From contig MNZB01000004.1 of the NCBI GenBank assembly GCA_001873435.1, forward strand, positions 307,004 through 371,003: 64,000 nt of DNA. The letters are read 5' to 3'. The stretch is from Candidatus Pacebacteria bacterium CG2_30_36_39 (lineage in GTDB: Bacteria; Patescibacteriota; Microgenomatia; UBA1400; PJMF01). A model generated the notes under the pieces. The model had not been told where the DNA came from. It ran no database searches and saw nothing but the letters and a program-made list of their open reading frames with translations. Positions 1 to 64,000 of the stretch are shown one piece after another (within the stretch, counting starts at the first letter, position 1; every line of letters begins with the position of its first letter). The translations under genes and the position numbers were made by a program.

Positions 1-545
1 TTATCCAAATAAATGACTCTAAACTCTTCTCTAGCTCTAAATAAATCTGATTCTATAGATTTGACGGTTCTATCTAATAAAATTGAGATCTCTTTTACCC
101 TCATCTTATCTATGTATTTCAATAAAAGAAGTTCTCGATATTCCTTTTTCATTTCTGATAAAACAGAGTTGACTAATTTAGTGACATCCTCAGAACCATG
201 AAGTGGCTTTTGTAAAATTTCTTCAAACAGTGGAATTGTTTGCAAAGCCTTTTTAGCATATTTTTTACGATAAAAATCTGCTATTTCATGATGCAAAATA
301 CTAGTCATCCAAGTTTTTAAACTCGATTCTCCTCTAAAAAGAGGTAATTGACGCAAAGCATTGATAAACATTTCTTGAACTAGTTCTTCAGCGTCATTTG
401 TATTGGAGATTTTTTTTAGAGTTAAATTATAAAAATATGAAAAAAAATGGTTATACCAAGTTTTTACTGCATGCTTATCACCACCACGAAGCTTTATTAA
501 TAATTCTTTCTCCTCATCGCTAGTAAATGCTTGACTTATCCTCAT
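1..545 (-). CDS. RNA polymerase sigma factor, sigma-70/ECF family. The 3' end runs off the window start.
   Basis: Reverse-strand translation from the ATG at 545 gives MRISQAFTSDEEKELLIKLRGGDKHAVKTWYNHFFSYFYNLTLKKISNTNDAEELVQEMFINA..., a sigma region-2-like helix, then ...YRELLLLKYIDKMRVKEISILLDRTVKSIESDLFRAR..., a region-4 HTH. The frame is open to position 1. Confidence 0.75.
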   Translation of the reverse strand, partial: MRISQAFTSDEEKELLIKLRGGDKHAVKTWYNHFFSYFYNLTLKKISNTNDAEELVQEMFINALRQLPLFRGESSLKTWMTSILHHEIADFYRKKYAKKALQTIPLFEEILQKPLHGSEDVTKLVNSVLSEMKKEYRELLLLKYIDKMRVKEISILLDRTVKSIESDLFRAREEFRVIYLD

Positions 546-571
546 ACTTTTACTGATATAATACCATCGAC

Positions 572-904
572 ATGATTTATTCACTTCTTGCACAAAATGG
601 TGGTTCAGGTCTTGATCTAGGCTCAACCCTAACACTTCGAGGTGGAACCCCCGTTAAAGATATTTACAAAACACCAGGAGATTTGGTTAACCTAATTGTT
701 CCAAATATGTTTGTATTGGGAGGAATTGCTGTTTTTGCCATGATGTTGCTTGCTGGTTTTAAATTTATTAGTAACACATCCAAGGGCAAAGAAGAGTCGC
801 TGGTTATTTTTAAAAACGCTGTCATTGGTTTTTCTGTCATGTTTTGTGCTTACTGGGTAGTTCAGGTTATTAAACTTGTAACAGGAGCTGATATTCCTTT
901 ATAA
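572..904 (+). CDS. Small two-helix membrane protein, paralog 1 of a tandem VirB2/TrbC-like pilin family. It has no obvious signal peptide.
   Basis: 110 aa. Hydrophobic helix MFVLGGIAVFAMMLLAGFKFI, charged loop SNTSKGKEESLVIFKN, second helix AVIGFSVMFCAYWVV. The N-terminus LLAQN..DLG resembles paralog 3. Confidence 0.45.
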   Translation: MIYSLLAQNGGSGLDLGSTLTLRGGTPVKDIYKTPGDLVNLIVPNMFVLGGIAVFAMMLLAGFKFISNTSKGKEESLVIFKNAVIGFSVMFCAYWVVQVIKLVTGADIPL

Positions 905-924
905 AATCATATAAAAGTAATACA

Positions 925-1389
925 ATGCCAAATAGAAAAATGAATAAATTAACCAAAATATTATTAACAACACCAGTTTTTTTAAGTTTAGCTCGTTTTT
1001 CTAATGTTTTTGCCGTTTCACCAGTCCCATCATCTGGCGCTGGTTCAAATGTTTTTGGTACCATCAAAGCTCCAGCTGGAGTAGCAAAATATAATGCTGC
1101 CAGTGGGGGTGGAATTGGCATAATCTTATTTGTTTCCAACGGAATTCGTATTGTCACTGTTGTTGCTGGCGTATGGGTTATGCTCAACTTTATTTTGGCA
1201 GGATGGAAATACATTACATCTAGTGGAGACACCAAAGCCCACACAGAGGCTTCTTCAATGATGACTAATAGTGTTATGGGTTTGGCAATAATAGTTGGCT
1301 CCTATACTGTTGCTGCAATTTTTGGCCTGATTTTCTTTGGCGATGCCACATACATTCTCAATCCGAAATTAGAAGGTGTAGGAATTTAA
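925..1389 (+). CDS. VirB2/TrbC-like pilin-family membrane protein, paralog 2, with a signal peptide.
   Basis: 154 aa. N-terminal signal peptide MNKLTKILLTTPVFLSLARFSNVFA, then TM1-loop-TM2: WKYITSSGDTKAHTEASSMMTNSVMGLAIIVGSY. Confidence 0.5.
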   Translation: MPNRKMNKLTKILLTTPVFLSLARFSNVFAVSPVPSSGAGSNVFGTIKAPAGVAKYNAASGGGIGIILFVSNGIRIVTVVAGVWVMLNFILAGWKYITSSGDTKAHTEASSMMTNSVMGLAIIVGSYTVAAIFGLIFFGDATYILNPKLEGVGI

Positions 1390-1390
1390 T

Positions 1391-1792
1391 ATGTTATCAA
1401 TTTTGTCTTTAATCGCTCAAAACAACACCATTGATCTTGGAGGTTTTACCCCACCAACAGATGCTTATAGTAAAGGCTCTGGTAGTTCTGCCAATGGAGC
1501 TCAAGCGCTTAAAAACCTCGAGCTTTTCATTTCCAACATCATTGGCTTTATGACTGCTCTTGGTGGAATTTTCTTTGTTATTTATTTCGTGTTAGGAGCA
1601 TTTGAATGGATTAGTAGTGGTGGAGACAAAGGCAAAGTAGAAAAAGCTCGCAACCGAATGATGAATGGTGCCATTGGCTTGGTTTTAATGGTAGCTGCCT
1701 ACGGAATCATTGGTTTACTTGGCAGCTTTGTTGGTCTAGATTTACTCAACCCAGCTGAACAAATTAATCAAATATATAGCACTATTAAATAA
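1391..1792 (+). CDS. VirB2/TrbC-like pilin-family membrane protein, paralog 3.
   Basis: 133 aa. Core FEWISSGGDKGKVEKARNRMMNGAIGLVLMVAAY shared with paralogs 4-6. Tightly packed, 1 nt after paralog 2. Confidence 0.5.
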   Translation: MLSILSLIAQNNTIDLGGFTPPTDAYSKGSGSSANGAQALKNLELFISNIIGFMTALGGIFFVIYFVLGAFEWISSGGDKGKVEKARNRMMNGAIGLVLMVAAYGIIGLLGSFVGLDLLNPAEQINQIYSTIK

Positions 1793-1794
1793 AC

Positions 1795-2202
1795 ATGAAA
1801 AAATTAACCACTTCAATTTTAGCCGTTATCGCTGGATTATTACTCTCAACTGGTAATACTTATGCTGAATTAACAAACCCAGTTATTGGTGATTCTCTTG
1901 GTAGTGATGCAGACAAGGCAAATGAAGGTACTACTTTTGCTGAATACTTTATTTTCTTTTGGAATGCTTTGATAAGTATTGGTGCCATCATGGTACTTAT
2001 TTTCTTCATTTGGGGGGCATTGGAATGGATTAGTAGTGGTGGAGACAAAGGCAAAGTAGAAAATGCTCGCAACCGAATTACTCAAGCTTTTATTGGTCTA
2101 GTTGTCTTAGTTGGTTCTTATGTAATTATTGGTTTTGTAAGTGAAATCTTCTTTGGCGAATCATTTAACGTCTTACAAATTAATATTCCAGAGCCAAAAT
2201 AA
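1795..2202 (+). CDS. VirB2/TrbC-like pilin-family membrane protein, paralog 4, with a signal peptide.
   Basis: 135 aa. Signal MKKLTTSILAVIAGLLLSTGNTYA; core LEWISSGGDKGKVENARNRITQAFIGLVVLVGSY. Confidence 0.5.
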   Translation: MKKLTTSILAVIAGLLLSTGNTYAELTNPVIGDSLGSDADKANEGTTFAEYFIFFWNALISIGAIMVLIFFIWGALEWISSGGDKGKVENARNRITQAFIGLVVLVGSYVIIGFVSEIFFGESFNVLQINIPEPK

Positions 2203-2203
2203 T

Positions 2204-2551
2204 ATGTCACAAAAACTCATTGCCGCTACTCTAGATCTTGCTAAATCAGCCAGCCAAGGGAACCTCCCTGGAGCTGGTAGTTCTGACCCTCAAAAAGGAT
2301 TTGGAGATTTTTTAAGTGGTCTAATGGGTGGAATTATGGTTTTGGCGGCAATCATGGTTTTGCTTTTTCTCATTTGGGGAGCAATTGATTGGATTACTAG
2401 CGCTGGTGACAAAGGAAAACTCGAAGCTGCTCGCAACAAAATCACTAATTCTCTTATCGGATTAGTTGTCTTAGCAGCTACTACAGCCATATTTATGTTG
2501 ATTCAAAGTTTGCTAGGTATTTGTGTTTTAAGCTTTGGAAACGGCTGTTAA
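2204..2551 (+). CDS. VirB2/TrbC-like pilin-family membrane protein, paralog 5.
   Basis: Track ORF 2141..2551 overlaps paralog 4. The likely start is the Met of MSQKLIAAT at 2204. Core IDWITSAGDKGKLEAARNKITNSLIGLVVLAAT. Confidence 0.45.
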   Translation: MSQKLIAATLDLAKSASQGNLPGAGSSDPQKGFGDFLSGLMGGIMVLAAIMVLLFLIWGAIDWITSAGDKGKLEAARNKITNSLIGLVVLAATTAIFMLIQSLLGICVLSFGNGC

Positions 2552-2564
2552 AAAAAACGTTTTT

Positions 2565-2593
2565 GACGTAGGACAGCAAAACTTGATACAATA
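2565..2593 (+). promoter_or_regulatory. Sigma-70-like promoter upstream of paralog 6.
   Basis: TTGACG at 2565-2570, a 17-nt spacer, then TACAAT at 2588-2593. Confidence 0.4.
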
Positions 2594-2645
2594 ACAAAGA
2601 ATTTAGGTTTAATAGTAAAAAAAGTAAACGTAAAAAAAGGAAAAT

Positions 2646-3050
2646 ATGAACAAAGTTCAAAAATTCGCCATTTCTACAGGAATGACCTTAAGCGGCTTAG
2701 CTTCTGCTGTTATGCCTGTTGCTGCTGCTACAAAAATTACTGACACCAACGTCGACCCTGGAAAAGGTTTTGCTACCGATTTTGGTGGCTTAATTAATGG
2801 TGTCTTGAGTTTTGTAATGGTAATTGCCGCTCTTTTAGTATTCTTGTACCTCATTTGGGGTGGTATTGAATGGATTACAAGTGGTGGCGATAAGGGTAAA
2901 ACAGAATCTGCTCGCAACAAAATCACTTCAGCCATTATTGGTTTGGTGGTCGTAGCTGCTTCTTACGCAATTCTCACTCTAGCCCTCAACTTCTTAGGCT
3001 TCACTGACCTCAATGATGTCTTCACAACCAGAAGTATTCAAGGTAAATAA
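2646..3050 (+). CDS. VirB2/TrbC-like pilin-family membrane protein, paralog 6, with a signal peptide.
   Basis: 134 aa. Signal ...GLASAVMPVAAA; core IEWITSGGDKGKTESARNKITSAIIGLVVVAASY. Confidence 0.5.
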   Translation: MNKVQKFAISTGMTLSGLASAVMPVAAATKITDTNVDPGKGFATDFGGLINGVLSFVMVIAALLVFLYLIWGGIEWITSGGDKGKTESARNKITSAIIGLVVVAASYAILTLALNFLGFTDLNDVFTTRSIQGK

Positions 3051-3069
3051 TCTCTCAATTTTGAGCATT

Positions 3070-3099
3070 AAAACCCCGTCGCAAGGCGGGGTTTTTGGT
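3070..3099 (+). terminator. Rho-independent terminator.
   Basis: AAAACCCCGUC-GCAA-GGCGGGGUUUUU: a 7-bp GC stem with a GCAA tetraloop and a U-run. Confidence 0.7.
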
Positions 3100-3123
3100 T
3101 ATATTCTCCAAAAGCATTAAGCC

Positions 3124-3567
3124 ATGTATAATGATCAAATCATGCCTTTAAGCAATTCACTTAAAAAAACTGTTAAAACCATCTCTAGCTCAATACTAAT
3201 GTTTTTCTTAGCTTTTTCCCCAGCCAATGCCCAAACACAAGCTTGGACTGGAGTTTGTGTCAGCACCAGAGATGAAACAGTCGCAACAATACAAGGTTTT
3301 CAATGTTTGTTGGCAAATGTTTTGAGTGGTTTTTTAACCCTAGTGGGAATGGCTGGTTTCATCACCCTAATCGTTGCTGGTATAAGAATTTTATTATCTG
3401 GTGGTAATAGTCAGGCATTAGAAAAATCAAAAAGTTCAATTACCTTTGCAATTCTTGGTTTAATTGTAGCTCTAAGTGCCTTTATGATTCTAAATTTGGT
3501 AGCAGAATTTACTGGTGTTAAAACCATTTTAAATTTTGTAATTCCAGACTCAAACCATCAGTGGTAA
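3124..3567 (+). CDS. VirB2/TrbC-like pilin-family membrane protein, paralog 7, divergent.
   Basis: 147 aa. Signal-like N-terminus, two hydrophobic helices flanking the loop LLSGGNSQALEKSKSS. A possible alternative start is at MPLSNSL (3142). Confidence 0.4.
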   Translation: MYNDQIMPLSNSLKKTVKTISSSILMFFLAFSPANAQTQAWTGVCVSTRDETVATIQGFQCLLANVLSGFLTLVGMAGFITLIVAGIRILLSGGNSQALEKSKSSITFAILGLIVALSAFMILNLVAEFTGVKTILNFVIPDSNHQW

Positions 3568-3573
3568 TAGCAT

Positions 3574-4296
3574 CTACTTACCAAAACGTCTTTTTCTATT
3601 ATTAAATTCTTCAATTGCTAAAGCAAATTCTTCTTCATCGAAATCTGGCATTAATACTTTGGGAAAATATAGTTCTGAATAGCAGTTCTGCCATAATAAA
3701 AATCCAGATAACCTCTGCTCTCCTCCTGGTCGAATAATCAACTCTGGATCTGGAATATTGGCAGTATCTAAAAATTTAGCAAACTCATCCTGGGTCATTT
3801 TTTTAATTTCAGTAGAATTTAACTTAGTATTTTTCATTATTTTCTCCACGACCCTTAGAATCTCATCTCTCCCCCCATAATTTAAAGCAAATTGAACGGT
3901 TAAATTTTTATTCTCTTTGGTTTTTTCCTTCCATTCGGCAATACTATCTTGGATGTCTTGATCAAAACGAGTTAAATCTCCAATAGTAGTAATTTTAACT
4001 CCCAATTCATCTAGTTCTTTGGCTTGAACTTTAAACAGTTCGCGAAACAACGACATTAAAGCAGCAATTTCTTTTGGATCTCTATTCCAATTCTCAGTAC
4101 TAAATGCCCAGAGGGTTAAATATTCAACTTTCCAATCAATGGCTGACTTAACTACTTTTTTAATTCCTTCTCTTGCCATTTTTTGATGTCCAACCACAGC
4201 CTCAAGTCCCCTTTCTCTAGCCCAACGACGATTTCCATCCATCACTATAGCTATATGACGAGGAACTTGGAGATTTTTATTAATTCCTTGAGGCAT
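3574..4296 (-). CDS. uppS: Undecaprenyl-diphosphate synthase (di-trans,poly-cis isoprenyl transferase).
   Basis: 240 aa. HIAIVMDGNRRWARERG and WAFSTENWNR motifs typical of the UPP synthase family. Confidence 0.9.
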   Translation of the reverse strand: MPQGINKNLQVPRHIAIVMDGNRRWARERGLEAVVGHQKMAREGIKKVVKSAIDWKVEYLTLWAFSTENWNRDPKEIAALMSLFRELFKVQAKELDELGVKITTIGDLTRFDQDIQDSIAEWKEKTKENKNLTVQFALNYGGRDEILRVVEKIMKNTKLNSTEIKKMTQDEFAKFLDTANIPDPELIIRPGGEQRLSGFLLWQNCYSELYFPKVLMPDFDEEEFALAIEEFNNRKRRFGK

Positions 4297-4377
4297 TTAT
4301 TCCTTTGTTTGTTTATTAAATAAAGACAACAAAGTCTTAGTCGTAAAAAAACAATAAATCATTCTCCAGAGTAAATC

Positions 4378-6612
4378 GTGATACAATTCTTCCTATCTAT
4401 GGACAGCCACTATGATCACATTTCAACTGAACCCAAGCTTTATGAAACCTGGGAAAAGTCTGGTGCTTTCTCACCAAAAAAAACTGATAAATCAGCAAAA
4501 ACATTCACTATAATGATGCCTCCTCCTAATGCCAATGATCCGCTGCATATAGGACACGCAATGTTTTTAACCGTCGAAGACATTCTAATTCGCTATCATC
4601 GCATGTTGGGTGACATAACTCTTTGGTTGCCAGGAACAGATCATGCTGGAATTGAGACGCAATTTGTTTTTGAAAAAAAACTTAAGAAAAAAAATCAGAG
4701 TAGATTTGAATTTGATCGAGAGACTCTTTACAAAATGATTTGGGATTATGTTCAAGAAAATTCTTCCGTAGCTGTCGAACAAATGAAAAAAATTGGTGCT
4801 AGTGCAGATTGGACTAGATTTACTTTTATGCTTGATGAAAAGGTTGTTAAGCAAGTTCTAGCTAGTTTCATCAAGCTCCATCAAGATTCTTTGCTATATA
4901 GAGACGAACAGCTGGTTAATTACTGTACTCAATGTGGAACTAGTTTTTCTGATCTGGAAGTAGTGTATGTTGACCAAAATTCACCACTTTATTACGTAAA
5001 ATATCCTTTGGTAGAAAATCCACGGGAATTTATAACTGTTGCTACAGTTAGACCAGAACCTATTTTTGCAGACACTCACCTAGCAGTTAACCCAGATGAT
5101 AAAAAACATAATTATTTAATTGGCAAAAAAGTTTTAAATCCCCTTACAAATGAAGAAATGGAAATTATTGCCGATGAATTTGTTGATCCAGAATTTGGAA
5201 CTGGTATTGTTAAACTAACTCCAGCCCATGATGCTAATGATTTTCAGGTGGCCAAAAAACACAATCTACCAATACATCAAGCTATAAACCTTGAGGGAAA
5301 AATAACTGCCAAAGGTGGAAAATATGCTGGTTTAAGAGTTAAAGCTGCAAGAGAAAGTGTTGTTAATGATCTACAAGAAAAAGGCTTAATAGAAAAAATT
5401 GATGATAAATATAACAATAGAGTGGCTGTTTGTTATCGCTGTCAAAAACCAATAGAACCATTATTGCTCCCACAGTTTTTTGTAAAAGTTAAACCCCTTG
5501 TTGAGCCAATTTTAAATGACTTAAAAAATGAAAAGTTTCATGTTTATGGAGCTGGACATGACAAAATCCTTAAACACTGGTTGGAAAACTTAAGAGACTG
5601 GAATATTTCTCGCCAAATTGTTTGGGGAATAAGAATTCCAGTTTGGTATTCAGTAACAGAAAATCCAGACATTGTGGTTAGTTTTCTAACAACAGATAAA
5701 AATAAAATAACTGGAAACATCAAAAGTGTTTTAGAACAAGGATTTACTGTTGAACAAATAAATAATGGCTTACAAGAATTAAGAGCTCCTATTCAAGCAA
5801 ATTTTGTTGTCAGCACCTCTAGCCCTGGTGTTGATTATTTACAAGAAACAGATACTTTTGACACTTGGTTTAGCTCTGCTCAATGGCCTTTTACAACTCT
5901 AAAAAAGAACGGAGATGAGGACTTTAAACAATTCTATCCCACCCAAGTGATGGAAACAGGATACGACATTCTCCCCTTCTGGGTTATGCGCATGCTCATG
6001 ATGGGAAAATATATTACTGGTGAACTGCCTTTTTCCAATATTTATCTCCATGGACTTGTTAGAGACCAAAAAGGACAGAAGATGAGTAAGAGTAAGGGAA
6101 ATGTGGTCAATCCCCTAGTTATAGCCGAAAAATATGGATCTGACGCTCTTAGAATGGCTCTAGTAATTCGTTCGTCAGCCGGTTTAGACAAATCAGTTGG
6201 AGAACCAGACTTTAAAGCTATGCGTAATTTCTCCAACAAGCTTTGGAATGCATCAAGATTTGTTCTTGAACATTTAGATCTTTCTCAAGAAGGAGATGTT
6301 AAAACAAACGAAAATTTCATTAATAAACTAAATGAAATTTCTAAAACTATTACTAAAAATTTAAATAACTTTCAAATTGGTTTGGCTGCAGAAACTAGCT
6401 ATAACGAATTTTGGCATTGGTTTTGTGATGAACAAATAGAAATTACTAAAACAGGAAAACTTGGGGGCAAAGAGCTTTTACATGGATTGAAAGTTTTTAT
6501 TGCCCTACTCCACCCATTTGTGCCATTCGTAACAGAAGCAGTCTGGCAAGAAATGAGACAAAAACAATTGGTTGAAACCGATTTATTAATTACTACTTCC
6601 TGGCCTAGTTAA
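4378..6612 (+). CDS. valS: Class I aminoacyl-tRNA synthetase, most likely valyl-tRNA synthetase. It is compact at 744 aa.
   Basis: HIGH motif PLHIGHA, KMSKS motif QKMSKSKGNV, and ValRS-like FWVMRM and GLVRDQKGQKMSKS segments. The real start may be the Met at about 4399. Confidence 0.7.
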   Translation: MIQFFLSMDSHYDHISTEPKLYETWEKSGAFSPKKTDKSAKTFTIMMPPPNANDPLHIGHAMFLTVEDILIRYHRMLGDITLWLPGTDHAGIETQFVFEKKLKKKNQSRFEFDRETLYKMIWDYVQENSSVAVEQMKKIGASADWTRFTFMLDEKVVKQVLASFIKLHQDSLLYRDEQLVNYCTQCGTSFSDLEVVYVDQNSPLYYVKYPLVENPREFITVATVRPEPIFADTHLAVNPDDKKHNYLIGKKVLNPLTNEEMEIIADEFVDPEFGTGIVKLTPAHDANDFQVAKKHNLPIHQAINLEGKITAKGGKYAGLRVKAARESVVNDLQEKGLIEKIDDKYNNRVAVCYRCQKPIEPLLLPQFFVKVKPLVEPILNDLKNEKFHVYGAGHDKILKHWLENLRDWNISRQIVWGIRIPVWYSVTENPDIVVSFLTTDKNKITGNIKSVLEQGFTVEQINNGLQELRAPIQANFVVSTSSPGVDYLQETDTFDTWFSSAQWPFTTLKKNGDEDFKQFYPTQVMETGYDILPFWVMRMLMMGKYITGELPFSNIYLHGLVRDQKGQKMSKSKGNVVNPLVIAEKYGSDALRMALVIRSSAGLDKSVGEPDFKAMRNFSNKLWNASRFVLEHLDLSQEGDVKTNENFINKLNEISKTITKNLNNFQIGLAAETSYNEFWHWFCDEQIEITKTGKLGGKELLHGLKVFIALLHPFVPFVTEAVWQEMRQKQLVETDLLITTSWPS

Positions 6613-6637
6613 AACTTGGCACAATAGACTAGTATTT

Positions 6638-7096
6638 ATGTTTCAATTCATTGCTCTTAATTGGTTAATTGTTAGGCTTATTTTCTCTCTCCTGAGTATG
6701 GGTTTAGGATTGGTTCTACGGCGCTTTTTTTTACATAAAAAGTTAGCTCCAGTAAATCTAGTTCTAACTTTTGGAGTGTTTTTCTTGGTTGTTTTCACAC
6801 TATTAACCCCAAGTTTTTCACCAAAAGACCAACCAATCCCAGATAATATCTTTTTGGGGAACAATTCAAATCAATCAACTCTACGCGGCCTTTCCTTAAC
6901 TAGTTTGGAGGCAAAATATTTATTAACTAAAAATGAAGATTTTTTATTAAATAATCAAATCTTTCCTCAAGATTTACTATTAAACTTATCAAGTTTGGCT
7001 AGAATTTCTTTAGAAAACGAAAAAGCGGACCAATTCTTAGAAATGGCCCGCTATATTTCACCTAATAATGAGGTTTTTAAACCTCGTTCTGAATAG
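6638..7096 (+). CDS. Hypothetical membrane protein.
   Basis: 152 aa ORF with an N-terminal hydrophobic segment. No recognisable motif. Confidence 0.3.
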   Translation: MFQFIALNWLIVRLIFSLLSMGLGLVLRRFFLHKKLAPVNLVLTFGVFFLVVFTLLTPSFSPKDQPIPDNIFLGNNSNQSTLRGLSLTSLEAKYLLTKNEDFLLNNQIFPQDLLLNLSSLARISLENEKADQFLEMARYISPNNEVFKPRSE

Positions 7097-7098
7097 TT

Positions 7099-7752
7099 TT
7101 ATTCAGTAGCTGTTTCTTCTGCTGGTTTATCTTCTGTTGAAGCGGCTTCAGAACCTTCTGTGCCCTCTTCTACAACCTCAGCAACTTCTTCTACTTCAGC
7201 TTTTTGTTCCTGCACAATGATTAAAGGTTCATCTTCACCTTCTTCACCTAAAACCAAAGATACTTTTGAACGATCAAAGCTAAGATCTTTGTAAGTAATT
7301 GTTTGACCAATTTCTTTAAGATTCTCTGCTAAAAACACAAATTTCTCTGGTAAATCGGTTGGTAAAGCTTCAACTTCAACAGTGTCTTTAACCAAAACCA
7401 TAACTCCACCTAAAACATTAAACTCACCTTCGATTTCAACTGGAATTTCTGCACTGATTTTTTCTTTCAAACTAACTTGGTGAAAAGATACATGAACAAA
7501 TTTTCCAGATAAAGAATCTGCTTGAGCTTCTTCAATCATTACTGGGTGTTTTTCTTTATCTCCCTCTAGAGTTAAATAAATTAAACCACTTTCTCCGGCC
7601 TGATTATAAAGCTTAACAAAATCTTGTTGTTTTAGTTGTACAGCAACTGATTTTCCTTCACCATAAATGTTAGCTGGAAGAATTCCAGCTGCTCTTAATT
7701 GGTTTGGTTTTTTATCTTCTCTTGCCTGTACTGTGGCAGTAATTTGAGTCAT
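7099..7752 (-). CDS. rplY: 50S ribosomal protein L25, general stress protein Ctc form.
   Basis: MTQITATVQAREDKKPNQLRAAGILPANIYGEGKS... followed by an acidic C-terminal tail. The start was chosen at the internal Met of track ORF 7099..7803. Confidence 0.8.
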   Translation of the reverse strand: MTQITATVQAREDKKPNQLRAAGILPANIYGEGKSVAVQLKQQDFVKLYNQAGESGLIYLTLEGDKEKHPVMIEEAQADSLSGKFVHVSFHQVSLKEKISAEIPVEIEGEFNVLGGVMVLVKDTVEVEALPTDLPEKFVFLAENLKEIGQTITYKDLSFDRSKVSLVLGEEGEDEPLIIVQEQKAEVEEVAEVVEEGTEGSEAASTEDKPAEETATE

Positions 7753-8200
7753 GTTTCCCTTTCCATAAATGGATATTCTTTGTTTTTTAAACCAGGCGTA
7801 CATTGTAACACACCAGTCTAATTATTTTTTTATAGTGAAAAAACTGTATCAAACTATAAAGTGATTTGTTATATATAAAAAACCACCTATTTAATTGATA
7901 TATTCGACTTATATTGATCTTATAAACAAAAAAACACGTGAAAATATCTATATCATAATATAAACAAGTGATAAACAAATTTTTAACATTAAAAAAAATG
8001 TCTCTAGATATAGATAATATTTACCCCCAAGTTTTCCACATTAATAAATTAAAATTGTTGTGTTTTTTTATCAACATTTATATTTAAAAAAAACAATAAA
8101 AATTTAATTTATTAGTCAAGACAATCGGCTTTATATAAAAAAATGGAAAAGAATAAGCCATTATTAAATGACAAACATTAATTAGTTATTCACGAAAAAA

Positions 8201-11128
8201 TTATTTATTTTGTAAACTAACCCCTACAAACGAGTGGGTGTTTTCTGGAGAAATAAACTCCAGAGTATCTCCAACAAGCTCCCCCTGTGGTGCTATGAGG
8301 GTGGCTTTTTTACCAGGGAAATATATGGTGGTTCTTCTATTTTCCACTTCTATTCCAGGTTGTTTTTGATCAAAAAATAAGAATGAAAATGGTTCATCTA
8401 AAACCTTACCAGTTTCATAGGTATATTGAACCGTAACTACAGAATCTTTTGGTACTTCTAGGGGGAAACCAACTACTTTTTTGTCTTTTTCGTTATAGAC
8501 ACTAGCAAGACCACCATCTATCTTTTTCCCATTAACCAAGACTTCTTTTGCTTGAGTATTCTTTCCTGAAATAAAGCGCAAATATAATTTATATGCTCCT
8601 AGTGGCCAGCCGTCAGATTTGGCTTTGTTCGAGAAAACAACAGTCCTAATATGCTTAATGTTTTTTTCTCCTAGTTCAATTCTTTCTTCAATTTTTCTTT
8701 CAATATAACCATTTACTTTATTGAGACCAATATTTGTTTCTACCTGATATGTTTGTTCAACAAAACAATTAGTCTGAGGGAATCTCTGTGGACACATTGG
8801 AGAAATTACTTCTCCATTCCAGCCAAGCTGCTGTAATATTTCTTGATTTTTTTGATCAAATAAAGAAATTAAGAGATCTTTACTTTCAAGACTCTGATAA
8901 AAAGCCCCTATTATTTTATTCATTTCCTCTGGTGAAGCTGTTTTTATTCTTTTAAATAATTGGCTAAAAACCAAGTGTGTATAGTCTTTATTTTGAGCAG
9001 CATTTTGTACAAATTCAGCATCAGAATGAAACTCTACTCTCTCAAATAAATTGTTTTTTGTTAATGTTTCCTGATGATCACTAATTTCAATTGTATCCAG
9101 AGCTTCGATTAAGTCTTGAGCTACATAAAAATTCATAGCTAAAACACCATCAACTTGTTTTTTTAAGGCTTCTTTAACAAACCAAGCAGCTCTTTGGGCG
9201 GTGGTTGGAAAATCTGGATCCCAATTACTATCTCTCATGAACCAATTCTTTTCTCCCAAGTATTTCTGTAATTCTGCTGGCGGAGCAACTAAACCTGGCA
9301 AAAGAGAGTCAACCTCTTGAGTGTTGAATGTCTGAGTGTCAATTAACATTCCTTTGTCAAAGGTAAGTAGTAAAAAATCTTGGATAAAACCACCAGTTGG
9401 TCTGATTTCTAGGTTGTTTTGCAATAAAACAAGATAGGTTTTTTTGCCTTCTCCCCCAAATAAACTAGAGAAAAATCCAGGCAATTGTTGAGTTAAAGAA
9501 AGATTTTCTTTTGTTTTTTCCAAATAGTCTATCCAGCGCTGTTGGGTTTCATTCTCTGTTTTATTTTCATTTGGATAAAGATAAAAAATAGATTCTTCAA
9601 TTAAAGAAATTTTTTCAGTAATTTTTGAACTCAAATCTACTATTTCTTGAGGAAACTCCTTATTAGTCTCCCCCACTCCTACAACACCGAGACCATAATT
9701 TGCTGTTTTTTCCTGTAAATATTTTTGTAATGATTGAAGCTCAACAAAACCATTAATTAATTGATCTACCACTGTTTTTTCAGTTATTAAATCACTCGCC
9801 ACTCCATTATAAATACCAACTTGTTTATTAAGAAACCCTGCCCAAACACCTGGTGAAAAATCTTGAGCGGTTTGTGGTGAATTTTTCTCAAAATATCCAA
9901 CTAATTCTTTTTTTGCAAAGAAAAAAGTCATTTCTAAAATCAACCACAAGGCCAGGGTCACACCGCCTAAAATCATTACCCCTACCCCACCAAAAAACAT
10001 GACTTTATTTTTCTTTGATTTTTCAGAAATCTTTTTTACAATTTTTACCTTCTTATCAATTCTTTCTTCATTTATTTTCGATCTTTTTTGATGAAACAAT
10101 CTAGATAATTCTCCCTCTATCTTCTCCTCTTCTATTTCAATAACTTCTTCTTTTGTCTTTTCTTGATCTTTAGATTGATGTATCGTTGTTTTATCTATGA
10201 TTATTTTTTCATCAACCTGTCGTTCTTCAATTGAAGTCTTTAAAGCCTGTTTTTGTGGCTTTAAAAGCCTTTGGTCTATTGTTTTGATTAACTCTAATGA
10301 ATCATCTTTTCTTTTAACGTCATTAAACAAGGAGGGGGAGGGAATGTTTAGTTTTTTCTCCCAGTTTTGTTTTTCTCTAACCAACTTGTCTAAAATGGGT
10401 CTGATTTCACAAGTAATTTTTACTTTCAAAAAATCCCCAATATCTGGAAAAACTCTTCTACCTTTTACCGCAAGAAGTTCTAGGGTAGAGGAGTAATAAG
10501 TTTGAAATAGATCCAAACAATAAACCAAATGATCGGTGCTTAAAACATTTTTACCCTGGATTAATATTTTTTGAGGTTGATGTGGTTTGAAAAATATTAA
10601 TTTTAAGTTGTCTATAACTCCAGAAAGGTTGGTTAAATAAATATCTTCTTCTGGATCAAATAAAACTTGTTTTTTGTGACCAGATAGAGATGTTTTAATA
10701 ATCTCTGGAAGATAATTTCCTTCTAAATAATCCCTAATAAAAAAGAATTGGGCTTGAGGAAAATTGTTAATTAAATTTTCAAAGTTAACATTTTTTTGTT
10801 CAAAAGCCATTTCTGAATCTAAAATATATTTTTCTGGTAAAACACCGATAATCATTACTGAAATTTCTGGAGAAACCTCAGTTAAAAATTTAGTTATAGT
10901 TTCCAGGGTTTTTATATTACTAAAATCAACCCACCAGATAATACGATAAATACTTTTTACGCTAAGACTTTTAACATCAAGATGGGGAAGTTGAGCTAGG
11001 GTTATTTTAAGAGTTTCAATTTCATAAACCCCAAATAAATCTTCAACTTTCGCTGAAAATTCATCATAATCTCCGAGAATAATAACTCGAGGACTTTCGT
11101 CAATAATTTGGGTATGAAGGGCAGGCAT
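8201..11128 (-). CDS. Large membrane-anchored DUF4012-family protein.
   Basis: 975 aa. Single central TM MFFGGVGVMILGGVTLALWLILE. The C-terminal domain carries the LEIRPTGGFIQDF motif, the RPTGGF signature of DUF4012. Confidence 0.5.
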   Translation of the reverse strand: MPALHTQIIDESPRVIILGDYDEFSAKVEDLFGVYEIETLKITLAQLPHLDVKSLSVKSIYRIIWWVDFSNIKTLETITKFLTEVSPEISVMIIGVLPEKYILDSEMAFEQKNVNFENLINNFPQAQFFFIRDYLEGNYLPEIIKTSLSGHKKQVLFDPEEDIYLTNLSGVIDNLKLIFFKPHQPQKILIQGKNVLSTDHLVYCLDLFQTYYSSTLELLAVKGRRVFPDIGDFLKVKITCEIRPILDKLVREKQNWEKKLNIPSPSLFNDVKRKDDSLELIKTIDQRLLKPQKQALKTSIEERQVDEKIIIDKTTIHQSKDQEKTKEEVIEIEEEKIEGELSRLFHQKRSKINEERIDKKVKIVKKISEKSKKNKVMFFGGVGVMILGGVTLALWLILEMTFFFAKKELVGYFEKNSPQTAQDFSPGVWAGFLNKQVGIYNGVASDLITEKTVVDQLINGFVELQSLQKYLQEKTANYGLGVVGVGETNKEFPQEIVDLSSKITEKISLIEESIFYLYPNENKTENETQQRWIDYLEKTKENLSLTQQLPGFFSSLFGGEGKKTYLVLLQNNLEIRPTGGFIQDFLLLTFDKGMLIDTQTFNTQEVDSLLPGLVAPPAELQKYLGEKNWFMRDSNWDPDFPTTAQRAAWFVKEALKKQVDGVLAMNFYVAQDLIEALDTIEISDHQETLTKNNLFERVEFHSDAEFVQNAAQNKDYTHLVFSQLFKRIKTASPEEMNKIIGAFYQSLESKDLLISLFDQKNQEILQQLGWNGEVISPMCPQRFPQTNCFVEQTYQVETNIGLNKVNGYIERKIEERIELGEKNIKHIRTVVFSNKAKSDGWPLGAYKLYLRFISGKNTQAKEVLVNGKKIDGGLASVYNEKDKKVVGFPLEVPKDSVVTVQYTYETGKVLDEPFSFLFFDQKQPGIEVENRRTTIYFPGKKATLIAPQGELVGDTLEFISPENTHSFVGVSLQNK

Positions 11129-11189
11129 ATAAAGATTATGCCCATTGTATGCAATATAAGACTACTTTGAAAGAAGAAGGCAAAATAAG

Positions 11190-11609
11190 CTATAAACCTT
11201 GACTATCCATAGCTTGATTTGCTAATAAATCAGCTTGAGTATTTTTATGACGTAATACATGGTGAAAAAAAACAGAGTAGGGGAGAGAGTTTATTATTTC
11301 CCAACCTTGTTGAGCTAATTCTCTCAGTCTTGGTTCTTTTATTTTCCAATTCTTTTGCATTTGTTCTACAACTAGTTTGGAATCTAAATAAAAATCAACT
11401 TGTTCAAGTTTGTTATTGTCAGAAAAATCTTTAAGCCAAGTCAGTGCATTTATTAAAGCAAGATATTCAGCTTCATTGTTGGTTTTTTCACCAAAATAAA
11501 TCGCTTTTTCAAAAATAACTTCAGCCAATTGATTTTCTACCACAACACCACCACCTGAAATACCAGGATTTCCTCTAGAACCACCGTCTGTGTGAATTGA
11601 AAGTTTCAT
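11190..11609 (-). CDS. rnhA: Ribonuclease HI.
   Basis: MKLSIHTDGGSRGNPGISGGGVVV...NNEAEYLALINAL: the RNase H catalytic motifs. Confidence 0.9.
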   Translation of the reverse strand: MKLSIHTDGGSRGNPGISGGGVVVENQLAEVIFEKAIYFGEKTNNEAEYLALINALTWLKDFSDNNKLEQVDFYLDSKLVVEQMQKNWKIKEPRLRELAQQGWEIINSLPYSVFFHHVLRHKNTQADLLANQAMDSQGL

Positions 11610-11618
11610 TTTAAAATC

Positions 11619-12080
11619 TTATTTTTTGCGAATTACTAACACTCTACCAAAGGTATCGTCTTCGGAAAAAGTTTCAATATCGCTAAAATCAGGATTTTCA
11701 CCAATTGCAGAATGAACTAAAAAACGCTCATAAGAATTTAGATCATTAAAAACATATTCTCTTCCAGATTCGCGAACTTTCTCAGCAATCTGTAGAGCTT
11801 TTTCTTGTAATCTATTTTCTCTTTCTTTTCTGTAGCCGTTAATATCAATTACCAAACGTTGATTTTCTTCAATTTCTTCTTGATGTGCCAGGCGAACTAA
11901 AATTTCTAAAGATTCTAGTGTTTCACCCTTGGCGCCAATAAAATGTTTGGCTTTTTCTTCTGGTAAAACAATATTTAAATATATTTTTTCACCTTCAGCT
12001 GTTTCTTCAAAATTAATTTCACTAGCTTCAACTCCATAGAAGTCGAAGATTCTAATAATTCTATCTTTCATTTTTTGCAT
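11619..12080 (-). CDS. jag: Jag/KhpB-like RNA-binding protein with KH and R3H domains.
   Basis: 153 aa. KH-like IGAKGETLESLE and C-terminal R3H-like LNSYERFLVHSAI. Lies immediately downstream of yidC and overlaps it by 20 nt. Confidence 0.75.
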   Translation of the reverse strand: MQKMKDRIIRIFDFYGVEASEINFEETAEGEKIYLNIVLPEEKAKHFIGAKGETLESLEILVRLAHQEEIEENQRLVIDINGYRKERENRLQEKALQIAEKVRESGREYVFNDLNSYERFLVHSAIGENPDFSDIETFSEDDTFGRVLVIRKK

Positions 12081-12819
12081 ATTTGCTCACCAATCTTTGA
12101 TAATAAATTTGTATTCCGCCCCAGCCAGAGACATAATATTGTTGAATGATACTAGTGACTGTACTGATAACCCAATAAAGTGCTAACCCAGAAGGAAAGC
12201 TGGCTGCTATTACACCCATCATGATAGGCATAATAAAAAGCATTTGTTGTTGCATTGTTGCAGCCATTTCTGCCGTGTTTTCTTCTTTTTTATTAGCTTC
12301 TTGGACTTTTTTAAGTTTACTTTTATTCGGCACTATATCTCTAACTTCGGCGCCAGGAGAGATCATTAAAGACAAAATAAGCTGAGTAACTCCAGATAGA
12401 ATTGGCAAAATATATGTTTTATCTGGCTGACTTACGTTAAACCACAAAAAATTGAGATTAAAACCATTAATTGTAGCTCCATCTAGAAAAGAGATCATTG
12501 CTCTATAAAGCACGATTATGACAAAAAATTGAATTAATTGAGGAATACATCCTGCGATTGGATTAGCGTTGTATCGTTTATAAAGCTCCATTTGAGCTTG
12601 TTGTAGGCCTTTTTTGTCTTTGCCAAACTTTTCTGTTAACTTTTTAAGTTCTGGTTGAAGTTTTTGTAATTGTTTTTGAGCTTTAATGGAAGAGTTTGTT
12701 AAGGGAAAAAGAGCAAACTTGGTTAATAGAGTAAAAGCAACAATTCCCCATCCAAGACTACCTAAGGTTTCGCTTAAAAAAATTAAAAATCGTACACTTT
12801 GTTCAATAAGATATCCCAT
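12061..12819 (-). CDS. yidC: Membrane protein insertase YidC/Oxa1, short form.
   Basis: 252 aa. Multi-pass. LTKFALFPLT...QKLQPELKKL...YKRYNANP: the YidC signature region. Confidence 0.85.
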   Translation of the reverse strand: MGYLIEQSVRFLIFLSETLGSLGWGIVAFTLLTKFALFPLTNSSIKAQKQLQKLQPELKKLTEKFGKDKKGLQQAQMELYKRYNANPIAGCIPQLIQFFVIIVLYRAMISFLDGATINGFNLNFLWFNVSQPDKTYILPILSGVTQLILSLMISPGAEVRDIVPNKSKLKKVQEANKKEENTAEMAATMQQQMLFIMPIMMGVIAASFPSGLALYWVISTVTSIIQQYYVSGWGGIQIYYQRLVSKYAKNER

Positions 12820-12828
12820 TAGATTCCT

Positions 12829-13035
12829 TTACCAACAAGTAATTAGGCGTAAAAACCCCTTTATCGATCCAACGATTGTACCATGTCTTTTAATTTCCGC
12901 TTGAGTATATCTACTACAGGTTGGAGTATGTTTACATTCACTACTAAAACCAAAAATAGTATATAAAATTTGATGTTTCCAAAAACCTACAATTTGATAA
13001 ATACCAAATATGCCAGGAGAATATTCTTTTTTCAT
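12829..13035 (-). CDS. yidD: Membrane protein insertion efficiency factor YidD.
   Basis: 68 aa with C..P.CS.Y...A...HG and a terminal ...RLITCW, as in the YidD family. Confidence 0.8.
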   Translation of the reverse strand: MKKEYSPGIFGIYQIVGFWKHQILYTIFGFSSECKHTPTCSRYTQAEIKRHGTIVGSIKGFLRLITCW

Positions 13036-13397
13036 TTTTGAGCTAAGACTTCTGTTTTGAAGTTTTTCATCTCTACTACAAAGACTTCTTTTTCTCTGGA
13101 AAAGTCTTTAAAAACTTTAATAATACAACGAAGTTTTAAATTTTGTAATAAATCCGAAGAAATCTCGTTATAAATCAATCTTTTGAGTTTATTTCTTTGG
13201 GTTGCCATTAAAATATTTTTTTTAGGAACAACGACAGAAAATTGATTGTTTTCTATTGAATTTTTAAAATCAAAATAAGCTGAAAAAAACTTTCCACGCC
13301 AGGTATTTCCTCGATAGACTTCTTTATTCGAGATATCTTTTAAATTTAACTTATTTTTTTTAGGTAACATAATAAAAGCCTGTAACTCAGACTTCAT
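13032..13397 (-). CDS. rnpA: Ribonuclease P protein component.
   Basis: 121 aa basic protein between rpmH and yidD, with 4-nt overlaps typical of this operon. Confidence 0.75.
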   Translation of the reverse strand: MKSELQAFIMLPKKNKLNLKDISNKEVYRGNTWRGKFFSAYFDFKNSIENNQFSVVVPKKNILMATQRNKLKRLIYNEISSDLLQNLKLRCIIKVFKDFSREKEVFVVEMKNFKTEVLAQK

Positions 13398-13425
13398 TGT
13401 ACAAAAGAAATAGAGAAGAATTAAA

Positions 13426-13581
13426 CTAAACTTTCTTAAGAACAGTGAGTTTTTTACGACCTTTATTGCGACGTCGTTTAAGTACTAAACGACCGTCATG
13501 AGAGGCCATTCTCTTTAAGAAGCCATGAGTGCGTAATCTTTTTTTCTTTTTAGGGTTCCAAGTGCGTTTTGTCTTTGCCAT
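13426..13581 (-). CDS. rpmH: 50S ribosomal protein L34.
   Basis: Not in the ORF track. Reverse translation gives [51 protein letters not shown], a textbook L34. Confidence 0.9.
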
Positions 13582-13604
13582 AGGCGAGGATTATATCATA
13601 GTTT

Positions 13605-14714
13605 TTAAGAGCTAGTTGTTCTGAAAGGCATAATTACATATAGGAAATTTGGCTCGTCAGGAATTTGAAAAGCAGCTGGTTTTAGACTCTCGTTCATTTT
13701 AAAGATTAATTCACCTTCTTTTTTCTTGTTTAAAAAATCCATTAGATAAACAGCATTAAAAGCTATCTCCTGACTTTCTCCAGAATATTTTACTATCATT
13801 TCCCCCTGGTAATCCCCAGTAGCTGGTGAATTAGCTTTAAATCTTAAAATATCTTTGTCTAGTTCTAGTTTTACGATATTTGAACTATCTTTAGCAAAAA
13901 GAAAGGCTCTTTTAATTTGAGTTTGGAATTCGCCAAAGTCAGTTTTTATTTCTATGGCAAATTCTTCAGGAATTATTTTTTTATATGGTGGATATTCTCC
14001 TTCTATCAAGCGAACGTAGATTTCTATTCCATCAATCATAAAAAGAACTTGTTTAAGCTCCTCAGCTACTCTGAAAGCAACTTTTTCTTGCTCTACTTGG
14101 TTCATCATCCTAAACACTTCATTTAGAGCTTTTACTGGTATTAAGAAGTTTTTATTTAAATTAGGAACTTCGCCTTCATAACTTAATGCTGCCAATCTAT
14201 AGCCATCAGTTGCAGCAATTTCTAGTTTTTTATCCTGAAAAGAGAAGAGTAACGAGGTTAAAACAGGTCTCGTTTGATCTTGTGCTGCAGCAAATGAAAT
14301 ATAAGTATCTACTTTTTGTAATAAATCTTTTGATAATGTAAATGTTTCCCCATTTACCTCTGGAAATTGAGGATATTCCTCAGCGCTTTGATAGGGGAGT
14401 GTACTTTTGCTTTTTTCATATTTAACTAAAATTGAGGTATCTGATTGAATAAATTCAACGTCTCCGGCTGAAAAAGAAAAAATTAAACTTTTAAATATTT
14501 CACCAGGAACGACACATTCACCAGTTTCTTCAACTATTGCTGGAATAGTACTTTTAATTCCTAAATATAAATCTGTTGCTGCTAAAGTTAATTGATTTCC
14601 TTTAACCTGTAAGTAAACCGATGAAAGAATTGGCAGTTGTGGTTTACTTGGAATTGCTTTTTGCAAACTAGTTAAAGCAGTTTTTAAATTTTCTTGTAAA
14701 ACTTTAAATTTCAT
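13605..14714 (-). CDS. dnaN: DNA polymerase III beta sliding clamp.
   Basis: 369 aa, MKFKVLQENLKTALTSLQKAIPSK.... Its position next to dnaA supports the call. Confidence 0.9.
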   Translation of the reverse strand: MKFKVLQENLKTALTSLQKAIPSKPQLPILSSVYLQVKGNQLTLAATDLYLGIKSTIPAIVEETGECVVPGEIFKSLIFSFSAGDVEFIQSDTSILVKYEKSKSTLPYQSAEEYPQFPEVNGETFTLSKDLLQKVDTYISFAAAQDQTRPVLTSLLFSFQDKKLEIAATDGYRLAALSYEGEVPNLNKNFLIPVKALNEVFRMMNQVEQEKVAFRVAEELKQVLFMIDGIEIYVRLIEGEYPPYKKIIPEEFAIEIKTDFGEFQTQIKRAFLFAKDSSNIVKLELDKDILRFKANSPATGDYQGEMIVKYSGESQEIAFNAVYLMDFLNKKKEGELIFKMNESLKPAAFQIPDEPNFLYVIMPFRTTSS

Positions 14715-14900
14715 ATTTTAGGTTCTGTCTTTACTATCTATATATATATGTTGTTGTAGTAATAATAGAAGCTGTTGATAAGTGGGAAAGCCGCAAATAA
14801 TACTCAAGTATTTTCATAAAAGTTAATGTTAATTAACTTGGCTAACCAGTTCTTCATAACTTTGTGTATTGTGCCGTAAAACTTTGTTAAAAGCGATAGG

Positions 14901-14974
14901 TTTTTCACAATAGCTCAAAGTTATTAATAGTTATCCAGAGCCTTTCCACAAAGTTATTAACTGAGTTATCCACA
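14901..14974. promoter_or_regulatory. Cluster of DnaA boxes in the dnaN-dnaA intergenic region, a candidate oriC element.
   Basis: Perfect TTATCCACA at 14966-14974. TTATCCAGA at 14931-39, CTTTCCACA at 14942-50 and TTTTTCACA at 14901-09 all lie in the same orientation within about 75 bp, amid AT-rich sequence. Confidence 0.6.
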
Positions 14975-14985
14975 ATTGTTGATAA

Positions 14986-16497
14986 CTATATCTTAGAGAT
15001 AGCAGTTAATGACATTCTAAGAGCTGAAATATCTTGTTGTGTCAAGCTTTCTTCTTTTATCTCACTCTCTATTTTATTAATAGCATGTAGAACACTAGTA
15101 TGATCTCTACCCGAGAACCACTTACCAATTTCTTCTAACGGCATATTAAGCTCTTTCCTCAAGAGATACATAGCAGTATGTCTAGCTCCAACAATGTCTT
15201 TAATTCTTCTTTTACCTTTAAGAGCACTTTGTTTGATTCGATAATGATCAGCCACTGTTTTGATAATATCTTGAGGCTTAACACGAAGATTTGGAGAAAT
15301 TGTAGGAGCTTCTGTTTTAAGTAATGATTGAATTAATTCTTCAGTAATTGTTCTTTGTTTTAATTCAACCTCTGATCTTAAAAGTTTAATAATACCCTCA
15401 ATTCTTCTAGCTCCATCTACTTTTGAAGAAATTAATTGTGCCAAATTCATTGGCAAATCTAAATGATTTGCTTGAGCTTTAATTAAAAGGATCGCGGTGC
15501 GAAGTTCAAAAGAGGGTTGTTGAATATCAATCATTAAACCAGCCTCAAATCGAGATCTTAATCTAGATTCTAGTAGATTGATTTCATGAGGAGGGCGGTC
15601 AGAAGTAAGAATAATCTGAGAAGCTTGTTTGGTTAGTGCATTAAAAGTGTGAAAGAATTCTTCTTGAACAGCATTTTTTCCAGCCAAAAACTGAACATCA
15701 TCGATTAAAAGTACCTGGGTATTTCTATATTTTTGTTTAAAATCAAAAGCTCTTTTCTTTTGGATAGCATTAACAATTTCATTTGTAAATTCTTCACCAG
15801 TGCAATAAATAACGTTTGTTTCTGGATTTTGTTTGAGAATATTGTTAGCAATCGCTTGCATTAAATGAGTTTTACCCACTCCAACTCCTCCATATAAGAA
15901 AAGTGGGTTGTAGGCAGCTCCAGGGTTGTTTGAAACGGCTGTGGCAGCAGCATGGGCCATCTCATTAGTAGTTGAAACAGCAAACGTTTTAAAGGTGTAA
16001 TCTAGTCTCAGGCCAATTCTTTTGGCTGCTGTTTTTGATCTATCTTGAAAGCTGGCTTGCAAAGTGTGGGCGGAAAAAAGCTCATCAACAGTAGGAGAGG
16101 TTGAGTTTCCAGAGCTAAAACCATGTAATTGCTGAGTTTTTACTGGCTGAGATGGCAATAAATGAGCTGTTTGACTCAAATTATCAACACTTGATGAAGC
16201 ATTGGGTGTAAATGGTGTGCCTACAATGAATTCTATTTCCACTTTTTTATTTAATTGAGCTTCTAATGTTTCCTTTATTTGGGTATAGAGATTTTTTTTG
16301 AGATTTGTAGCATGAAAAGCAGTGGGGCAAGTAATTGTAGCTAGTGCTTGATTTTGTTGATCAACCTCAACTTTTGTTAATGGATTAGAAACAATCCAGG
16401 TGTTAAAAACAGCGGGAGTAAGTTGTGTTTTTAGAGTTTCTTGAGTGGCCTTCCAGACAGTATTAATTTCATTTTCCTCTAACGTATGAGTAAACAT
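14986..16497 (-). CDS. dnaA: Chromosomal replication initiator protein DnaA.
   Basis: 503 aa. AAA+ Walker A GGVGVGKTHLMQAIAN, box VII, and a C-terminal DNA-binding domain LRKELNMPLEEIGKWFSGRDHTSVLHA. Confidence 0.95.
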   Translation of the reverse strand: MFTHTLEENEINTVWKATQETLKTQLTPAVFNTWIVSNPLTKVEVDQQNQALATITCPTAFHATNLKKNLYTQIKETLEAQLNKKVEIEFIVGTPFTPNASSSVDNLSQTAHLLPSQPVKTQQLHGFSSGNSTSPTVDELFSAHTLQASFQDRSKTAAKRIGLRLDYTFKTFAVSTTNEMAHAAATAVSNNPGAAYNPLFLYGGVGVGKTHLMQAIANNILKQNPETNVIYCTGEEFTNEIVNAIQKKRAFDFKQKYRNTQVLLIDDVQFLAGKNAVQEEFFHTFNALTKQASQIILTSDRPPHEINLLESRLRSRFEAGLMIDIQQPSFELRTAILLIKAQANHLDLPMNLAQLISSKVDGARRIEGIIKLLRSEVELKQRTITEELIQSLLKTEAPTISPNLRVKPQDIIKTVADHYRIKQSALKGKRRIKDIVGARHTAMYLLRKELNMPLEEIGKWFSGRDHTSVLHAINKIESEIKEESLTQQDISALRMSLTAISKI

Positions 16498-16580
16498 CTT
16501 TCCTTTTTTTTATTTTGGACAGAATATCTTTAACCTAATTAAAAAAAACAGCAGGGCAAGTTCGAGATTGTTTACTTAAG

Positions 16581-16602
16581 TTATACACCTAGTTTTCCAC
16601 AA
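16581..16602. promoter_or_regulatory. DnaA-box-like sites upstream of dnaA.
   Basis: TTATACACC at 16581-89 and TTTTCCACA at 16594-16602, in an AT-rich region upstream of dnaA. Confidence 0.4.
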
Positions 16603-16663
16603 GCTCTTAAGAGGAGTTTTAAAGTATTTTTATCTAAAGATCAAGCAGGAAAAAATATTTGTT

Positions 16664-18712
16664 CTATTCAGTTGGGGGAGAGTAGTCATTAATTGTGTAA
16701 TAACCAGCGTATTGTTTTTGTTTGGCTTTTTGTTCTGTTTCGGCTGCTAGTTTTTCATCTTCATCTTGAATTAGTTGCTTTTCTTGAGGAGCTTGAATAG
16801 GTTCTAACTGTTTTTCTTGTTTTGGTTTGAAAAGTGAAGAGAAGTCTTGTTTTTCTTTCTTTTTAACTTCATCTTCTGCTTCTTTTTGTAATTGAAATTG
16901 CTTGTTTTCCGCCCTTTGTTTGAGAACCTCTTCTGGATTTGTTGTAATAACTTCATGTTCTTCATCGCTAGCCACAACTCTTAAAGCTACGTGGTTTTGT
17001 CCTGCAAAAAATACACCCTCTCCAACGTCAGACGAAACCAGCAATTGTCTTTCTCCCTCAGATAAATAAAATGTTTCAGCTAAAACAGGGATTGAAGCGC
17101 TTGATTGCTTCATTAAAAATTGGATAGAAGCATTACTGACAATAGCTTTTCCATAATCATTATGTAAAAAGTCCTCAACATCTTGAGTAATAGTAGTAAT
17201 TCCTAAATAATATTTACGTGCTCTTTTAACCATAGAGTGAATAAAAGAGGCACTGTCTTTATGCTTCATAAAATACCAGGCTTCATCAATCACTAAAATT
17301 CTACGTTTTAAATTCTTTTTTACTCTAGTCCAAATAAAATCTAGGATAATAAACATAGCAATAGGCCTAAGAGCTTCTTCCATTTCTTTTACAGAAAATA
17401 CTGTAAAAGGATTGGTAATATTCATATTGGATGGTTTATCAAAAATACCTCTAAAGGAACCGGTGATAAACTTTTCAAGTCTAGCAGCAATATCATTAGC
17501 ATCATCATTTTCCATACCAATTAGTGCTTTATATAGATCTTCCATTAGAGGTGGTTCGTTTGTTTGAGTTACTGGATCTGGAGTAATGCCCTTGGCTTTA
17601 TAAGCAGCAATTAAAGCTCTATCTAATAAGGCTTCTTGTTGGGCAGTCATTTCTCCCAACATGACTTTTAGTAATCCGTGTAGGGTAATAACTTTTTGTC
17701 CAAGCTCATTTTCTCCCTCCTCATACATAGCAGAGAGATCAAATGGATTTAGTTTTGTTTCAGAACCAAAGGTGAAGTTAATATATTCTCCGCCAACTTT
17801 TTTAGCTAACTCCTCATATTCGTGTTCTGGGTCAAGAACAATTACTTCAGCATCAAACATTAATTGACGAATAATTTCCAATTTAACAGTATAAGACTTG
17901 CCTGCACCAGATTTAGCGAAAATAACCATGTTGGCATTTTCCATTTTAAAACGATCAAAAATTACCAATGAATCATTATGTTCATTAATTCCATAAAGAA
18001 TTCCAGTTTCCATGGTTAATTCTGAAGAAGTAAAAGGAAAGGTTGTGGCTAGTGACGTAGTATCCATGTTTCTAGTAATCATTAGCTTATCTTTACCCAT
18101 TGGAAGAGTGGTCTTAAAGCCTTCATCCATTTGCAAAGTTGCCTTTTTAGAAACAATAAGCAGAGAACCCAACATTGATTGAATGTTTTTGGTTATTTTA
18201 TCTAAAAACTCCATACTTGGAGCATTCAGAGTTATATATAGACCAAATTGAAAAAATCTCTCTGATCCAGCTGCTAGTTGTTCTCGAATGGACCTAGCAT
18301 CACTTAATTTAATCTCAGTATTAATATTACTAATTTTTCCAGATCTGATGTCAGATTGGATTTCTGCCTCCATCTCAGTAATTTTTCTTTTTAAGTTATC
18401 TAAAACCTCAGAAGAGTCAACGGGATAAACAAACATTGAGATGTTTGCTTGACTAGGAAAGTTAATAAGAGGAGATAACCAGTTGGCTGGAACTGTACGA
18501 GGGTAGCCGGCCACAAAAAGAGTACGGGTGTAAGTAGAGTTAATTTGTTGATAGGTAAAATCAACCTCAATTGCTTCAGGAGCAATAATGTCTTGAATTG
18601 TTACTAGACCTTGAGAAAACTCTTTGATCTTTTCCATCTCTTTTTGTTCTTGAGTTGGTTCTGAAGAGTTATTCGTGGTTTTTTTGCTAAAAAATGGCAA
18701 CTGAAAGGGCAT
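16664..18712 (-). CDS. VirB4/TrsE/PrgJ-family T4SS ATPase, core and C-terminal ATPase portion.
   Basis: 682 aa. ...TRTLFVAGYPRTVPANWLSPLINF...ISMFVYPVD...LKRKITEMEA; Walker A FAKSGAGKSYTVK; Walker B ILVIDEAWYFM. Matches the Gram-positive conjugative VirB4 layout. Confidence 0.85.
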   Translation of the reverse strand: MPFQLPFFSKKTTNNSSEPTQEQKEMEKIKEFSQGLVTIQDIIAPEAIEVDFTYQQINSTYTRTLFVAGYPRTVPANWLSPLINFPSQANISMFVYPVDSSEVLDNLKRKITEMEAEIQSDIRSGKISNINTEIKLSDARSIREQLAAGSERFFQFGLYITLNAPSMEFLDKITKNIQSMLGSLLIVSKKATLQMDEGFKTTLPMGKDKLMITRNMDTTSLATTFPFTSSELTMETGILYGINEHNDSLVIFDRFKMENANMVIFAKSGAGKSYTVKLEIIRQLMFDAEVIVLDPEHEYEELAKKVGGEYINFTFGSETKLNPFDLSAMYEEGENELGQKVITLHGLLKVMLGEMTAQQEALLDRALIAAYKAKGITPDPVTQTNEPPLMEDLYKALIGMENDDANDIAARLEKFITGSFRGIFDKPSNMNITNPFTVFSVKEMEEALRPIAMFIILDFIWTRVKKNLKRRILVIDEAWYFMKHKDSASFIHSMVKRARKYYLGITTITQDVEDFLHNDYGKAIVSNASIQFLMKQSSASIPVLAETFYLSEGERQLLVSSDVGEGVFFAGQNHVALRVVASDEEHEVITTNPEEVLKQRAENKQFQLQKEAEDEVKKKEKQDFSSLFKPKQEKQLEPIQAPQEKQLIQDEDEKLAAETEQKAKQKQYAGYYTINDYSPPTE

Positions 18713-18758
18713 TGTTCTCTATTGTAACCATATTTTTACTAAGACTTGTAGTGCAGAA

Positions 18759-19817
18759 CTATAATTCTGCCACAGGTGGTAATGTTTGATCTACTTTTGG
18801 TTGATTTTGCACCACAATTGGAGCTACTTCAATTTCTTTTTTTACTTCGTTTGGTTGTAAAACTTGATTATTTGCAGTTTTTGCTGCCTCAAAGACTGTT
18901 TGGGTTTGAATTTGAGTAGGTGTTTGTTTTGGAATTTCAACAGGAGTAGTTTGATTTTGCGGGACAACCTGTAAATTTGGTCTTGGAGCAGCTTCTTCTG
19001 GCATTTCCTTTGGTACTACCGCCGAAGCTGCTATTTCAGCAGTTCCTGCTTCCGGCACATCTTTGACGGACTGAATGTTTTCTTTCTTAGAATCATTATC
19101 TTTAGTGAGACTGATTAATGAATTTAAGTCTGGAGCTGTTTGAGCCTGAACAGTCATTGTTTCATAATCTTGACTGTTGGTAATTTGCTGACCCTCATAG
19201 GCCTCTGGGTTATAGCTATTATAGAAAAACTCAATTATTTCTTGAGTTAAGATTTGTCTAGCGAATAAGCCAATTCTATTAAATTGAGCAATTAAGTGAT
19301 CTCTTCTTGGTTCCAGAACTCCAAGGCCCTTTTCTATTACTGCGGCTTTTTGTTCTTTGGTTAGACTAGGAGCACTACTGCCGGGAAGAACACTCTGTGG
19401 TGTAACCATGCCAACCTCTGCAGGAGAAGCAGGAATAGTTACATAGAATTTTTTATCAAGAACATTTCTTTCTTTGATTAATTGACCAACAAAACCCTGA
19501 TATCTTTGAATTAACGCTCTCTTTTCATTAGTAGTGGCTTTTTCAGCTTGAATATCTAATAAACGAAGATAAGCAGTCGCGTCTTTTGTTTTAGAACTAA
19601 TAATAATTTGAATTGGAAAGTTTAGTGAATTAAGGAGTGCGGCGTAGGCATAAATAATTGCATCTTGTTCTTGCTCTGCTAATAAGCCGAAATTCATTGC
19701 ACTGACCATTAAAGTCATGGAAACAGTTCCATCTTTTAAAATAGCTACGTCATTAGAAATATCAAAAATATCTAAAAACTTTTGTGTTGTGGAAGAAATA
19801 TCATCGCCAGCAGACAT
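18759..19817 (-). CDS. VirB4 N-terminal-domain-like protein, encoded separately upstream of the ATPase and carrying a long disordered tail.
   Basis: 352 aa. DISNDVAILKDGTVSMTLMVSAMNFGLLAEQEQDAIIYAYAALLNSLNFPIQIIISSKTKD...KKFYVTIPA resembles the first roughly 150 aa of TrsE/PrgJ-type VirB4. The C-terminal roughly 170 aa is Q/P/T-rich low complexity. Confidence 0.55.
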   Translation of the reverse strand: MSAGDDISSTTQKFLDIFDISNDVAILKDGTVSMTLMVSAMNFGLLAEQEQDAIIYAYAALLNSLNFPIQIIISSKTKDATAYLRLLDIQAEKATTNEKRALIQRYQGFVGQLIKERNVLDKKFYVTIPASPAEVGMVTPQSVLPGSSAPSLTKEQKAAVIEKGLGVLEPRRDHLIAQFNRIGLFARQILTQEIIEFFYNSYNPEAYEGQQITNSQDYETMTVQAQTAPDLNSLISLTKDNDSKKENIQSVKDVPEAGTAEIAASAVVPKEMPEEAAPRPNLQVVPQNQTTPVEIPKQTPTQIQTQTVFEAAKTANNQVLQPNEVKKEIEVAPIVVQNQPKVDQTLPPVAEL

Positions 19818-19869
19818 ATCTGTCTATCGTACAGGAAAAGAAGATCACCTCGCAACTTGTAAACAAAAT

Positions 19870-20889
19870 TTAAACGGATCTTATTTCCAATGGTGTAATG
19901 ATTTTGCCGCTTAAAGTTAAAGTTTTTTCAGTAAATTGAAAATCTGTTTTTTCGACAGAAATAATATAAGTGCCATTAGGAAGGGCAGTGCTCAAACTAA
20001 ATTGTCCCAATAAATTAGTTTTTAATGAGGAGACAACCTGTCCCTGGGTTGTTTTTATTGTTATCACTGCTTGATCAACCAACTTATTGTCTTGAGTTAA
20101 AACCATACCAACAATAGTATTTGGAGTAGTTGGTTGTTTTGGAAAAGGAAGACTTTCGTTGGTGGAGATTGTTTCTTTTGGAATTTCTATCGTTTTGTTA
20201 ATAGGGATTGTTTCTGGAACTGGCTGCAGGATTGTTTTGTCTGCTGAGGCAATCTCAATTTTTTTATTAGTTTGTTGTTGCTGTTGAAAAATAATGTTTT
20301 CAGAGTTTTCAACCATGTCTTGACTTTTTTTAGCCAAATTTCTTACTTTTGGTACTAAATTTGGTTTTACTTTTCTTGGCGTTGCAGTTATTTCTGTTAC
20401 CTGAACATTTTCATAAAGAGCCAAAACATCTCTAATTTTTATGTTTTCTTCATCATCAAAGGAGTCGGTGGGTTTTTGATCTCCTACAGAACTAAGGTAT
20501 TCTTTAATTCTTTGTCTACGAGCTGGGGTTAAATCAATTTCAAAAGCTTCCTCTTCCTTGGTTTTTTCTCTTTTTTGGTGAGTAAAGGCAAATGGAATTT
20601 CTGTTTCTTTTTTCCAATAATATTTAGTTGGGTTATAAATAATCTTAAAAAATGTAGTAATCCAGTGATCCAAAGGTCTTTCTTCTATTGGAACAAAGGC
20701 GATAATTACACCAAATCCAGCCGAGAGAATAATAAGAGTCCATTTAACAATGCCTATTAAATTGGTGTTGTAAATAATTACAGCAATCACCACACCCAAA
20801 GCAACCTCTGCAAATTGCTTTAAGGTCATATTGCCAACAATATGAAATTTATATCCCACAACGTCTTGTGGAATTGGATGATCACGCAT
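19870..20889 (-). CDS. PrgI/VirB3-like T4SS membrane protein with a C-terminal carboxypeptidase-regulatory-like beta-sandwich domain.
   Basis: N-terminus IPQDVVGYKFHIVGNMTLKQF followed by two TM helices, a PrgI-family pattern. The C-terminus TIVGMVLTQDNKLVDQAVITIKTTQGQ...GQFSLS.LPNGTYIISVEKTDF fits the CarboxypepD_reg-like motif. Confidence 0.5.
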   Translation of the reverse strand: MRDHPIPQDVVGYKFHIVGNMTLKQFAEVALGVVIAVIIYNTNLIGIVKWTLIILSAGFGVIIAFVPIEERPLDHWITTFFKIIYNPTKYYWKKETEIPFAFTHQKREKTKEEEAFEIDLTPARRQRIKEYLSSVGDQKPTDSFDDEENIKIRDVLALYENVQVTEITATPRKVKPNLVPKVRNLAKKSQDMVENSENIIFQQQQQTNKKIEIASADKTILQPVPETIPINKTIEIPKETISTNESLPFPKQPTTPNTIVGMVLTQDNKLVDQAVITIKTTQGQVVSSLKTNLLGQFSLSTALPNGTYIISVEKTDFQFTEKTLTLSGKIITPLEIRSV

Positions 20890-20964
20890 GCTGTGTATAT
20901 CTTAGCGTGTCTCAATGACTGATGCTAGAGTTATGTTGAAAGAAAAAGAAAAAATCAGGGTAAA

Positions 20965-21972
20965 CTATTCAACTTTTACTGCTGGAGTGATAATTTCAGC
21001 GTCTATTATTTTTCCTTCATTGCTAAACAACTTTCCCACAAAGTGATAGAAAGGGTAAGCAATTTTTTGATTTAAGTCAGCTCGATATTCAATAGTAACA
21101 CTAGTTAAATCTCCAGATTCTATTTCTTTTAAAGAGATGGTTCCAGTTTCTTTATTATATGCGGAGATGATTGAAGCTTCTTGTCTATTATTTATATTGT
21201 CTATTGCCTCATTAATTGGAATGGTGGTCAAGTTTTTTTCGGTTAATAGCGGATAAATAAATTTATCTTGGAAAACTATTTTTTGAACTTCATAATCACT
21301 GTTTATTAATACTGATATAGCAGCCTGTTTTTGATGTTCTAGAAACAAGGGGATATTATTAATTGTATAGATGAAAGGTACTTCAATAATTGTTGTTTCA
21401 CCAAAAGATACTTCTCTAAGTTCTCCAATTCCATAAAAACGCTTAATTCCACCTTTGTACATAGTTAAAGGAAGGCTGTTAAAAACAGTTTTTACAAAGT
21501 CTTGAGCAACTTTTGTTGCTTTGTTTGTTTCAGAAATAAGATTGTCTTTTGGTGAGAAATTGGAATAAAAAAGATATGAATCATCTTGAGTATTATATGA
21601 GAGAGTAAACTTCTCACCTTTCCAAAGACCTGGTACATCAGGCACTATTTTTAGTGAATGCTCTTTTATTAATTGATCCTTTAGATATTCAGCTGTAATA
21701 GTGCTGGGACTAATTGTTGCTAACGGATATTTTGGTTTTGCTTCTGGAACTTCACCTGTAAAACGAATATTTTTAAATCTGGTTTGATCTCCGCCATTAT
21801 TTGTTATTACAAAATCTGTTTTGGGAATTATTGTTTCTTTTGGAGTAAAAATAGTAAAGAGTGTTGTTAAAACTAAGCCAACAACACTAATTCCAATCAA
21901 TATCACATACCATTTTTTTTCAGCTAAAAATGTTTTTTGAGTTTTATTCATAACATGTCCTAACTGGATCAT
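20965..21972 (-). CDS. Bitopic membrane protein; a possible VirB8-like T4SS component.
   Basis: 335 aa. Single N-terminal TM WYVILIGISVVGLVLTTLFTIF with a large extracytoplasmic domain. The call rests on position in the cluster only. Confidence 0.3.
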   Translation of the reverse strand: MIQLGHVMNKTQKTFLAEKKWYVILIGISVVGLVLTTLFTIFTPKETIIPKTDFVITNNGGDQTRFKNIRFTGEVPEAKPKYPLATISPSTITAEYLKDQLIKEHSLKIVPDVPGLWKGEKFTLSYNTQDDSYLFYSNFSPKDNLISETNKATKVAQDFVKTVFNSLPLTMYKGGIKRFYGIGELREVSFGETTIIEVPFIYTINNIPLFLEHQKQAAISVLINSDYEVQKIVFQDKFIYPLLTEKNLTTIPINEAIDNINNRQEASIISAYNKETGTISLKEIESGDLTSVTIEYRADLNQKIAYPFYHFVGKLFSNEGKIIDAEIITPAVKVE

Positions 21973-24900
21973 TTACTTTAACACTTGCTCCGTCTGGCAT
22001 TAAAGATGGTAAAGTTCCAGAATTTGGTGGACTACCAATTAAACCAAAATGTAGGTGAGGGCCAGAAGAATTACCAGTATTTCCCATGACTCCTAAAATT
22101 TCTCCAGCAGAAACACTTTTGCAAGAAAGAGTGTTTGAAGATCTCATGTGAGCTAATACAAAACTACCTTCAGCAGATTTTAAAACCACATGAATTCCAT
22201 AGCCTGGATCCATATTTCCAGGACAGGCTTCTCCATCAAAAGGAGCAAAAATTGGTGTACCTTCGCTATTAGCAATGTCAAAAGCATCAACTCTCTGATG
22301 TGAATAACTACCACCTGGTAGCTGAGTAATAGTTCCACTGGCGGGCCAACAACCAGCACCTTGAGAATAATCACCGATATAAACTACTTCACCAGTAATA
22401 GCGTTATCAGTGCCTTCCACACCCGTTTCTGGATCCTTAGCGAAGATTTTTAAATCAAAAGTATTTAAAATTGAGGCATTATCATATTTTTCATCAAATG
22501 TTTCTGAATAAGAGAGAACAACCGACTCTCCTGGAGTAATAACCATTTCCTCATATAATTCTGGAAAGTCAGTTAAATTTTTTATTCTATCTGGAATTGT
22601 TGGGGGAGTTTTGCCCTCCTCTTCCCAAGCCTTTTTGCTGTGGTTAACTTTTAAGGTGTCTTTGGCATCTAAAACTTGTAAAGTAAAGTTTCCTTTTGGA
22701 GTAATAGTGATCGTGTATTCAACTTTTAAAGGAAAGGCTGGGTTTTCACATTTGTTTTCTGGACAACCAGCAATAAATGCTCTTTTTTCAATAGTGACAT
22801 ATTCTGACTCTTTGCCCGGAGTAGAACCAGAAACAGTACTTAGAGGATCAACAATGGGGAAGTTGGCTAATAGAGCACCAGATTGAACGGCGTGTAAAAG
22901 TAGATTTCCCCCAGTAATTAAACCAGCTGATGTTAATACTGCTTGGGTTGCGATGTGGGTTACTGATTTGGTTACAATTAAATTTGAATGGGGAATGGCA
23001 TTGTTGATTGCTGCTTTTTTTGCCAAAGCGCTATTTGCAGCCGAGATCGATGAACTAGTGCTTGGAACATGAATGGCTGACGCACTTTTGGCACCACTAA
23101 ATAAATCACCAAACCATTTTTCTGCACCATATCCAAGCCAACCTCCACCAATGGCTCCAGCCAAGGCTCCGCCTGGGCCTCCAAAAATACCTCCCAAAAC
23201 TCCACCAAGGGTTGCACCAATACGACCACCCCATGTTAGTAGTGGAACAATCAAAGATCCAAGTCCTAAGCCACCACCAATTAATAAGGCCTGGCGACCC
23301 TTTTTTGTGGTAGCTATTTTTGCAAAGAAACCAAGAGCTGGGTGAATAGCTGTTCCAGCAGCAGCAGCTCCACTGCTCAAACCAGCTTCTGCAGCCTTTT
23401 CAGCCGCTTTAGCAGCTGCCTTTTTACTTAGTCTTGAGCTAACACCATTAATTCCTCTTTTGAGTTTGTTTCCCAATCCAGCCGTTTGTTTTCTAAAAGA
23501 TTTAATACTAGATAGTGGAGACCTAATAACTCCAGCTTGGGGAATGTATTGAGATTCATAGCCGTTGGCTTGAGATTGATCGTAAGATGCTGCGGCTCCG
23601 CCAATTAGAGGAGCTAAATCATGAATTGCTAACTCTCGTGGAACAAAATTAACATCATTGGCAATGTTTTTAACTGCATTGCCACCGGCTTCTCCATACC
23701 CCAAAGCAACGAGAATTTGTTCTCTTTCTTCGTATTGTATGTTTTCCCAGACACTTTTTAAAAAAGCTTCTTTTTTCTTACTATCTATTAGTGGGCTTTT
23801 ACCGTTGGTTAGTTCAACTATTTCTCCTGGGTTGGAAGAAATAGCTTTTGCTCCAACCATGGTTTTGTTAGTTGGAGCTGCTACTCCTCTAGCAAAAACC
23901 TGATTACTTTTACTAGCTGATATCTCGCCCTTGCTTTTATCTAGTAAATCTAGGGCTTCTCTAGTAGCAAATCTAGCTTCATTGTGTAATAAGATTTGTC
24001 CAGTTTTTCGGCCAAGAATTGATCTGCGAGCAATCCAAATTTCTTGTAATGATTCATAAATATCTGGTCTAAAAGGTATTTCATCACCAAAAATCAAGCG
24101 AAAGCGACCTTCATCAATGTATTTTAATAGTTCAATTGGGTAGGCCTGATCAATCCAGGAATCAATTACGTTAACAACGTTTGTTTTTGAAAGTGCCAAA
24201 CGATCGTCTCTAACACCAATTCTTCGAAGCTCTGTTTCAAGTAGCTTGTCTGTTTCTTTGGTTAGATAGTCAACGTCTCCGCTAGCAAGTTTGTCTCCAG
24301 AGAGACTAGTTAAGATTTCTTGTTCTTTAGAATTTTCAAAAACCCCAGAAAAACTTTGAATAAGGGGGCTTATATCTTCTCCCTGAGAGGCTCTTTCAAT
24401 TGCATTTTCTATTTGTTCTTTAATTTTGGGGTCGGTATTTCCTTTAACTATGTCTTCTAGTCTGTTTGAGATTAAAGAAGTGGTACGAAAATCGTTTTGT
24501 ACCATCCAAATATATTCTCGAATGAGAGTTAGTCTAGTTTCTGGATCAAGTAGGTTTTTATGTTTTCCATCTCCAATTACGGTAAGGAAAAAACCAGTTG
24601 TTTTTTGTGAAAGTAACTCACGAAGTTCTCTAGAATTCTGTAGGGTTCCAGGCGGTAATTTATGAAAAATTTCTAATTGAACAAGGGCTATTTCAGTAAA
24701 ATTAACAGACTGCTCTCTTAAAGCCGGACTAAATAGTTGGCTTTTAATATCAAGTAATTCTTCTGGTTTTGTTTCTTTTTTTTCTTCTAGTGGTCTATTT
24801 TCTTCGTCTTTACCTTCGTTTTCAGCGTTTTCTTCCTCGTTTTCTTGAGCCTGAGTAGTTCCGGTTGCAACCACTGCTGTATCCACCGATTGGGTTTCTT

Positions 24901-25450
24901 CTTCGTCCTCCTCTTTTTCTTCTTCTTCCTCTTTTTTTTCTGTTTTTTCTAAAGCGGCGATTAAAAATCTGGCTACTGGTTTAATATAGTCAGTTAATAA
25001 TGAGTTGAGATAGCGATCATCGTCTTTTGAAATTTCTAGATCAAAATCATGTGATTTACAGTAATCAATAATGGCAGTGGCTTTTTTTAGAACATCCGTT
25101 GGGGCTTCTTTTGTATAAAAAGATAGGATTGTTTGTGGATCGCCGCCTATTAATTTGTAATAAATGTCAGCGAATAAAAAAGCTAAATCGCTTTTATATA
25201 AAAAGAAGCCGGGATCTTCTTTGTCTTTCTCATCAGTGTCTTTTCTGTTTTTAGTTGTGTAATAGAGAGTGTCTAGGGAATAACTTTTAAAGAGTTGTGC
25301 ATACGAAAAATTGATTTGGGCTTCTTCTTTAATGTCTGTGTTGAGAATTAGTTTTAAAAAACCAATTGCTGATTCTTTGGTTAAACCATCAACAGCTCTT
25401 TTTAAAGCATAACGACCATTAGCTAGTGTGTATGAAGCATCATCAGCCAT
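21944..25450 (-). CDS. Giant transmembrane protein with a C-terminal M23 (LytM) peptidoglycan endopeptidase domain; a T4SS-associated cell-wall hydrolase of the PrgK/TraG class.
   Basis: 1168 aa. C-terminus GSYSHQRVDAFDI...GIHVVLKSAEGSFVLAHM...MGNTGNSSGPHLHFGL, the M23 HxxxD / HxH motifs. Central Gly-rich TM region GGGLGLGSLIVPLLTWGG...GGIFGGPGGALAGAIGGGWLGYG. Acidic N-terminal cytoplasmic part of about 700 aa. Confidence 0.7.
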   Translation of the reverse strand: MADDASYTLANGRYALKRAVDGLTKESAIGFLKLILNTDIKEEAQINFSYAQLFKSYSLDTLYYTTKNRKDTDEKDKEDPGFFLYKSDLAFLFADIYYKLIGGDPQTILSFYTKEAPTDVLKKATAIIDYCKSHDFDLEISKDDDRYLNSLLTDYIKPVARFLIAALEKTEKKEEEEEKEEDEEETQSVDTAVVATGTTQAQENEEENAENEGKDEENRPLEEKKETKPEELLDIKSQLFSPALREQSVNFTEIALVQLEIFHKLPPGTLQNSRELRELLSQKTTGFFLTVIGDGKHKNLLDPETRLTLIREYIWMVQNDFRTTSLISNRLEDIVKGNTDPKIKEQIENAIERASQGEDISPLIQSFSGVFENSKEQEILTSLSGDKLASGDVDYLTKETDKLLETELRRIGVRDDRLALSKTNVVNVIDSWIDQAYPIELLKYIDEGRFRLIFGDEIPFRPDIYESLQEIWIARRSILGRKTGQILLHNEARFATREALDLLDKSKGEISASKSNQVFARGVAAPTNKTMVGAKAISSNPGEIVELTNGKSPLIDSKKKEAFLKSVWENIQYEEREQILVALGYGEAGGNAVKNIANDVNFVPRELAIHDLAPLIGGAAASYDQSQANGYESQYIPQAGVIRSPLSSIKSFRKQTAGLGNKLKRGINGVSSRLSKKAAAKAAEKAAEAGLSSGAAAAGTAIHPALGFFAKIATTKKGRQALLIGGGLGLGSLIVPLLTWGGRIGATLGGVLGGIFGGPGGALAGAIGGGWLGYGAEKWFGDLFSGAKSASAIHVPSTSSSISAANSALAKKAAINNAIPHSNLIVTKSVTHIATQAVLTSAGLITGGNLLLHAVQSGALLANFPIVDPLSTVSGSTPGKESEYVTIEKRAFIAGCPENKCENPAFPLKVEYTITITPKGNFTLQVLDAKDTLKVNHSKKAWEEEGKTPPTIPDRIKNLTDFPELYEEMVITPGESVVLSYSETFDEKYDNASILNTFDLKIFAKDPETGVEGTDNAITGEVVYIGDYSQGAGCWPASGTITQLPGGSYSHQRVDAFDIANSEGTPIFAPFDGEACPGNMDPGYGIHVVLKSAEGSFVLAHMRSSNTLSCKSVSAGEILGVMGNTGNSSGPHLHFGLIGSPPNSGTLPSLMPDGASVKVNDPVRTCYE

Positions 25451-25497
25451 TGTTATTTATTATAGCTGTAATCTGGTTGAAACGCACGAGAAGTCAT

Positions 25498-27228
25498 CTA
25501 GATTAGATTGGCTATAAAACCACCTAGTGTTTCTGCTGGTTTGTTAATTATTGGCATGGTTTTTTTGGGAAAACTAGGGTTTATAGGAGAGCTATTTTTA
25601 GTAGAACTAGCATAATTTGGTGGTGATTTGTAATTCATTTCGCAACTCAAGCACCAATCACATTCTCCAATCCAAGTATTTAATGATCCACATCTCACGC
25701 AACTTCCCATACTCCAATCTTTAGCTCTGTCTGATCCAATGTATTTAGCCAAATCTTTTCTAGATAAACTTGCAAAATCAAAACTTCCCCTTAATTTAAT
25801 TAATTGCTGAACGCTTCCAATTGGACTTAGGGCAACACATTCAATTAGTGAAGTATTGAATGCTTTGGTGGCTGATGAAAAATTAAGATTTTTTGCAAGA
25901 GAAAGAGCAAAAGCTTCTTCACCTAAATTACCATATTTTTTGAAGTGTTCAAAAATTGAAACGCGTTTTTTACTTGATATTTTTTTGACATCCAGTATTC
26001 CAGCTAAAACAACTCTTTTAATAAATATTCCCAATTTGTTAACAGTATTAGTTTCCAGGTTTGGGTCGTTTTTTAATTCGTCTGAAAAAGTATCTAATAC
26101 TAATTCAGCATATTCCTTGAGAGCTGGTTCCATTTTTTCTATTTTTTTACGAGTGATTTTTTGTCTTATTTTTTTAAAGAATTTATTTTCTGGGAAAATT
26201 TCCAAAAATGTGTCAGAGGCAGTTTTTTCTTGAAAATTATTTGGTAAAGTTATTAGCTGTTCCATTACAAATTTTTCTTTGGCTTTGAAATCTAAATCAC
26301 TAAAGTTTTCAGGAACAGATATCCCTAATTTGGTAAATAGTTTTTTATGATCTGACCAATCTCTTGGCGCCATGTGTTGATCATGTAAAAGAATAAAGCG
26401 GTTTAGACTGGGAATAAATATTGGTTGAGCAATTACCATGACGCTTAGGTTGCCTTCATGTACTTCTGATTGTGGCATTAGATAGAGGTATTTTGGGCCA
26501 ATAGTAATTGGTTCTATTTGTTCAGTTAAACCCATTTTTCTTCTAACTTCAGGGCGAATAAATTGAAAAGAATCGGTTGGTGATAAGGTTTTCCAGCCTT
26601 TATTTTCCAGGATTTTTTGAGTTTTATTTTCTGGATTTCTGTTTGTTTTGACTTCTTTTTTATCTTCACTTATTAAAGCTATCCAGGCGTGTGGGGATTG
26701 ATTGAATAAGTCTCTGATGTTTAAAAGTAGCTGTTCTATTTGTTGTTTTTCCAATAAATAACGGTCTTTTTCTGCTTGATTGATGACTAAGGATTGAACA
26801 GCATCTTCACAGATTTGAAGTAAGTCTGGCCTGAGTTTGTATACATCGTCATAGAGAGCAATTTCCCCGGATTCTTTTTGAGCGATGTCATAGGCTAGGT
26901 GAGTAATTGGCAGTCTTTGGGTTTCAGATAATATGGAGCGAAAAAAATAGATTAGTAGATCGATTTGTTGTTGGCGATTTTTTATTGGTAGAACTTCTTT
27001 GATTAAAAAATTTAATATGACAATGATCTTGTCTTGTTCTGGGTTGGGGATTTCTTTGGTTGTTAAGTTTTCAGTTTCTGGTTTTTCCAACCTAGAAAGA
27101 TCGCTTAATTCATTGACTAAAGAAGCCGAAAAAATACCTCCTGTGTCAATAGAGCTTAATTCTTTAAAGCCAAATGTTGGTAAAAGTTGGTCGGTTGTGG
27201 TTGGTGTAAATGTTTGTTCTGATAACAC
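25498..27228 (-). CDS. Hypothetical protein with a C-terminal Cys4 zinc-ribbon. GTG start.
   Basis: 576 aa. ...CVRCGSLNTWIGECDWCLSCE. No other motif recognised. The start codon is GTG at 27228-27226. Confidence 0.35.
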   Translation of the reverse strand: MLSEQTFTPTTTDQLLPTFGFKELSSIDTGGIFSASLVNELSDLSRLEKPETENLTTKEIPNPEQDKIIVILNFLIKEVLPIKNRQQQIDLLIYFFRSILSETQRLPITHLAYDIAQKESGEIALYDDVYKLRPDLLQICEDAVQSLVINQAEKDRYLLEKQQIEQLLLNIRDLFNQSPHAWIALISEDKKEVKTNRNPENKTQKILENKGWKTLSPTDSFQFIRPEVRRKMGLTEQIEPITIGPKYLYLMPQSEVHEGNLSVMVIAQPIFIPSLNRFILLHDQHMAPRDWSDHKKLFTKLGISVPENFSDLDFKAKEKFVMEQLITLPNNFQEKTASDTFLEIFPENKFFKKIRQKITRKKIEKMEPALKEYAELVLDTFSDELKNDPNLETNTVNKLGIFIKRVVLAGILDVKKISSKKRVSIFEHFKKYGNLGEEAFALSLAKNLNFSSATKAFNTSLIECVALSPIGSVQQLIKLRGSFDFASLSRKDLAKYIGSDRAKDWSMGSCVRCGSLNTWIGECDWCLSCEMNYKSPPNYASSTKNSSPINPSFPKKTMPIINKPAETLGGFIANLI

Positions 27229-27440
27229 AAAAGCTCCTCGTTAGAGGAGCATCGGGTAAGACAATGAATATCCCGATGCTCGTCGGAAAAGTAATTTTAT
27301 TTGTTACTTTTCTTCTAGTTTTCCAGAGGAAAACTAGGTTACTCTGACCGGACTTGTCTTTGAAAAAGCTTCACCGTTGCGGCACAGTCCTCGAATTAAA
27401 CGAGACTTCCGAGTAATGGGGAAGTTATAGCATGCATGGG
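27229..27440 (-). ncRNA. GC-rich structured RNA element, either a small RNA or a cis-regulatory leader, ending in an intrinsic-terminator hairpin that abuts the downstream GTG start.
   Basis: About 50% GC in a roughly 33% GC genome. Multiple stable hairpins: CUAGUUUUCC-AGA-GGAAAACUAG, AUCGGG...CCCGAU, CUCG-AAUUAAA-CGAG. On the minus strand, GCUCCUC-UAAC-GAGGAGC plus UUUU lies immediately 5' of the GTG. The RNA class is unknown. Confidence 0.4.
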
Positions 27441-27511
27441 TGTTTATTGTCTACCAAACTAAAAATAGTTTTTTTTGAGATTTTTTTGAGTAAAAATGAT
27501 AGAATATAGTC

Positions 27512-30500
27512 ATGGTAGAAGCTGGAAAATTTGCTCCACTAAAAGAAGTTATTAAAAAAGTTGAAAAATACTTTTCGTTAAGTGAGCTTTTTATTTCTCT
27601 AGAAGGATTTCCCAAAGAACAAAACTTGGTCAAGATATTGACTAGTATTGAAGATCGTATCTTTGATGAAGATGGGGAATTAACTGATAGGGCTGATGAC
27701 GAGACATATATATTATTGGTTTCAAAAATTTGCAAAGAAGCGCTGGCTGTTTTTACTCAGATAGAAGAAACAGCTAGAAGAAATGCTGAAAAAGAAGCAA
27801 TGGCTGGTCTTACCGGAGCCAAATTTAAAATGGAAGCTATTGTTGGTATTAAGAAAACCACAAAAAATAAAGAGGTCATGGTTGTTGCAGATTTAATGAG
27901 AGGTGTAATTTATACATACCTAAATAAGTTGGCTGAAGAAGGATTGTTGACGACTGAAGATATGACTGAGCTAGGTTTTACAAAGAATGATGTTGATGTT
28001 ATTTCCAAAAATTTAATAGAAAAATCAAAAGAAGAAATGGATGCTTGGAAAAATGGTGAAGCAGAAGTTCAATTTCCAATACTAACTGAATTAAGAGATA
28101 TCATTCTAGAAACTCCAACAACAAAGGATGAAATATTGGATTTACAACAGAGGATAACTGATTTGAGTAGTGAAACAAAAAGCCAATTGGTGGCTGCAGG
28201 AGTTGTTGGTGATAAATATCAATTTATAGAAACTACATTTTTTGTTCCGGCTGAACAAAAAATGATGGAATTGACTAAAGAAAAGACAAGACTAGAAGAA
28301 GAAGAAGCATCTGAAGAAAAAAATAGAGAAACTCAAGAAGCTATTGCTGAGTTTCGATCAAAGACAGCTTTATTTGAAGCTGCAATTAAAAATATTCCCC
28401 TAGAGAGAAAAGATCTAACTACTATCTGGGAACCAAGATCACCAGGTAGTCCTGAATTAATTGAAAAACCATTTAATCCAATTGATCAAAAAGATAATAA
28501 GCGTTTTTCCAAACAATTAAAAGAATTGGAAAGAAGAAGAAATATTCTTTTGGAAGAAAAACAAAAATTAGAAAATGCTGATGCTTTTAAAAAAGCTGAT
28601 GCAGACAAACTTGGTTCTACTGAAATAAACAAGGTTATTGATGAGATGCTTCGTAGGTTTGAAGAGGTTTCTAGAAGAGTTAATTCATTAATTGAAGAAG
28701 CAAAAAAACCTCCCATTGAAGAAATGACTATTACCGACTTGGCAGACGAGTTGATTAGGGAAAGAAGAGATCCCTTTTTCTGGAAAGAATTTAAATCATC
28801 TGCGGTTGGTTCAGATAGAATTAATCAGGTAATTAATGCTTTCATTGGTGAGATTGGTAAAAGAAAAGAAAATGATCCAGAAGCTGAAATAAACAGAATT
28901 GTTCAAAAAGTAAGAGTACAGTTATCTACTTTAAGTAACGAACTACAACATGAGGATGAAAAGGCTTCTCGTGATAGAAGTAGATTATGGACAGAGGCAG
29001 CAAAAAGAATTTTAACTCGTAGAGAGTTACTTATTGCCACAACATATAACCCAAAATGGGGCAATCAAATAAGAGAAATGTTGGAGTGGGCTACTAGAAC
29101 TGCAGCATTAAATCCTGGGGAAGTTGTAGTGAAAAGGAATGGAAAATTAGTTGTTATTCCTACTGACGGGACAGTTGTAGTGGATGAGAATGGAGTGGTA
29201 AATAAGATTCCTAACCCTGTCAAAGATGGAAATGAGGGTTGGCCGGAATTAAAACCAGGTGAAAAAATATTATACTCATATGATCGATCAATGGACTACA
29301 ACGAGTTGGCTGGTGAAAATGGTTCTACTAATTTAACAAAAAAACTTAAAGAGAAGTTTAAAGATTACGCAGAAGACCCAGAGATGGCCTATGCAATGCA
29401 GTTTGCTTTTGATTTATTTGTATCTTTTGATTTGTTAACTATTTCTCTCGGAGAACTGCAAAAAAGAACCAGAACAAGAGCTCACAATGGTGCTGTTAAA
29501 GATAAAGATCGCATCATGTTCCATGATCCTTTGGCATCAGCAATCCATAGAGCCTATAGATATGGTGGAAATAAATATGACTGGTCATTGAGAATTCTTG
29601 TATTTTTTGAAAAATTTGGAAAAAGTGGCCAATTCCAATATGGTAAAGACAAATCAAAGGTAAGTAAAAAAGTTAGAGAGAGCAAACATTATCAAAGTGA
29701 TCATGAAAAAATCATTGAATTACAAGATATGTTGGTAGATCATCAAGATATTTTTTATGATGCAAGCGCTTTTGCTGGGAAAATTCCACTTCCCGGATTT
29801 TGTGAAACAGTTGGTATTAGTACCTATGACTTTTTAACCCTTCATGGACCAGAGGATACTCAAGGCACTGGTGGAAAGGGAGAAAAATTGTGGTTATTTG
29901 ATCATTTAATTGATTATCAAAATAGAACCATTCCTGGTAGCGAAAAGGATGCAGAAGATCCAGATGCTGTCGATTTGGCTTCTGATTTGGATGAAATTGA
30001 AGATTTGACAGAAGAAACAAAGGAAATTCTCAGGTCAATAAACCTAACAAATATATTCTTGTTAAAAGCACGTCGAGCAGACTTAATTGAGGATGAAATT
30101 TTCAAAAATTTAAGTGAAGATCAACAGAAAATAATTCTTAAAGCAACTGAGGAAGCAGTAAAAATTCCAGATGGAGAGAAAGTTGACAAGGCAGCAAGTA
30201 TAGAACTTTATGCATTGGCTGAGGAAAATGGCTTTGCTCAATTGCTTGAGTTAACTTTCAAAAAAATGGGGCCTGTAACTGAAGAGCACATTTTACGTAA
30301 AACAAAAGATGGCGGTAAAGGTGGATTGCTTGGAGAATGGTTGCAAACAGCTGGAAGAGCAAAGATGTTTCCATCAAGTCAACTTAGATTATTTTTAGCT
30401 CCCTTATTAACTAATTTTGTAATGAGACTTTTTCAAAATTTTGAAGGAAAAGGTAATGAGGCAGAAAGAGAAACTCTTTTCAAAGATGTTGTTGATGAAC

Positions 30501-30943
30501 TAAGAGACTCAATGGAAGCTGGTGGACTTTCTTCATATAAAAGAGAAGTTACTAGCGTAATCAATGCAATTTGTGAACGTCCAATTTATGAGGCTGTACC
30601 AAGAGATAAATCAAATCCATATGGAAGTTATGACATAGTTGAGACTGGGAACAAACAAAAACAATCCAAATCAATCCAACCTTACGAAAATTGGAGGTTA
30701 CATAAAAGAGATAATTATCTTAAAAAATGGTATCCACATGAGCATCATGGCGAGGCTCCTCCAGCCACAGTTCTCGGGTTGAGTGCAGAAGCAATAGTTC
30801 ATCCACTAAAAACCTTAAAAAAGAGTTTGAGGGGTAAAAATCCAGCGGAAGCTGAATTTTTGAAAATGATGGCTGGTGAAGAAGAAATTCCTGATTTAGT
30901 TGAGAGATCTGGCAGTTTAATTCAAACAAGCAGTGAAGAATAA
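27512..30943 (+). CDS. Large soluble E/K-rich coiled-coil protein of unknown function.
   Basis: 1143 aa. No TM and no signal peptide. Highly charged with long predicted coiled-coil stretches. Embedded in the T4SS-like locus. Confidence 0.35.
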   Translation: MVEAGKFAPLKEVIKKVEKYFSLSELFISLEGFPKEQNLVKILTSIEDRIFDEDGELTDRADDETYILLVSKICKEALAVFTQIEETARRNAEKEAMAGLTGAKFKMEAIVGIKKTTKNKEVMVVADLMRGVIYTYLNKLAEEGLLTTEDMTELGFTKNDVDVISKNLIEKSKEEMDAWKNGEAEVQFPILTELRDIILETPTTKDEILDLQQRITDLSSETKSQLVAAGVVGDKYQFIETTFFVPAEQKMMELTKEKTRLEEEEASEEKNRETQEAIAEFRSKTALFEAAIKNIPLERKDLTTIWEPRSPGSPELIEKPFNPIDQKDNKRFSKQLKELERRRNILLEEKQKLENADAFKKADADKLGSTEINKVIDEMLRRFEEVSRRVNSLIEEAKKPPIEEMTITDLADELIRERRDPFFWKEFKSSAVGSDRINQVINAFIGEIGKRKENDPEAEINRIVQKVRVQLSTLSNELQHEDEKASRDRSRLWTEAAKRILTRRELLIATTYNPKWGNQIREMLEWATRTAALNPGEVVVKRNGKLVVIPTDGTVVVDENGVVNKIPNPVKDGNEGWPELKPGEKILYSYDRSMDYNELAGENGSTNLTKKLKEKFKDYAEDPEMAYAMQFAFDLFVSFDLLTISLGELQKRTRTRAHNGAVKDKDRIMFHDPLASAIHRAYRYGGNKYDWSLRILVFFEKFGKSGQFQYGKDKSKVSKKVRESKHYQSDHEKIIELQDMLVDHQDIFYDASAFAGKIPLPGFCETVGISTYDFLTLHGPEDTQGTGGKGEKLWLFDHLIDYQNRTIPGSEKDAEDPDAVDLASDLDEIEDLTEETKEILRSINLTNIFLLKARRADLIEDEIFKNLSEDQQKIILKATEEAVKIPDGEKVDKAASIELYALAEENGFAQLLELTFKKMGPVTEEHILRKTKDGGKGGLLGEWLQTAGRAKMFPSSQLRLFLAPLLTNFVMRLFQNFEGKGNEAERETLFKDVVDELRDSMEAGGLSSYKREVTSVINAICERPIYEAVPRDKSNPYGSYDIVETGNKQKQSKSIQPYENWRLHKRDNYLKKWYPHEHHGEAPPATVLGLSAEAIVHPLKTLKKSLRGKNPAEAEFLKMMAGEEEIPDLVERSGSLIQTSSEE

Positions 30944-31007
30944 AAACAGTCAGCTTAATTAGTTTTTTTAGCGAAAAAAATCTTACTAGGCAATTAGAAT
31001 ATTTATA

Positions 31008-32732
31008 TTAGTCAACTGCTTTATCAGTTGCTCTTGGATGTGGCTTAGTAGTTCCGCCCTCTTTTTTATTAAGAAGTTTATCAAGTATTTTGGTTGAATC
31101 TTGAGGGTCAAATAAATTTCCACTTCTTGCTTGATCAAAAAATACACGACCCTTTTTGCCTGTTTCAACATCGCCGCTCCATCCTTGTAGAACTCCACCG
31201 GCTCTAATGTCTCGGCCATTCTCATCTTTCTCTCCAGTCTTAGCTCCTCGCCATAAGCTATCTGTAAGAAATGCTCTTGGGTTTTGTCTACCATACGACA
31301 TAATTCCAGCCTTTGCTGCACCTCCAACCGCACCAATTGCACCCGTTGCCAATGGCAAAGCAGGTTCTCCAGCTGCCATATTTTTAACAGCTTTAAAGGC
31401 CAAGGTTTCCCAAATACCACCATCAATTTTCATGGCTTTTTTCATTTCAACAATCAACTCTGGAATTACCAAAATAATACCTATGCCAACCAAAGTCATA
31501 ATAACTCCTCCGGACCCGCGACCAATTAAATATGGAGGTAAGAATCCACCACTATTAATATCTCCCTTGGTAAACAATTCATAGAGAATTAGAGAAAATA
31601 AAACCATTGGAAAAGCCATTAGGTTGCCAAAAACAATCTTTATCCAATAACCAAAATTACTTTTTCCTGGTAAAGCTCCCATCATTAATAAAACTGGAGC
31701 AACAACTATAGCAATAATTATGGTGATATAAATTTTGAGAAGATCAAAGAATAATTTGAATACGCCAATTAAAATAGCAACGGAGACGATTAAACCCAAT
31801 GTAAGACCCCCCAGCCATCCCAAAACATCTCCAACAGCGCCCGTATCAATGGCACCAGCAAAGCTCTTAACTGCTTCATTCATATTAGCAAAAGCACCAC
31901 TGCCATTAACTCCAGTTACCAAATCCCAGCCAATTTGTAAGAAGTTTTTACTAAGCAAATCAACACCACTATCTGGTCTGAATAAACCAATCATTAAATA
32001 CATAATTAAATACATCAAATCAATTAAAAATCCAGCGATGGCATAAGAAAAAGTGACGAAAATTAAAGAAACAATAATTCCAGGAATAGCTTGTTGAGCC
32101 GTAACCACGGTTTGTCCACCAAGATTTTGACGGAACATGATCATAAAACCAATAACCAGGAAAATTACTACAAAAAAGAAATAAGCAATGTTGCGGAACA
32201 CTTTCCAAGCCTCAAGTACTGGATCAAGTGAAGAGAAGCCCAATCCCTGAGCATGTGCTTGAGGAATAATATGAGCATCTTCCAATAAAGTGGCCACATA
32301 GGTAACTCCAGAGGCTGGAGGATTATAAAGCATGGCCAAAGCTTGAGTTGTTTCACCAATCGCTCCGCGTCCATATTTAGCATAAACAATCTTTTTTTGT
32401 TCATCAGTCATTTTTTGCACAGTTGGAGAATTTTCTGGCACGCCATTTAATTTTAAATAAGCATCTGCCTCCCAAGCATTTGATGTTTCTGGAACAAAAG
32501 AATTGAGTGAGACAGCTCCTGTTTCATCGGCGGCAACCTGTGCCTCAAGAGTATTGCTGGTATTTTGTTCAATGCCAGTAACCTCCATAAACCACTGGAC
32601 TAAGTCAAGGGCTTTAACAGGTTTAGCAGTCAAAAAAGATGCTGTAATAAAGAAGGCTATGAGAATAATTAACCGGGTGAGGCTTTTCATTGCTTTTATA
32701 TTGTACGTCAAGAAAACAAAAAGCAAAACCAT
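31008..32732 (-). CDS. VirB6/TrbL-like polytopic membrane protein.
   Basis: 574 aa. Signal peptide MKSLTRLIILIAFFITASFLTA (the likely true start is this Met, about 32690), a periplasmic domain of about 150 aa, at least 6 TM helices, and a hydrophilic C-terminal tail. The architecture resembles the VirB6, TraL or PrgH class. Confidence 0.45.
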   Translation of the reverse strand: MVLLFVFLTYNIKAMKSLTRLIILIAFFITASFLTAKPVKALDLVQWFMEVTGIEQNTSNTLEAQVAADETGAVSLNSFVPETSNAWEADAYLKLNGVPENSPTVQKMTDEQKKIVYAKYGRGAIGETTQALAMLYNPPASGVTYVATLLEDAHIIPQAHAQGLGFSSLDPVLEAWKVFRNIAYFFFVVIFLVIGFMIMFRQNLGGQTVVTAQQAIPGIIVSLIFVTFSYAIAGFLIDLMYLIMYLMIGLFRPDSGVDLLSKNFLQIGWDLVTGVNGSGAFANMNEAVKSFAGAIDTGAVGDVLGWLGGLTLGLIVSVAILIGVFKLFFDLLKIYITIIIAIVVAPVLLMMGALPGKSNFGYWIKIVFGNLMAFPMVLFSLILYELFTKGDINSGGFLPPYLIGRGSGGVIMTLVGIGIILVIPELIVEMKKAMKIDGGIWETLAFKAVKNMAAGEPALPLATGAIGAVGGAAKAGIMSYGRQNPRAFLTDSLWRGAKTGEKDENGRDIRAGGVLQGWSGDVETGKKGRVFFDQARSGNLFDPQDSTKILDKLLNKKEGGTTKPHPRATDKAVD

Positions 32733-32787
32733 TAAAAGATTAATTAAATACTACAAAATAACTCATAAATGATCTATACTACTCATA

Positions 32788-33609
32788 ATGATCGCGCTAG
32801 AGCAAATAAATTCTCTAAAAGAATATTTTCAATCCGCTGAAACCATTGCGGTAATATTGGGTGCCAAACCTTCGGTTGATCAAATTGCTTTAGCTAGTGC
32901 TTTATTTGAAGGTTGTAAAAACCTTAATAAAGAAGTTGGCTTCTACGCTCCAAGAAAAATTCAAGACGAATACTTTTCTTCTCTCAACGAATTACAAACA
33001 GAACTAGGAAAACAAAACCTAGTAGTTTCATTTGACTATGATGAAACAGCTGTCGATAAAGTTAGTTATCATATTGGCGAAGATACCAAGAAATTTTATT
33101 TAACAGTGAAACCAAAAAGAGGTCAGAAACCCCTTGATGCCAAATCAGTTGAATTTTCTTATGCAGGAGCCGAATTTGATTTAGTATTTCTAATTGGAGT
33201 TCATGATCTAGACTCATTAGAGCAACTATATTATGGCTATGAATCTTTTTATGATAATACCTATGTAGTTACCCTACACAACTTTAAAACCGAAATAGGC
33301 ACAGCTCAACTGGACTTATCTGGGTTCAGTAGTCTTTGTGAAGGCTCAATGGCTTTACTTGAAAACATTGGCATTGAATTAACAGAATCAGTTGCGACCC
33401 CATTACTAATGGGATTAGATGCTGCTACTCAAAACCTTCAATCTTTTACTGCCACTGCCGATACATTTGATAATGTTGCCAAGCTTTTAAGAACCGGAGC
33501 AAGAAGAATTAAACGCAAAGAATCTCCATCTATTTCTATAAAAGAAGACAAAAAACTTGGTCGCCCAAGAAAAAAGAGAATTACTAAAATTGAAATTAGT
33601 AAATCTTAA
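32788..33609 (+). CDS. Hypothetical protein with a basic AT-hook-like C-terminus.
   Basis: 273 aa. C-terminal KKLGRPRKKRITK. No confident family assignment. Confidence 0.3.
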   Translation: MIALEQINSLKEYFQSAETIAVILGAKPSVDQIALASALFEGCKNLNKEVGFYAPRKIQDEYFSSLNELQTELGKQNLVVSFDYDETAVDKVSYHIGEDTKKFYLTVKPKRGQKPLDAKSVEFSYAGAEFDLVFLIGVHDLDSLEQLYYGYESFYDNTYVVTLHNFKTEIGTAQLDLSGFSSLCEGSMALLENIGIELTESVATPLLMGLDAATQNLQSFTATADTFDNVAKLLRTGARRIKRKESPSISIKEDKKLGRPRKKRITKIEISKS

Positions 33610-33626
33610 TTAATTTCCCAAAAAAA

Positions 33627-36272
33627 TTAACGAATATTGCCACAATCTAACTTGAATGTGTCCATCGTACAAACACAGTAGTTTGCGCCGCCACAACCAT
33701 CAACTTCCTCGTAACCAGCGCAAGCGTCAGTTGTAAGATATTCTGTTGGCACACCATAGTTCCTACCAGCCATCATATAATATAGTTGTTGGGTAGATGG
33801 GGTAGTGCCATGAACGGCTTTGTATTGTTCTACTAGCCAACCTCTTTCTGATTTTCTTTTACGAAGCACATATTCCATTGAAGTTTTAATGTCGCAACCA
33901 ATGTCTGGATTATTTCTTGCCTCTTGAACCCATGGATCAGAAGTATCATCAGCAATGTATGCTGCTTGTGGACAGCCAGCTTTATCAATGCATTGGGGGA
34001 TAAGGACACCAACAATTCCTGAAGCGCCACAGGCATTGGTAATTATTTCTCCACAACTCATTTCTTTTTCTCCAGCCAAAATCTTTCTTAACATAGGACT
34101 TCCCTCGATTTGTAAAAAGCCCCAAAGCATCTGCGCATCATTTGGATCATTGCCAGCTACACTACAAGTCATTTTCATTAATTCATTCATAGTTGGTAGC
34201 TTCGTTGTTCTTCCCTTAATCTCATCACAAGATTCTTCTTCTCCAGTACCAGGCTCCTCATTGTTTCGATCATATCCTTTGCAGCGACCTAAGAATAAGT
34301 CTTCAGTTCTTTCACAAGAAGTAACATATTCATAAGTTTTTGATCCCATCTCACGGAAATACTCTTGAATTTTTCTAATTGTCCAACCAAGTTCAGCCCC
34401 CAAAATTCTCATTGGCTCATCTGGATGCTCAACTGTTACACCAGTAAACTGTTTTCTTTCACAAGGAATACAGTCACCCTCATCTTCATCTTTTTTATTA
34501 CAACTCTCAGAACAACCGGGTGGTTGGTGGTAAATAAAGCTAAAGGTATCTGTTTTACTTTTTAAATTAGCGCTAGTATTTATAAACGTTAGATATTCAG
34601 GAATAATTCCGCAGGCTCCATTAAAATCTGGTACACAGTTGTTTTCGACGATTGTTTTGAATTGTTCAGTAGTAAATAGTTGCTGTAAAGTTTTATTAAT
34701 GTATTCCATATCAGCTCCATATGGAGTAATGAGATGGCCTCTAACAGCAATTGGATCAGCATCGAGATCACCGTTAACTACGGTGTCTTTAACAATAATA
34801 TTCCAATCAAAGGTATATTTATTATCAGAGGGGAAAGTGAAAGAGAAGAAAGGATCTCTTAACTCTCTTTGTTCTGGGTCGACAATGGCCATAGAACCCA
34901 ATTCACTAACAATTTCATAAGAACCATTGAAGCCAGCACAGTCTAAACCACTACCATTAACCTGATCTATTAAAGATCTCATGAGGATTTTGTCTGGAGC
35001 ACCGCCAATACATTGAGGCAATCCGCCACAATTAATAATGGCATCTTTTTTTCCTTCTCGAACAGCCAAGATATCACCCAAAAATTCTTTACGATCTTTT
35101 TTCATTTCATCAATGTGAGCTTGGATTCTGTCTGGCTCACTATATAGATAGCTGGTTAGTCTTGCCGAATCCATAAGCCCAGGCATCGAAAAAATCATAT
35201 TGGTTGCTGTCATTGGAACTTTGAAGCCAATAACAATTGGAGCATGTTTTTTAACTGGCATTCTTGGATGCTGAGCTGGGTTTGGCTCTGGTTTAATGAT
35301 TTGTAAAAAGTCAAAAATATCAGCATTAGATTCAAATAGAGCAGGATTGACCAACTCATTCCCTTCCATAACATTTTGTTTGATAGAAACAATTAAGAAA
35401 GCCAGGCGATACATGCCATCTAGATTTAAAGGAGCAGCTGTAATAGCGCTTCTCACTGGAGACACATCTGTTTTGTAATCGTTTTCGCTAATCCCAAACT
35501 CTTCTTCCATTTCTGGATTCCAGACACCCATGATTTCTGTACAGCTAAAGTTTTTATCTGGATTGGTTTTGCTTTTAATGTTTAACAATCCATGCATTTC
35601 AGCAAAAAGCACTAATCCACCATAATCAGTTCCTGGAATTTCTACTTGATTAACATAACAAGGGGAGCCAGGATCTTTAAATTTGTCACAAAAATATCTG
35701 TTATAGATACTATATAAATTATTGTATTTCACTATACATTGCTGACTTGGAGACATAAGTGATGTAGCTGCTCCAGCAGAGTTTAGTTCGGCTGGCTGAG
35801 TTTGTTGGTTATTAGCTCCAAAAAAACCATCATATGAAGAAACCTTTGTTGTGTTAGGAAAATCTTCATCTCCTTGAAACAGAGGAATTTTGCCTTCTGC
35901 AAATCTTCCATCATAAACAGCTTCAGCAGTCAGTCGAACTGGTTTGTCATATTCTTCAAAATATTCTTCAATTGCTCCGTGAACTTGGCCATTAATCCAC
36001 CATTTTGGTTTAACACACTGAACTTCATATCCTTGGTTGTAAGCCATTTGATAAGTAATAGTATCTTGAACAGTGCCAGTATCTCCAAGAGAATAGCCTT
36101 CTTCTAAAACGAGGGGTAAGTAGTTATATATTTCTGGATTTTTTCTAGCGTAATTAACAGCATCATCACTAGAAGCTGCTTGAATTTGTGAAACTCTACC
36201 AACGAGTAAATATCCTGTTAGGAAAAACAAAAACAATGGTCTTAACATTGAAGATTTTGATTTCACAATCAT
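33627..36272 (-). CDS. Secreted Cys-rich large protein with a C-terminal lytic-transglycosylase (SLT/VirB1-like) region.
   Basis: 881 aa. Signal peptide ...FLFFLTGYLLVGRVSQIQA. More than 40 Cys residues. C-terminal LWGFLQIEGSP...ACGASGIVGVLIPQ resembles the SLT E-S...GA.GLMQ catalytic motif. Confidence 0.4.
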   Translation of the reverse strand: MIVKSKSSMLRPLFLFFLTGYLLVGRVSQIQAASSDDAVNYARKNPEIYNYLPLVLEEGYSLGDTGTVQDTITYQMAYNQGYEVQCVKPKWWINGQVHGAIEEYFEEYDKPVRLTAEAVYDGRFAEGKIPLFQGDEDFPNTTKVSSYDGFFGANNQQTQPAELNSAGAATSLMSPSQQCIVKYNNLYSIYNRYFCDKFKDPGSPCYVNQVEIPGTDYGGLVLFAEMHGLLNIKSKTNPDKNFSCTEIMGVWNPEMEEEFGISENDYKTDVSPVRSAITAAPLNLDGMYRLAFLIVSIKQNVMEGNELVNPALFESNADIFDFLQIIKPEPNPAQHPRMPVKKHAPIVIGFKVPMTATNMIFSMPGLMDSARLTSYLYSEPDRIQAHIDEMKKDRKEFLGDILAVREGKKDAIINCGGLPQCIGGAPDKILMRSLIDQVNGSGLDCAGFNGSYEIVSELGSMAIVDPEQRELRDPFFSFTFPSDNKYTFDWNIIVKDTVVNGDLDADPIAVRGHLITPYGADMEYINKTLQQLFTTEQFKTIVENNCVPDFNGACGIIPEYLTFINTSANLKSKTDTFSFIYHQPPGCSESCNKKDEDEGDCIPCERKQFTGVTVEHPDEPMRILGAELGWTIRKIQEYFREMGSKTYEYVTSCERTEDLFLGRCKGYDRNNEEPGTGEEESCDEIKGRTTKLPTMNELMKMTCSVAGNDPNDAQMLWGFLQIEGSPMLRKILAGEKEMSCGEIITNACGASGIVGVLIPQCIDKAGCPQAAYIADDTSDPWVQEARNNPDIGCDIKTSMEYVLRKRKSERGWLVEQYKAVHGTTPSTQQLYYMMAGRNYGVPTEYLTTDACAGYEEVDGCGGANYCVCTMDTFKLDCGNIR

Positions 36273-36309
36273 TATTATACCCTGAAAAACGACTGTTTTT
36301 TTTGAAAAA

Positions 36310-36738
36310 TTATAGAATTTTTAATCCGAAGATAGCTTCGAGTATTTGAGCTATCCAATATGAGGCAAAAAGCAGGATAAATCCCAAAATTGCCATAGTA
36401 ACTCTTTGTTTTCCAGCATCAAGGCTTTTGCCATTTGAGGCTCCGGCTAATATTTGCAATCCTCCTGCCACGATCATGACAAAAAGAGCTAGGCCAGCTA
36501 TTGGAAATACAAAGCTTAAGGCTCTGGAAATAATGCCTCCTGGAGTAGAGAGTTCTGCTGCATGGGGAGAGTTTTCTGTTTGTAGAGGATCAAAAGTATT
36601 GAGTACATCAGAAGTAACTTCAAAAGTATCAGCGTCTGGCAAACCACCATTGCCTTGGGCATTAATTATGGTTGGAGTAATAAAAGAAAAAACACCAACT
36701 AAAAAAGCAGTGGAAAGAAATAGAAGAGATTTTTTCAT
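36310..36738 (-). CDS. VirB2/TrbC-like pilin-family membrane protein, paralog 8.
   Basis: 142 aa. Signal MKKSLLFLSTAFLVGVFSFITPTIINA. TM1, loop ASNGKSLDAGKQRVTMA, TM2 ILGFILLFASYWIAQIL: the same architecture as the 572-3567 array. Confidence 0.45.
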   Translation of the reverse strand: MKKSLLFLSTAFLVGVFSFITPTIINAQGNGGLPDADTFEVTSDVLNTFDPLQTENSPHAAELSTPGGIISRALSFVFPIAGLALFVMIVAGGLQILAGASNGKSLDAGKQRVTMAILGFILLFASYWIAQILEAIFGLKIL

Positions 36739-36741
36739 AAT

Positions 36742-37989
36742 TTAGGTTCCAAATCCTGGAATATGGAAGAAGTTAACTCCTATAAATCTTAATAGGGTAA
36801 TAGACATAATGATAAAAATTAGACCAATGAGCGCCGCTGTAATTTGTTCCTTTGCATCTTTGGTGGCCTGAGGATCACCTTGAGATACGGACAATCTAAA
36901 TGCTCCAGCTAGAATTAATAGAAAGGTAGCACCTCCACCAATACTAATACCTATAGTAATAAAGGTTTTAATAATATTTTCTGGTTTGGCTGGAATACAG
37001 CCAATAGCAGTCCAAACTCCAGGTGTTCCACTTGATGTTCCGCCAAAACAGGCTTCACATTTACCGCGTTCAGCACCATCATTTATTTGTTCACAAAGTT
37101 CAAAGTCTCTAATGGTGGCATTTTGAGAAATATCAGTTCGAACATCAACACACATGTTTGTATCGCAGTAAGCTTCTAGGTTAAAAATAGCTTCACAGCC
37201 AGGAAATTTGAAGTTTGAGCCAGCCCTAACTTCTTCAACAAAAACAGTGTGTTTTCCAGTGTCGTCAGAAGTAAATTCTACTGAAGCCTTGCCTCCACTA
37301 GCATTAGTTTTTTTGTCTTGAACAACTTTGAACCATCCATCTACACCAACAACAAATCTAACTTCTCCGTTAAATGGGGTGCCGTCTGCCGCTTCTAGTC
37401 CTTCAACTTCGACGGTGGCTGTGTTTGAAGTAACATCCATACATCCTGGGGCATAACATTTTTTGCTGTTTTTAGTTTGATAAACATAGAGACTGCATTG
37501 ACCACCAGTGTTGTTTTTACTAGTTACATAAGTACCAACATCACAAAGTCTATTGCTTCCAGACAAGCCACTGTCATAGAGAAATACATAATGAATATCA
37601 TCTTCACCAGCCATTGGAGCAGCAGTTAGAGCTTCATTATCAGTAACAGTCCAAGTAACTACCTTATTGCTTACGGATATTCCACCAGGATAAGTTTTAT
37701 TTTGGTCAATTCTAAAGGAACTAGTTTGAGCCTCATCATCAGTGTTGGAAGTTGCTTTAATTTTTAGGTAGTATTCAGAATTTGGGTTGTAACCACTAGA
37801 CATGTCGATTTTAATAACATGAGAGCTGGTTCCAATGGGAAGTTTTTCTCCACCAGCTCCGGAAATAACTCCTTGGCAGGAAGAAGCATAAACATTATTT
37901 GTTGTGTTCAGAAATAGAGCCATGACAAGAAGGATCACTGATGTTTTTCGGAAAGCTGAAACTAAAAACAATGCCCAAGTGTTTTTCAT
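36742..37989 (-). CDS. Secreted Cys-containing domain of about 320 aa fused to a C-terminal VirB2-like pilin module; a candidate pilus-associated adhesin.
   Basis: 415 aa. Signal peptide. C-terminus ...GISIGGGATFLLILAGAFRLSVSQGDPQATKDAKEQITAALIGLIFIIMSITLL reproduces the two-helix plus charged-loop pilin core. Confidence 0.45.
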   Translation of the reverse strand: MKNTWALFLVSAFRKTSVILLVMALFLNTTNNVYASSCQGVISGAGGEKLPIGTSSHVIKIDMSSGYNPNSEYYLKIKATSNTDDEAQTSSFRIDQNKTYPGGISVSNKVVTWTVTDNEALTAAPMAGEDDIHYVFLYDSGLSGSNRLCDVGTYVTSKNNTGGQCSLYVYQTKNSKKCYAPGCMDVTSNTATVEVEGLEAADGTPFNGEVRFVVGVDGWFKVVQDKKTNASGGKASVEFTSDDTGKHTVFVEEVRAGSNFKFPGCEAIFNLEAYCDTNMCVDVRTDISQNATIRDFELCEQINDGAERGKCEACFGGTSSGTPGVWTAIGCIPAKPENIIKTFITIGISIGGGATFLLILAGAFRLSVSQGDPQATKDAKEQITAALIGLIFIIMSITLLRFIGVNFFHIPGFGT

Positions 37990-38143
37990 GGTTTGAATTT
38001 TGTCTTTTCAGACATGAGATATTCTATCACGATTTCTTGAGCTAAAACTAGTCTTATAGCAACTAATTTAGCTATTAATTAGTTAAAAACATGTTTTCAT
38101 AAGTTTCCCTCGATTTCAGCAATGGTTTCTATATAATGAAGGA

Positions 38144-39898
38144 ATGTTGTTTAAGCACAGCAAATTACTCGTGCTGTTTTTACTGTTCTCAGTATTTTTT
38201 TTAGTCGGCGGCTTTCCTGGCTTTTTGGCAATGGCAACTGATCCTGTGGCTGATTTACAACAGCAAATCGATGAGTTGGAGCGGATGAAGCAAATGTCAG
38301 AAAGCGCGACGAAACCACTTGAACAAGAACTCACTTCTTTACAGAAAAAGATTTCTAATGCTCAACAAGGGATTATTGCTGCTGAAAAACAAACTAAAGA
38401 ATTGGAACAAAATATTATTAATAGGGAAGATGATTTAGCAGTGCAGTACATAATTTTTACTCATCGTATTGCTCAGCAGTACAAACGATCAAGAACTTTT
38501 TCTCCGTTGATGCTATTTTTCAATAGTACTGATGCCAGTAAATTAACTAAGAACCTCGCCTATAGCTCTTCGGTTCAAGCTCAAGATAATCATCTTATTC
38601 ATTCTTTAACACAAGAGATTTCTTCTTTGGAAGTAGACAAAAAGAAGCTTGAAAAAGACCAAATTACTTTGGCTTCATTACAAAAGCAACTATCTAGTCA
38701 AGCTGTTTTTTTTCAAGTAGAGATTAATAAAGCAAAGGATTATCAACAAGATTTAGCTGGAAAGATTGCCAATCTTTCTGCTCAGCAACAAGCAATTATT
38801 AGTGCTCGTTCTGGCACATCCATTACTTCAGTAGGAGAGGTTCCATTGGCCGATGATTTTAATGCTTCTATCGCTTATAAGTCTCAAGCTCCTGGCAATT
38901 CATTTGCTGTTTTTAGTTTTGGAGCTTATACCCACCGCAATGGTATGAGCCAGTATGGCGCCAAGGCCAGAGCAGAGGCCAATCAATCAGTGGAAGAAAT
39001 TTTGGCAGCATACTATCCAGGTACTTCAATTAAAAAAGATTATTCAGAAATGGGGGATATTTCTGTTCAAGGAGTTGGCTCTATTTCTTTTGAAGGACAA
39101 TATTTACAAGGAATCTATGAAATGCCAGGTTCTTGGCATATTAACGCTCTTAAAGCTCAAGCCATTGCAGCTCGTACTTTTGCGATCAAATATACTGATA
39201 ATGGTAGTAAATCAATTTGTACTACAGAGAGTTGTCAAGTTTTTAAAAATTCACCAAAGGGTGGGGATTGGGAAAAGGCTGTTAATGAAACAAAAAACTG
39301 GGTTTTGGTTGATGGCTCTGGTAATCCAGTTTCTACTCAATATGCTTCTACTCATGGTGGTTTTAGTAAGACTAGCGGTTGGGATACGACTGATAAATCA
39401 GGATCAAACGATTGGTCTACTAGAGCTTGGGAAAACAAAGCTGGTAGCCCATGGTTTTATAAAGCTTGGTATAGATCTGGATATTCAGCTAGCGGAGCTA
39501 GCTGTGGCAAATCACATCCGTGGCTATCGCAAGAAGAATTTACAGACATCATTAATGCTTGGATTGTACGTAAAAACCCCAATGGTGCAGACGTAAATAG
39601 AATTACTCCTACTACTATTAATGATTGTAATATTGGTGGCCAGGGAGGCAATCCATATTCAATTTCAGAACTAAGAGATAAGGCCAATGCATCTGGCGGA
39701 GCTGTAACAAATATTTCTGCTGTTTCTGTGAGTCATAGTGATAATGGTCAGACTTCAACAGTGAATTTTAGTACCAATAGGGGAGACATTTCTATTTCTG
39801 GCAGCGAATTTAAGGAAAGTTTTAACTTGAGAGCTCCTGGATATTTACGCATACCACAGAGTAGTTTTGCTTTCTTTAACATTGAACATAAAAACTAA
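38144..39898 (+). CDS. SpoIID/LytB-domain protein with an N-terminal coiled coil.
   Basis: 584 aa. N-terminal TM, a coiled coil of about 200 aa, then AYTHRNGMSQYGAKARAEANQSVEEILAAYYPGT: the GMSQYGA motif of SpoIID/LytB. Confidence 0.7.
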   Translation: MLFKHSKLLVLFLLFSVFFLVGGFPGFLAMATDPVADLQQQIDELERMKQMSESATKPLEQELTSLQKKISNAQQGIIAAEKQTKELEQNIINREDDLAVQYIIFTHRIAQQYKRSRTFSPLMLFFNSTDASKLTKNLAYSSSVQAQDNHLIHSLTQEISSLEVDKKKLEKDQITLASLQKQLSSQAVFFQVEINKAKDYQQDLAGKIANLSAQQQAIISARSGTSITSVGEVPLADDFNASIAYKSQAPGNSFAVFSFGAYTHRNGMSQYGAKARAEANQSVEEILAAYYPGTSIKKDYSEMGDISVQGVGSISFEGQYLQGIYEMPGSWHINALKAQAIAARTFAIKYTDNGSKSICTTESCQVFKNSPKGGDWEKAVNETKNWVLVDGSGNPVSTQYASTHGGFSKTSGWDTTDKSGSNDWSTRAWENKAGSPWFYKAWYRSGYSASGASCGKSHPWLSQEEFTDIINAWIVRKNPNGADVNRITPTTINDCNIGGQGGNPYSISELRDKANASGGAVTNISAVSVSHSDNGQTSTVNFSTNRGDISISGSEFKESFNLRAPGYLRIPQSSFAFFNIEHKN

Positions 39899-39900
39899 TT

Positions 39901-40245
39901 TTAAGAAAAGAATTTTTTAATTCCAAATTTATCTAGAGCTTTTTGTTTTGGTGGCAGTTGAGGGAGTGAAGGGGCTTCAATAGCGATTTTTTGTGGCTCA
40001 GGCAGGGTACGAAGAGGTTTTACCTCAGGAAGTAATGGCTTTGTTTGGCTTGGCATGAGCAAATTAGCATCTGTCTCTGCAGCATAGGGACGAATGATGC
40101 CTAGCGGTTTTGAACGATACATGAGCATGAAGCTTTCTCCTTTTTCAAGAGCTTTGCGAATCGGGTTGAATTTCTCCCGTAATTGCTTCATGGAAATAAT
40201 TTTCACGATATATCCAGTGTACTTAAAAACAATAGAAGCAGTCAA
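39901..40245 (-). CDS. Hypothetical small protein, possibly a Phd/YefM-like antitoxin fold.
   Basis: 114 aa. ...MKQLREKFNPIRKALEKGESFMLMYRSKPLGIIRPY loosely resembles the antitoxin N-terminal pattern. Weak. Confidence 0.2.
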   Translation of the reverse strand: MTASIVFKYTGYIVKIISMKQLREKFNPIRKALEKGESFMLMYRSKPLGIIRPYAAETDANLLMPSQTKPLLPEVKPLRTLPEPQKIAIEAPSLPQLPPKQKALDKFGIKKFFS

Positions 40246-40284
40246 ACGAACTTACTGGTACAAACCATACTCAATAATGAGTTT

Positions 40285-42183
40285 TTAAACTCCTTGTAGA
40301 TATTTTGCCGACCAGGGTTTGTAATTTGAGTAATAGGTTTTTTGTCTAATTGTTTCTCCATTTTTATCTTTTATTGTGTGAACAAACTGAGCTTTAATAC
40401 CACTAGCTGACCAGTCTATTTGTTTTAGTTTTCCAGGTGGCAACGAAGGATCTGGAACATATTCTGTTGGCAGAGGATCTCGATAATCCCATGATTTATA
40501 ATCAGAAATTTCCGTAGTACGACCATCACTAGTACCATAAAGTTCAACCTTCATATACAAATCATTGCTATTTGTTTCGGTATAAATTAACACATAGTTT
40601 TCAGTGTCATTAATAAAACGAAAATCAACATTACCAGCATAAACAGTGGCATCAAATCCAGGCTTATTATCTAATTCATAATAACTAACACGGTAACTAT
40701 GAGGCAATCTTAGAGTAACTTCTAAGCCAGCATCCAAAATTGAGCGAAAAAGAGTTGTACTAACCTGGCAAACTCCACCACCATCACCCAAAACAGTCTG
40801 TCCATCTTTAATTACATAAGCCGGTTGATAACCAGTTTGAGCAGAGACATCACCGATAGTTTTGTTAAACGAAAACTCTTTTCCCGGACCCACCAAAGCC
40901 AAATTGACTTTTTTAGCAGTTAAAGCAACATTATGGATTCTACTTGGAATTGAATGGGCATAATAACTTTCACCAAAACCTATTCTTTCTTTAATCCCCA
41001 AATCATTGGTTTTTTCTAGAGTTTTCTCTGGTAGGGTGGTAATAAATTTAAGCTCATTATTTATTTCTTTTTTATCCTCATTAGTAGTCATCAACTCTTG
41101 AATACCATTTTTTATTAAAGAGCTTACATTATTTGTATCTAGCGCCAATCCTTCTCGATGCGGAGCAAAATTTGTTACAACAAAGTTTTGTTTATCAAAA
41201 TCAAAAACTGCGTTTTGAGCTGGTCTATCTAATTTTGAACGCCACTCATTTATAGTTGTGGCTATTTTTTCTTCATAAAAACCATCAGGAAACCTTAGGA
41301 AAGAAATCATATCTTGATCATTAAGAGTTCTATTTAGCTCTTGATAGGTAAAAGTAATTTTTTTATCAACAAGCTTACTTGCTGCAGCTAGGGCTTGTTG
41401 TTTTTGTTCTGTGGTTAAAGCAGTACTTTCCAAATATGTTACTGGTGTAAAAACCAAACTCTCAGGCTTTTCTTTTATGGTTAAGTAAGTGCTTTCTACA
41501 TTTAAACTCTCAACAATATTGTTTAGGGTTTTTTCTTGGTCAACATAATCTACATTTTCACCCAAAAAGACAGACAGAGTTTGTGGTTTACCAGTTTGAC
41601 CCAGGGCAGCAGTGGGATATTTTGGCTCAACATCAAATTTCTCTGCAAACGCTGCTACAAAATTTTTGAGTTTTTCTTCTTCATAACTAATATGAAGTTC
41701 ATATCTTGTTGGAGAGTTGGGTGAAAAAAATAGTTTTTTTAACCATTCTAGAGAGTTTTTTTGTTGTTGCTGAAAAACATCTTCAGCAATTTCCTGATAT
41801 GAATAAAAAGCACCCAAATCAGCAGATGAGGAGCTTTCTTCTACTAATAGGGAATTATTTTCAATTTCACTAGTAATTTTTAATATATGATCTGGTGGAG
41901 TAGAGTGGTGTTGGCTAATTTTAGCAACTGCTTCTTCTGGGGTGAGCCCACCAATTCTCACTTCTTCAACATATGTTTCTGGTAAAAACTTAGAAGTAGA
42001 GTAAGCTATAAAGAGTATTAAAGTGCCAAAAGCCACTCCTAAAGAAATTAAGCTAATAAGCTGAGTGTTCGAAAGTCTTCTTTTTTCAAATGGATTTAGT
42101 TTTTCTTCAATAAAAACAGTTTTTTGACCAGTTTTATGAGGAAATGAAAAAAACGACTTGATAGGGTGAGTAAAAGGCTCCAT
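40285..42183 (-). CDS. VanW-family protein.
   Basis: 632 aa. N-terminal TM. GDGGGVCQVSTTLFRSILDAGLEVTLRLPHSYRVSYY matches the VanW domain core. Confidence 0.75.
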   Translation of the reverse strand: MEPFTHPIKSFFSFPHKTGQKTVFIEEKLNPFEKRRLSNTQLISLISLGVAFGTLILFIAYSTSKFLPETYVEEVRIGGLTPEEAVAKISQHHSTPPDHILKITSEIENNSLLVEESSSSADLGAFYSYQEIAEDVFQQQQKNSLEWLKKLFFSPNSPTRYELHISYEEEKLKNFVAAFAEKFDVEPKYPTAALGQTGKPQTLSVFLGENVDYVDQEKTLNNIVESLNVESTYLTIKEKPESLVFTPVTYLESTALTTEQKQQALAAASKLVDKKITFTYQELNRTLNDQDMISFLRFPDGFYEEKIATTINEWRSKLDRPAQNAVFDFDKQNFVVTNFAPHREGLALDTNNVSSLIKNGIQELMTTNEDKKEINNELKFITTLPEKTLEKTNDLGIKERIGFGESYYAHSIPSRIHNVALTAKKVNLALVGPGKEFSFNKTIGDVSAQTGYQPAYVIKDGQTVLGDGGGVCQVSTTLFRSILDAGLEVTLRLPHSYRVSYYELDNKPGFDATVYAGNVDFRFINDTENYVLIYTETNSNDLYMKVELYGTSDGRTTEISDYKSWDYRDPLPTEYVPDPSLPPGKLKQIDWSASGIKAQFVHTIKDKNGETIRQKTYYSNYKPWSAKYLQGV

Positions 42184-42210
42184 AATAAGACAGCTTATTG
42201 TAGCTGATTT

Positions 42211-43905
42211 ATGAATTCATCACTACCGAAACCAACCGATCCAAAACAAGATATGCCAACACCGGCCAAGATTGGTCGTTCCGTTGCCCCAACTGGAGTT
42301 CCTAAATTAGAAGGAATCAATCCAGCTTTGGCACCAAAAAACACAGTCCCACCAGCGGCTCCAGCTCCAGTTGAAGCAGCTAATCCTATCCCTGCTCCAA
42401 ATATTGGTTTGCAAACTGCTCCGACCGCCCCAAAATTACAAACTCCACCACCTCCTTCTTTGGGAACTAATCCAGGAAAACCCAATATTCCTCCTTTGCC
42501 AGTCAAGCAACAAACAACTGCTGGCGGAGTAAAACCACAAGTAGTTCAAGCCAAAAAAGACCCAAAAAAACTCATTATGATTATTGCTGCAGTCTTAATT
42601 GGATTGGGAATAATAGGTAGTCTTTGGTCGACTTTTTTTGGTGGTGAAAAAACAACAACAGCTGGCACAACAAACACTACCAATACTACAAAAACCCCTC
42701 AGCAACCAGTAAAACAAACAGTTTTAACTTATTGGGGTCTATGGGAACCTTCAACAGTTTTGGAAGAGGTGATTAAGGATTATGAAGATAAAAACCCAGG
42801 AATAAAAATCGATTACAGAATTCAATCACACAAAGATTACCGAGAGCGCTTACAAACAGCTATCGCTTCTGGTAATGGACCAGATATTTTCCGTTATCAC
42901 TCTGCTTGGGTACCAATGCTAAGTGGTGATTTGGCTGTTTTACCAGCAAGCGTAATGAGCGCTAATGATTTTAAAACCACTTTTTATCCATCGGCATCTC
43001 AGTTACTGCAAATAGATGGCAAAATTGTAGGCCTACCTCTAATGTATGAGGGATTAGGTCTTTATTACAATGAGGATATTTTGCAGACAGCTGGAGTTCA
43101 AGCTCCAACCACTTGGGCTGAGCTTAAAAAATTGGCCGGTGAATTAAGTGTCCCAGCGGATAAAAATGCTAGAAAAAATGGTACTATTACCAGAGGAGGA
43201 TTGGCAATTGGTAATGCAACAAATGTTGATCATTTCTCTGATATTCTGGCTTTATTAATTTTACAAAATGGTGGTGATCCAGCAGAGCCAGCTTACACAG
43301 AAGTCAGAGATGCTCTTGTTTTCTATACCAACTTTATTGCTGAAGATGGAGTCTGGAGTAGCTCATTACCAAGTTCCACAGTGGCTTTTGCCAAAGGTGA
43401 TGTAGCTATGATGTTTGCTCCAACTTGGAGAGCTCATGAAGTTAAAGAATTAAATCCCAAACTTAAATTTGGAATTGCTCCTGTTCCTCAACTTTCTGAT
43501 GAGCATATTGCTTGGGCTAACTATTGGGCTGAGGGTGTCAATGAAAAAAGCGCTAATAAAGAAGCTTCTTGGGCATTCTTAAAATATATGACCAGTGCTG
43601 AAGTAATGAAAAAACTTTACTCTGCTGAGAGTAATGTCAGATCTTTTGGTGAGCCATACTCTAGAACGGATATTGCCTCTGAATTAGCTAAAGATCCTTA
43701 TGTCGCTGGAGTTTTGCAAGACGCTCCAATTGCAACCGGTTGGCACATGAGCTCAGCAACTCATGATAATGGACTTAATGATCAAATTATCAACTATTAC
43801 GCAGCAGCAATTAGCTCTACTTTAAATAGTGAAGATGAAGAAGATATTTTGAAAGCCTTAGAAGCTGGAGTAAAGCAAGTTCTTCGTCAGTATTCAGTCA
43901 AATAA
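42211..43905 (+). CDS. Extracellular solute-binding protein (ABC transporter, family 1, sugar type) with an N-terminal Pro-rich linker and membrane anchor.
   Basis: 564 aa. LTYWGLWEPSTVLEEVIKDYEDKNPGIKIDY...GNGPDIFRYHSAWVPML, typical of SBP_bac_1. The Pro/Ala-rich N-terminal region precedes the TM. Confidence 0.65.
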   Translation: MNSSLPKPTDPKQDMPTPAKIGRSVAPTGVPKLEGINPALAPKNTVPPAAPAPVEAANPIPAPNIGLQTAPTAPKLQTPPPPSLGTNPGKPNIPPLPVKQQTTAGGVKPQVVQAKKDPKKLIMIIAAVLIGLGIIGSLWSTFFGGEKTTTAGTTNTTNTTKTPQQPVKQTVLTYWGLWEPSTVLEEVIKDYEDKNPGIKIDYRIQSHKDYRERLQTAIASGNGPDIFRYHSAWVPMLSGDLAVLPASVMSANDFKTTFYPSASQLLQIDGKIVGLPLMYEGLGLYYNEDILQTAGVQAPTTWAELKKLAGELSVPADKNARKNGTITRGGLAIGNATNVDHFSDILALLILQNGGDPAEPAYTEVRDALVFYTNFIAEDGVWSSSLPSSTVAFAKGDVAMMFAPTWRAHEVKELNPKLKFGIAPVPQLSDEHIAWANYWAEGVNEKSANKEASWAFLKYMTSAEVMKKLYSAESNVRSFGEPYSRTDIASELAKDPYVAGVLQDAPIATGWHMSSATHDNGLNDQIINYYAAAISSTLNSEDEEDILKALEAGVKQVLRQYSVK

Positions 43906-43915
43906 TACTGATTAA

Positions 43916-44923
43916 TTACATTATTTTTTTTAATACTTTTGTTAGTTCTTGATAGTCATGTCTCAATAAACTTCTGGCAATTTTGTCATGTTCACTTTGC
44001 ATAGCTATAACTTTGGAAACTAATTTGGCACGAATTATTTGTTTATTAATTGGCAAATCATCAACCACCGGATATTCTTTCTCGTTTTCGTATAAAGCAA
44101 GAATATTGTCTGGTATTTTTTCTGAATTAACTATTACATAATCTGGTTTTCGACCGAAGTACTCTTCTATGGTTGCTACGTGTTCTTGGGCAGATAACTC
44201 ATGAGTTTGTGAATAATGTGTCATTAGGTTAACAATATAGATAAACTTGCCTTTTGCCTTTATTAAGCTATCTTTGACACCACTGACTAGAGAATGGGGC
44301 AATAGGCTACCATACAAGTCTCCAGGGCCAACAATTATTAAATCAGCTGTTTCTATTGCCTTTTTTGCTTGAGGATAAATTTTTGCTGGAGCAGTAAGTT
44401 CTAGAGAGGTAATTTTTTTACCACCCTTTGAATGATCATCCAAAAAATGCTCTCCAACAAGCTTTGTGCCGTCTTCATAGGTAATAACTAGATTGGTATC
44501 AACTTCAGTAATTGGAAAAACCTTGCCTTTAATACGAAATATTTTGCTTGCTAGCGAAATGGCTTCTCCTGGAGAACTTTTAATATCTTCAAGTGCAGTT
44601 AAAATTAAATTACCTAGGTTATGACCTTCTAAACCATTTCCTTTTTTAAATCTATATAACAACAAATTACGAATATCTTTTTGATTAGCATCATCAGCTA
44701 GGGCCACTAAACATTGACGCAAATCTCCAACTGGTAAAAACCCAAACTCATCTCGTAGACGACCAGTAGAACCCCCAGAGTCTGTGACAACAGAAAGAGC
44801 AGTGAGTTCTAATTGGGGCAAATTTTTTAAGGCAGTAATTACCACCGAAGATCCAGTTCCTCCACCAATGACAACGACTTTCTTCATGTTATTGAGCGTA
44901 TATGCAAATGCTTTTCTTGGCAA
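43916..44923 (-). CDS. YvcK/CofD-like gluconeogenesis factor (UPF0052).
   Basis: MKKVVVIGGGTGSSVVITALK...LSVVTDSGGSTGRLRDEFGFLPVGDLRQCLVAL. The likely start is the Met of MKKVVVIGGG, about 44884. Confidence 0.8.
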   Translation of the reverse strand: MPRKAFAYTLNNMKKVVVIGGGTGSSVVITALKNLPQLELTALSVVTDSGGSTGRLRDEFGFLPVGDLRQCLVALADDANQKDIRNLLLYRFKKGNGLEGHNLGNLILTALEDIKSSPGEAISLASKIFRIKGKVFPITEVDTNLVITYEDGTKLVGEHFLDDHSKGGKKITSLELTAPAKIYPQAKKAIETADLIIVGPGDLYGSLLPHSLVSGVKDSLIKAKGKFIYIVNLMTHYSQTHELSAQEHVATIEEYFGRKPDYVIVNSEKIPDNILALYENEKEYPVVDDLPINKQIIRAKLVSKVIAMQSEHDKIARSLLRHDYQELTKVLKKIM

Positions 44924-44938
44924 GCTGTTTTTCTTTGA

Positions 44939-46264
44939 TTGGGTATAATACCTCTTATGGCTTTATCTGATTCAGAAAAGATTGTTTTGGCAGCTGTTGC
45001 ATATAGCGCTCAGTTTTCTCATCCTTTGACTCAAGAAGAAATCATTAAACGTTGTTATAAGCCAGGTAATATTTCTCAAAAAAAACTAGAATTAGCAATA
45101 GAAAAACTCCTCAAACTTAAAAAGCTTGTTAAGCAAAACAACTATTATACTTTGGCTATTACTCCCTGGGCTTTTAGAAATCGTGACCAAGTAAGCAAAA
45201 AGTATTTAGCAATTAAAAAATATAAAGAAGAAATTATTAGTGAACTAGTTTTATTGGCTAATAAAATTCCTTGGGTGTTGGGAGTGGTGATTACTGGTTC
45301 TTATGCTGCCGGAGTTGTTCAAGAAAAACATGATTTGGATTTTTTAATCATTACCAAAAAAAATAGACTCTGGCTTACTAGATTAATATTTTTATTTCTT
45401 TCTGCAATCAAAGGAAGAAGGCCGCATTTACCTGGTGGCGACATTAGTCATAGTTGGGATTTTAATTTTTGGTTGGATGAAACCAGATTAAAAATGACAA
45501 AAGATAGTAAAACCATGTACGAGGCTTATGAGGCATTGCAAACTCGTTGGGTTGTTAATAAAGAGAATATAAAAACAAGATTTTATCAAGAAAACGCTTG
45601 GATTAAAGAGTGCTTTCCTTTTGCAGATTTTTCTTTATCTAATAGTAATCAAGATTTAATTTATGACGAGCAAGTTAGTTCCGGTTTTGGAAATTATTGC
45701 GATTGGTTGTCGATGATGTTGCAACTCAAATATCGGGAGATACGCCATGGCAAGCAACGAGCTGATGTTCATAGCGCCTTTCTTCACTCCAATCATACAA
45801 GACAACAAATTTTAGCTACTTGGAAAGCTCTTTATCAATTGGTTTTAAATAAGCAAAAGATTGTTTTAGCGACTGGAGTATTCGATGTTCTTCATCAGGA
45901 ACACATGGCTTTTTTAAAGGCTGCAAAAATAGAGGGAACAATGTTGGTTGTTGGATTAGAGTCAGATTTAAGAGTTAAGTCTATGAAAGGTAGTTCAAGA
46001 CCAGTTTATTCTGAACAAGAAAGAAAAAGGAATCTTGAACAACTTAAAATAGCTGATTTGGTTTTTGTTTTACCAGAAGAGTTTAGTACTCCAACTGATC
46101 ATTTGAATTTATTGAAACAAATAAAACCAGCAGTTTTGGCAGTTTCTTCTCATACAGCATATCTGGATACCAAAAAGAAATTAATGTCTAAGGTGGGTGG
46201 AGAAGTTAGGGTAGTTCGTGAATATAATCCTGATTTTTCTACCACCAAACTACTCCAACAATAG
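44939..46264 (+). CDS. Fusion of a Pol-beta-type nucleotidyltransferase domain and a cytidylyltransferase-like domain.
   Basis: 441 aa. N-terminal half GVVITGSYAAGVVQEKHDLDFLII, a GS...DxD nucleotidyltransferase motif. C-terminal half LATGVFDVLHQEHMAFLKAAK...LVVGLESD...KG..RPV, cytidylyltransferase HxxH-like. Confidence 0.55.
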   Translation: MGIIPLMALSDSEKIVLAAVAYSAQFSHPLTQEEIIKRCYKPGNISQKKLELAIEKLLKLKKLVKQNNYYTLAITPWAFRNRDQVSKKYLAIKKYKEEIISELVLLANKIPWVLGVVITGSYAAGVVQEKHDLDFLIITKKNRLWLTRLIFLFLSAIKGRRPHLPGGDISHSWDFNFWLDETRLKMTKDSKTMYEAYEALQTRWVVNKENIKTRFYQENAWIKECFPFADFSLSNSNQDLIYDEQVSSGFGNYCDWLSMMLQLKYREIRHGKQRADVHSAFLHSNHTRQQILATWKALYQLVLNKQKIVLATGVFDVLHQEHMAFLKAAKIEGTMLVVGLESDLRVKSMKGSSRPVYSEQERKRNLEQLKIADLVFVLPEEFSTPTDHLNLLKQIKPAVLAVSSHTAYLDTKKKLMSKVGGEVRVVREYNPDFSTTKLLQQ

Positions 46265-46301
46265 AGTTAAGTTCTGTATACTTAATACTAGAAAGGGTCT
46301 T

Positions 46302-46598
46302 ATGAAGAAATTTATTTTGGTCTCTTTAGTTGGTGTTGCTGGTTTAATTTTTGCTGGTTGTATTCAGCAGACAGCTCCAGTTCAGCCCACTCAGCAAAAA
46401 GCAGTAGAAAAGGTTGGTGATACTACCAAAAAAGGCATAATTAGTGCTTCTGGAGGTAGATATTATTTAGCTGAATCAGGACAAACTCCTAAAGAAATAG
46501 ATAGTTATGCAGTAGATCTTTCTGCCTATGTTGGCAAAACAGTAACGGTTACTGGCCAGTATAGTGGTGATACTTTGTTTGTTGGCAGCATAGAGTAA
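46302..46598 (+). CDS. Small lipoprotein.
   Basis: MKKFILVSLVGVAGLIFAGC: signal peptide with a lipobox Cys. The track ORF starts at 46218, but the Met at 46302 fits better. Confidence 0.55.
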   Translation: MKKFILVSLVGVAGLIFAGCIQQTAPVQPTQQKAVEKVGDTTKKGIISASGGRYYLAESGQTPKEIDSYAVDLSAYVGKTVTVTGQYSGDTLFVGSIE

Positions 46599-46608
46599 GA
46601 TACAACTA

Positions 46609-48075
46609 GTGCCTAAAAAACATTCTCAATTTGTCTGCCAACAGTGTGAGGCGGCTTTTCCTAAATGGCAAGGTCAGTGTAGTGCTTGTGGGGCTTGGAA
46701 TACTTTAGTTGAAGAAGCTATTGAAGTAACTGTGAATGCTAAGGGAAAAACTACAACCCTAAGAAATGAAACAGATTTTTTAATTAGTTATCCAGAAGTA
46801 GAGCTGTCAGAAACCGCCAAAAACCGTTTTTCTACAACTTTGTCTGAGTTGGATAGGGTGTTGGGTGGAGGATTGGTTCCAGGAATGGTTTCTTTGGTTG
46901 GCGGAGAACCAGGAATTGGTAAGTCCACATTGCTAACACAGGTGGTGGTTGGTTTATTAAACAAAGATATTGCTTTTGCAGAACAAAACTTAACCCAAAA
47001 ATCTACTAAATCTTCTATGACTGGAAAACCGAAAACTTGGTTGAGTGAGGCGCCAATAGTGTATGTTGCTGGTGAAGAAAGTCCATCTCAAATATCACTT
47101 AGAATCAATCGATATTTACAAAAAGAACATAAAAATAGTTCAATAGATAAAGTCAAAATAGACCCGAAGAATATTTTAAATAAATTGTTGTTCGTAACAT
47201 CCACTCAGGTAGAAGAGATTGTTCAGGTTATGGCAAAACATAAACCAAGATTGGTAATCATTGATAGTATCCAGACTATCACTACCAATGAGCTAACAGG
47301 AGCCAGTGGAAGTGTAGGTCAGATTAGAGAATCAGCAGAAAAAATAACTCAAATGGCTAAGGCTTTTCATATTCCAGTCTTTTTTATTGGTCATGTAACC
47401 AAGGATGGCATTATTGCTGGACCCAAGGTTCTTGAACATATTGTTGATGCAGTAGTTGAAATTAGTGGTGAAAGATCAGGACAATTAAGACTAGTTAGAG
47501 CTTTAAAAAATCGCTTTGGTGCCACTGACGAGGTTGGTGTTTTTCAACATGATGATTATGGTTTGGCTGAAGTAACTAATCCTAGCGAGCTATTTTTGGA
47601 ACAAACTGAGCTTGGAGTTCCAGGTAGTGCAACTGTTGGAGTTATGGAAGGAACTAGGCCACTATTGGTTGAAGTTCAGGCTTTGGTTACATATTCTCAA
47701 CTAGCAATGCCTCGTAGAGTGGGTAGAGGAATAGAATTATCTAGAATTCAAATTTTGGCTGCTATCTTACAAAAACATGCCAGGTTACCATTGGAATCAA
47801 ATGATGTGTTTTTGAATGCTGCAGGTGGATTTACTATTAAAGAACCAGCGGTTGATCTTGGTTTGGCAGTGGCAATTGCTAGCTCATTAAAGAACAAGAA
47901 AATATCACAAAAAGCTATTTTTATCGGTGAAGTAGGGCTTTTAGGTGAGATAAGAAAAGTTAGTTTTTTGGAGAAAAGAATCAAAGAAGCCAAACGTTTA
48001 GGCTTTACAGAAATATATTCAAGAGAAACACACAAAACTGTTAGAGAAGTATTGAAAGATTTGGATTTACTTTAG
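46609..48075 (+). CDS. radA: DNA repair protein RadA/Sms.
   Basis: N-terminal C4 zinc finger CQQCEAAFPKWQGQCSACGAWNT, RecA-like Walker A LVGGEPGIGKSTLLTQV, and a Lon-protease-like C-terminal domain. Confidence 0.9.
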   Translation: MPKKHSQFVCQQCEAAFPKWQGQCSACGAWNTLVEEAIEVTVNAKGKTTTLRNETDFLISYPEVELSETAKNRFSTTLSELDRVLGGGLVPGMVSLVGGEPGIGKSTLLTQVVVGLLNKDIAFAEQNLTQKSTKSSMTGKPKTWLSEAPIVYVAGEESPSQISLRINRYLQKEHKNSSIDKVKIDPKNILNKLLFVTSTQVEEIVQVMAKHKPRLVIIDSIQTITTNELTGASGSVGQIRESAEKITQMAKAFHIPVFFIGHVTKDGIIAGPKVLEHIVDAVVEISGERSGQLRLVRALKNRFGATDEVGVFQHDDYGLAEVTNPSELFLEQTELGVPGSATVGVMEGTRPLLVEVQALVTYSQLAMPRRVGRGIELSRIQILAAILQKHARLPLESNDVFLNAAGGFTIKEPAVDLGLAVAIASSLKNKKISQKAIFIGEVGLLGEIRKVSFLEKRIKEAKRLGFTEIYSRETHKTVREVLKDLDLL

Positions 48076-50273
48076 TCTCGTTTTTTAGAATAGCGTTCGC
48101 GGCTTACTTTAATGACTTTGTCTTTATTCATATTACTACTCTTAGCTAAAGCTAAAGTATGGGCTGGAAATGGTTTTGAGATAACATTATCAATAGAGAT
48201 TCTATTAATAATTTGATGTTTTTCAAGAGAAACCAATTCTTCTGGAGTGTAATGTTCACCAAACTCTCGACTAAATACTTGGGCATCTTCTGAACCCATG
48301 ACAAAACTTGCAGTACTTCCACAGTTACCAAAAATAGCTTTTTGTACTTCTTCTGGAATCTGAGCAATATATTGATTTGCTAAGGTTAAGTTAAGACGAT
48401 ATTTACGAGCTTCGGAAAGAATTTTAATAAATGCTTCAGTAGCAAAGTTTTGGAATTCATCTACGTAAAGATAAAAATCTCGACGTTGTTCTTCTGGAAT
48501 ATTTACTCTGGCCATAGCAGCAAGTTGAATTTTAGTAATCATCATGGCGCCTAAAAGAGTAGCATTATCTTCACCCAATTTTCCTTGTGAAAGATTAACT
48601 AGGAGTATTTTTCCCTCATTCATAATGTCTTCAATATCAAAAGAACTTTTGTGAGCATTAACAACATTACGAATTAAAGGAGATGAGGTAAACTGTCCAA
48701 CTTTATTTAAGATAGAAGCGATTGATTCTGTACGCAATCTATCTTGCATCTTGTTGTATTCATCAACCCAATAACTTTTAAGAATGGGATCTTGAAGATT
48801 TTCAACATATTTTTCACGAAACTTAGGATTGGTTAAAAGCTCTAGGATGTCAGAAAGCCTGGCATTATCACTGGTTAAAAGAGTTAAAAGGGCATTGCGT
48901 AGGATATATTCCAAACGAGGACCCCAAGAATATCCGTAGAGTTTTTGAAAAATAGAGATGATTCCAGAAGCAATTAGTTCTCGATGAACTACATTTTTAC
49001 CTTCAAAAAGATTTATTTGAACTGTTCTCTCTGGATCACTAGGATCAAAATAAATAACGTCATTAATACGACGAGCTGGGATGTAGTTGAGAAGAGTTTC
49101 TACTAGATCTCCATGTGGATCAATAACACAAATACCAGCTCCATTTTTTAAGTCGTTGATAGCCATATTTGCTAGTAGGGTTGATTTACCAGTGCCTGTT
49201 TTGCCAATGACATACATATGGCGTCTACGGTCTACACTTCGTAGTCCATATTTAACACTACGATTTTTGAAAGTAGTTTCAGCAAAAACATTAGTGTTAT
49301 TTTTTAATTCAGGATCGGTGTCTTTGGTAATAATGGGTAGGTTTTCTGGTGGTTCGCCCAAGAGATTTTTACCCCAAGCAATGTTTGGGATAACCTCTAG
49401 ATCTTTGTTTGGTAAGTGATATAGAGTGGCTAATTCATCTAAGGCTAAGTGAAAGCGAGGGGAGCGCAAGAATGAGCGTTGTTGCATCATTTTTATAAAA
49501 TGGGTTTTGAAGACATAGTTTCGGCGCAGTACCAAGAGATTTCCTTCGCTTTTAGAAATTGCGTTATAGGTAGCAGCTAAGGTTTCTAAGATTAATTCAC
49601 TACGCTGGGTAGATTCAGTACGGATAGCAATTTTTATGCCAACTTTTAATGATTCTTTTTTGAGTTTTTCTTCAATAATAGATTTTTGGCGGTGATATCC
49701 AGATACGCTATCATCACTAGACTTATTCTCTATTTGTTGCCATCCTTTACGCTTCCATCCTTCTTTATCCTGAGAAGCTACATATTGAATGTGGATTACG
49801 TCATTTGGTTGGCTTTTGGAAAGAGAGGCTAATAGAGAGGCCAAGGGATCAACTTCTTTGAAGTCGGTGTAGGTTTTTAAGGGTAAATATTCTGCATTAG
49901 CAAGTTTTAAGTTGCCGGTTTTAACAAATGAAGGGGTAATGAGTTTGCCGTTAACATCAAAGAAATCTAAGAGAGGATCTTCTAGTGGTTCTGTTATCAA
50001 TGATTCTGGATAACTGGCAATTAAACTACCTCTGAGGTATTCAGCTAAACGTTCTGGAATATACATTAGAAATCTAATTACTTGATCACGAACTACAATT
50101 TCTAGGCTGAAATGTTCTTCTTTGCCAATGAGTTTATAAAAAATATTGTTATAAAGTTTTGGTAAAGTAGAATAAAGTTGAACAGCTGTTTCAGGAGTAT
50201 GTTCAGCATCGCGACCAGTTCGAATTTCAATTAATGTATGTGGCGTCATAAAACTAGCCTTCATTATATACAA
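48072..50273 (-). CDS. TraG/TraD/VirD4-family (T4SS coupling-protein-like) P-loop ATPase with no N-terminal membrane anchor.
   Basis: 733 aa. Walker A HMYVIGKTGTGKSTLLANMAINDL..ICVIDPHGD. C-terminal ...FYLYVDEFQNFATE...ARKYRLNLTLANQYIAQI...FGNCGSTASF resembles the TraG-D_C / TrwB-like region. No hydrophobic N-terminal helices. Confidence 0.55.
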   Translation of the reverse strand: MYIMKASFMTPHTLIEIRTGRDAEHTPETAVQLYSTLPKLYNNIFYKLIGKEEHFSLEIVVRDQVIRFLMYIPERLAEYLRGSLIASYPESLITEPLEDPLLDFFDVNGKLITPSFVKTGNLKLANAEYLPLKTYTDFKEVDPLASLLASLSKSQPNDVIHIQYVASQDKEGWKRKGWQQIENKSSDDSVSGYHRQKSIIEEKLKKESLKVGIKIAIRTESTQRSELILETLAATYNAISKSEGNLLVLRRNYVFKTHFIKMMQQRSFLRSPRFHLALDELATLYHLPNKDLEVIPNIAWGKNLLGEPPENLPIITKDTDPELKNNTNVFAETTFKNRSVKYGLRSVDRRRHMYVIGKTGTGKSTLLANMAINDLKNGAGICVIDPHGDLVETLLNYIPARRINDVIYFDPSDPERTVQINLFEGKNVVHRELIASGIISIFQKLYGYSWGPRLEYILRNALLTLLTSDNARLSDILELLTNPKFREKYVENLQDPILKSYWVDEYNKMQDRLRTESIASILNKVGQFTSSPLIRNVVNAHKSSFDIEDIMNEGKILLVNLSQGKLGEDNATLLGAMMITKIQLAAMARVNIPEEQRRDFYLYVDEFQNFATEAFIKILSEARKYRLNLTLANQYIAQIPEEVQKAIFGNCGSTASFVMGSEDAQVFSREFGEHYTPEELVSLEKHQIINRISIDNVISKPFPAHTLALAKSSNMNKDKVIKVSRERYSKKRD

Positions 50274-50307
50274 AGATCAGGTGCAAAGGGGAGAGCAGAG
50301 TCCAAAA

Positions 50308-50679
50308 TTAATGAATTTCAGCTTTGGTTAGCGCGTTTAGAAAGTCAGGCATTTCAGTGGAGATTGTTGATTGGACGCCAAAGATATCTCTAAAGATAGC
50401 CATGCGCATAATTTCATAAAGATACATGGGATCCCAGTAAATATTTAAGTATTTCAAAGCTAAATCAATCATTGTTTCAGCTTGTTCCAGATTTTGACCC
50501 ATTCCAAGTGGTTCCATGTTTGTGCCTGGTAGACCTTCTGTTTGGGGTAAGTGAAATAGATATTCTGCTTCTTGTCCATTTTCAGCCTCTCTTTCAATTA
50601 GCTGTACTTTGACGCCATTTTTTTCTATTTCTTTGATAATTTTTCCAAAAATTGGTTTTTCCATAAGCTTATTATACAC
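50308..50679 (-). CDS. Hypothetical small acidic protein, co-directional and adjacent upstream partner of the VirD4-like ATPase.
   Basis: 123 aa ORF. The likely start is MEKPIFGK. No motif recognised. Confidence 0.3.
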   Translation of the reverse strand: MYNKLMEKPIFGKIIKEIEKNGVKVQLIEREAENGQEAEYLFHLPQTEGLPGTNMEPLGMGQNLEQAETMIDLALKYLNIYWDPMYLYEIMRMAIFRDIFGVQSTISTEMPDFLNALTKAEIH

Positions 50680-50816
50680 GATTTGAGTTATTATCTAGTT
50701 TTCCTCATTATTTTTATGGTTGTTGAAAACTAATATATGTAGTCTGGTTATTCCTTAAATATATTGTTATGAGATATGAATAAATATGCATAAAAATAAC
50801 TATAAGATAGCAAATG

Positions 50817-50846
50817 TTGACAAAAATAGCTTAAAAGAGTTATAGT
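50817..50846 (+). promoter_or_regulatory. Strong sigma-70-like promoter that would drive the downstream non-coding region.
   Basis: TTGACA at 50817-22, a 17-18 nt spacer, then TTATAGT at 50840-46. Confidence 0.5.
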
Positions 50847-50851
50847 GAATT

Positions 50852-51205
50852 ACGTCAAAATAAATACCCGAAAGAGTTCAGATGGTTTTGGAAGAACATT
50901 TGGACATGGAAGATCGAGTAGGGGATTTAAAAGACCTTAAAATCGGAAGAAAAAAAATCCACCGATTTGTAGATTCCAGAACATGGCAGGCAGAACTACA
51001 AAACGGTGGATCACAGTGCAACATTACCGCTGGAAGACCACGAATAATATTGCTCAGGTATTTCTCACGTTACTCCTCAGAGTGTGTGAGAGATGATCTG
51101 AACATAGCATTTTCGTCGGGTACGGTAAACTAGATATTTATGATTATTACTATACTTTTCTATATAGTAATGATCGAGGTTGGTGTATAATACGGGTTAT
51201 ATTTG
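50852..51205 (+). ncRNA. Candidate RNase P RNA (rnpB) or other structured ncRNA.
   Basis: Region of higher GC. Contains CACAGUGCAACAUUACCGCU (compare the RNase P P8-P9/CR-II AGUGCAACAG...ACCGCC). About 100 nt downstream, UCGGGUACGGUAAACUAG (compare CR-III ACGGUAAACUCC). A 13-bp inverted repeat lies at 51141-51174. No convincing P4 AAGUCCGG sequence was seen. Bounded by a promoter upstream and a strong terminator downstream. Confidence 0.4.
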
Positions 51206-51207
51206 TG

Positions 51208-51275
51208 AAAAGCGTTGGGTTGAAGTTCGGTCGGTTGGGCAGGCTACCGAACTTCAGCTTAACGCTTTTTTTATT
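51208..51275 (+). terminator. Strong rho-independent terminator.
   Basis: AAGCGUUGGGUUGAAGUUCGGU-loop-ACCGAACUUCAGCUUAACGCUU followed by UUUUUUU: a stem of about 22 bp. Confidence 0.7.
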
Positions 51276-51452
51276 GACTAAATTTATTTTTTTTAAGCTC
51301 ATAATTTTTTTTATTTGACACAAATTGATATAATAACAACCTGTCTAGAAATCTTTAGGCACATTTGCTGTGTAAAATAAGATTTTTAGACATTTTTTAA
51401 GCTCGTTAACATGAGAAATTGTTTACAAAAATTAAGGAAACTTTAATTGATG

Positions 51453-51556
51453 CCTGGTCTATCTTAGATAGTCTTAGTCTGGAGAAATATATTTTTAATT
51501 CTTTAGACTGAGGCTATCTATTTGCTCTCACGTGAGTGAGAGGTTATAGCTGGTCT
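51453..51556. promoter_or_regulatory. Cluster of palindromic and direct repeats, a putative operator region, upstream of the GC-rich orphan gene.
   Basis: Perfect palindrome CTATCT-T-AGATAG at 51458-70. Inverted repeat CTCTCAC-GTGA-GTGAGAG at 51525-42 with a CACGTG core. Direct repeat CTGGTCTA at 51453-60 and 51549-56. Confidence 0.4.
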
Positions 51557-51576
51557 ACACCAATTCAAGGAGTTCA

Positions 51577-51882
51577 ATGATGAAAATTGTTGACATGCAA
51601 GATTTCTTCACCAGGCTTGTAAAAGATGTGGAGACAGTCGAAGCGCTACGCGCTAAGATTCGTCCCATGCTTGAGGATGAAGGATCAACCGACTACGTTC
51701 AGCCAGACGTCGAAACCAATTGCACCTGCGAGCGCAATCTACGTGCTCACCTTCAGGACATTATGGACGACGACCAGATTGCCCGGCTTGCGCTGGGGCT
51801 GGAAGAAGAGAACGAAGAAGGTTGGTTGGAGGATTTGCAGGCTCAATTCCCCAACTTAAAGATCTTTGTCATCGGCCCATAG
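51577..51882 (+). CDS. Orphan acidic protein encoded in an islet of about 50% GC; likely horizontally acquired.
   Basis: 101 aa, MMKIVDMQDFFTRLVKDVETVEALRAKIRPMLEDEG.... GC content is far above the flanks, so other frames are also open. Followed by a perfect 13-bp hairpin. Confidence 0.45.
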   Translation: MMKIVDMQDFFTRLVKDVETVEALRAKIRPMLEDEGSTDYVQPDVETNCTCERNLRAHLQDIMDDDQIARLALGLEEENEEGWLEDLQAQFPNLKIFVIGP

Positions 51883-51905
51883 CCAAAAGAATCGCGCTCT
51901 AACAC

Positions 51906-51945
51906 AATGGTGCACGGCTTGCCGTGCACCATTCCTTGATTGTTT
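51906..51945 (+). terminator. Hairpin terminator after the GC-rich orphan gene.
   Basis: AAUGGUGCACGGC-UU-GCCGUGCACCAUU: a perfect 13-bp stem followed by a U-rich tract (CCUUGAUUGUUU). Confidence 0.5.
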
Positions 51946-52022
51946 AAACATTCTCATGTTAACGACTTCCGCTTTTAAAGTTTTAGAAATATATTTTACT
52001 CAAGTAATTTATCCTATAACAT

Positions 52023-52050
52023 TGACTTTTAGCTAAATATAAGCTATAAT
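52023..52050 (+). promoter_or_regulatory. Sigma-70 consensus promoter for the sortase gene. It leaves a near-leaderless transcript.
   Basis: TTGACT at 52023-28, a 16-nt spacer, then TATAAT at 52045-50. The ATG is at 52061, only about 4-5 nt after the predicted transcription start, with no Shine-Dalgarno sequence. Confidence 0.5.
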
Positions 52051-52060
52051 ACTTGATCTT

Positions 52061-52906
52061 ATGTCAAAACACATTAGTGCTAGACCAGTTACCAGATCTT
52101 TAACCTTTGCCAAGGCTTTGTTTCTTGGCGAATTAACAGGTAAAGTAGATGGCAACTTGGCTAAAAACATGTTGACTAAAAAACAACAACGTCGTCAAAA
52201 ACCAAATAAAAAACGATCTTTATTCAAAAACTTATTAAAAGGATTTTTGAATTTGATTATTGTTATTAGCTTTGGTGGATTATTGCTATGGCAAGGACCC
52301 AGCCTTCTTTATACTTTCTTTCCAAGAACTACTGAAAAACCAATAGCTCAAGCAACTGAGCTAAAAGGTGATTTTAATTTAAATTTTAACCTACTAGATG
52401 AAGCTGCTACTAAACGCAAACTTTTGCCTTCTAAGAGAAGTTATAAACCTCCATTTAATCCTAATTTACCCACAGGTAATTGGTTAATTATTCCTCGCAT
52501 TGGAGTTCGTTCAGAATTACAGCAAACCGAAAACTATGAAGAAGCTCTCAATACTGGAATTTGGTGGGTACCTGAGTTTGGTGGTCCAGGTGATCGCTCA
52601 AAACCAATGATTGTCGCTGGACATCGCTATGGCTTTGATTGGTGGTGGAAAGATGACTATTGGAAATACCATTCTTTCTATAATTTACCTGACCTAGAGC
52701 CAGGTGATAGAATCGAAATTATTGCCGATCAACGCAAGTGGGTTTATGAAATCTACGCAGGCGAAGAAGGCGAGGAAATTTCAGATTACCAAGCAGATTT
52801 AATTCTTTATACCTGCAAACACCTGGATTCTCCTATTCGCATTTTCCGTTATGCTAAACTGGTAGAGATTGAAGGAGAAAGTGCTTTAGGTGTACTTTCT
52901 GAATAA
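52061..52906 (+). CDS. Sortase-family transpeptidase.
   Basis: 281 aa. N-terminal TM. Catalytic His MIVAGHRYG, Cys in LILYTCKH (TLxTC-like), Arg in RIFRYAKLV. Confidence 0.7.
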   Translation: MSKHISARPVTRSLTFAKALFLGELTGKVDGNLAKNMLTKKQQRRQKPNKKRSLFKNLLKGFLNLIIVISFGGLLLWQGPSLLYTFFPRTTEKPIAQATELKGDFNLNFNLLDEAATKRKLLPSKRSYKPPFNPNLPTGNWLIIPRIGVRSELQQTENYEEALNTGIWWVPEFGGPGDRSKPMIVAGHRYGFDWWWKDDYWKYHSFYNLPDLEPGDRIEIIADQRKWVYEIYAGEEGEEISDYQADLILYTCKHLDSPIRIFRYAKLVEIEGESALGVLSE

Positions 52907-53008
52907 ACCTATTTTTTGAGCATTACCAATTGCTCTTATAAATGTAAATGAATTTGTAACATTCATCATCTTTTTTGTTTTTAGATCGATGTAAAATAAC
53001 TAACTTTT

Positions 53009-53755
53009 ATGCAACATAACAACTCAGCAAAACTAGCTGCATTTGATATTGATGGAACCCTAAGCACTGGAGTCCTATCATTGGCTTTGTTGGAAGAATT
53101 AGTTAAAAGAGGTTTATTTAGCGGTCAGGTTTTACGTTTTCTTCAGGGCATAGAAAATGATTATGCTCAAGGAAAATTGGGCCGTGAAGAAATGTCAGAG
53201 TTATGGCTACAGACTTATTTAAAAGAAATGACTGGCAAGGATTCTGAGCAATATGTTCTTGCTGCTCAAAAAGTTTGGGAAACAGCAAAAGCCAATACTT
53301 TTTCTTTTGTAAAACCATTGCTCAATGAATTAAATAATAGTGGTTTTACTACTCTTGTAATTAGCGCCAGCCCAAAAGAAATTGTGAGTTGTTTTTGTCA
53401 GGATAACTATTTTTCTGCTGAAAGATTTCGCGCTACTTCCGTGAAAGTAGACGAGCTGGGAAAGTATAGTGGAGAAGCAGAGATTGTTCTTTCATTAGCA
53501 AAACACAAACTAGAACAACTCAATGATTTGGTTGAAAAATTATATCCAGAAAAACAAATTGATTGGGAAAATTCTTTGGCAATGGGAGATTCCTTTTCTG
53601 ATGTTGAGATGTTGAGGGCTATGGGTAAACCAATTGTTATGAAAGAAGCCAATCGTACAGAAAATGATTTAGTACGAATTGCTAAGGAAAAAGGTTGGAC
53701 AGTTGTTGATGAGAATAATGCTTTGGAAAAGATAACTGCATTGATTGCTGAATAA
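53009..53755 (+). CDS. HAD-superfamily hydrolase, subfamily IB, phosphoserine-phosphatase-like.
   Basis: 248 aa. Motif I AAFDIDGTL. Motif IV GDSFSDVEM. Confidence 0.7.
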   Translation: MQHNNSAKLAAFDIDGTLSTGVLSLALLEELVKRGLFSGQVLRFLQGIENDYAQGKLGREEMSELWLQTYLKEMTGKDSEQYVLAAQKVWETAKANTFSFVKPLLNELNNSGFTTLVISASPKEIVSCFCQDNYFSAERFRATSVKVDELGKYSGEAEIVLSLAKHKLEQLNDLVEKLYPEKQIDWENSLAMGDSFSDVEMLRAMGKPIVMKEANRTENDLVRIAKEKGWTVVDENNALEKITALIAE

Positions 53756-53760
53756 AAATT

Positions 53761-53789
53761 TTGACAAATCTGCCTTTGTTTGGCATAAT
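53761..53789 (+). promoter_or_regulatory. Sigma-70-like promoter upstream of rho, with a long 5' UTR.
   Basis: TTGACA at 53761-66, a 17-nt spacer, then CATAAT at 53784-89. A leader of about 120 nt precedes the rho ATG. Confidence 0.45.
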
Positions 53790-53913
53790 GTACGAATTCT
53801 CTTTGAGAATTATAGATATTCTCCAAAAGAAACTCTCCCAAAAACTATTTTATATGGACTGTTTATTAGATATTTTTTTGTCATAAGTAATTAAGAAAGG
53901 AAACAGAAGCTGT

Positions 53914-55290
53914 ATGCCAGCCAAAACTGTTACTACTGCGGATAAAGCTGCAGAAGAATTAAAGGTAAAACCTAGCGAAGTTGCTAGTGAACCAACCATC
54001 ACCGAAGAGGCTGATGTAGAAAAATCAGAAGCTCCAGAAGTTTCGAATAATAATTTCAGTAGAACTGAAGAAAACAGAAACCAATATTCTAGAGGTAGAA
54101 TTTCTGTTTCTCCTCGTAGAACTGTGATTTCTCGTAAGCCAATCCACGAAAGAGAAGAAGACATCATAGAAACTATTACCGGTTCTTTGGATAACTCCAG
54201 AGAAGGTCATGGTATTTTGCGCGTATCTTTTTCTGAAGATGAGCGAGATACCTATATTTCCAATGCTCAAATTCGTAGATTAAAATTGAGACCTGGCGAT
54301 GTAGTCACTGGTCCTGCTAGAAAACCTAAAGAAAACGAACGTTATTGGGGTCTATTACAGGTAGATGCGGTAAACGGCAAAACTGTTGAAGAATTTCTTA
54401 AAGAAAATCGTCCATTTTTCAAGAATTTGACTCCGGTTTATCCAGATGAACAAATTATTCTTGAAACTGGAACAGAACCTTTGTCTTTGCGTATGATCGA
54501 TATGATCGCACCAATTGGTAAGGGTCAGAGAAGTTTAATTGTTTCTCCTCCAAAAGCTGGTAAAACCACTTTATTAAAAAACATTGCCACTGGTGTAGCT
54601 GCTAATAATCCAGAAATTCATCAAATTGCAGTTTTAGTAGGTGAGAGGCCTGAGGAAGTGACTGATATTCGTCGTCATATTGCTACCATTACTGATGGAA
54701 AAGGCGAAGTTGCTGCAAGTAACTTTGATGAGTCGGCTCAAGATCAAGTTAGAGTTGCTGAATTAGCATTGGAAAGAGCTAAACGCATGGTGGAAAGCGG
54801 TCGAGATGTAATTATCTTGCTTGATTCCATCACTCGTCTTGCTCGTGCCTATAACTTGGCAATGCCTACTTCTGGTAGAACCCTATCTGGTGGTTTTGAT
54901 CCAGCAGCCTTGTTTCCACCAAAAAAATTCTTTGGTGCAGCTCGTAACTTTGAAATTCCTGGGTCATTAACTATTATTGGTACAGCCTTGGTTGATACTG
55001 GTTCTAGAATGGATGACTTGGTTTATGAAGAATTTAAGGGTACTGGTAATCAAGAGGTGCACTTGGATCGTACGATGGCTGAGCGTCGTATCCACCCAGC
55101 TATTGATGTACAAAAATCTGGTACACGTCGCGACGATTTAATGGTCGAGCCTATGACTTATCAATCAATTATTACTTTGCATCGTATGTTGGATATGCTC
55201 AATAAAGATGACCGTACTCAAACTTTGATCGATAAGCTTAAACGCTCTAAATCAAACAAAGAGTTTTTGGCTTCATTAAAAACAGGTTAA
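53914..55290 (+). CDS. rho: Transcription termination factor Rho.
   Basis: 458 aa. Acidic N-terminal extension, CSD-like RNA-binding GILRVSFSEDERDTYISNAQIRRLKLRPGDVVTG, Walker A APIGKGQRSLIVSPPKAGKTTLL. Confidence 0.9.
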   Translation: MPAKTVTTADKAAEELKVKPSEVASEPTITEEADVEKSEAPEVSNNNFSRTEENRNQYSRGRISVSPRRTVISRKPIHEREEDIIETITGSLDNSREGHGILRVSFSEDERDTYISNAQIRRLKLRPGDVVTGPARKPKENERYWGLLQVDAVNGKTVEEFLKENRPFFKNLTPVYPDEQIILETGTEPLSLRMIDMIAPIGKGQRSLIVSPPKAGKTTLLKNIATGVAANNPEIHQIAVLVGERPEEVTDIRRHIATITDGKGEVAASNFDESAQDQVRVAELALERAKRMVESGRDVIILLDSITRLARAYNLAMPTSGRTLSGGFDPAALFPPKKFFGAARNFEIPGSLTIIGTALVDTGSRMDDLVYEEFKGTGNQEVHLDRTMAERRIHPAIDVQKSGTRRDDLMVEPMTYQSIITLHRMLDMLNKDDRTQTLIDKLKRSKSNKEFLASLKTG

Positions 55291-55409
55291 TAAAAAGATA
55301 AAAAAAGAAAATCCTCATTCTCTTTAAGAGTGAGGATTTTTTTATGGACTTAAGCAAACTATTAGATCATTTTATTGTCTGGTAGAATGAATGGTAACTT
55401 AATCGAATT

Positions 55410-56537
55410 ATGCAGGAAAAAAAGATCAGCTTTCGTGAACGATTAATAGTCAAGGATATCCAAGACTACTTTCTTTTTTTGCGTGCCTATGTCAAGTATC
55501 GAGGTTATGGTTGGTTTTCTCGTTTTGAAGGAGGAAAAGACTTCTTAGTTGACTTGCTTTATAAAAAACGCGGTCGTTACGCTCGACCATTTTTGCATTT
55601 TGGCACTATTGGCCTGGTATTTTTATTGATTACTGTAGGTCCAGTTATTCTTAATGACGCAGAAAAACAGCAAGCAGGAAATATTGGTCCTATTCTAAGC
55701 ACTGCTACTGCTTATGCTCCTGATTTTTATACCCTTCAAGCAGAAGAAGTTCGTCAATATCGTGGTGGTGAAATCATTGACCACATAGTTTCTGATGGAG
55801 AAACTCTTTCTAGCATTGCTCAGCGCTACGGCTTACAAGTTAGTACTATTCTTTGGGAAAATAATTTAACTGAAAAATCTAAAATTAAAGCTGGTGATGA
55901 GCTAAGAATCTTACCAGTTGATGGAATAAGGCATAAAGTTGCTAGAGGTGAAACAATTTATTCCATAGGTAGAAAATATGGTTTAGAAGACTCTCAATTG
56001 CAGGTAATCGTTGACTATCCTTTTAATGAATTTCTTAATGATGAAGATTTTGATGTAGTAGCCGGTCAGTATCTTATGGTTCCAAATGGAGTTATGCCAA
56101 GAGCAATTGCCTCAGGAACTACCAATGCTACTCGCTATGGTGTTTTAACACCTGACGCTGGTAGTGTTTCTGCATCTGGATCATTTATTTGGCCAGCATC
56201 TGGTAGAATCACCCAGGGTTATAGTTTTTACCATAAAGCATTTGATATCGCAAATAAAGCAGGAGGACAAATTTTGGCTACTGATGCTGGAGTTGTCACT
56301 GTGGCAGGTTGGCTTGATAACACTGGATATGGCAATCGTGTCATGATAGATCATGGCAATGGCTTTGTTACCCTCTATGCCCACATGAGCGTTATTCAAG
56401 TTAAGGCCGGCCAAAGAGTAAAGCGCGGAGATGTTTTGGGTCAAATGGGAAATACTGGTAGATCAACTGGTACTCATTTACATTTTGAAATTCGTCAGGG
56501 TGGAGCTTTATTGAACCCAAGTAATTATCTTAGATAA
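55410..56537 (+). CDS. LysM-domain M23 peptidoglycan endopeptidase.
   Basis: 375 aa. N-terminal TM. Two LysM repeats (GETLSSIAQRYGL..., GETIYSIGRKYGL...). C-terminal M23 HAKAFDI...GNTGRSTGTHLHFEI. Confidence 0.85.
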   Translation: MQEKKISFRERLIVKDIQDYFLFLRAYVKYRGYGWFSRFEGGKDFLVDLLYKKRGRYARPFLHFGTIGLVFLLITVGPVILNDAEKQQAGNIGPILSTATAYAPDFYTLQAEEVRQYRGGEIIDHIVSDGETLSSIAQRYGLQVSTILWENNLTEKSKIKAGDELRILPVDGIRHKVARGETIYSIGRKYGLEDSQLQVIVDYPFNEFLNDEDFDVVAGQYLMVPNGVMPRAIASGTTNATRYGVLTPDAGSVSASGSFIWPASGRITQGYSFYHKAFDIANKAGGQILATDAGVVTVAGWLDNTGYGNRVMIDHGNGFVTLYAHMSVIQVKAGQRVKRGDVLGQMGNTGRSTGTHLHFEIRQGGALLNPSNYLR

Positions 56538-56581
56538 AATACATAAATTAATTACGAAAATAATTTTGTAAGACAGGAAAA

Positions 56582-57757
56582 ATGATAGATTTAGTCAAAT
56601 TAACTTTAATAGCAGGAGATGGTGGACACGGACGCATCTCTTTTCGTCATGAGAAATATGCTCCAAAAGGTGGTCCGGATGGAGGTCATGGTGGTGATGG
56701 TGGCAATATTGTTTTGCGTGCATCTGGGCATTTTAATACTCTAAAACATTACATGGGCAAAAAGGAGATTACTGCGGGTGTTGGTGAAACTGGTGGTCGT
56801 CGTCAAAAAACAGGTGAAAGAGGTGAGGACATAATTTTGGAAGTACCGCTAGGCACTGTTGTTTTTTTGGAAAATGAAAATCACCAGGGTCTTATTCGCA
56901 GAAAAAAATATGGCGTTAGTCATTTGCTCAATAGAAATGAAATTGAATTTGATAAATATTTTACTGAAAAAGAAGGACAAGGAATTCCTTTTAGAGATGC
57001 AGACAGTCTACTGGGTCTAGATGAGGGAAAATTAGAGTTAGTTACTTTTACCGAAGCTGGTCAAGAAGTTGTAATTTGCCAAGGAGGTTTTGGTGGCAGA
57101 GGAAATACTTCTTTCAAAGGTTCTACTAATACCACTCCATTAGAGGCAGAATATGGAACTTTTGGTGAAAAGAAGGTAATTACCCTAGAGTTGAAGTTAT
57201 TGGCTGATATTGGCCTGGTAGGTTACCCCAACGCAGGTAAAAGTACTTTGCTTTCGAAAATTACTAAGGCAAATCCTAAAACAGCCAATTATCCCTTTAC
57301 AACAATTGAACCAAATCTAGGTGTTTTGAGCTTAGCTGATGGTAGAGATGTTGTGGTTGCTGATATTCCAGGTTTAATAGAAGGGGCTAGCGAAGGCAAG
57401 GGTCTGGGTTTGGATTTTTTACGTCATATTGAAAATAGTAAAATGTTGCTTTTTATTTTGTTCTTACCAGAAGAAGTGGTTTCAGATACCAATTTGAGTG
57501 ATGAAGAAAAAGCGGATCAAGTTTGGAATCAATATCAAGCTTTGCGTCAGGAGCTAAAACAGTATCACCCAGCTTTACTTGAAAAACCATTTTTGGTTAG
57601 TTTAAATAAGATTGATATTTATAGCGATGAGCTTCGTCAGGCTATTGTTAATAAATTTGTCAAAGAAAAACAAACCTTACAGATTTTCAGTGGTTTTACT
57701 GGTGATGGATTAAGTGAAATTAAACAACAGATTGCTGATTTGGTTTTTGTTAAATAA
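56582..57757 (+). CDS. obg: GTPase Obg/CgtA.
   Basis: Obg-fold N-terminal Gly-rich GDGGHGRISFRHEKYAPKGGPDGGHGGDGG. G1 GYPNAGKST. 391 aa. Confidence 0.9.
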   Translation: MIDLVKLTLIAGDGGHGRISFRHEKYAPKGGPDGGHGGDGGNIVLRASGHFNTLKHYMGKKEITAGVGETGGRRQKTGERGEDIILEVPLGTVVFLENENHQGLIRRKKYGVSHLLNRNEIEFDKYFTEKEGQGIPFRDADSLLGLDEGKLELVTFTEAGQEVVICQGGFGGRGNTSFKGSTNTTPLEAEYGTFGEKKVITLELKLLADIGLVGYPNAGKSTLLSKITKANPKTANYPFTTIEPNLGVLSLADGRDVVVADIPGLIEGASEGKGLGLDFLRHIENSKMLLFILFLPEEVVSDTNLSDEEKADQVWNQYQALRQELKQYHPALLEKPFLVSLNKIDIYSDELRQAIVNKFVKEKQTLQIFSGFTGDGLSEIKQQIADLVFVK

Positions 57758-57780
57758 TTAGTAATTAAAACTGTGTAAAT

Positions 57781-57808
57781 AAAAACCCCACCATATGGTG
57801 GGGTTTTT
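57781..57808. terminator. Bidirectional rho-independent terminator between convergent genes.
   Basis: AAAAACCCCACC-AUAU-GGUGGGGUUUUU: a perfect 8-bp GC-rich stem flanked by an A-run and a U-run. Confidence 0.75.
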
Positions 57809-57828
57809 AGGTTCTTTGTAATTTTTAA

Positions 57829-59889
57829 TTACTGCACAATGGCTGGATCTAACGGAGCATCTAATCCTGGATTTAAGATATCAGCTTCTTGCTGTTGTAC
57901 GTTCTGCTGAGTAATTCCTGGTTGTTGAGTGCCAGTTGGAGCAGGTGGTACTTCAGGAGCTGTGGTTGTCTCTTGAGTGCCAGTTGGGTTAGATTTAATG
58001 ACCTCTTCCAATTGAGCGAGTTGTTGGCTCAAAGTAATGTAATCACTTGAGTCATTCTCTAGCAATAGTAATGCTCTTTGCCATGCCTTTTTAGTATCTT
58101 CTGGCTGGTTCATCTGTTGGAAAGCCAAGCCTAGGTGATAATAAGCGGCAGCCATGTCAGGTTTCAATTCAGCTGCTTGAGCAAAGAAAGTTAGAGCATC
58201 TTGTGACTTTTTGTCGGCCAAAGCAAGTCTTCCAATCTCTAAACGTAAGTTAGGGTTAATTGGATTGACTTGCACTGCGCTTACCAAGCTACTGACTGCC
58301 CAGTTACTAGCTTCAGCTGAAGTACCAATTAAGTTGCGGTAGATTTCAGCTAGAGTGGTCCAGTTGTCTACATCAGCTGGATCAAGTAAGGTAGCAGCCT
58401 TGCCGTCTCTAATTGCTTGGCTGACTAATTGAATAGCTTGTTGCTTTTCTTCTTCAGTGATATCTGCATTATTTGAAAGTGCGATGGCAATTTGAAGATT
58501 GGTTAAAGCATATTCTCTACGGAAAGTATCGAGATAGCGGTTGGTAGCAACTGCTTTTCTTTGATTCTCATAGAGCTGAACAATATCTTTTTTAGCTAGA
58601 GCGTTATTAGCTCGGTACATATAGTGTTGAGCAATGTATGACATTCCCACTAAGTATGTTGTTCCCAAAGAAGCAACAGCTAATAATATGGCAGTAAGGT
58701 TCAAGAACCAATTCTTTTTGCCAAAGATACGTTGAATGAATTCAAGTTTCTTTGGGAAAGATCTAACTTTCCAGGTTCTAAATTGAAGCAAGGAGAAGTG
58801 GTTTTGATTGGCAGCAACCCAGAAGACAAATAGGGCTGCTTGAATTGAGACCATAACTACGTTGGCTGGAACAGCTAGTTGAATAATATAAGTAGCCAAA
58901 AGCATCATTAGTAATGGCTTACTTTCTTTACTTGAAAGTTTGGTTTGTAAGAAAACTTTACCAACTAAGAATAACCAACTAATTAAGCCCAAAAGTCCAA
59001 CTGTGACAACTAAAGTAAGTGGTACGTCACTAGCTGAACCAAAATTAAACTGCCAGTAGGATTGGCCATTGGTCCATAGAGGTTTGAAGCGAGTGTACAT
59101 GTTTACATATGAAGCAGGTCCGTGGCCAATGATGGCGCTTTGTAATGATTCCAAGCTACGGAGCACTACTGTCCAACTTGCTTGGAATGGAGTGAGGGTG
59201 ACTGCAGCAATTTTTCCTGGCAACATTGACCAGCCAGCTAGAAGTAGGCCGAGCAAGTTAACAATGCCCAACCCAAGATCTGTCGTGGTTAGGTTTTTCT
59301 TATTAAGTACACCAGCAACTATGCCAACTAGGGCAATTAGCATTACCTGAGCAGCTACAAAAGAGGAGCCGCTGAGGTTGAACAGCAAGCTGTGAGGCAG
59401 GTCGAATGCGGAGATGGAGTTAATTAATCTAGAAGGTCCATAGCCGAATTGTTCCAGCACCATACTGATGGCAAGTAATCCTCCAGAAATTCCCAGGAGT
59501 TTGGTAACTTTTTCAGTGTAGTTACCTTTGACCATGGAGCTACCAAAGATGCCGATTAAAGCTAGAGAGATATAGACTCCACCCATGCCCAATAGTGATT
59601 CGACTGGATATTTCTGTGAAAGAAAGCTAGAAATTAAAACTGAGCCACCAAATAAGGCCAACGGAAGAGTTAAAGGGGAGACAGCCAATTCCCATTTTTT
59701 CTTACTGAATGTTTTAATAGCAAATCCTAGGGTAACTAAAAGAGCAATTAGAAAAAGGAAAAGTGATTTGGTATCAACAATTAAGTTTCTGGTGTAAGGC
59801 ACGACTAATAGAGGGGCAATGACTAGTAAAGCTTGAAGCAGGATTGCGGTGCTACTTTGAACAAAAGAGAGGGCAGAATTGTTTTTCAT
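57829..59889 (-). CDS. Polytopic membrane protein, O-antigen-ligase/Wzy_C-like, with C-terminal TPR repeats.
   Basis: 686 aa. About 10 TM helices in the N-terminal 400 aa. TPR-like repeats (AAYYHLGLAFQQMNQPEDTKKAWQRALLL). Pro/Thr/Gln-rich tail. Confidence 0.45.
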   Translation of the reverse strand: MKNNSALSFVQSSTAILLQALLVIAPLLVVPYTRNLIVDTKSLFLFLIALLVTLGFAIKTFSKKKWELAVSPLTLPLALFGGSVLISSFLSQKYPVESLLGMGGVYISLALIGIFGSSMVKGNYTEKVTKLLGISGGLLAISMVLEQFGYGPSRLINSISAFDLPHSLLFNLSGSSFVAAQVMLIALVGIVAGVLNKKNLTTTDLGLGIVNLLGLLLAGWSMLPGKIAAVTLTPFQASWTVVLRSLESLQSAIIGHGPASYVNMYTRFKPLWTNGQSYWQFNFGSASDVPLTLVVTVGLLGLISWLFLVGKVFLQTKLSSKESKPLLMMLLATYIIQLAVPANVVMVSIQAALFVFWVAANQNHFSLLQFRTWKVRSFPKKLEFIQRIFGKKNWFLNLTAILLAVASLGTTYLVGMSYIAQHYMYRANNALAKKDIVQLYENQRKAVATNRYLDTFRREYALTNLQIAIALSNNADITEEEKQQAIQLVSQAIRDGKAATLLDPADVDNWTTLAEIYRNLIGTSAEASNWAVSSLVSAVQVNPINPNLRLEIGRLALADKKSQDALTFFAQAAELKPDMAAAYYHLGLAFQQMNQPEDTKKAWQRALLLLENDSSDYITLSQQLAQLEEVIKSNPTGTQETTTAPEVPPAPTGTQQPGITQQNVQQQEADILNPGLDAPLDPAIVQ

Positions 59890-59972
59890 ATGTACTTCCA
59901 GTATAGTTACTTCTTGGTACTAAGAGTAGTAGAAAAATGCTTTTGAAGAAAGGGGAACTTTTCCCGAAATAA

Positions 59973-60725
59973 ATGTCATTTTCCTGGCTAAAAAAATCAA
60001 AAAATATCAGTCGGCATCGCTTTGATACAAAGGGTGTTAGTGGTATGTCGATGATTGAGATTTTAATCGTAGTTACGATCATTGGAATTTTATCTATTGC
60101 TCTATTTGTTGGTTACAATCGTCAGATTAGTAGAGCAAGAGATGCCCAACGCAAAGATGATTTAGAAGATTTAAGAATAGCTTTTGAAGACTACTATAAT
60201 GATAACGAGTGTTATCCAGATTTAACGATGTTGAATAATTGTGGTGGCGCTGATTTACAGCCATATCTTAAAGAGATTCCCTGTGATCCTCAAGATGAAT
60301 TGCCGTATTTAGGCTTTTCATTTGAAGGTGATTGGTGCGCTGGATATCGAGTTTTAGCTCAACTAGAAAATCTTAATGACCCAAGTATTGAGGATGTGGG
60401 TTGCGACCAAGTAAATGGTTGCTACTATCAAGACACTAGTTACAACTATGCCATTGCCATGGGTGCACCGATGACTGCTGGTTGGAATCAGGTTGCTGGT
60501 CCAACACCTTTGCCAACAGCAACTTCTGCACCAACTCCGACTTTAGAACCAGGGTCATGGGTAATTGCTCCCGATGGTACTTGTGATCATTATACTTTTG
60601 CTTATTTACCAACAGCTGGGTGTCCTGATACTTATAATTCTTATGATGAGTGTTTTGTGATCAGCGGTTGTACTGGCAGCTGTACAGAAGATGATGTTCC
60701 ATTAGCTATACGTTGTGCTCGTTAG
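59973..60725 (+). CDS. Type IV pilin / pseudopilin-like protein with a class III signal.
   Basis: ...KGVSG|MSMIEILIVVTIIGILSIALFVGY: Gly at -1 and Glu at +5. The true start may be a downstream GTG or ATG at about 60036-60045. Confidence 0.6.
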   Translation: MSFSWLKKSKNISRHRFDTKGVSGMSMIEILIVVTIIGILSIALFVGYNRQISRARDAQRKDDLEDLRIAFEDYYNDNECYPDLTMLNNCGGADLQPYLKEIPCDPQDELPYLGFSFEGDWCAGYRVLAQLENLNDPSIEDVGCDQVNGCYYQDTSYNYAIAMGAPMTAGWNQVAGPTPLPTATSAPTPTLEPGSWVIAPDGTCDHYTFAYLPTAGCPDTYNSYDECFVISGCTGSCTEDDVPLAIRCAR

Positions 60726-60733
60726 GATAAAAT

Positions 60734-61261
60734 ATGAATATGTTTAAGAAAAAATTAACTGGTTTCACCATGATTGAACTATTAATTGTTATGGTGATTT
60801 TGGCTTTGCTATTAGTAATTGGTTTGGGTTCTTTTACTAGTTCTCAAAGAAAATCTAGAGATTCTGCCCGCAAAACTGACTTACAAAATATTGCTAGAGC
60901 ACTTGAGCTTTATTACAACGATAAGGGTTCTTATCCTATTTATACTGGTAAGAATGGTATTGGTACACAGGATTGGGGAGAGCCTTTTGTGGATCCAGCT
61001 AATCCATCGACTCTTTATATGAATTTACTACCAGAAGATCCTGGTGGCGGAACCTACTACTACACTTCTCAGGATGGTACCAATTTTGAATTATATGCTA
61101 ATCTCGAAAATGAAAATGATGGTGACCTGAATAAGTCAGGTAGCGACATTATGGTTTATACGGGCACAGACTGTGCTATTAATACAATTTCTACTTGTAA
61201 TTATGGTATTGCTAGTACAAATATTGATCCATCTTTTGGACATGCATTGACAGTAGAATAA
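60734..61261 (+). CDS. Type IV pilin (prepilin).
   Basis: MNMFKKKLTG|FTMIELLIVMVILALL: a classic prepilin peptidase site, followed by SQRKSRDS... Confidence 0.75.
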   Translation: MNMFKKKLTGFTMIELLIVMVILALLLVIGLGSFTSSQRKSRDSARKTDLQNIARALELYYNDKGSYPIYTGKNGIGTQDWGEPFVDPANPSTLYMNLLPEDPGGGTYYYTSQDGTNFELYANLENENDGDLNKSGSDIMVYTGTDCAINTISTCNYGIASTNIDPSFGHALTVE

Positions 61262-61277
61262 TTAGTTAAAGGTTCAA

Positions 61278-61745
61278 ATGAAAAATTACTATAAAGCAGG
61301 TTTTACTTTGGTTGAGTTATTAGTAGTAATTGCCATTATTGGTGTTTTAGCAGCTATTGCCTTACCAAACTTATTAGGTGCTCGTGAGAGAGCTCGAGAT
61401 TCAAGAGCAAAAAATTCTTTAATTAATTTACGTAATGCGCTGCGTTTGTATTACAACGATTATCAGGTTTATCCAACAGCATCTGGCGGAGCAATTTTGG
61501 GTTGCGGCGATGCTTCTGCTCCTGGAACAGCAGCGTGTTCTAATGACTTTGAAACTTCTGGAGCCAATGGAACTCTTTATATGAAGGATTTACCTGAGAG
61601 TTTTGTTTATGCTCAAACACAAAGTGGAGATGCATATGAGCTTTATGTGGTGTTAGAAAATGGTTCAGACGCCGAGATTGCAGCGAGCGCTACTCGTTGT
61701 GGAATTGCTAGTCCAGTAGCTAGTGCATATTACACTTGTGAATAA
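61278..61745 (+). CDS. Type IV pilin (prepilin).
   Basis: MKNYYKAG|FTLVELLVVIAIIGVLAAIALPN. Confidence 0.8.
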   Translation: MKNYYKAGFTLVELLVVIAIIGVLAAIALPNLLGARERARDSRAKNSLINLRNALRLYYNDYQVYPTASGGAILGCGDASAPGTAACSNDFETSGANGTLYMKDLPESFVYAQTQSGDAYELYVVLENGSDAEIAASATRCGIASPVASAYYTCE

Positions 61746-61748
61746 ACT

Positions 61749-64000
61749 TTAGTCTATTCTTACGCCTTGAATTTTTAGACCCTCTATCTGGGCATTGCCA
61801 GTTCTCATATCTATGACTTGAGTGCCACACCAATCTCCGGTAGCACCATCATCTCCGCGTTTTCTTACTCTATACCTATAAATGTTGCCGGCAGCAACAT
61901 CCGTGTCACTATATGATTGGGCATTTGGTGTAGTGATATCAACAAATTGCCATTCTTCTGCATTGTTAATTTGTTTTTCAATTTCATAACCGATTTCATC
62001 GGTAGCACCATCAGTCCAATGTAATGTTACAGAGTTATCAAGGCGAGATTCTTCCAAATAACAGCTAGAAGCTCCCTGTACTCCTCCAGTATCTCCATCG
62101 TAGGCTGGCATTGGAGTTGGGGTTAGATATGGAGTTGGTCCTGTTGTAGCCGCAAAGGAAACCATCGATAGGCTTGGGGAAACGAATGGGTCAAAACTAC
62201 TAAAGATAGCTCGATATTGTAGATATTGTCTGCCCAATGATGAGGTTAAAGTTGATCCTGCTGGGTTGGTTAAATAGTTTCCTGAACGGAAGCTATCCAA
62301 CCAAATAGTTCTACCTTCTTGGCCATCAGTTTGTTTAAGAGTAAGAGTATTGATGCCATCCATGTGAGATGAAATTGTGTTGTTGGTGAGAGGCCAGTAT
62401 TCTTGTTGCCATTTGAAGAAGTCAGCGTTTTCTGTAAAGCCTCCGGCTGGGAAAGTGCTGGCAGCGTCCCAACTAGAGACGGTGATTGCGCCGATTGATG
62501 GGGTAACGCTCCTAACTGTTCCTTGAGCTATGTATTCAGTGCCGTTGTAGTTTTCACGGACAATTATTTTATCTCCCTTATATATTCCTGAGCCTTTTGA
62601 GCTTAATCCATATGCAGTGGCGTCAATGTTGAAGCTAGTATCAGTGCTACTGGAAATTACATTACTAACTGCTCCAATAGCAGCAAAATCAATAGTGATT
62701 GGGTGAGATCTCAGTCCTACTTCATAGGCTTGACGTATTTCAGATGCAGAGCGAGCGATATTGCTGATGCGAACTTCATCAAGACTTCCATTGAAATAGG
62801 CAGATCCACAAACAGATACTCCAGAATAGCAGCCCATGTTCATGATATTTGCAGTAGATGTTAGTGCTCCACCAAATGATTTTGAAGCTTTTTCTACGCC
62901 ATTTAGGTATATTTTTACAGTGCCACCAGTCTTTGTGAAAGCAAGATGTTGCCAATTTCCAGTTGTTAATCCAATGTTAGTTGCGCCAAAGGCAGCATAA
63001 TTCCAGTTTGAGCTGTCAGCCCACGAGACTTGTCCTGAAGTATTGATTTGAAATGAATACTGAGAATCTTTGTGGATTGGAGTGGCTGCGGCTGCAAAAG
63101 AGTTTGGTTTAATCCACATGTCCAAAGTAATATCTCCAGTCACATTGGCATTTGAGCCGCTGCTCAGTGCGATAGAACTATTGCTAAATAATCTTCCTTT
63201 ACCAATTTTTCCCTCCACATGTGTTGTTGAAGTAGTTGAGCCATTGTTTGCATTATCACTGCTATCTTTGATATATGCCCCAGAACCTGATCTTTCATCT
63301 AAATGCCACAGAGCTACCGTGTTTGCATCTGGTTGATAATTAGCAAAATTTGATTCACCAATAGTTGCAGTTAAATATGTTCCTGGCCTATCAGCAGCGA
63401 TATAGAAGGGGAGTGAGGCTTTGCTGGAAAGGTCGGTTGCTGAAAAATTATTTAAACTAATATATTTATCTCGACCAGCCCTGTAGCTTTCCGCAATTTC
63501 TTCTGCTGACCTACCTACGTTGGAAATTTTTACCTCATCAATTTTGCCATTAAAGAAATAACTAGTGCCACTACCATAGGCACCAATAATGGCTGTGCCA
63601 GCAGGGTTAGTTTGCAGGGTTTGGGTATAGGCTTTAGTGGCTGCTTCAGCTCCATTTACATATACCTTTTTATTTACGCCATCATAAGTACAAGCTACAT
63701 GGTTCCAGCTGCCATTTACAAAATATGAGTTAGTGGTAAGGGTAAGATCGTCTTGGGTAGGAGTTGTATTGTGGGTTCTAAAATAAAAGGTGTTAGTGTT
63801 ATTAAAGAAGCAAGAATATTGGGTGTTTACCAAGCCGTTAGTAGTTTTTTCAAAGATAAAACCGCTTTGATTGAAGTTGTCAGAATAAACCCACGCTTCA
63901 ATGGTTAGATTTTGGACATCTAAATTTGAGGAAGCGGGGATTAAGACAAAGTCACTACTGCCATTAAAACTTCTTGCTTTGCCAGAAATTCCATTGGTAA
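61749..64000 (-). CDS. Large LamG (concanavalin-A-like lectin) repeat protein. The 5' end extends beyond the window.
   Basis: Repeated LamG_3-like motifs: FNGKIDEVKISNVGRSAEEI, FNGSLDEVRISNIARSASEI, WNHVACTYDG. The reading frame stays open upstream of the track start (TTG at 63833) to position 64000. Confidence 0.6.
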   Translation of the reverse strand, partial: TNGISGKARSFNGSSDFVLIPASSNLDVQNLTIEAWVYSDNFNQSGFIFEKTTNGLVNTQYSCFFNNTNTFYFRTHNTTPTQDDLTLTTNSYFVNGSWNHVACTYDGVNKKVYVNGAEAATKAYTQTLQTNPAGTAIIGAYGSGTSYFFNGKIDEVKISNVGRSAEEIAESYRAGRDKYISLNNFSATDLSSKASLPFYIAADRPGTYLTATIGESNFANYQPDANTVALWHLDERSGSGAYIKDSSDNANNGSTTSTTHVEGKIGKGRLFSNSSIALSSGSNANVTGDITLDMWIKPNSFAAAATPIHKDSQYSFQINTSGQVSWADSSNWNYAAFGATNIGLTTGNWQHLAFTKTGGTVKIYLNGVEKASKSFGGALTSTANIMNMGCYSGVSVCGSAYFNGSLDEVRISNIARSASEIRQAYEVGLRSHPITIDFAAIGAVSNVISSSTDTSFNIDATAYGLSSKGSGIYKGDKIIVRENYNGTEYIAQGTVRSVTPSIGAITVSSWDAASTFPAGGFTENADFFKWQQEYWPLTNNTISSHMDGINTLTLKQTDGQEGRTIWLDSFRSGNYLTNPAGSTLTSSLGRQYLQYRAIFSSFDPFVSPSLSMVSFAATTGPTPYLTPTPMPAYDGDTGGVQGASSCYLEESRLDNSVTLHWTDGATDEIGYEIEKQINNAEEWQFVDITTPNAQSYSDTDVAAGNIYRYRVRKRGDDGATGDWCGTQVIDMRTGNAQIEGLKIQGVRID

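What the first reader, a model, noticed from the sequence alone, without database searches (positions are those of the whole stretch)
36310..37989. Pilin-module fusion: a 320-aa secreted Cys-containing domain fused to a C-terminal VirB2-like two-helix pilin core, next to a stand-alone pilin paralog
The 415-aa protein ends with FLLILAGAFRLSVSQGDPQATKDAKEQITAALIGLIFIIMSI. That is the same helix, charged-loop, helix module seen in the small pilin-like proteins, but here it is preceded by a large extracellular domain. Such a fusion would place a globular head on a pilin subunit, a plausible tip adhesin built differently from classical VirB5.
Basis: seen in the sequence. Interest (0 to 1): 0.65.

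Follow-up and report, generated by a model that had tools for sequence, protein, structure and literature searches.

The report
Pilin carrying a swappable outer head
In an ultra-small (Patescibacteria) bacterium, the first pilin gene of its type IV secretion locus carries a ~300-residue two-domain head on a conserved pilin core; relatives carry many unrelated heads or none, so this may be the missing host-contact part of the machine.

Summary
ORF 36742-37989(-) encodes a 415-aa protein: a signal peptide, two Ig-like beta-sandwiches, a Cys-rich linker, and a C-terminal helix-loop-helix. That C-terminal module is truly homologous to the small pilins of the window. It scores hhalign 96.7% (E 4e-10), and 38 bits against a maximum of 19.7 in 2000 segment-preserving shuffles. 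The Pfam PF18895 T4SS_pilin hit is 25.3 bits, just under the 26.6 cutoff.

The protein belongs to a distinct "lead pilin" subfamily with the signature CxxC...WTAIGCIP...IPGFG-end. In Microgenomatia this is the first gene of the pilin operon, divergent from a SpoIID-like gene and followed by small pilins. The locus lies in a T4SS region (VirB4, PrgI/VirB3-like, candidate VirB6-like) next to dnaA.

Relatives at the same position are headless (136-154 aa) or carry other heads. Heads of 68 long members fall into 34 BLAST-distinct clusters on a conserved core. The head is the fastest-evolving part of the locus. Natural head-lead-small-small fusions suggest co-assembly.

VirB2-like pilin arrays in Patescibacteria are published. 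I found no description of head-bearing lead pilins. A role as tip adhesin is plausible but untested, and the VirB2 fold could not be confirmed. Verdict: new variant of a known kind.

The parts
36742..37989 (-). Head-bearing lead pilin, 415 aa (stop codon 36742-36744).
   Evidence: ORF. PF18895 hit 25.3 bits. 32 homologues found, 24 of them aligned. AF2 model with mean pLDDT 77.7.
37882..37989 (-). Signal peptide, residues 1-36, with a predicted signal peptidase I site after VYA.
   Evidence: Hydrophobic segment 5-27. An AxA-type site followed by Cys is conserved in the alignment. The database gene call P0001 starts 22 codons later, but homologues support the long start.
37510..37881 (-). Beta-sandwich domain 1, residues 37-160.
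   Evidence: AF2 strands with pLDDT about 90-96. Foldseek finds tandem Ig/FN3/MG-like hits at E about 2e-5. Mean pairwise identity in the family is 32%.
37174..37509 (-). Beta-sandwich domain 2, residues 161-272.
   Evidence: AF2 model. Weak Big_3_5, Filamin and Big_1 Pfam hits at 177-251. Mean pairwise identity 36%.
36985..37173 (-). Cys-rich linker, residues 273-335, with invariant C299, C311-x2-C314 and W326-TAIGC331-IP.
   Evidence: Invariant columns. The motif is shared with headless lead pilins. In the window it occurs only in this ORF.
36745..36984 (-). Pilin core, residues 336-415: helix 336-368, loop SQGDPQATKDAKEQ, helix 373-407, and the conserved IPGFG end.
   Evidence: AF2 models. 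hhalign against the small pilins 96.7%. Shuffle control. Mean pairwise identity 70%.
36310..36738 (-). Small stand-alone pilin, 142 aa, starting 3 nt after the lead pilin stop codon.
   Evidence: PF18895 26.9 bits. A pilin lies within 100 nt downstream of the lead pilin in 54 of 61 related loci.
33627..36272 (-). 881-aa secreted Cys-rich protein, third gene of the operon. Function unassigned.
   Evidence: Conserved downstream in L001 and L003 and in 16 of 61 loci by phmmer. It is 28% identical over 695 aa to a 1207-aa protein whose extra C-terminus hits SLT_3 weakly. It has no Pfam or NCBIfam hit itself.
38144..39898 (+). SpoIID/LytB-domain protein with an N-terminal coiled coil, divergently transcribed.
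   Evidence: PF08486 at E 5.7e-15. TIGR02669 110.6 bits. It lies divergently within 1 kb upstream of the lead pilin in 40 of 61 loci.
31008..32732 (-). Candidate VirB6/TrbL-like polytopic membrane protein, 574 aa.
   Evidence: 47% identical to the L003 558-aa protein, which has a weak TrbL hit. Weak NCBIfam hits to Mbov_0396 and MMCAP2_0566 conjugal transfer proteins.
16664..18712 (-). VirB4-type ATPase.
   Evidence: Hits P-loop_TraG, AAA_10 and CagE_TrbE_VirB.
18759..19817 (-). TrsD-like protein (resembles the N-terminal part of VirB4).
   Evidence: Weak NCBIfam hits to TrsD and to the VirB4 N-terminus.
19870..20889 (-). PrgI/VirB3-like protein with a C-terminal CarboxypepD_reg domain.
   Evidence: PF12666 27.2 bits and PF13620.
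21944..25450 (-). 1168-aa protein with a C-terminal M23 peptidase domain, a candidate cell-wall hydrolase of the T4SS.
   Evidence: PF01551 at E 1.5e-14.
572..3567 (+). Tandem array of seven small pilin paralogues. None has the WTAIGC or IPGFG signature.
   Evidence: phmmer. Six of the seven give a PF18895 hit, five of them above the cutoff. Motif scan.

Best explanation
The 415-aa protein is the head-bearing version of the 'lead pilin' of a Patescibacteria (Microgenomatia) type IV secretion system.

Proposed mechanism; all steps below are inferred:
1. It is exported by Sec and the 36-residue signal peptide is cut.
2. The ~300-residue head (two Ig-like sandwiches plus a Cys-rich linker whose conserved cysteines probably form disulfides) folds outside the cell.
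3. The C-terminal helix-loop-helix sits in the membrane with both ends out and the short polar loop in, as for VirB2/TraA propilins.
4. The T4SS (VirB4, PrgI/VirB3-like, VirB6-like) then draws pilin hairpins out of the membrane and polymerises the lead pilin together with the small pilins.
5. The conserved core is buried and the head is displayed on the outside.

There is one lead-type gene per locus examined and it is always the first pilin gene. The Cys-rich linker (CxxC...WTAIGCIP) and the IPGFG end are absent from all eight small pilins of this window. I therefore think it most likely acts as a low-copy initiator or cap subunit. T4SS pili grow from the base, so such a subunit would end up at the distal end. 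The variable head would make contact with the host cell.

Shown: homology of the core, the architecture, positional orthology with headless lead pilins, head diversity, fast head evolution, and natural fusions with small pilins.
Inferred: membrane topology, filament formation, stoichiometry, tip location, adhesion.

My estimates: about 0.9 that it is a PF18895-family pilin-type subunit with an external head; about 0.5 that it is built into a filament or conduit with the small pilins; about 0.3 that it sits at the tip.
For: Core homology.

Architecture and model.

T4SS context within 21 kb, beside dnaA. This agrees with the published Patescibacteria T4SS description (PMC12102498).

Subfamily signature and headless members at the same position (SpoIID | lead | pilins). 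In GTDB species genomes, of 61 loci with the motif, 40 have a divergent SpoIID upstream and 54 have a pilin directly downstream.

Scale: 2230 50%-identity cluster representatives at E<=1e-30. In the 140 single-module proteins among the top 150, the module is always within 15 residues of the C-terminus. Lengths run from 125 to 427 aa, and 62 of 140 are at least 250 aa.

Head modularity: 68 heads form 34 BLAST clusters with almost no Pfam hits. P0024 and P0016 share a 69%-identical core but have unrelated heads.

Evolutionary rate: the head is the fastest-evolving part of the locus, at 48% and 31% identity against 84% and 69% for the core and 47-72% for the neighbouring genes.

Rosetta-stone evidence: four cluster representatives, 39-47% identical to each other, encode head + lead module + two small-type modules in one ORF. 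This repeats the gene order. The one checked at DNA level (P0188) has no internal stop codon.

The published survey found no PrgB-like adhesin in Patescibacteria (PMC12102498), which leaves the contact function open.
Against: - No pilus built by a Patescibacteria T4SS has been shown. The reviews only raise the possibility (PMC12857230).
- The hairpin is modelled with modest confidence (pLDDT 52-74). Its Foldseek match to solved conjugative pilins is not significant (A. pernix pilus 8dfu, E 6.6).
- There is no PF04956 hit and no sequence match to solved pilins.
- The PF18895 score is 1.3 bits under Pfam's cutoff.
- First position in an operon is also typical of major pilins.
- The lead core is not more conserved than the orthologous small-pilin core (84/84% and 69/69%), so conservation does not single it out as an initiator.
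- The head fold is generic and says nothing about a ligand.
- Tandem 3- and 8-module proteins would fit a membrane-embedded assembly as well as a filament.
Confidence: 0.5

Rival explanations
1. It is a membrane-resident T4SS component or surface protein. The pilin-type hairpin is used only as a membrane anchor or as a docking piece for the VirB6/VirB3-VirB4 platform. The Ig-like stalk spans the wall and is never polymerised into a filament.
For: No Patescibacteria T4SS pilus has been observed. Proteins with 2, 3 or 8 tandem hairpins in one chain look like polytopic membrane proteins. The tandem Ig-like domains resemble wall-spanning stalks of Gram-positive surface proteins.
Against: The core is homologous to, and as conserved as, the small pilins. 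The module is always at the extreme C-terminus with a conserved exposed end. Headless lead pilins of 136-154 aa occupy the same position and have nothing to anchor. The pilin array is essential within the T4SS of S. epibionticum (PMC10633639).
Confidence: 0.25
2. It is the major filament subunit, not a minor one. Every subunit would carry a head, giving a sheathed filament with a conserved helical core and a variable outer domain, as in flagellin (D0/D1 versus D2/D3) or type IV pilins.
For: It is the first gene of the operon. Lengths run continuously from 125 to 427 aa on an invariant core, like flagellin hypervariable regions. The head evolves fastest.
Against: This point rests on my own estimate and recalled values, not on a tool result. 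By my rough estimate from remembered F-pilus dimensions (about 87 A diameter, five subunits per ~12-13 A layer), there is only about 700-1000 A2 of surface per subunit for a ~30 kDa head. That is tight, though not impossible.

One or more small pilins always follow and are sometimes covalently fused to the lead module, which argues for a heteropolymer.

The Cys-rich linker and IPGFG signature set the lead type apart from the eight small pilins of this window, seven of them in one array.
Confidence: 0.15
3. The N-terminal 300 residues are a pro-region or a separately released secreted protein. The mature pilin would be only the linker plus hairpin, after cleavage near WTAIGCIP.
For: VirB2/TraA/TrbC pilins have unusually long leaders and are proteolytically processed (established knowledge of those families). 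The most conserved motif lies exactly at the head-core junction.
Against: In headless members the same motif follows directly after an ordinary signal peptide, so it is part of the mature protein. The head is a well-folded pair of domains containing 7 of the protein's 12 Cys (the linker holds the other 5), which is unlike a leader. No protease site is known.
Confidence: 0.06
4. The resemblance is a chance similarity between two-helix membrane anchors, or the fusion is an assembly or gene-calling artefact.
For: Two-TM hairpins are compositionally simple. The Pfam score is just below the cutoff.
Against: The shuffle control gives 38.0 bits against a maximum of 19.7. hhalign gives E 3.9e-10. There are 24 homologues with the same architecture and identical copies on at least 20 contigs from several samples. 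The ORF is uninterrupted.
Confidence: 0.02

Closest known systems
VirB2-like pilins (Pfam PF18895 T4SS_pilin) and pilin arrays of Patescibacteria T4SS (Wang et al. 2023, PMC10633639; Quinonero-Coronel et al. 2025, PMC12102498)
   Same: Same Pfam family for the core. Same kind of locus: VirB4, TrsD, PrgI/VirB3 and VirB6-like genes next to dnaA. Tandem small pilins are present. Microgenomatia is among the classes richest in arrays.
   Different: The published descriptions treat the pilins as small proteins in divergent arrays. I found no mention of a distinct lead subfamily (CxxC...WTAIGCIP...IPGFG), of heads of 100-300 residues, of head swapping, or of the SpoIID linkage.
Classical VirB2/TrbC/TraA conjugative pilins (PF04956) of Gram-negative T4SS
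   Same: Signal peptide, two hydrophobic helices joined by a short polar loop, and encoded with a VirB4 ATPase. A relative (P0134) has modules that pass both PF18895 and PF04956.
   Different: No direct PF04956 hit and no significant fold match. The host is a monoderm. The protein carries a 300-residue N-terminal head, for which I found no precedent among classical VirB2 pilins in the searched literature. Cyclisation and phospholipid binding are unknown.
VirB5-type minor pilins and tip adhesins (e.g. VirB5, TraC, CagL)
   Same: The proposed role is the same: a low-copy subunit that nucleates or caps the T4SS pilus and contacts the target cell.
   Different: There is no sequence or fold relation: VirB5 is a helical bundle and not pilin-like. 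Here the polymerising part is itself a VirB2-type hairpin. Tip location is not shown.
Type IVb minor pilins with large extra domains (CofB, TcpB) and GspK of type II secretion (recalled from the literature, not tested)
   Same: The logic is the same: a pilin polymerisation module fused to bulky beta-rich domains, present in low copy, initiating assembly and sitting at the tip.
   Different: This is an unrelated pilin superfamily (N-terminal helix, prepilin peptidase site). No such site is present here, and the order is reversed (head N-terminal, core C-terminal).
Flagellin hypervariable outer domains (established knowledge of flagellin)
   Same: A conserved helical polymerisation core with an outer domain that ranges from absent to several hundred residues and differs in fold between lineages.
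   Different: Different machinery and fold. In flagellin the variable part is an insertion in the middle of the chain, and every subunit carries it.
Mycoplasma ICE pilin-like conjugal transfer protein (NCBIfam NF045849, Mbov_0395 family) with its neighbour Mbov_0396
   Same: The core at residues 338-403 gives a weak hit. The window's 574-aa protein weakly hits the neighbouring Mbov_0396/MMCAP2_0566 families. Both systems are monoderm MPF-FATA-type systems.
   Different: All scores are far below the curated cutoffs (22.8 against 40, and 20.8 against 70). The Mycoplasma proteins are about 80-residue proteins without heads.

Membership tests
Pfam PF18895 T4SS_pilin | Match to the family HMM at or above the gathering score (26.6 bits). 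| tested here: inconclusive
   This protein scores 25.3 bits at E 1.6e-5, which is 1.3 bits short. Most of its homologues carry the precomputed PF18895 hit. All 44 diverse long relatives hit it at E<=1e-3. The neighbouring 142-aa protein passes at 26.9 bits.
Pfam PF18895 T4SS_pilin | Homology of the helix-loop-helix module to bona fide family members. | tested here: met
   hhalign 96.7%, E 3.9e-10 against the window's small pilins. phmmer E 1e-7 to 4e-4 for seven of the eight small pilins; the eighth (572-904) gives only E 0.087. Shuffle control 38.0 bits against a maximum of 19.7.
Pfam PF18895 T4SS_pilin | Secreted or membrane protein encoded with T4SS genes. | tested here: met
   Signal peptide plus two TM helices. 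VirB4, TrsD-like, PrgI-like and candidate VirB6-like genes lie within about 21 kb.
Lead-pilin subfamily (defined here) | CxxC...WTAIGC[IV]P before helix 1 and IPGFG at the C-terminal end. | tested here: met
   C311-x2-C314, W326-TAIGC-IP and IPGFGT-end are present. In the window they occur only in this ORF.
Lead-pilin subfamily (defined here) | First pilin gene, divergent from a SpoIID-like gene and followed by small pilin(s). | tested here: met
   Window arrangement. Loci L001, L003, L004, L006 and L008. 40 of 61 and 54 of 61 loci respectively.
VirB2/TrbC/TraA conjugative pilins (PF04956) | Match to PF04956. | tested here: not met
   No hit for the 415-aa protein at E<=1. One window paralogue (2646-3050) gives 16.9 bits, below the cutoff. 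An indirect bridge exists: P0134 modules pass both PF18895 and PF04956 at 51.2 bits.
VirB2/TrbC/TraA conjugative pilins (PF04956) | Two hydrophobic helices joined by a short polar loop, preceded by a signal peptide. | tested here: met
   AF2 helices 336-368 and 373-407. Hydropathy analysis.
VirB2/TrbC/TraA conjugative pilins (PF04956) | Fold similarity to solved conjugative pilin structures. | tested here: inconclusive
VirB2/TrbC/TraA conjugative pilins (PF04956) | Small mature protein (roughly 70-120 residues) with no extra domain. | tested here: not met
   The mature protein is about 379 residues with two beta-sandwich domains.
VirB2/TrbC/TraA conjugative pilins (PF04956) | Polymerises into an extracellular pilus (with phospholipid in most cases). 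| not testable with these tools
   No multimer prediction or experimental data are available. No such pilus has yet been shown in Patescibacteria.
VirB5-type minor pilin or tip adhesin | Helical-bundle VirB5/TraC fold or family HMM match. | tested here: not met
   No such Pfam or NCBIfam hit. The model is beta-sandwich plus hairpin. Only a functional analogy is possible.
Type IV pilins, including CofB/TcpB-type minor pilins | N-terminal prepilin-peptidase site (G|F/M-T-L-I/L-E) and an N-terminal polymerisation helix. | tested here: not met
   No such motif in the first 60 residues. There is an ordinary signal peptide with an AxA-type site instead.
Sortase-assembled Gram-positive pilins | C-terminal LPXTG sorting signal. 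| tested here: not met
   No LPXTG anywhere in the protein; the C-terminus is ...HIPGFGT.

The most novel reading that the evidence does not exclude
Patescibacteria T4SS filaments are built on a dedicated lead pilin whose conserved VirB2-type core accepts interchangeable outer heads (more than 30 unrelated types, or none). These heads would be the host-recognition determinants of the machine that these epibionts need to live on other cells. That would make this the first adhesin-bearing conjugative-type pilin, filling the role of the missing VirB5/PrgB adhesin, with head type predicting host range.
Probability: 0.3. Interest if true: 0.8.

Novelty: new variant of a known kind. Interest (0 to 1): 0.6.

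Why it matters
The T4SS and its pilin array are essential for epibiotic growth of the one Patescibacterium tested genetically (PMC10633639). Its function is described as "completely unknown" (PMC11665869). The published survey found no adhesin for it (PMC12102498).

A single-copy pilin with a conserved polymerising core and a fast-evolving, exchangeable outer head is a concrete candidate for the part that touches the host. This gives testable handles:
- Recombinant heads can be used for binding assays.
- Head type can be compared with host co-occurrence in metagenomes.
- The lead pilin is a target for CRISPRi or labelling.

It would also extend the repertoire of VirB2-type pilins from bare two-helix subunits to domain-presenting ones, paralleling flagellins and type IV pilins.

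Tried and rejected
Searches that gave nothing useful:
- Profile searches of PDB sequences with the small-pilin profile and the lead-pilin profile gave only chance hits.
- Foldseek of the full model gave only generic Ig/FN3/MG sandwiches, with no ligand-binding clue.
- Foldseek of the isolated linker+core model gave nothing significant.
- Rfam on the whole window found no hits.
- The promoter and terminator scan of 33.4-38.4 kb was not above shuffles, so no operon boundaries are claimed from it.
- Pfam and NCBIfam on the 881-aa neighbour, whole or split, found nothing. I therefore do not call it VirB1-like. Only a relative's extra C-terminus hits SLT_3 weakly.
- The second word-index homologue search, with the 120-aa module, returned only 14 small proteins. 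These were useful as headless members but not for counting.
- Literature searches for PF18895, VirB2-like pilins in Patescibacteria, and conjugative pilins with globular domains found no description of head-bearing VirB2-type pilins. The library lacks most subscription journals, so this absence is weak evidence.

Ideas rejected:
- That the lead core is more conserved than the small-pilin cores. Orthologous comparison shows them equal.
- That multi-module proteins are read-through artefacts. P0188 has no internal stop in code 11, and four divergent representatives share the architecture.
- Sortase pilin and type IV pilin membership.
Full report
**What is at the coordinates**

Searches confirm two adjacent minus-strand ORFs. 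One is 36742-37989 (415 aa) and the other is 36310-36738 (142 aa). Only 3 nt separate the stop of the first from the ATG of the second. After a further 37 nt comes an 881-aa ORF (33627-36272).

The quoted peptide is present. The 415-aa protein has three hydrophobic segments: 5-27, 342-368 and 379-410. It has 12 cysteines, all upstream of the last two helices.

The database copy of the identical protein (P0001, 393 aa) starts 22 codons later. The alignment of 24 homologues keeps the longer N-terminus and an AxA-type cleavage site, so I use the 415-aa start.

**Is the C-terminal module really the same module as in the small proteins?**

Yes, on four lines of evidence.
- Pfam places residues 348-402 in PF18895 T4SS_pilin at 25.3 bits, with a cutoff of 26.6. 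The 142-aa neighbour scores 26.9 bits.
- phmmer with residues 321-415 finds the neighbour and six of the seven tandem small ORFs at 572-3567 at E 1e-7 to 4e-4. The seventh (572-904) scores only E 0.087 with this query, but E 6e-12 when the 142-aa pilin is the query. Nothing else in the window scores comparably.
- hhalign of the family C-terminal profile against the eight window paralogues gives 96.7% probability and E 3.9e-10 over 69 columns.
- A control kept the composition of each helix and of the loop. The real module scores 38.0 bits against the small-pilin HMM. The 2000 shuffles average 1.4 bits (sd 2.3, max 19.7), and the reversed sequence scores -0.8.

**Anatomy**

An AlphaFold2 model built on the 24-sequence alignment has mean pLDDT 77.7. 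It shows:
- a signal-peptide helix;
- two beta-sandwiches at about residues 38-160 and 165-272, with pLDDT mostly 80-96;
- a Cys-rich linker (273-335) with a short helix and a beta-hairpin;
- two long helices (336-368 and 373-407) at lower confidence (52-74).

Foldseek against the PDB returns only generic tandem Ig/FN3/macroglobulin-type sandwiches at E about 2e-5. These include complement C5 MG domains, filamin and intimin D0-D1.

Within the family, mean pairwise identity rises along the chain: 32% and 36% in the sandwiches, 47% in the linker and 70% in the pilin core.

**Context**

The window is a Patescibacteria chromosome segment around dnaA (14986-16497), dnaN, rnpA and yidC. It carries a monoderm-type T4SS:
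- VirB4 (16664-18712);
- a TrsD-like protein (18759-19817);
- a PrgI/VirB3-like protein (19870-20889);
- a 1168-aa M23-peptidase protein (21944-25450);
- a candidate VirB6/TrbL-like protein (31008-32732).

This is the arrangement published for Patescibacteria: a T4SS near dnaA, VirB2-like pilins, and tandem pilin arrays that are especially abundant in Microgenomatia (PMC12102498). In Southlakia epibionticum the pilin array and the T4SS are essential (PMC10633639; PMC12857230).

Homologues of the 415-aa protein come from Pacebacteria, Woesebacteria, Gottesmanbacteria, Levybacteria and unclassified Microgenomates or Patescibacteria MAGs.

The linker plus core carries a signature: CxxC, then WTAIGC[IV]P just before helix 1, and IPGFG at the very end. 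This signature is absent from the eight small pilins of the window.

Searching with the last 120 residues found small proteins of 113-207 aa with the same signature at 39-46% identity.

Two of them, P0041 (136 aa) and P0033 (154 aa), occupy the same genomic position as the 415-aa gene. That position is directly after a divergently transcribed SpoIID-like gene, as the first gene of the pilin row.

The same synteny holds for 2-Ig-head homologues at 52%, 38% and 35% identity.

In a scan of GTDB species genomes, 61 loci carried a motif-bearing ORF. Of these, 40 had SpoIID within 1 kb upstream on the other strand, and several of the rest are cut by contig ends. 54 had another pilin within 100 nt downstream, and 16 had a recognisable 881-aa homologue.

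So the 415-aa protein is the positional orthologue of a headless lead pilin with a head added.

**Heads are many and interchangeable**

A profile of the lead module was searched against 1.84 billion cluster representatives. It found 29,670 proteins at E<=1e-3, which includes general PF18895 members, 6,864 at E<=1e-10 and 2,230 at E<=1e-30.

Among the best 150, 140 have one module. It always lies within 15 residues of the C-terminus. Lengths run continuously from 125 to 427 aa, with 62 at least 250 aa and 16 at least 350 aa.

The N-terminal parts of 68 long members fall into 34 clusters by BLAST (E<=1e-5, at least 50% coverage). The window's two-sandwich head is one cluster of six.

Pfam recognises almost nothing in these heads: one MG2 hit and one defensin-like hit among 44 proteins.

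P0024 and P0016 share a C-terminal 124 residues at 69% identity but have unrelated heads. That is what domain exchange on a conserved core would give.

Between the same genome pairs, the head is the fastest-evolving piece of the locus:

| Part | Identity vs L001 / L003 |
|---|---|
| Lead head | 48% / 31% |
| Lead core | 84% / 69% |
| Small-pilin core | 84% / 69% |
| 881-aa protein | 72% / 50% |
| SpoIID-like | 62% / 47% |
| VirB6-like | 66% / 48% |

The same comparison corrects an idea I had entertained. The lead core is not more conserved than the orthologous small-pilin core.

**Evidence for working together with the small pilins**

The two genes are 3 nt apart, and a pilin follows the lead gene in 54 of 61 loci.

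Four cluster representatives, 39-47% identical to each other (P0049, P0141, P0174, P0188), encode a head, a lead-type module and two small-type modules in one ORF. This repeats the gene order. P0188 translates without stops in code 11. P0141 is followed by yet more small pilins.

Such Rosetta-stone fusions argue that lead and small modules sit side by side in one assembly with the same topology.

They do not say whether that assembly is a filament. An 820-aa protein with eight modules (P0134) would fit a membrane ring as well. P0134 is useful in another way: three of its modules pass both PF18895 and PF04956 TrbC/VirB2 at 51.2 bits. This ties the two families together indirectly.

**How it most likely works**

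All of the following is inferred.
1. Sec export and signal-peptide cleavage take place.
2. The head folds outside the cell, probably stabilised by disulfides.
3. The hairpin stays in the membrane with both ends out, as known for VirB2/TraA propilins.
4. The T4SS extracts the hairpin and polymerises it with small pilins.
5. The head is exposed on the outside.

I favour a low-copy initiator or cap role. The reasons are one lead gene per locus examined, a special linker and C-terminal end, and a bulky head. Base-growing T4SS pili carry their first subunits to the tip. The published survey found no PrgB-type adhesin in this phylum.

My estimates are about 0.9 for "pilin-family subunit with an external head", about 0.5 for "built into a filament or conduit with the small pilins", and about 0.3 for "at the tip".

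The rivals are a membrane-resident component (0.25), a major subunit forming a sheathed filament in the manner of flagellin outer domains (0.15), a cleaved pro-region (0.06), and chance or artefact (0.02, rejected).

**Comparison with known families**

Membership in PF18895 is supported by homology, but this protein's own score is 1.3 bits short of the cutoff.

Membership in classical VirB2/TrbC is not established:
- no PF04956 hit;
- no sequence match to solved pilins;
- an insignificant Foldseek match, with the A. pernix conjugation pilus 8dfu at E 6.6;
- the small-size criterion fails.

It is not a VirB5, not a type IV pilin (no prepilin-peptidase site) and not a sortase pilin (no LPXTG).

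Functionally the nearest precedents are VirB5 tip proteins, type IVb minor pilins with large domains (CofB, TcpB; recalled from the literature, not tested) and flagellin outer domains.

A weak NCBIfam hit links the core to the Mycoplasma ICE 'pilin-like conjugal transfer protein' (22.8 bits against a cutoff of 40). Weak hits also link the 574-aa protein to its neighbour family. These are a lead only. They hint that pilin-like proteins may belong to monoderm MPF-FATA systems more generally.

**Novelty and verdict**

The building blocks are known and annotated. PF18895 exists, NCBI calls one homologue 'pilin', and pilin arrays in Patescibacteria are published.

In the searchable literature I did not find any of the following: the lead-pilin subfamily, its fixed position next to SpoIID, the widespread N-terminal heads, their diversity and exchange, or the natural lead-small fusions.

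I rate this a new variant of a known kind, with interest 0.6. It is not a one-off oddity of this window but a common, undescribed architecture. It offers a concrete candidate for the host-contact element of an essential but functionally unknown machine. The tip-adhesin reading remains a hypothesis.

Noticed in passing
window 572-3567 (+), next to uppS at 3574-4296 (-): A tandem array of seven small PF18895-type pilins lies 33 kb from the lead pilin, on the other side of dnaA. In relatives (L018, L027, L034, L038) seven pilins follow the lead pilin directly. In L008 the pilins abut uppS. The window's arrangement therefore looks like a split of an ancestral SpoIID | lead | array | uppS block.
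   Followed up: partly
window 38144-39898 (+): A SpoIID/LytB-domain protein with a long N-terminal coiled coil lies divergently adjacent to the lead pilin in 40 of 61 related loci. [quoted passage not shown] This lytic-transglycosylase-type enzyme is a candidate substitute for opening the cell wall.
   Followed up: partly
window 33627-36272 (-): An 881-aa secreted, very Cys-rich protein is conserved as the third gene of the operon. It has no Pfam or NCBIfam hit. A 1207-aa relative (L004 5268-8891) has an extra C-terminal SLT_3-like domain. The window protein's own C-terminus (about 665-881) has SLT-like-looking motifs by eye, which I did not verify.
   Followed up: partly
P0134 (820 aa); P0049, P0141, P0174, P0188; L085 224-1654; L086 923-2374; P0031 and P0032 (Saccharibacteria): Some proteins consist of 2, 3 or 8 tandem pilin hairpins in one chain, without internal signal peptides. 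It is unclear how a 16-helix 'poly-pilin' could enter a helical pilus. This may point to a membrane-embedded or ring-like assembly.
   Followed up: partly
window 36745-36984 (-), 31008-32732 (-), 18759-19817 (-): Weak, below-cutoff NCBIfam hits link three window proteins to Mycoplasma ICE and related families. The pilin core hits Mbov_0395 'pilin-like conjugal transfer protein'. The 574-aa protein hits Mbov_0396/MMCAP2_0566. The 352-aa protein hits TrsD and the VirB4 N-terminus. If real, the pilin-like gene may be ancestral to monoderm MPF-FATA systems rather than borrowed from diderm T4SS, as the published survey left open.
   Followed up: no
L018, L028, L034, L039, L049, L052, L084 (ORF directly downstream of the lead pilin): Second-position pilins can also be long, at 244-334 aa by longest-ORF estimate. 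N-terminal extensions are therefore not restricted to the lead subfamily.
   Followed up: no
window 37924-37989 (-): The public gene call for the identical protein (P0001, 393 aa) starts at Met23 and loses most of the signal peptide. Automated annotation of this family may therefore miss secretion signals.
   Followed up: yes
window 19870-20889 (-): The PrgI/VirB3-like protein carries a C-terminal CarboxypepD_reg (Ig-like) domain. The same combination appears in L006, so another T4SS membrane component also has an external beta-sandwich.
   Followed up: no
window 12000-16000: Cumulative GC skew reaches its minimum around 12-16 kb, where rnpA, yidC, dnaN and dnaA lie. This is consistent with the replication origin lying inside the window, between the pilin array and the rest of the T4SS.
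   Followed up: no
L014, L015, L018 and many other loci: Many contigs with clearly Patescibacteria-type loci are titled 'uncultured Pseudomonadales' or 'Gammaproteobacteria' in their TPA MAG records. These look like placeholder or wrong organism names.
   Followed up: no

Follow-up and report, generated by a model that had tools for sequence, protein, structure and literature searches.

A gene of a structured small non-coding RNA occupies positions 50817-51272 (+ strand) of the window, i.e., of the whole 64,000-nt stretch of DNA analysed here, which comes from Candidatus Pacebacteria bacterium CG2_30_36_39 of Crystal Geyser groundwater. The RNA represents a new family of a familiar kind, the bacterial small structured RNA, and was found as a conserved ncRNA at more than 140 genome and metagenome loci. 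The family occurs in Pacebacteria/Woesebacteria-type CPR bacteria (Microgenomates group), ultra-small organisms that include groundwater Pacebacteria, and is restricted to them as far as seen. Since many other genomes keep the region in both sequence and position, the observation is above chance, and the near-consensus promoter, the three covarying helices and the unchanging 11-nt loop together argue that the RNA is under strong selection. The original prediction had described a promoter-to-terminator non-coding unit that was either a candidate rnpB or a different structured RNA. The unit was recovered, with a promoter at 50817-50846 and a hairpin with a U-run at 51208-51272, and the second of the two identities was upheld by the covarying helices and by the position of the family outside Rfam 15. 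Very probably, the locus encodes a conserved ncRNA other than rnpB. Judged from sequence signals, which also underlie its predicted ends and abundance, the transcript would measure about 420 nt in the window organism, and RNAs of 85-580 nt are predicted for relatives.

The features of the region are as follows.

46609-48075, +, radA
48072-50273, -, VirD4/TraG-like ATPase (DUF8128-DUF87-TrwB)
between the TraG-like gene and the RNA unit, -, 118-aa ORF
50817-50846, +, sigma-70-type promoter TTGACA-18 nt-TATAGT (11 of 12 consensus positions)
50853-50946, +, 5' leader, lineage-specific, unconserved and unstructured
50882-51133, +, 83-aa ORF, not a gene
50955-51013, +, H1 hairpin AAAUCCACC...GGUGGAU, present only in part of the family
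51018-51053, +, M2 hairpin GCAACAUUA-CCGCUGG-AAGA-CCACGAA-UAAUAUUGC
51053-51101, +, M3, a variable hairpin (MFE fold)
51122-51131, +, ACGGUAAACU, of which the family keeps only GUAAA (51125-51129), together with an AUCUU-like stretch downstream
51140-51175, +, M4, an AU-rich, lineage-specific hairpin AUGAUUAUUACUAUA...UAUAGUAAUGAUC (MFE fold)
51208-51272, +, M5 hairpin of about 25 bp followed by U7, family core and intrinsic terminator
after the RNA unit, all +, in this order: 101-aa ORF, sortase, HAD hydrolase, rho, M23 peptidase, obg

Promoter, modules and terminal hairpin of the RNA

The body of the unit is relatively GC-rich, as had been claimed, with 35-42% G+C against 24-30% in the flanking spacers. 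The + strand of the whole unit folds better than its shuffles (z = -8.6), and so does 50947-51207, from which the terminator was left out (z = -5.1). The RNA is modular and consists of a leader, an optional H1, M2, variable hairpins around GUAAA, and the universal M5.

The strong -35/-10 promoter of the original prediction was confirmed, being near-consensus in the window and kept in relatives: at 48 of the 59 genome loci the RNA is preceded by a homologous promoter, TTGAC-N16-18-(G)TTATAcT, which sits 36-533 nt upstream of the terminal loop. Transcription would start at about 50853. Promoter-like sites were few in the surrounding DNA, with 2 observed in 50300-51900 vs 5.3 expected. A candidate internal promoter, TGTATAAT (51184-51191), lies 5' of M5 and is kept only in the closest relatives. 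At the promoters of the RNA (loci L009-L081, e.g., L081 at 5750-5800; window 50780-50846), TTGAC is immediately preceded by a shared TATAGG, and about 30 nt further upstream these promoters also have a TATAAGAC box in common. The two may form an UP-like element or a regulator site.

Conservation begins at about 50950 and not at the promoter. The leader shares 24-36% identity with the closest relatives compared to 84-87% for the core, and its first 94 nt fold no better than shuffles (z = -0.6). In three loci (L009, L010 and L073), the promoter directly abuts AAAAAAUCCACC, i.e., the next element without any leader.

Covariation analysis with homologous regions, which had been proposed as a check of the original prediction, supported the helices of M5, M2 and H1. 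The H1 hairpin was found in 23 distinct homologues, which belong to the window's wider lineage. Over its 16 pairs, 86% of the cells are paired as compared to 75% in shuffles and 23-39% in slid controls, with compensatory changes at 9 pairs. Its apical loop carries GGCAGGC at 50985-50991, and the loop pattern, (A/U)GGCAG(G), echoes the M5 loop, GGCAGG being common to both. M2, which takes in most of CAGUGCAACA...ACCGCU, occurs in most family members, always 150-335 nt upstream of M5; it has an invariant internal loop, and its invariant nucleotides, CGCUG and CAC.A.UAA, surround a small variable stem-loop. Among 57 distinct sequences, 98.9% of the M2 cells are paired vs 92.9% in shuffles, none of 500 of which reached as high a value; the covarying pairs are 8/48 (GC/AU), 11/45 (UA/AU) and 23/33 (GC/AU).

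The middle of the RNA is much more variable. At the position of M3 the presence of a hairpin is kept but neither its sequence nor its length, relatives having unrelated hairpins of other lengths there, and other hairpins are likewise found in relatives at the position of M4. Between these variable hairpins sits UGUAAA(U/C)..AUCUU, with the family consensus uGUAAAuUnnAUCUu around GUAAA. Neither MAFFT/RNAalifold nor a pair-scan gave a reliable consensus structure for this middle part, because the hairpins there vary in length. The shortest forms (L019, L072, L076, L054 and L043) consist of the promoter, a leader of 36-133 nt and M5 only, with RNAs of about 85-180 nt.

The M5 hairpin, with the stem arms AAAAGCGUUGGGUUGAAGUUCGGU...ACCGAACUUCAGCUUAACGCUUUUUUU in the window, bears an apical loop of 11 nt, GUUGGGCAGGC (51234-51244), which is invariant or nearly so. 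Compensatory changes were found at 23 of its 25 pairs in the 59 genome loci, where 93.5% of the M5 cells are paired vs 78.9% in shuffles (0 of 500 as high) and 37-52% in the slid-partner controls. The M5 covariance model detected one copy in the window and scored 72.3 bits on the + strand vs 44 on the - strand; this difference, together with the abundant G-U pairs, indicates that the + strand is the transcribed one. A terminator of about 22 bp had been claimed, and it was found as the 25-bp stem with U7. It was missed by a simple terminator scan because its loop is longer than 8 nt. Of 124 distinct M5 copies, 99 have a U-rich tail (at least 5 U among the first 8 nt beyond the stem), and since about 20% of the copies are without a clear U-run, some read-through into downstream genes is possible. 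The M5 hairpin presumably has two roles, i.e., terminator and functional handle.

RNase P-like motifs and other rejected identities

The proposal of rnpB was based on details that are correct in themselves. The motif CAGTGCAACA is present at 51014-51023 and followed by ACCGCT at 51026-51031, and ACGGTAAACT is present at 51122-51131; each occurs once in the window (0.12 and 0.02 expected, respectively), and they lie 108 nt apart on the same strand, close to the claimed spacing of about 100 nt. The protein gene rnpA is also in the window (13032-13397, -; Pfam Ribonuclease_P, E = 3.6e-7). The stretches CAGUGCAACA...ACCGC and ACGGUAAAC match CR-II and CR-III of E. coli M1 RNA exactly and are similarly spaced. 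These 10-mer identities are specific to the window's lineage: in most relatives AAAAAAAGCAUUAUUA and UGUAAAUU stand in place of the two 10-mers, and the motifs decay there to GCAUUAUUA and UGUAAAU.

The interpretation of the two motifs as an RNase P CR-II/CR-III signature did not hold, the first being part of a covarying helix and both decaying in relatives. Helix M2 opens with four pairs between the GCAA of CAGUGCAACA and UUGC (51050-51053), and in other lineages this helix reads GCAU/AUGC or ACAU/AUGU. In RNase P RNA, CR-II and CR-III are single-stranded joiners on either side of a conserved P11 helix. The CR-II-like motif is therefore not a single-stranded J11/12 but base-paired in M2 in the 57 sequences. 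A P11-like pairing, CAGUG/UACGG, has 4 of 5 pairs in the window and usually 1-2 of 5 across 72 relatives. In RNase P RNA, the long-range helix P4 is formed by CR-I (GGAAAGUCCGG) and CR-V (ACAGAA..GGCUUA). It was rightly stated in the original prediction that no canonical P4 could be identified; no CR-I/P4-like motif occurs in or beside the unit, and the 5' part of the unit, where CR-I is expected, is unconserved. A search for GGAAAGTCCGG with at most 2 mismatches gave 11 matches vs 7.2 expected, none of them inside 50817-51275, and a combined CR-I...CR-V regex found nothing credible in 1.7 Mb of loci.

Searches with Rfam 15 agreed with this. At the gathering score, cmscan detected no family, rnpB included, anywhere in the 64-kb window, nor any match in 133 kb of ten related loci. 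The RNase P models RF00010 and RF00011, which had been suggested as the decisive check, gave no match to the unit at E<=10, whether 50600-51600, the 266-nt slice 50945-51210 or the full RNA of the L061 homologue was searched. Divergent RNase P RNAs of circularised CPR genomes are known to escape default thresholds, but all of them keep many canonical features and could be retrieved with RF00010 at a lowered, 5-bit threshold (PMC8172020). The E<=10 cut-off used here is stricter than that threshold, so that scores below about 10-15 bits could escape.

A highly divergent RNase P RNA would have the size of this RNA (about 350-420 nt), would account for the two 10-mers that match CR-II/CR-III of M1 RNA at RNase P-like spacing, and would supply the rnpB that is expected in a genome with rnpA and was not detected elsewhere in the 64-kb window; the divergence of CPR RNase P RNAs also speaks in its favor. 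However, the unit is without P4, CR-I and CR-V, the models found no match even on the 266-nt slice, although the divergent CPR RNAs reported earlier were RF00010-detectable, and the RNase P-like features are not kept among relatives. Moreover, homologues of only about 85-130 nt, as in L019, L043, L054, L072 and L076, cannot be RNase P RNAs, the catalytic domain of which takes up at least about 200 nt, and the truly conserved and only universal element, M5, has no counterpart in RNase P. This identity is thus highly improbable, and the false rnpB candidate is removed from the annotation. The case also illustrates that exact 10-mer matches to conserved regions of RNase P can arise in an unrelated RNA. 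A circularly permuted RNase P, with M5 as the closed P1, was rejected as well, no CR-I-like motif being found after the terminator, and a CR-I-like string in L028 proved to be part of a GC-rich palindrome. Such palindromes (CCTGCCTGCGCAGGCAGG and similar) adjoin the RNA gene in L028 (5850-5910) and L163 (about 2400-2450), and one of them mimics the CR-I string of RNase P. The rnpA gene of the window belongs to a replication-origin neighbourhood at 11190-16497 (-), which comprises dnaA, dnaN, rnpA, yidC and jag (R3H) as well as a 139-aa RNase H/RVT_3-like gene; the cumulative GC-skew has its minimum at about 13-15 kb of the window.

An mRNA for the 83-aa protein (50882-51133) could be suspected, as an ORF that begins with ATG and is preceded at 5-6 nt by a weak AAGAG is located between promoter and terminator, and as gene callers annotated it in public assemblies. 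However, among 5.8 billion clustered proteins it has no homologue save an identical fragment, no Pfam match was found, and its start codon falls in the unconserved leader. The frame is broken by stops and 1-2 nt indels in the closest relatives (L006-L011, L009, L010 and L073), which are 84-87% identical over the core, and conservation tracks the helices rather than codons. The chance that the transcript serves as this mRNA is practically negligible; the ORF had already been judged unlikely to be coding, and conservation as a protein, named as evidence against a non-coding RNA, was not seen.

Several further identities were tried and rejected. A tmRNA or tRNA-like RNA was dropped, as ARAGORN detected neither in the window and the possible tag-like frame ends in HE and a stop. 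For the SRP, 6S, T-box and riboswitch classes there was no Rfam signal; at E<=10 only sub-threshold microRNA/sRNA hairpin noise appeared (in 1 kb, in the 266-nt slice and in the relative's RNA), and no GNRA/AGCA helix-8 motif was seen on inspection. A phage origin was not indicated either, since the 103 matches of a looser loop pattern to viral contigs were about the number estimated by chance and none forms an M5-like hairpin. In L012, L019 and L025 (at about 6850-6910), the traG-like mRNA contains CACCUGCCCAAC (His-Leu-Pro-Asn codons), which is complementary to the M5 loop; an antisense target was rejected, as the complementarity is found in only these 3 loci and is probably due to chance. 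No described CPR ncRNA of this kind was found in the literature, the coverage of which was incomplete.

Genomic position and possible function

The loci compared were 20 kb or less in length. Of the 76 genome loci collected via the neighbouring traG-like gene, more than 50 contain the core in the same place and orientation (nhmmer). An unbiased scan of metagenome contigs with TCGGNNGTTGGGCAGGCNNCCGA yielded 89 loci, 85 of which form the hairpin, and among loci collected via rho alone, M5 was present in the gap in all four with DNA (63-78 bits). The general order is radA, an optional reversed traG-like gene (with or without the 118-aa ORF), the RNA, optional genes, and rho-M23-obg, and in the mapped loci the RNA is always co-oriented with rho. 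The gene directly downstream varies (rho, sortase, the 101-aa ORF or others), and 0 to about 5 kb of variable genes, such as the 101-aa ORF, sortase and HAD, may separate rho from the RNA; examples with up to several kb inserted are L030, L045, L136 and L149. If rho is the next gene, a TTGACA-N17-(G/A)ATAAT promoter begins only a few nucleotides beyond the M5 stem. L163 has the RNA after radA but no rho within 10 kb. Loci with a traG-like gene in another context are without the RNA, and the RNA is also found at loci with no traG-like gene nearby.

The genomes of CPR bacteria are tiny and contain hardly any non-coding DNA, and to our knowledge almost nothing is known of the regulatory RNAs of these bacteria. 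In the present family, more than 140 loci have retained some 300-900 bp without genes at a constant position, and the analysis yields a ready covariance model and a defined motif.

Some other features of these loci were noted. The 101-aa ORF of the window (51577-51882) has about 53% G+C vs about 36% for the genome, no Pfam match, and a homologue in one related locus only (L011); it looks recently acquired. The spacer at 51290-51570 is AT-rich and contains an extended -10-like TGATATAAT and a hairpin of about 75 nt (51456-51530), features which seem lineage-specific. Chromosomal genes for a VirB4-like ATPase (16664-18712) and the VirD4/TraG-like ATPase (48072-50273) are both present in the window, and since dozens of related genomes have the latter beside radA, it would seem to be a core gene and not one of a mobile element. 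The Rho proteins of the clade (L013, L014, L079, L123 and others) differ in length, with about 420 to more than 600 aa, because of low-complexity extensions at the N-terminus.

It is on the whole likely that the RNA is a stand-alone, strongly transcribed small RNA, the invariant loop of which is a predicted binding site, probably for a protein. The insertions on both sides, the genes' own promoters downstream and the sRNA-sized minimal forms argue for an independent gene and not a leader, and an unvarying 11-nt loop on a freely varying stem, repeated in H1, looks like a recognition site. A protein partner is favored because no conserved complementary sequence was found. For the mechanism, we tentatively suggest a trans-acting, protein-binding mode, a possibility to be taken seriously rather than a probable one. 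Transcription would start at the RNA's own near-consensus sigma-70 promoter and end at the conserved 25-bp M5 with its U-run; the abundantly made, stand-alone RNA would then act in trans, with the invariant M5 loop as the recognition site, most likely for a protein, and in the window's lineage H1 would offer the GGCAGG motif a second time. However, the M5 loop could equally pair with another RNA or act during transcription, and a cis role would agree just as well with the unchanging orientation relative to the rho block.

This cis role is the main rival, and we consider it unlikely. The RNA would serve the downstream operon, the last genes of which are rho-M23-obg, as a leader, attenuator or insulator: transcription from the strong promoter would be stopped at M5, and a factor that recognises the loop would tune read-through into sortase/rho; alternatively, Rho/Nus factors could act at the copies with weak U-tracts, or M5 could shield the abutting rho promoter. 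Such a role is consistent with the constant arrangement, in which the RNA precedes (sortase)-rho-M23-obg in the same orientation regardless of the genes on its other side, with the next promoter, the -35 box of which often begins only a few nucleotides from the M5 stem, and with the roughly one-fifth of copies without a good U-run. On the other hand, rho and other downstream genes have promoter-like sites of their own, insertions of several kb between M5 and rho are tolerated, and in L163 there is no downstream rho to be regulated. The short forms leave no room for a sensor domain, and the terminator stems of riboswitch-type leaders are normally without invariant loops. Still less probable is a housekeeping ribonucleoprotein RNA, clade-wide and highly expressed in CPR bacteria of the Microgenomates group, in which the GGGCAGG loop would dock an essential protein, e.g., of the transcription-termination/Rho network, beside which the RNA is always encoded, and the optional T-loop-like module could contact tRNA or another structured RNA. 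If this were true, a large uncultured lineage would have in it a new core RNA and not an accessory regulator. An element that functions as DNA, e.g., a recombination or transfer site beside the traG-like gene or a mere bidirectional terminator, is very improbable. The long inverted repeat between an A-run and a T-run, a VirD4/TraG-like gene adjoining it in many loci, and variable gene content immediately downstream would suit such an element, but read on the opposite strand the many G-U pairs become A-C mismatches (72 vs 44 bits), a conserved promoter reads into the hairpin, and the element is present without a nearby traG-like gene; moreover, neither the invariant 11-nt loop nor the conserved M2 and H1 would be expected of a plain terminator. 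A stand-alone small RNA, ended by M5 and recognised at its loop, remains the preferred reading.

Comparison with known systems

The RNA resembles type A RNase P RNA (RF00010; E. coli M1) in its length and in being a promoter-to-terminator RNA gene, but it differs in the lack of the P4 pseudoknot, CR-I, CR-IV, CR-V and any model score, in the pairing of its CR-II-like stretch, and in the poor conservation of the P11 equivalent. The likeness of this region to the S-domain of RNase P is probably due to UGUAA(A), which fits the 5-nt U-N-N-R-A pattern of T-loop modules such as the tRNA T-loop, J11/12-J12/13 of RNase P and the distal region of T-box stem I. However, no second, interdigitated T-loop could be defined here, the short members are without the element, and the T-box and RNase P models of Rfam did not match the T-loop-like region.

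Leaders upstream of rho, as in the rho autoregulation of E. coli and B. subtilis, are comparable in lying upstream of and co-oriented with rho. In contrast to these, rho has its own promoter after the hairpin here, and other genes are often found in between; no rut-like C-rich tract or boxA was seen in the RNA.

RNAs of the CsrB/RsmZ type and, more loosely, 6S RNA share a strong promoter of their own, an intrinsic terminator and the absence of coding potential. The CsrB/RsmZ type likewise carries a purine-rich motif in apical loops (here GGCAGG, twice in the window's variant) and varies in length around a constant motif, but it has many copies of that motif vs one or two here, and the GGA motif of CsrA is not the one present. 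The window RNA differs from 6S RNA in having neither a central bubble nor pairing of its 5' and 3' ends, and no Rfam model of either group matched it. Finally, the RNAfold prediction suggests a likeness to hairpins of the boxB/nut type with their GNRA-like pentaloops, as the M5 loop could close on U-G pairs to a G-N-R-N-A pentaloop (GGGCA).
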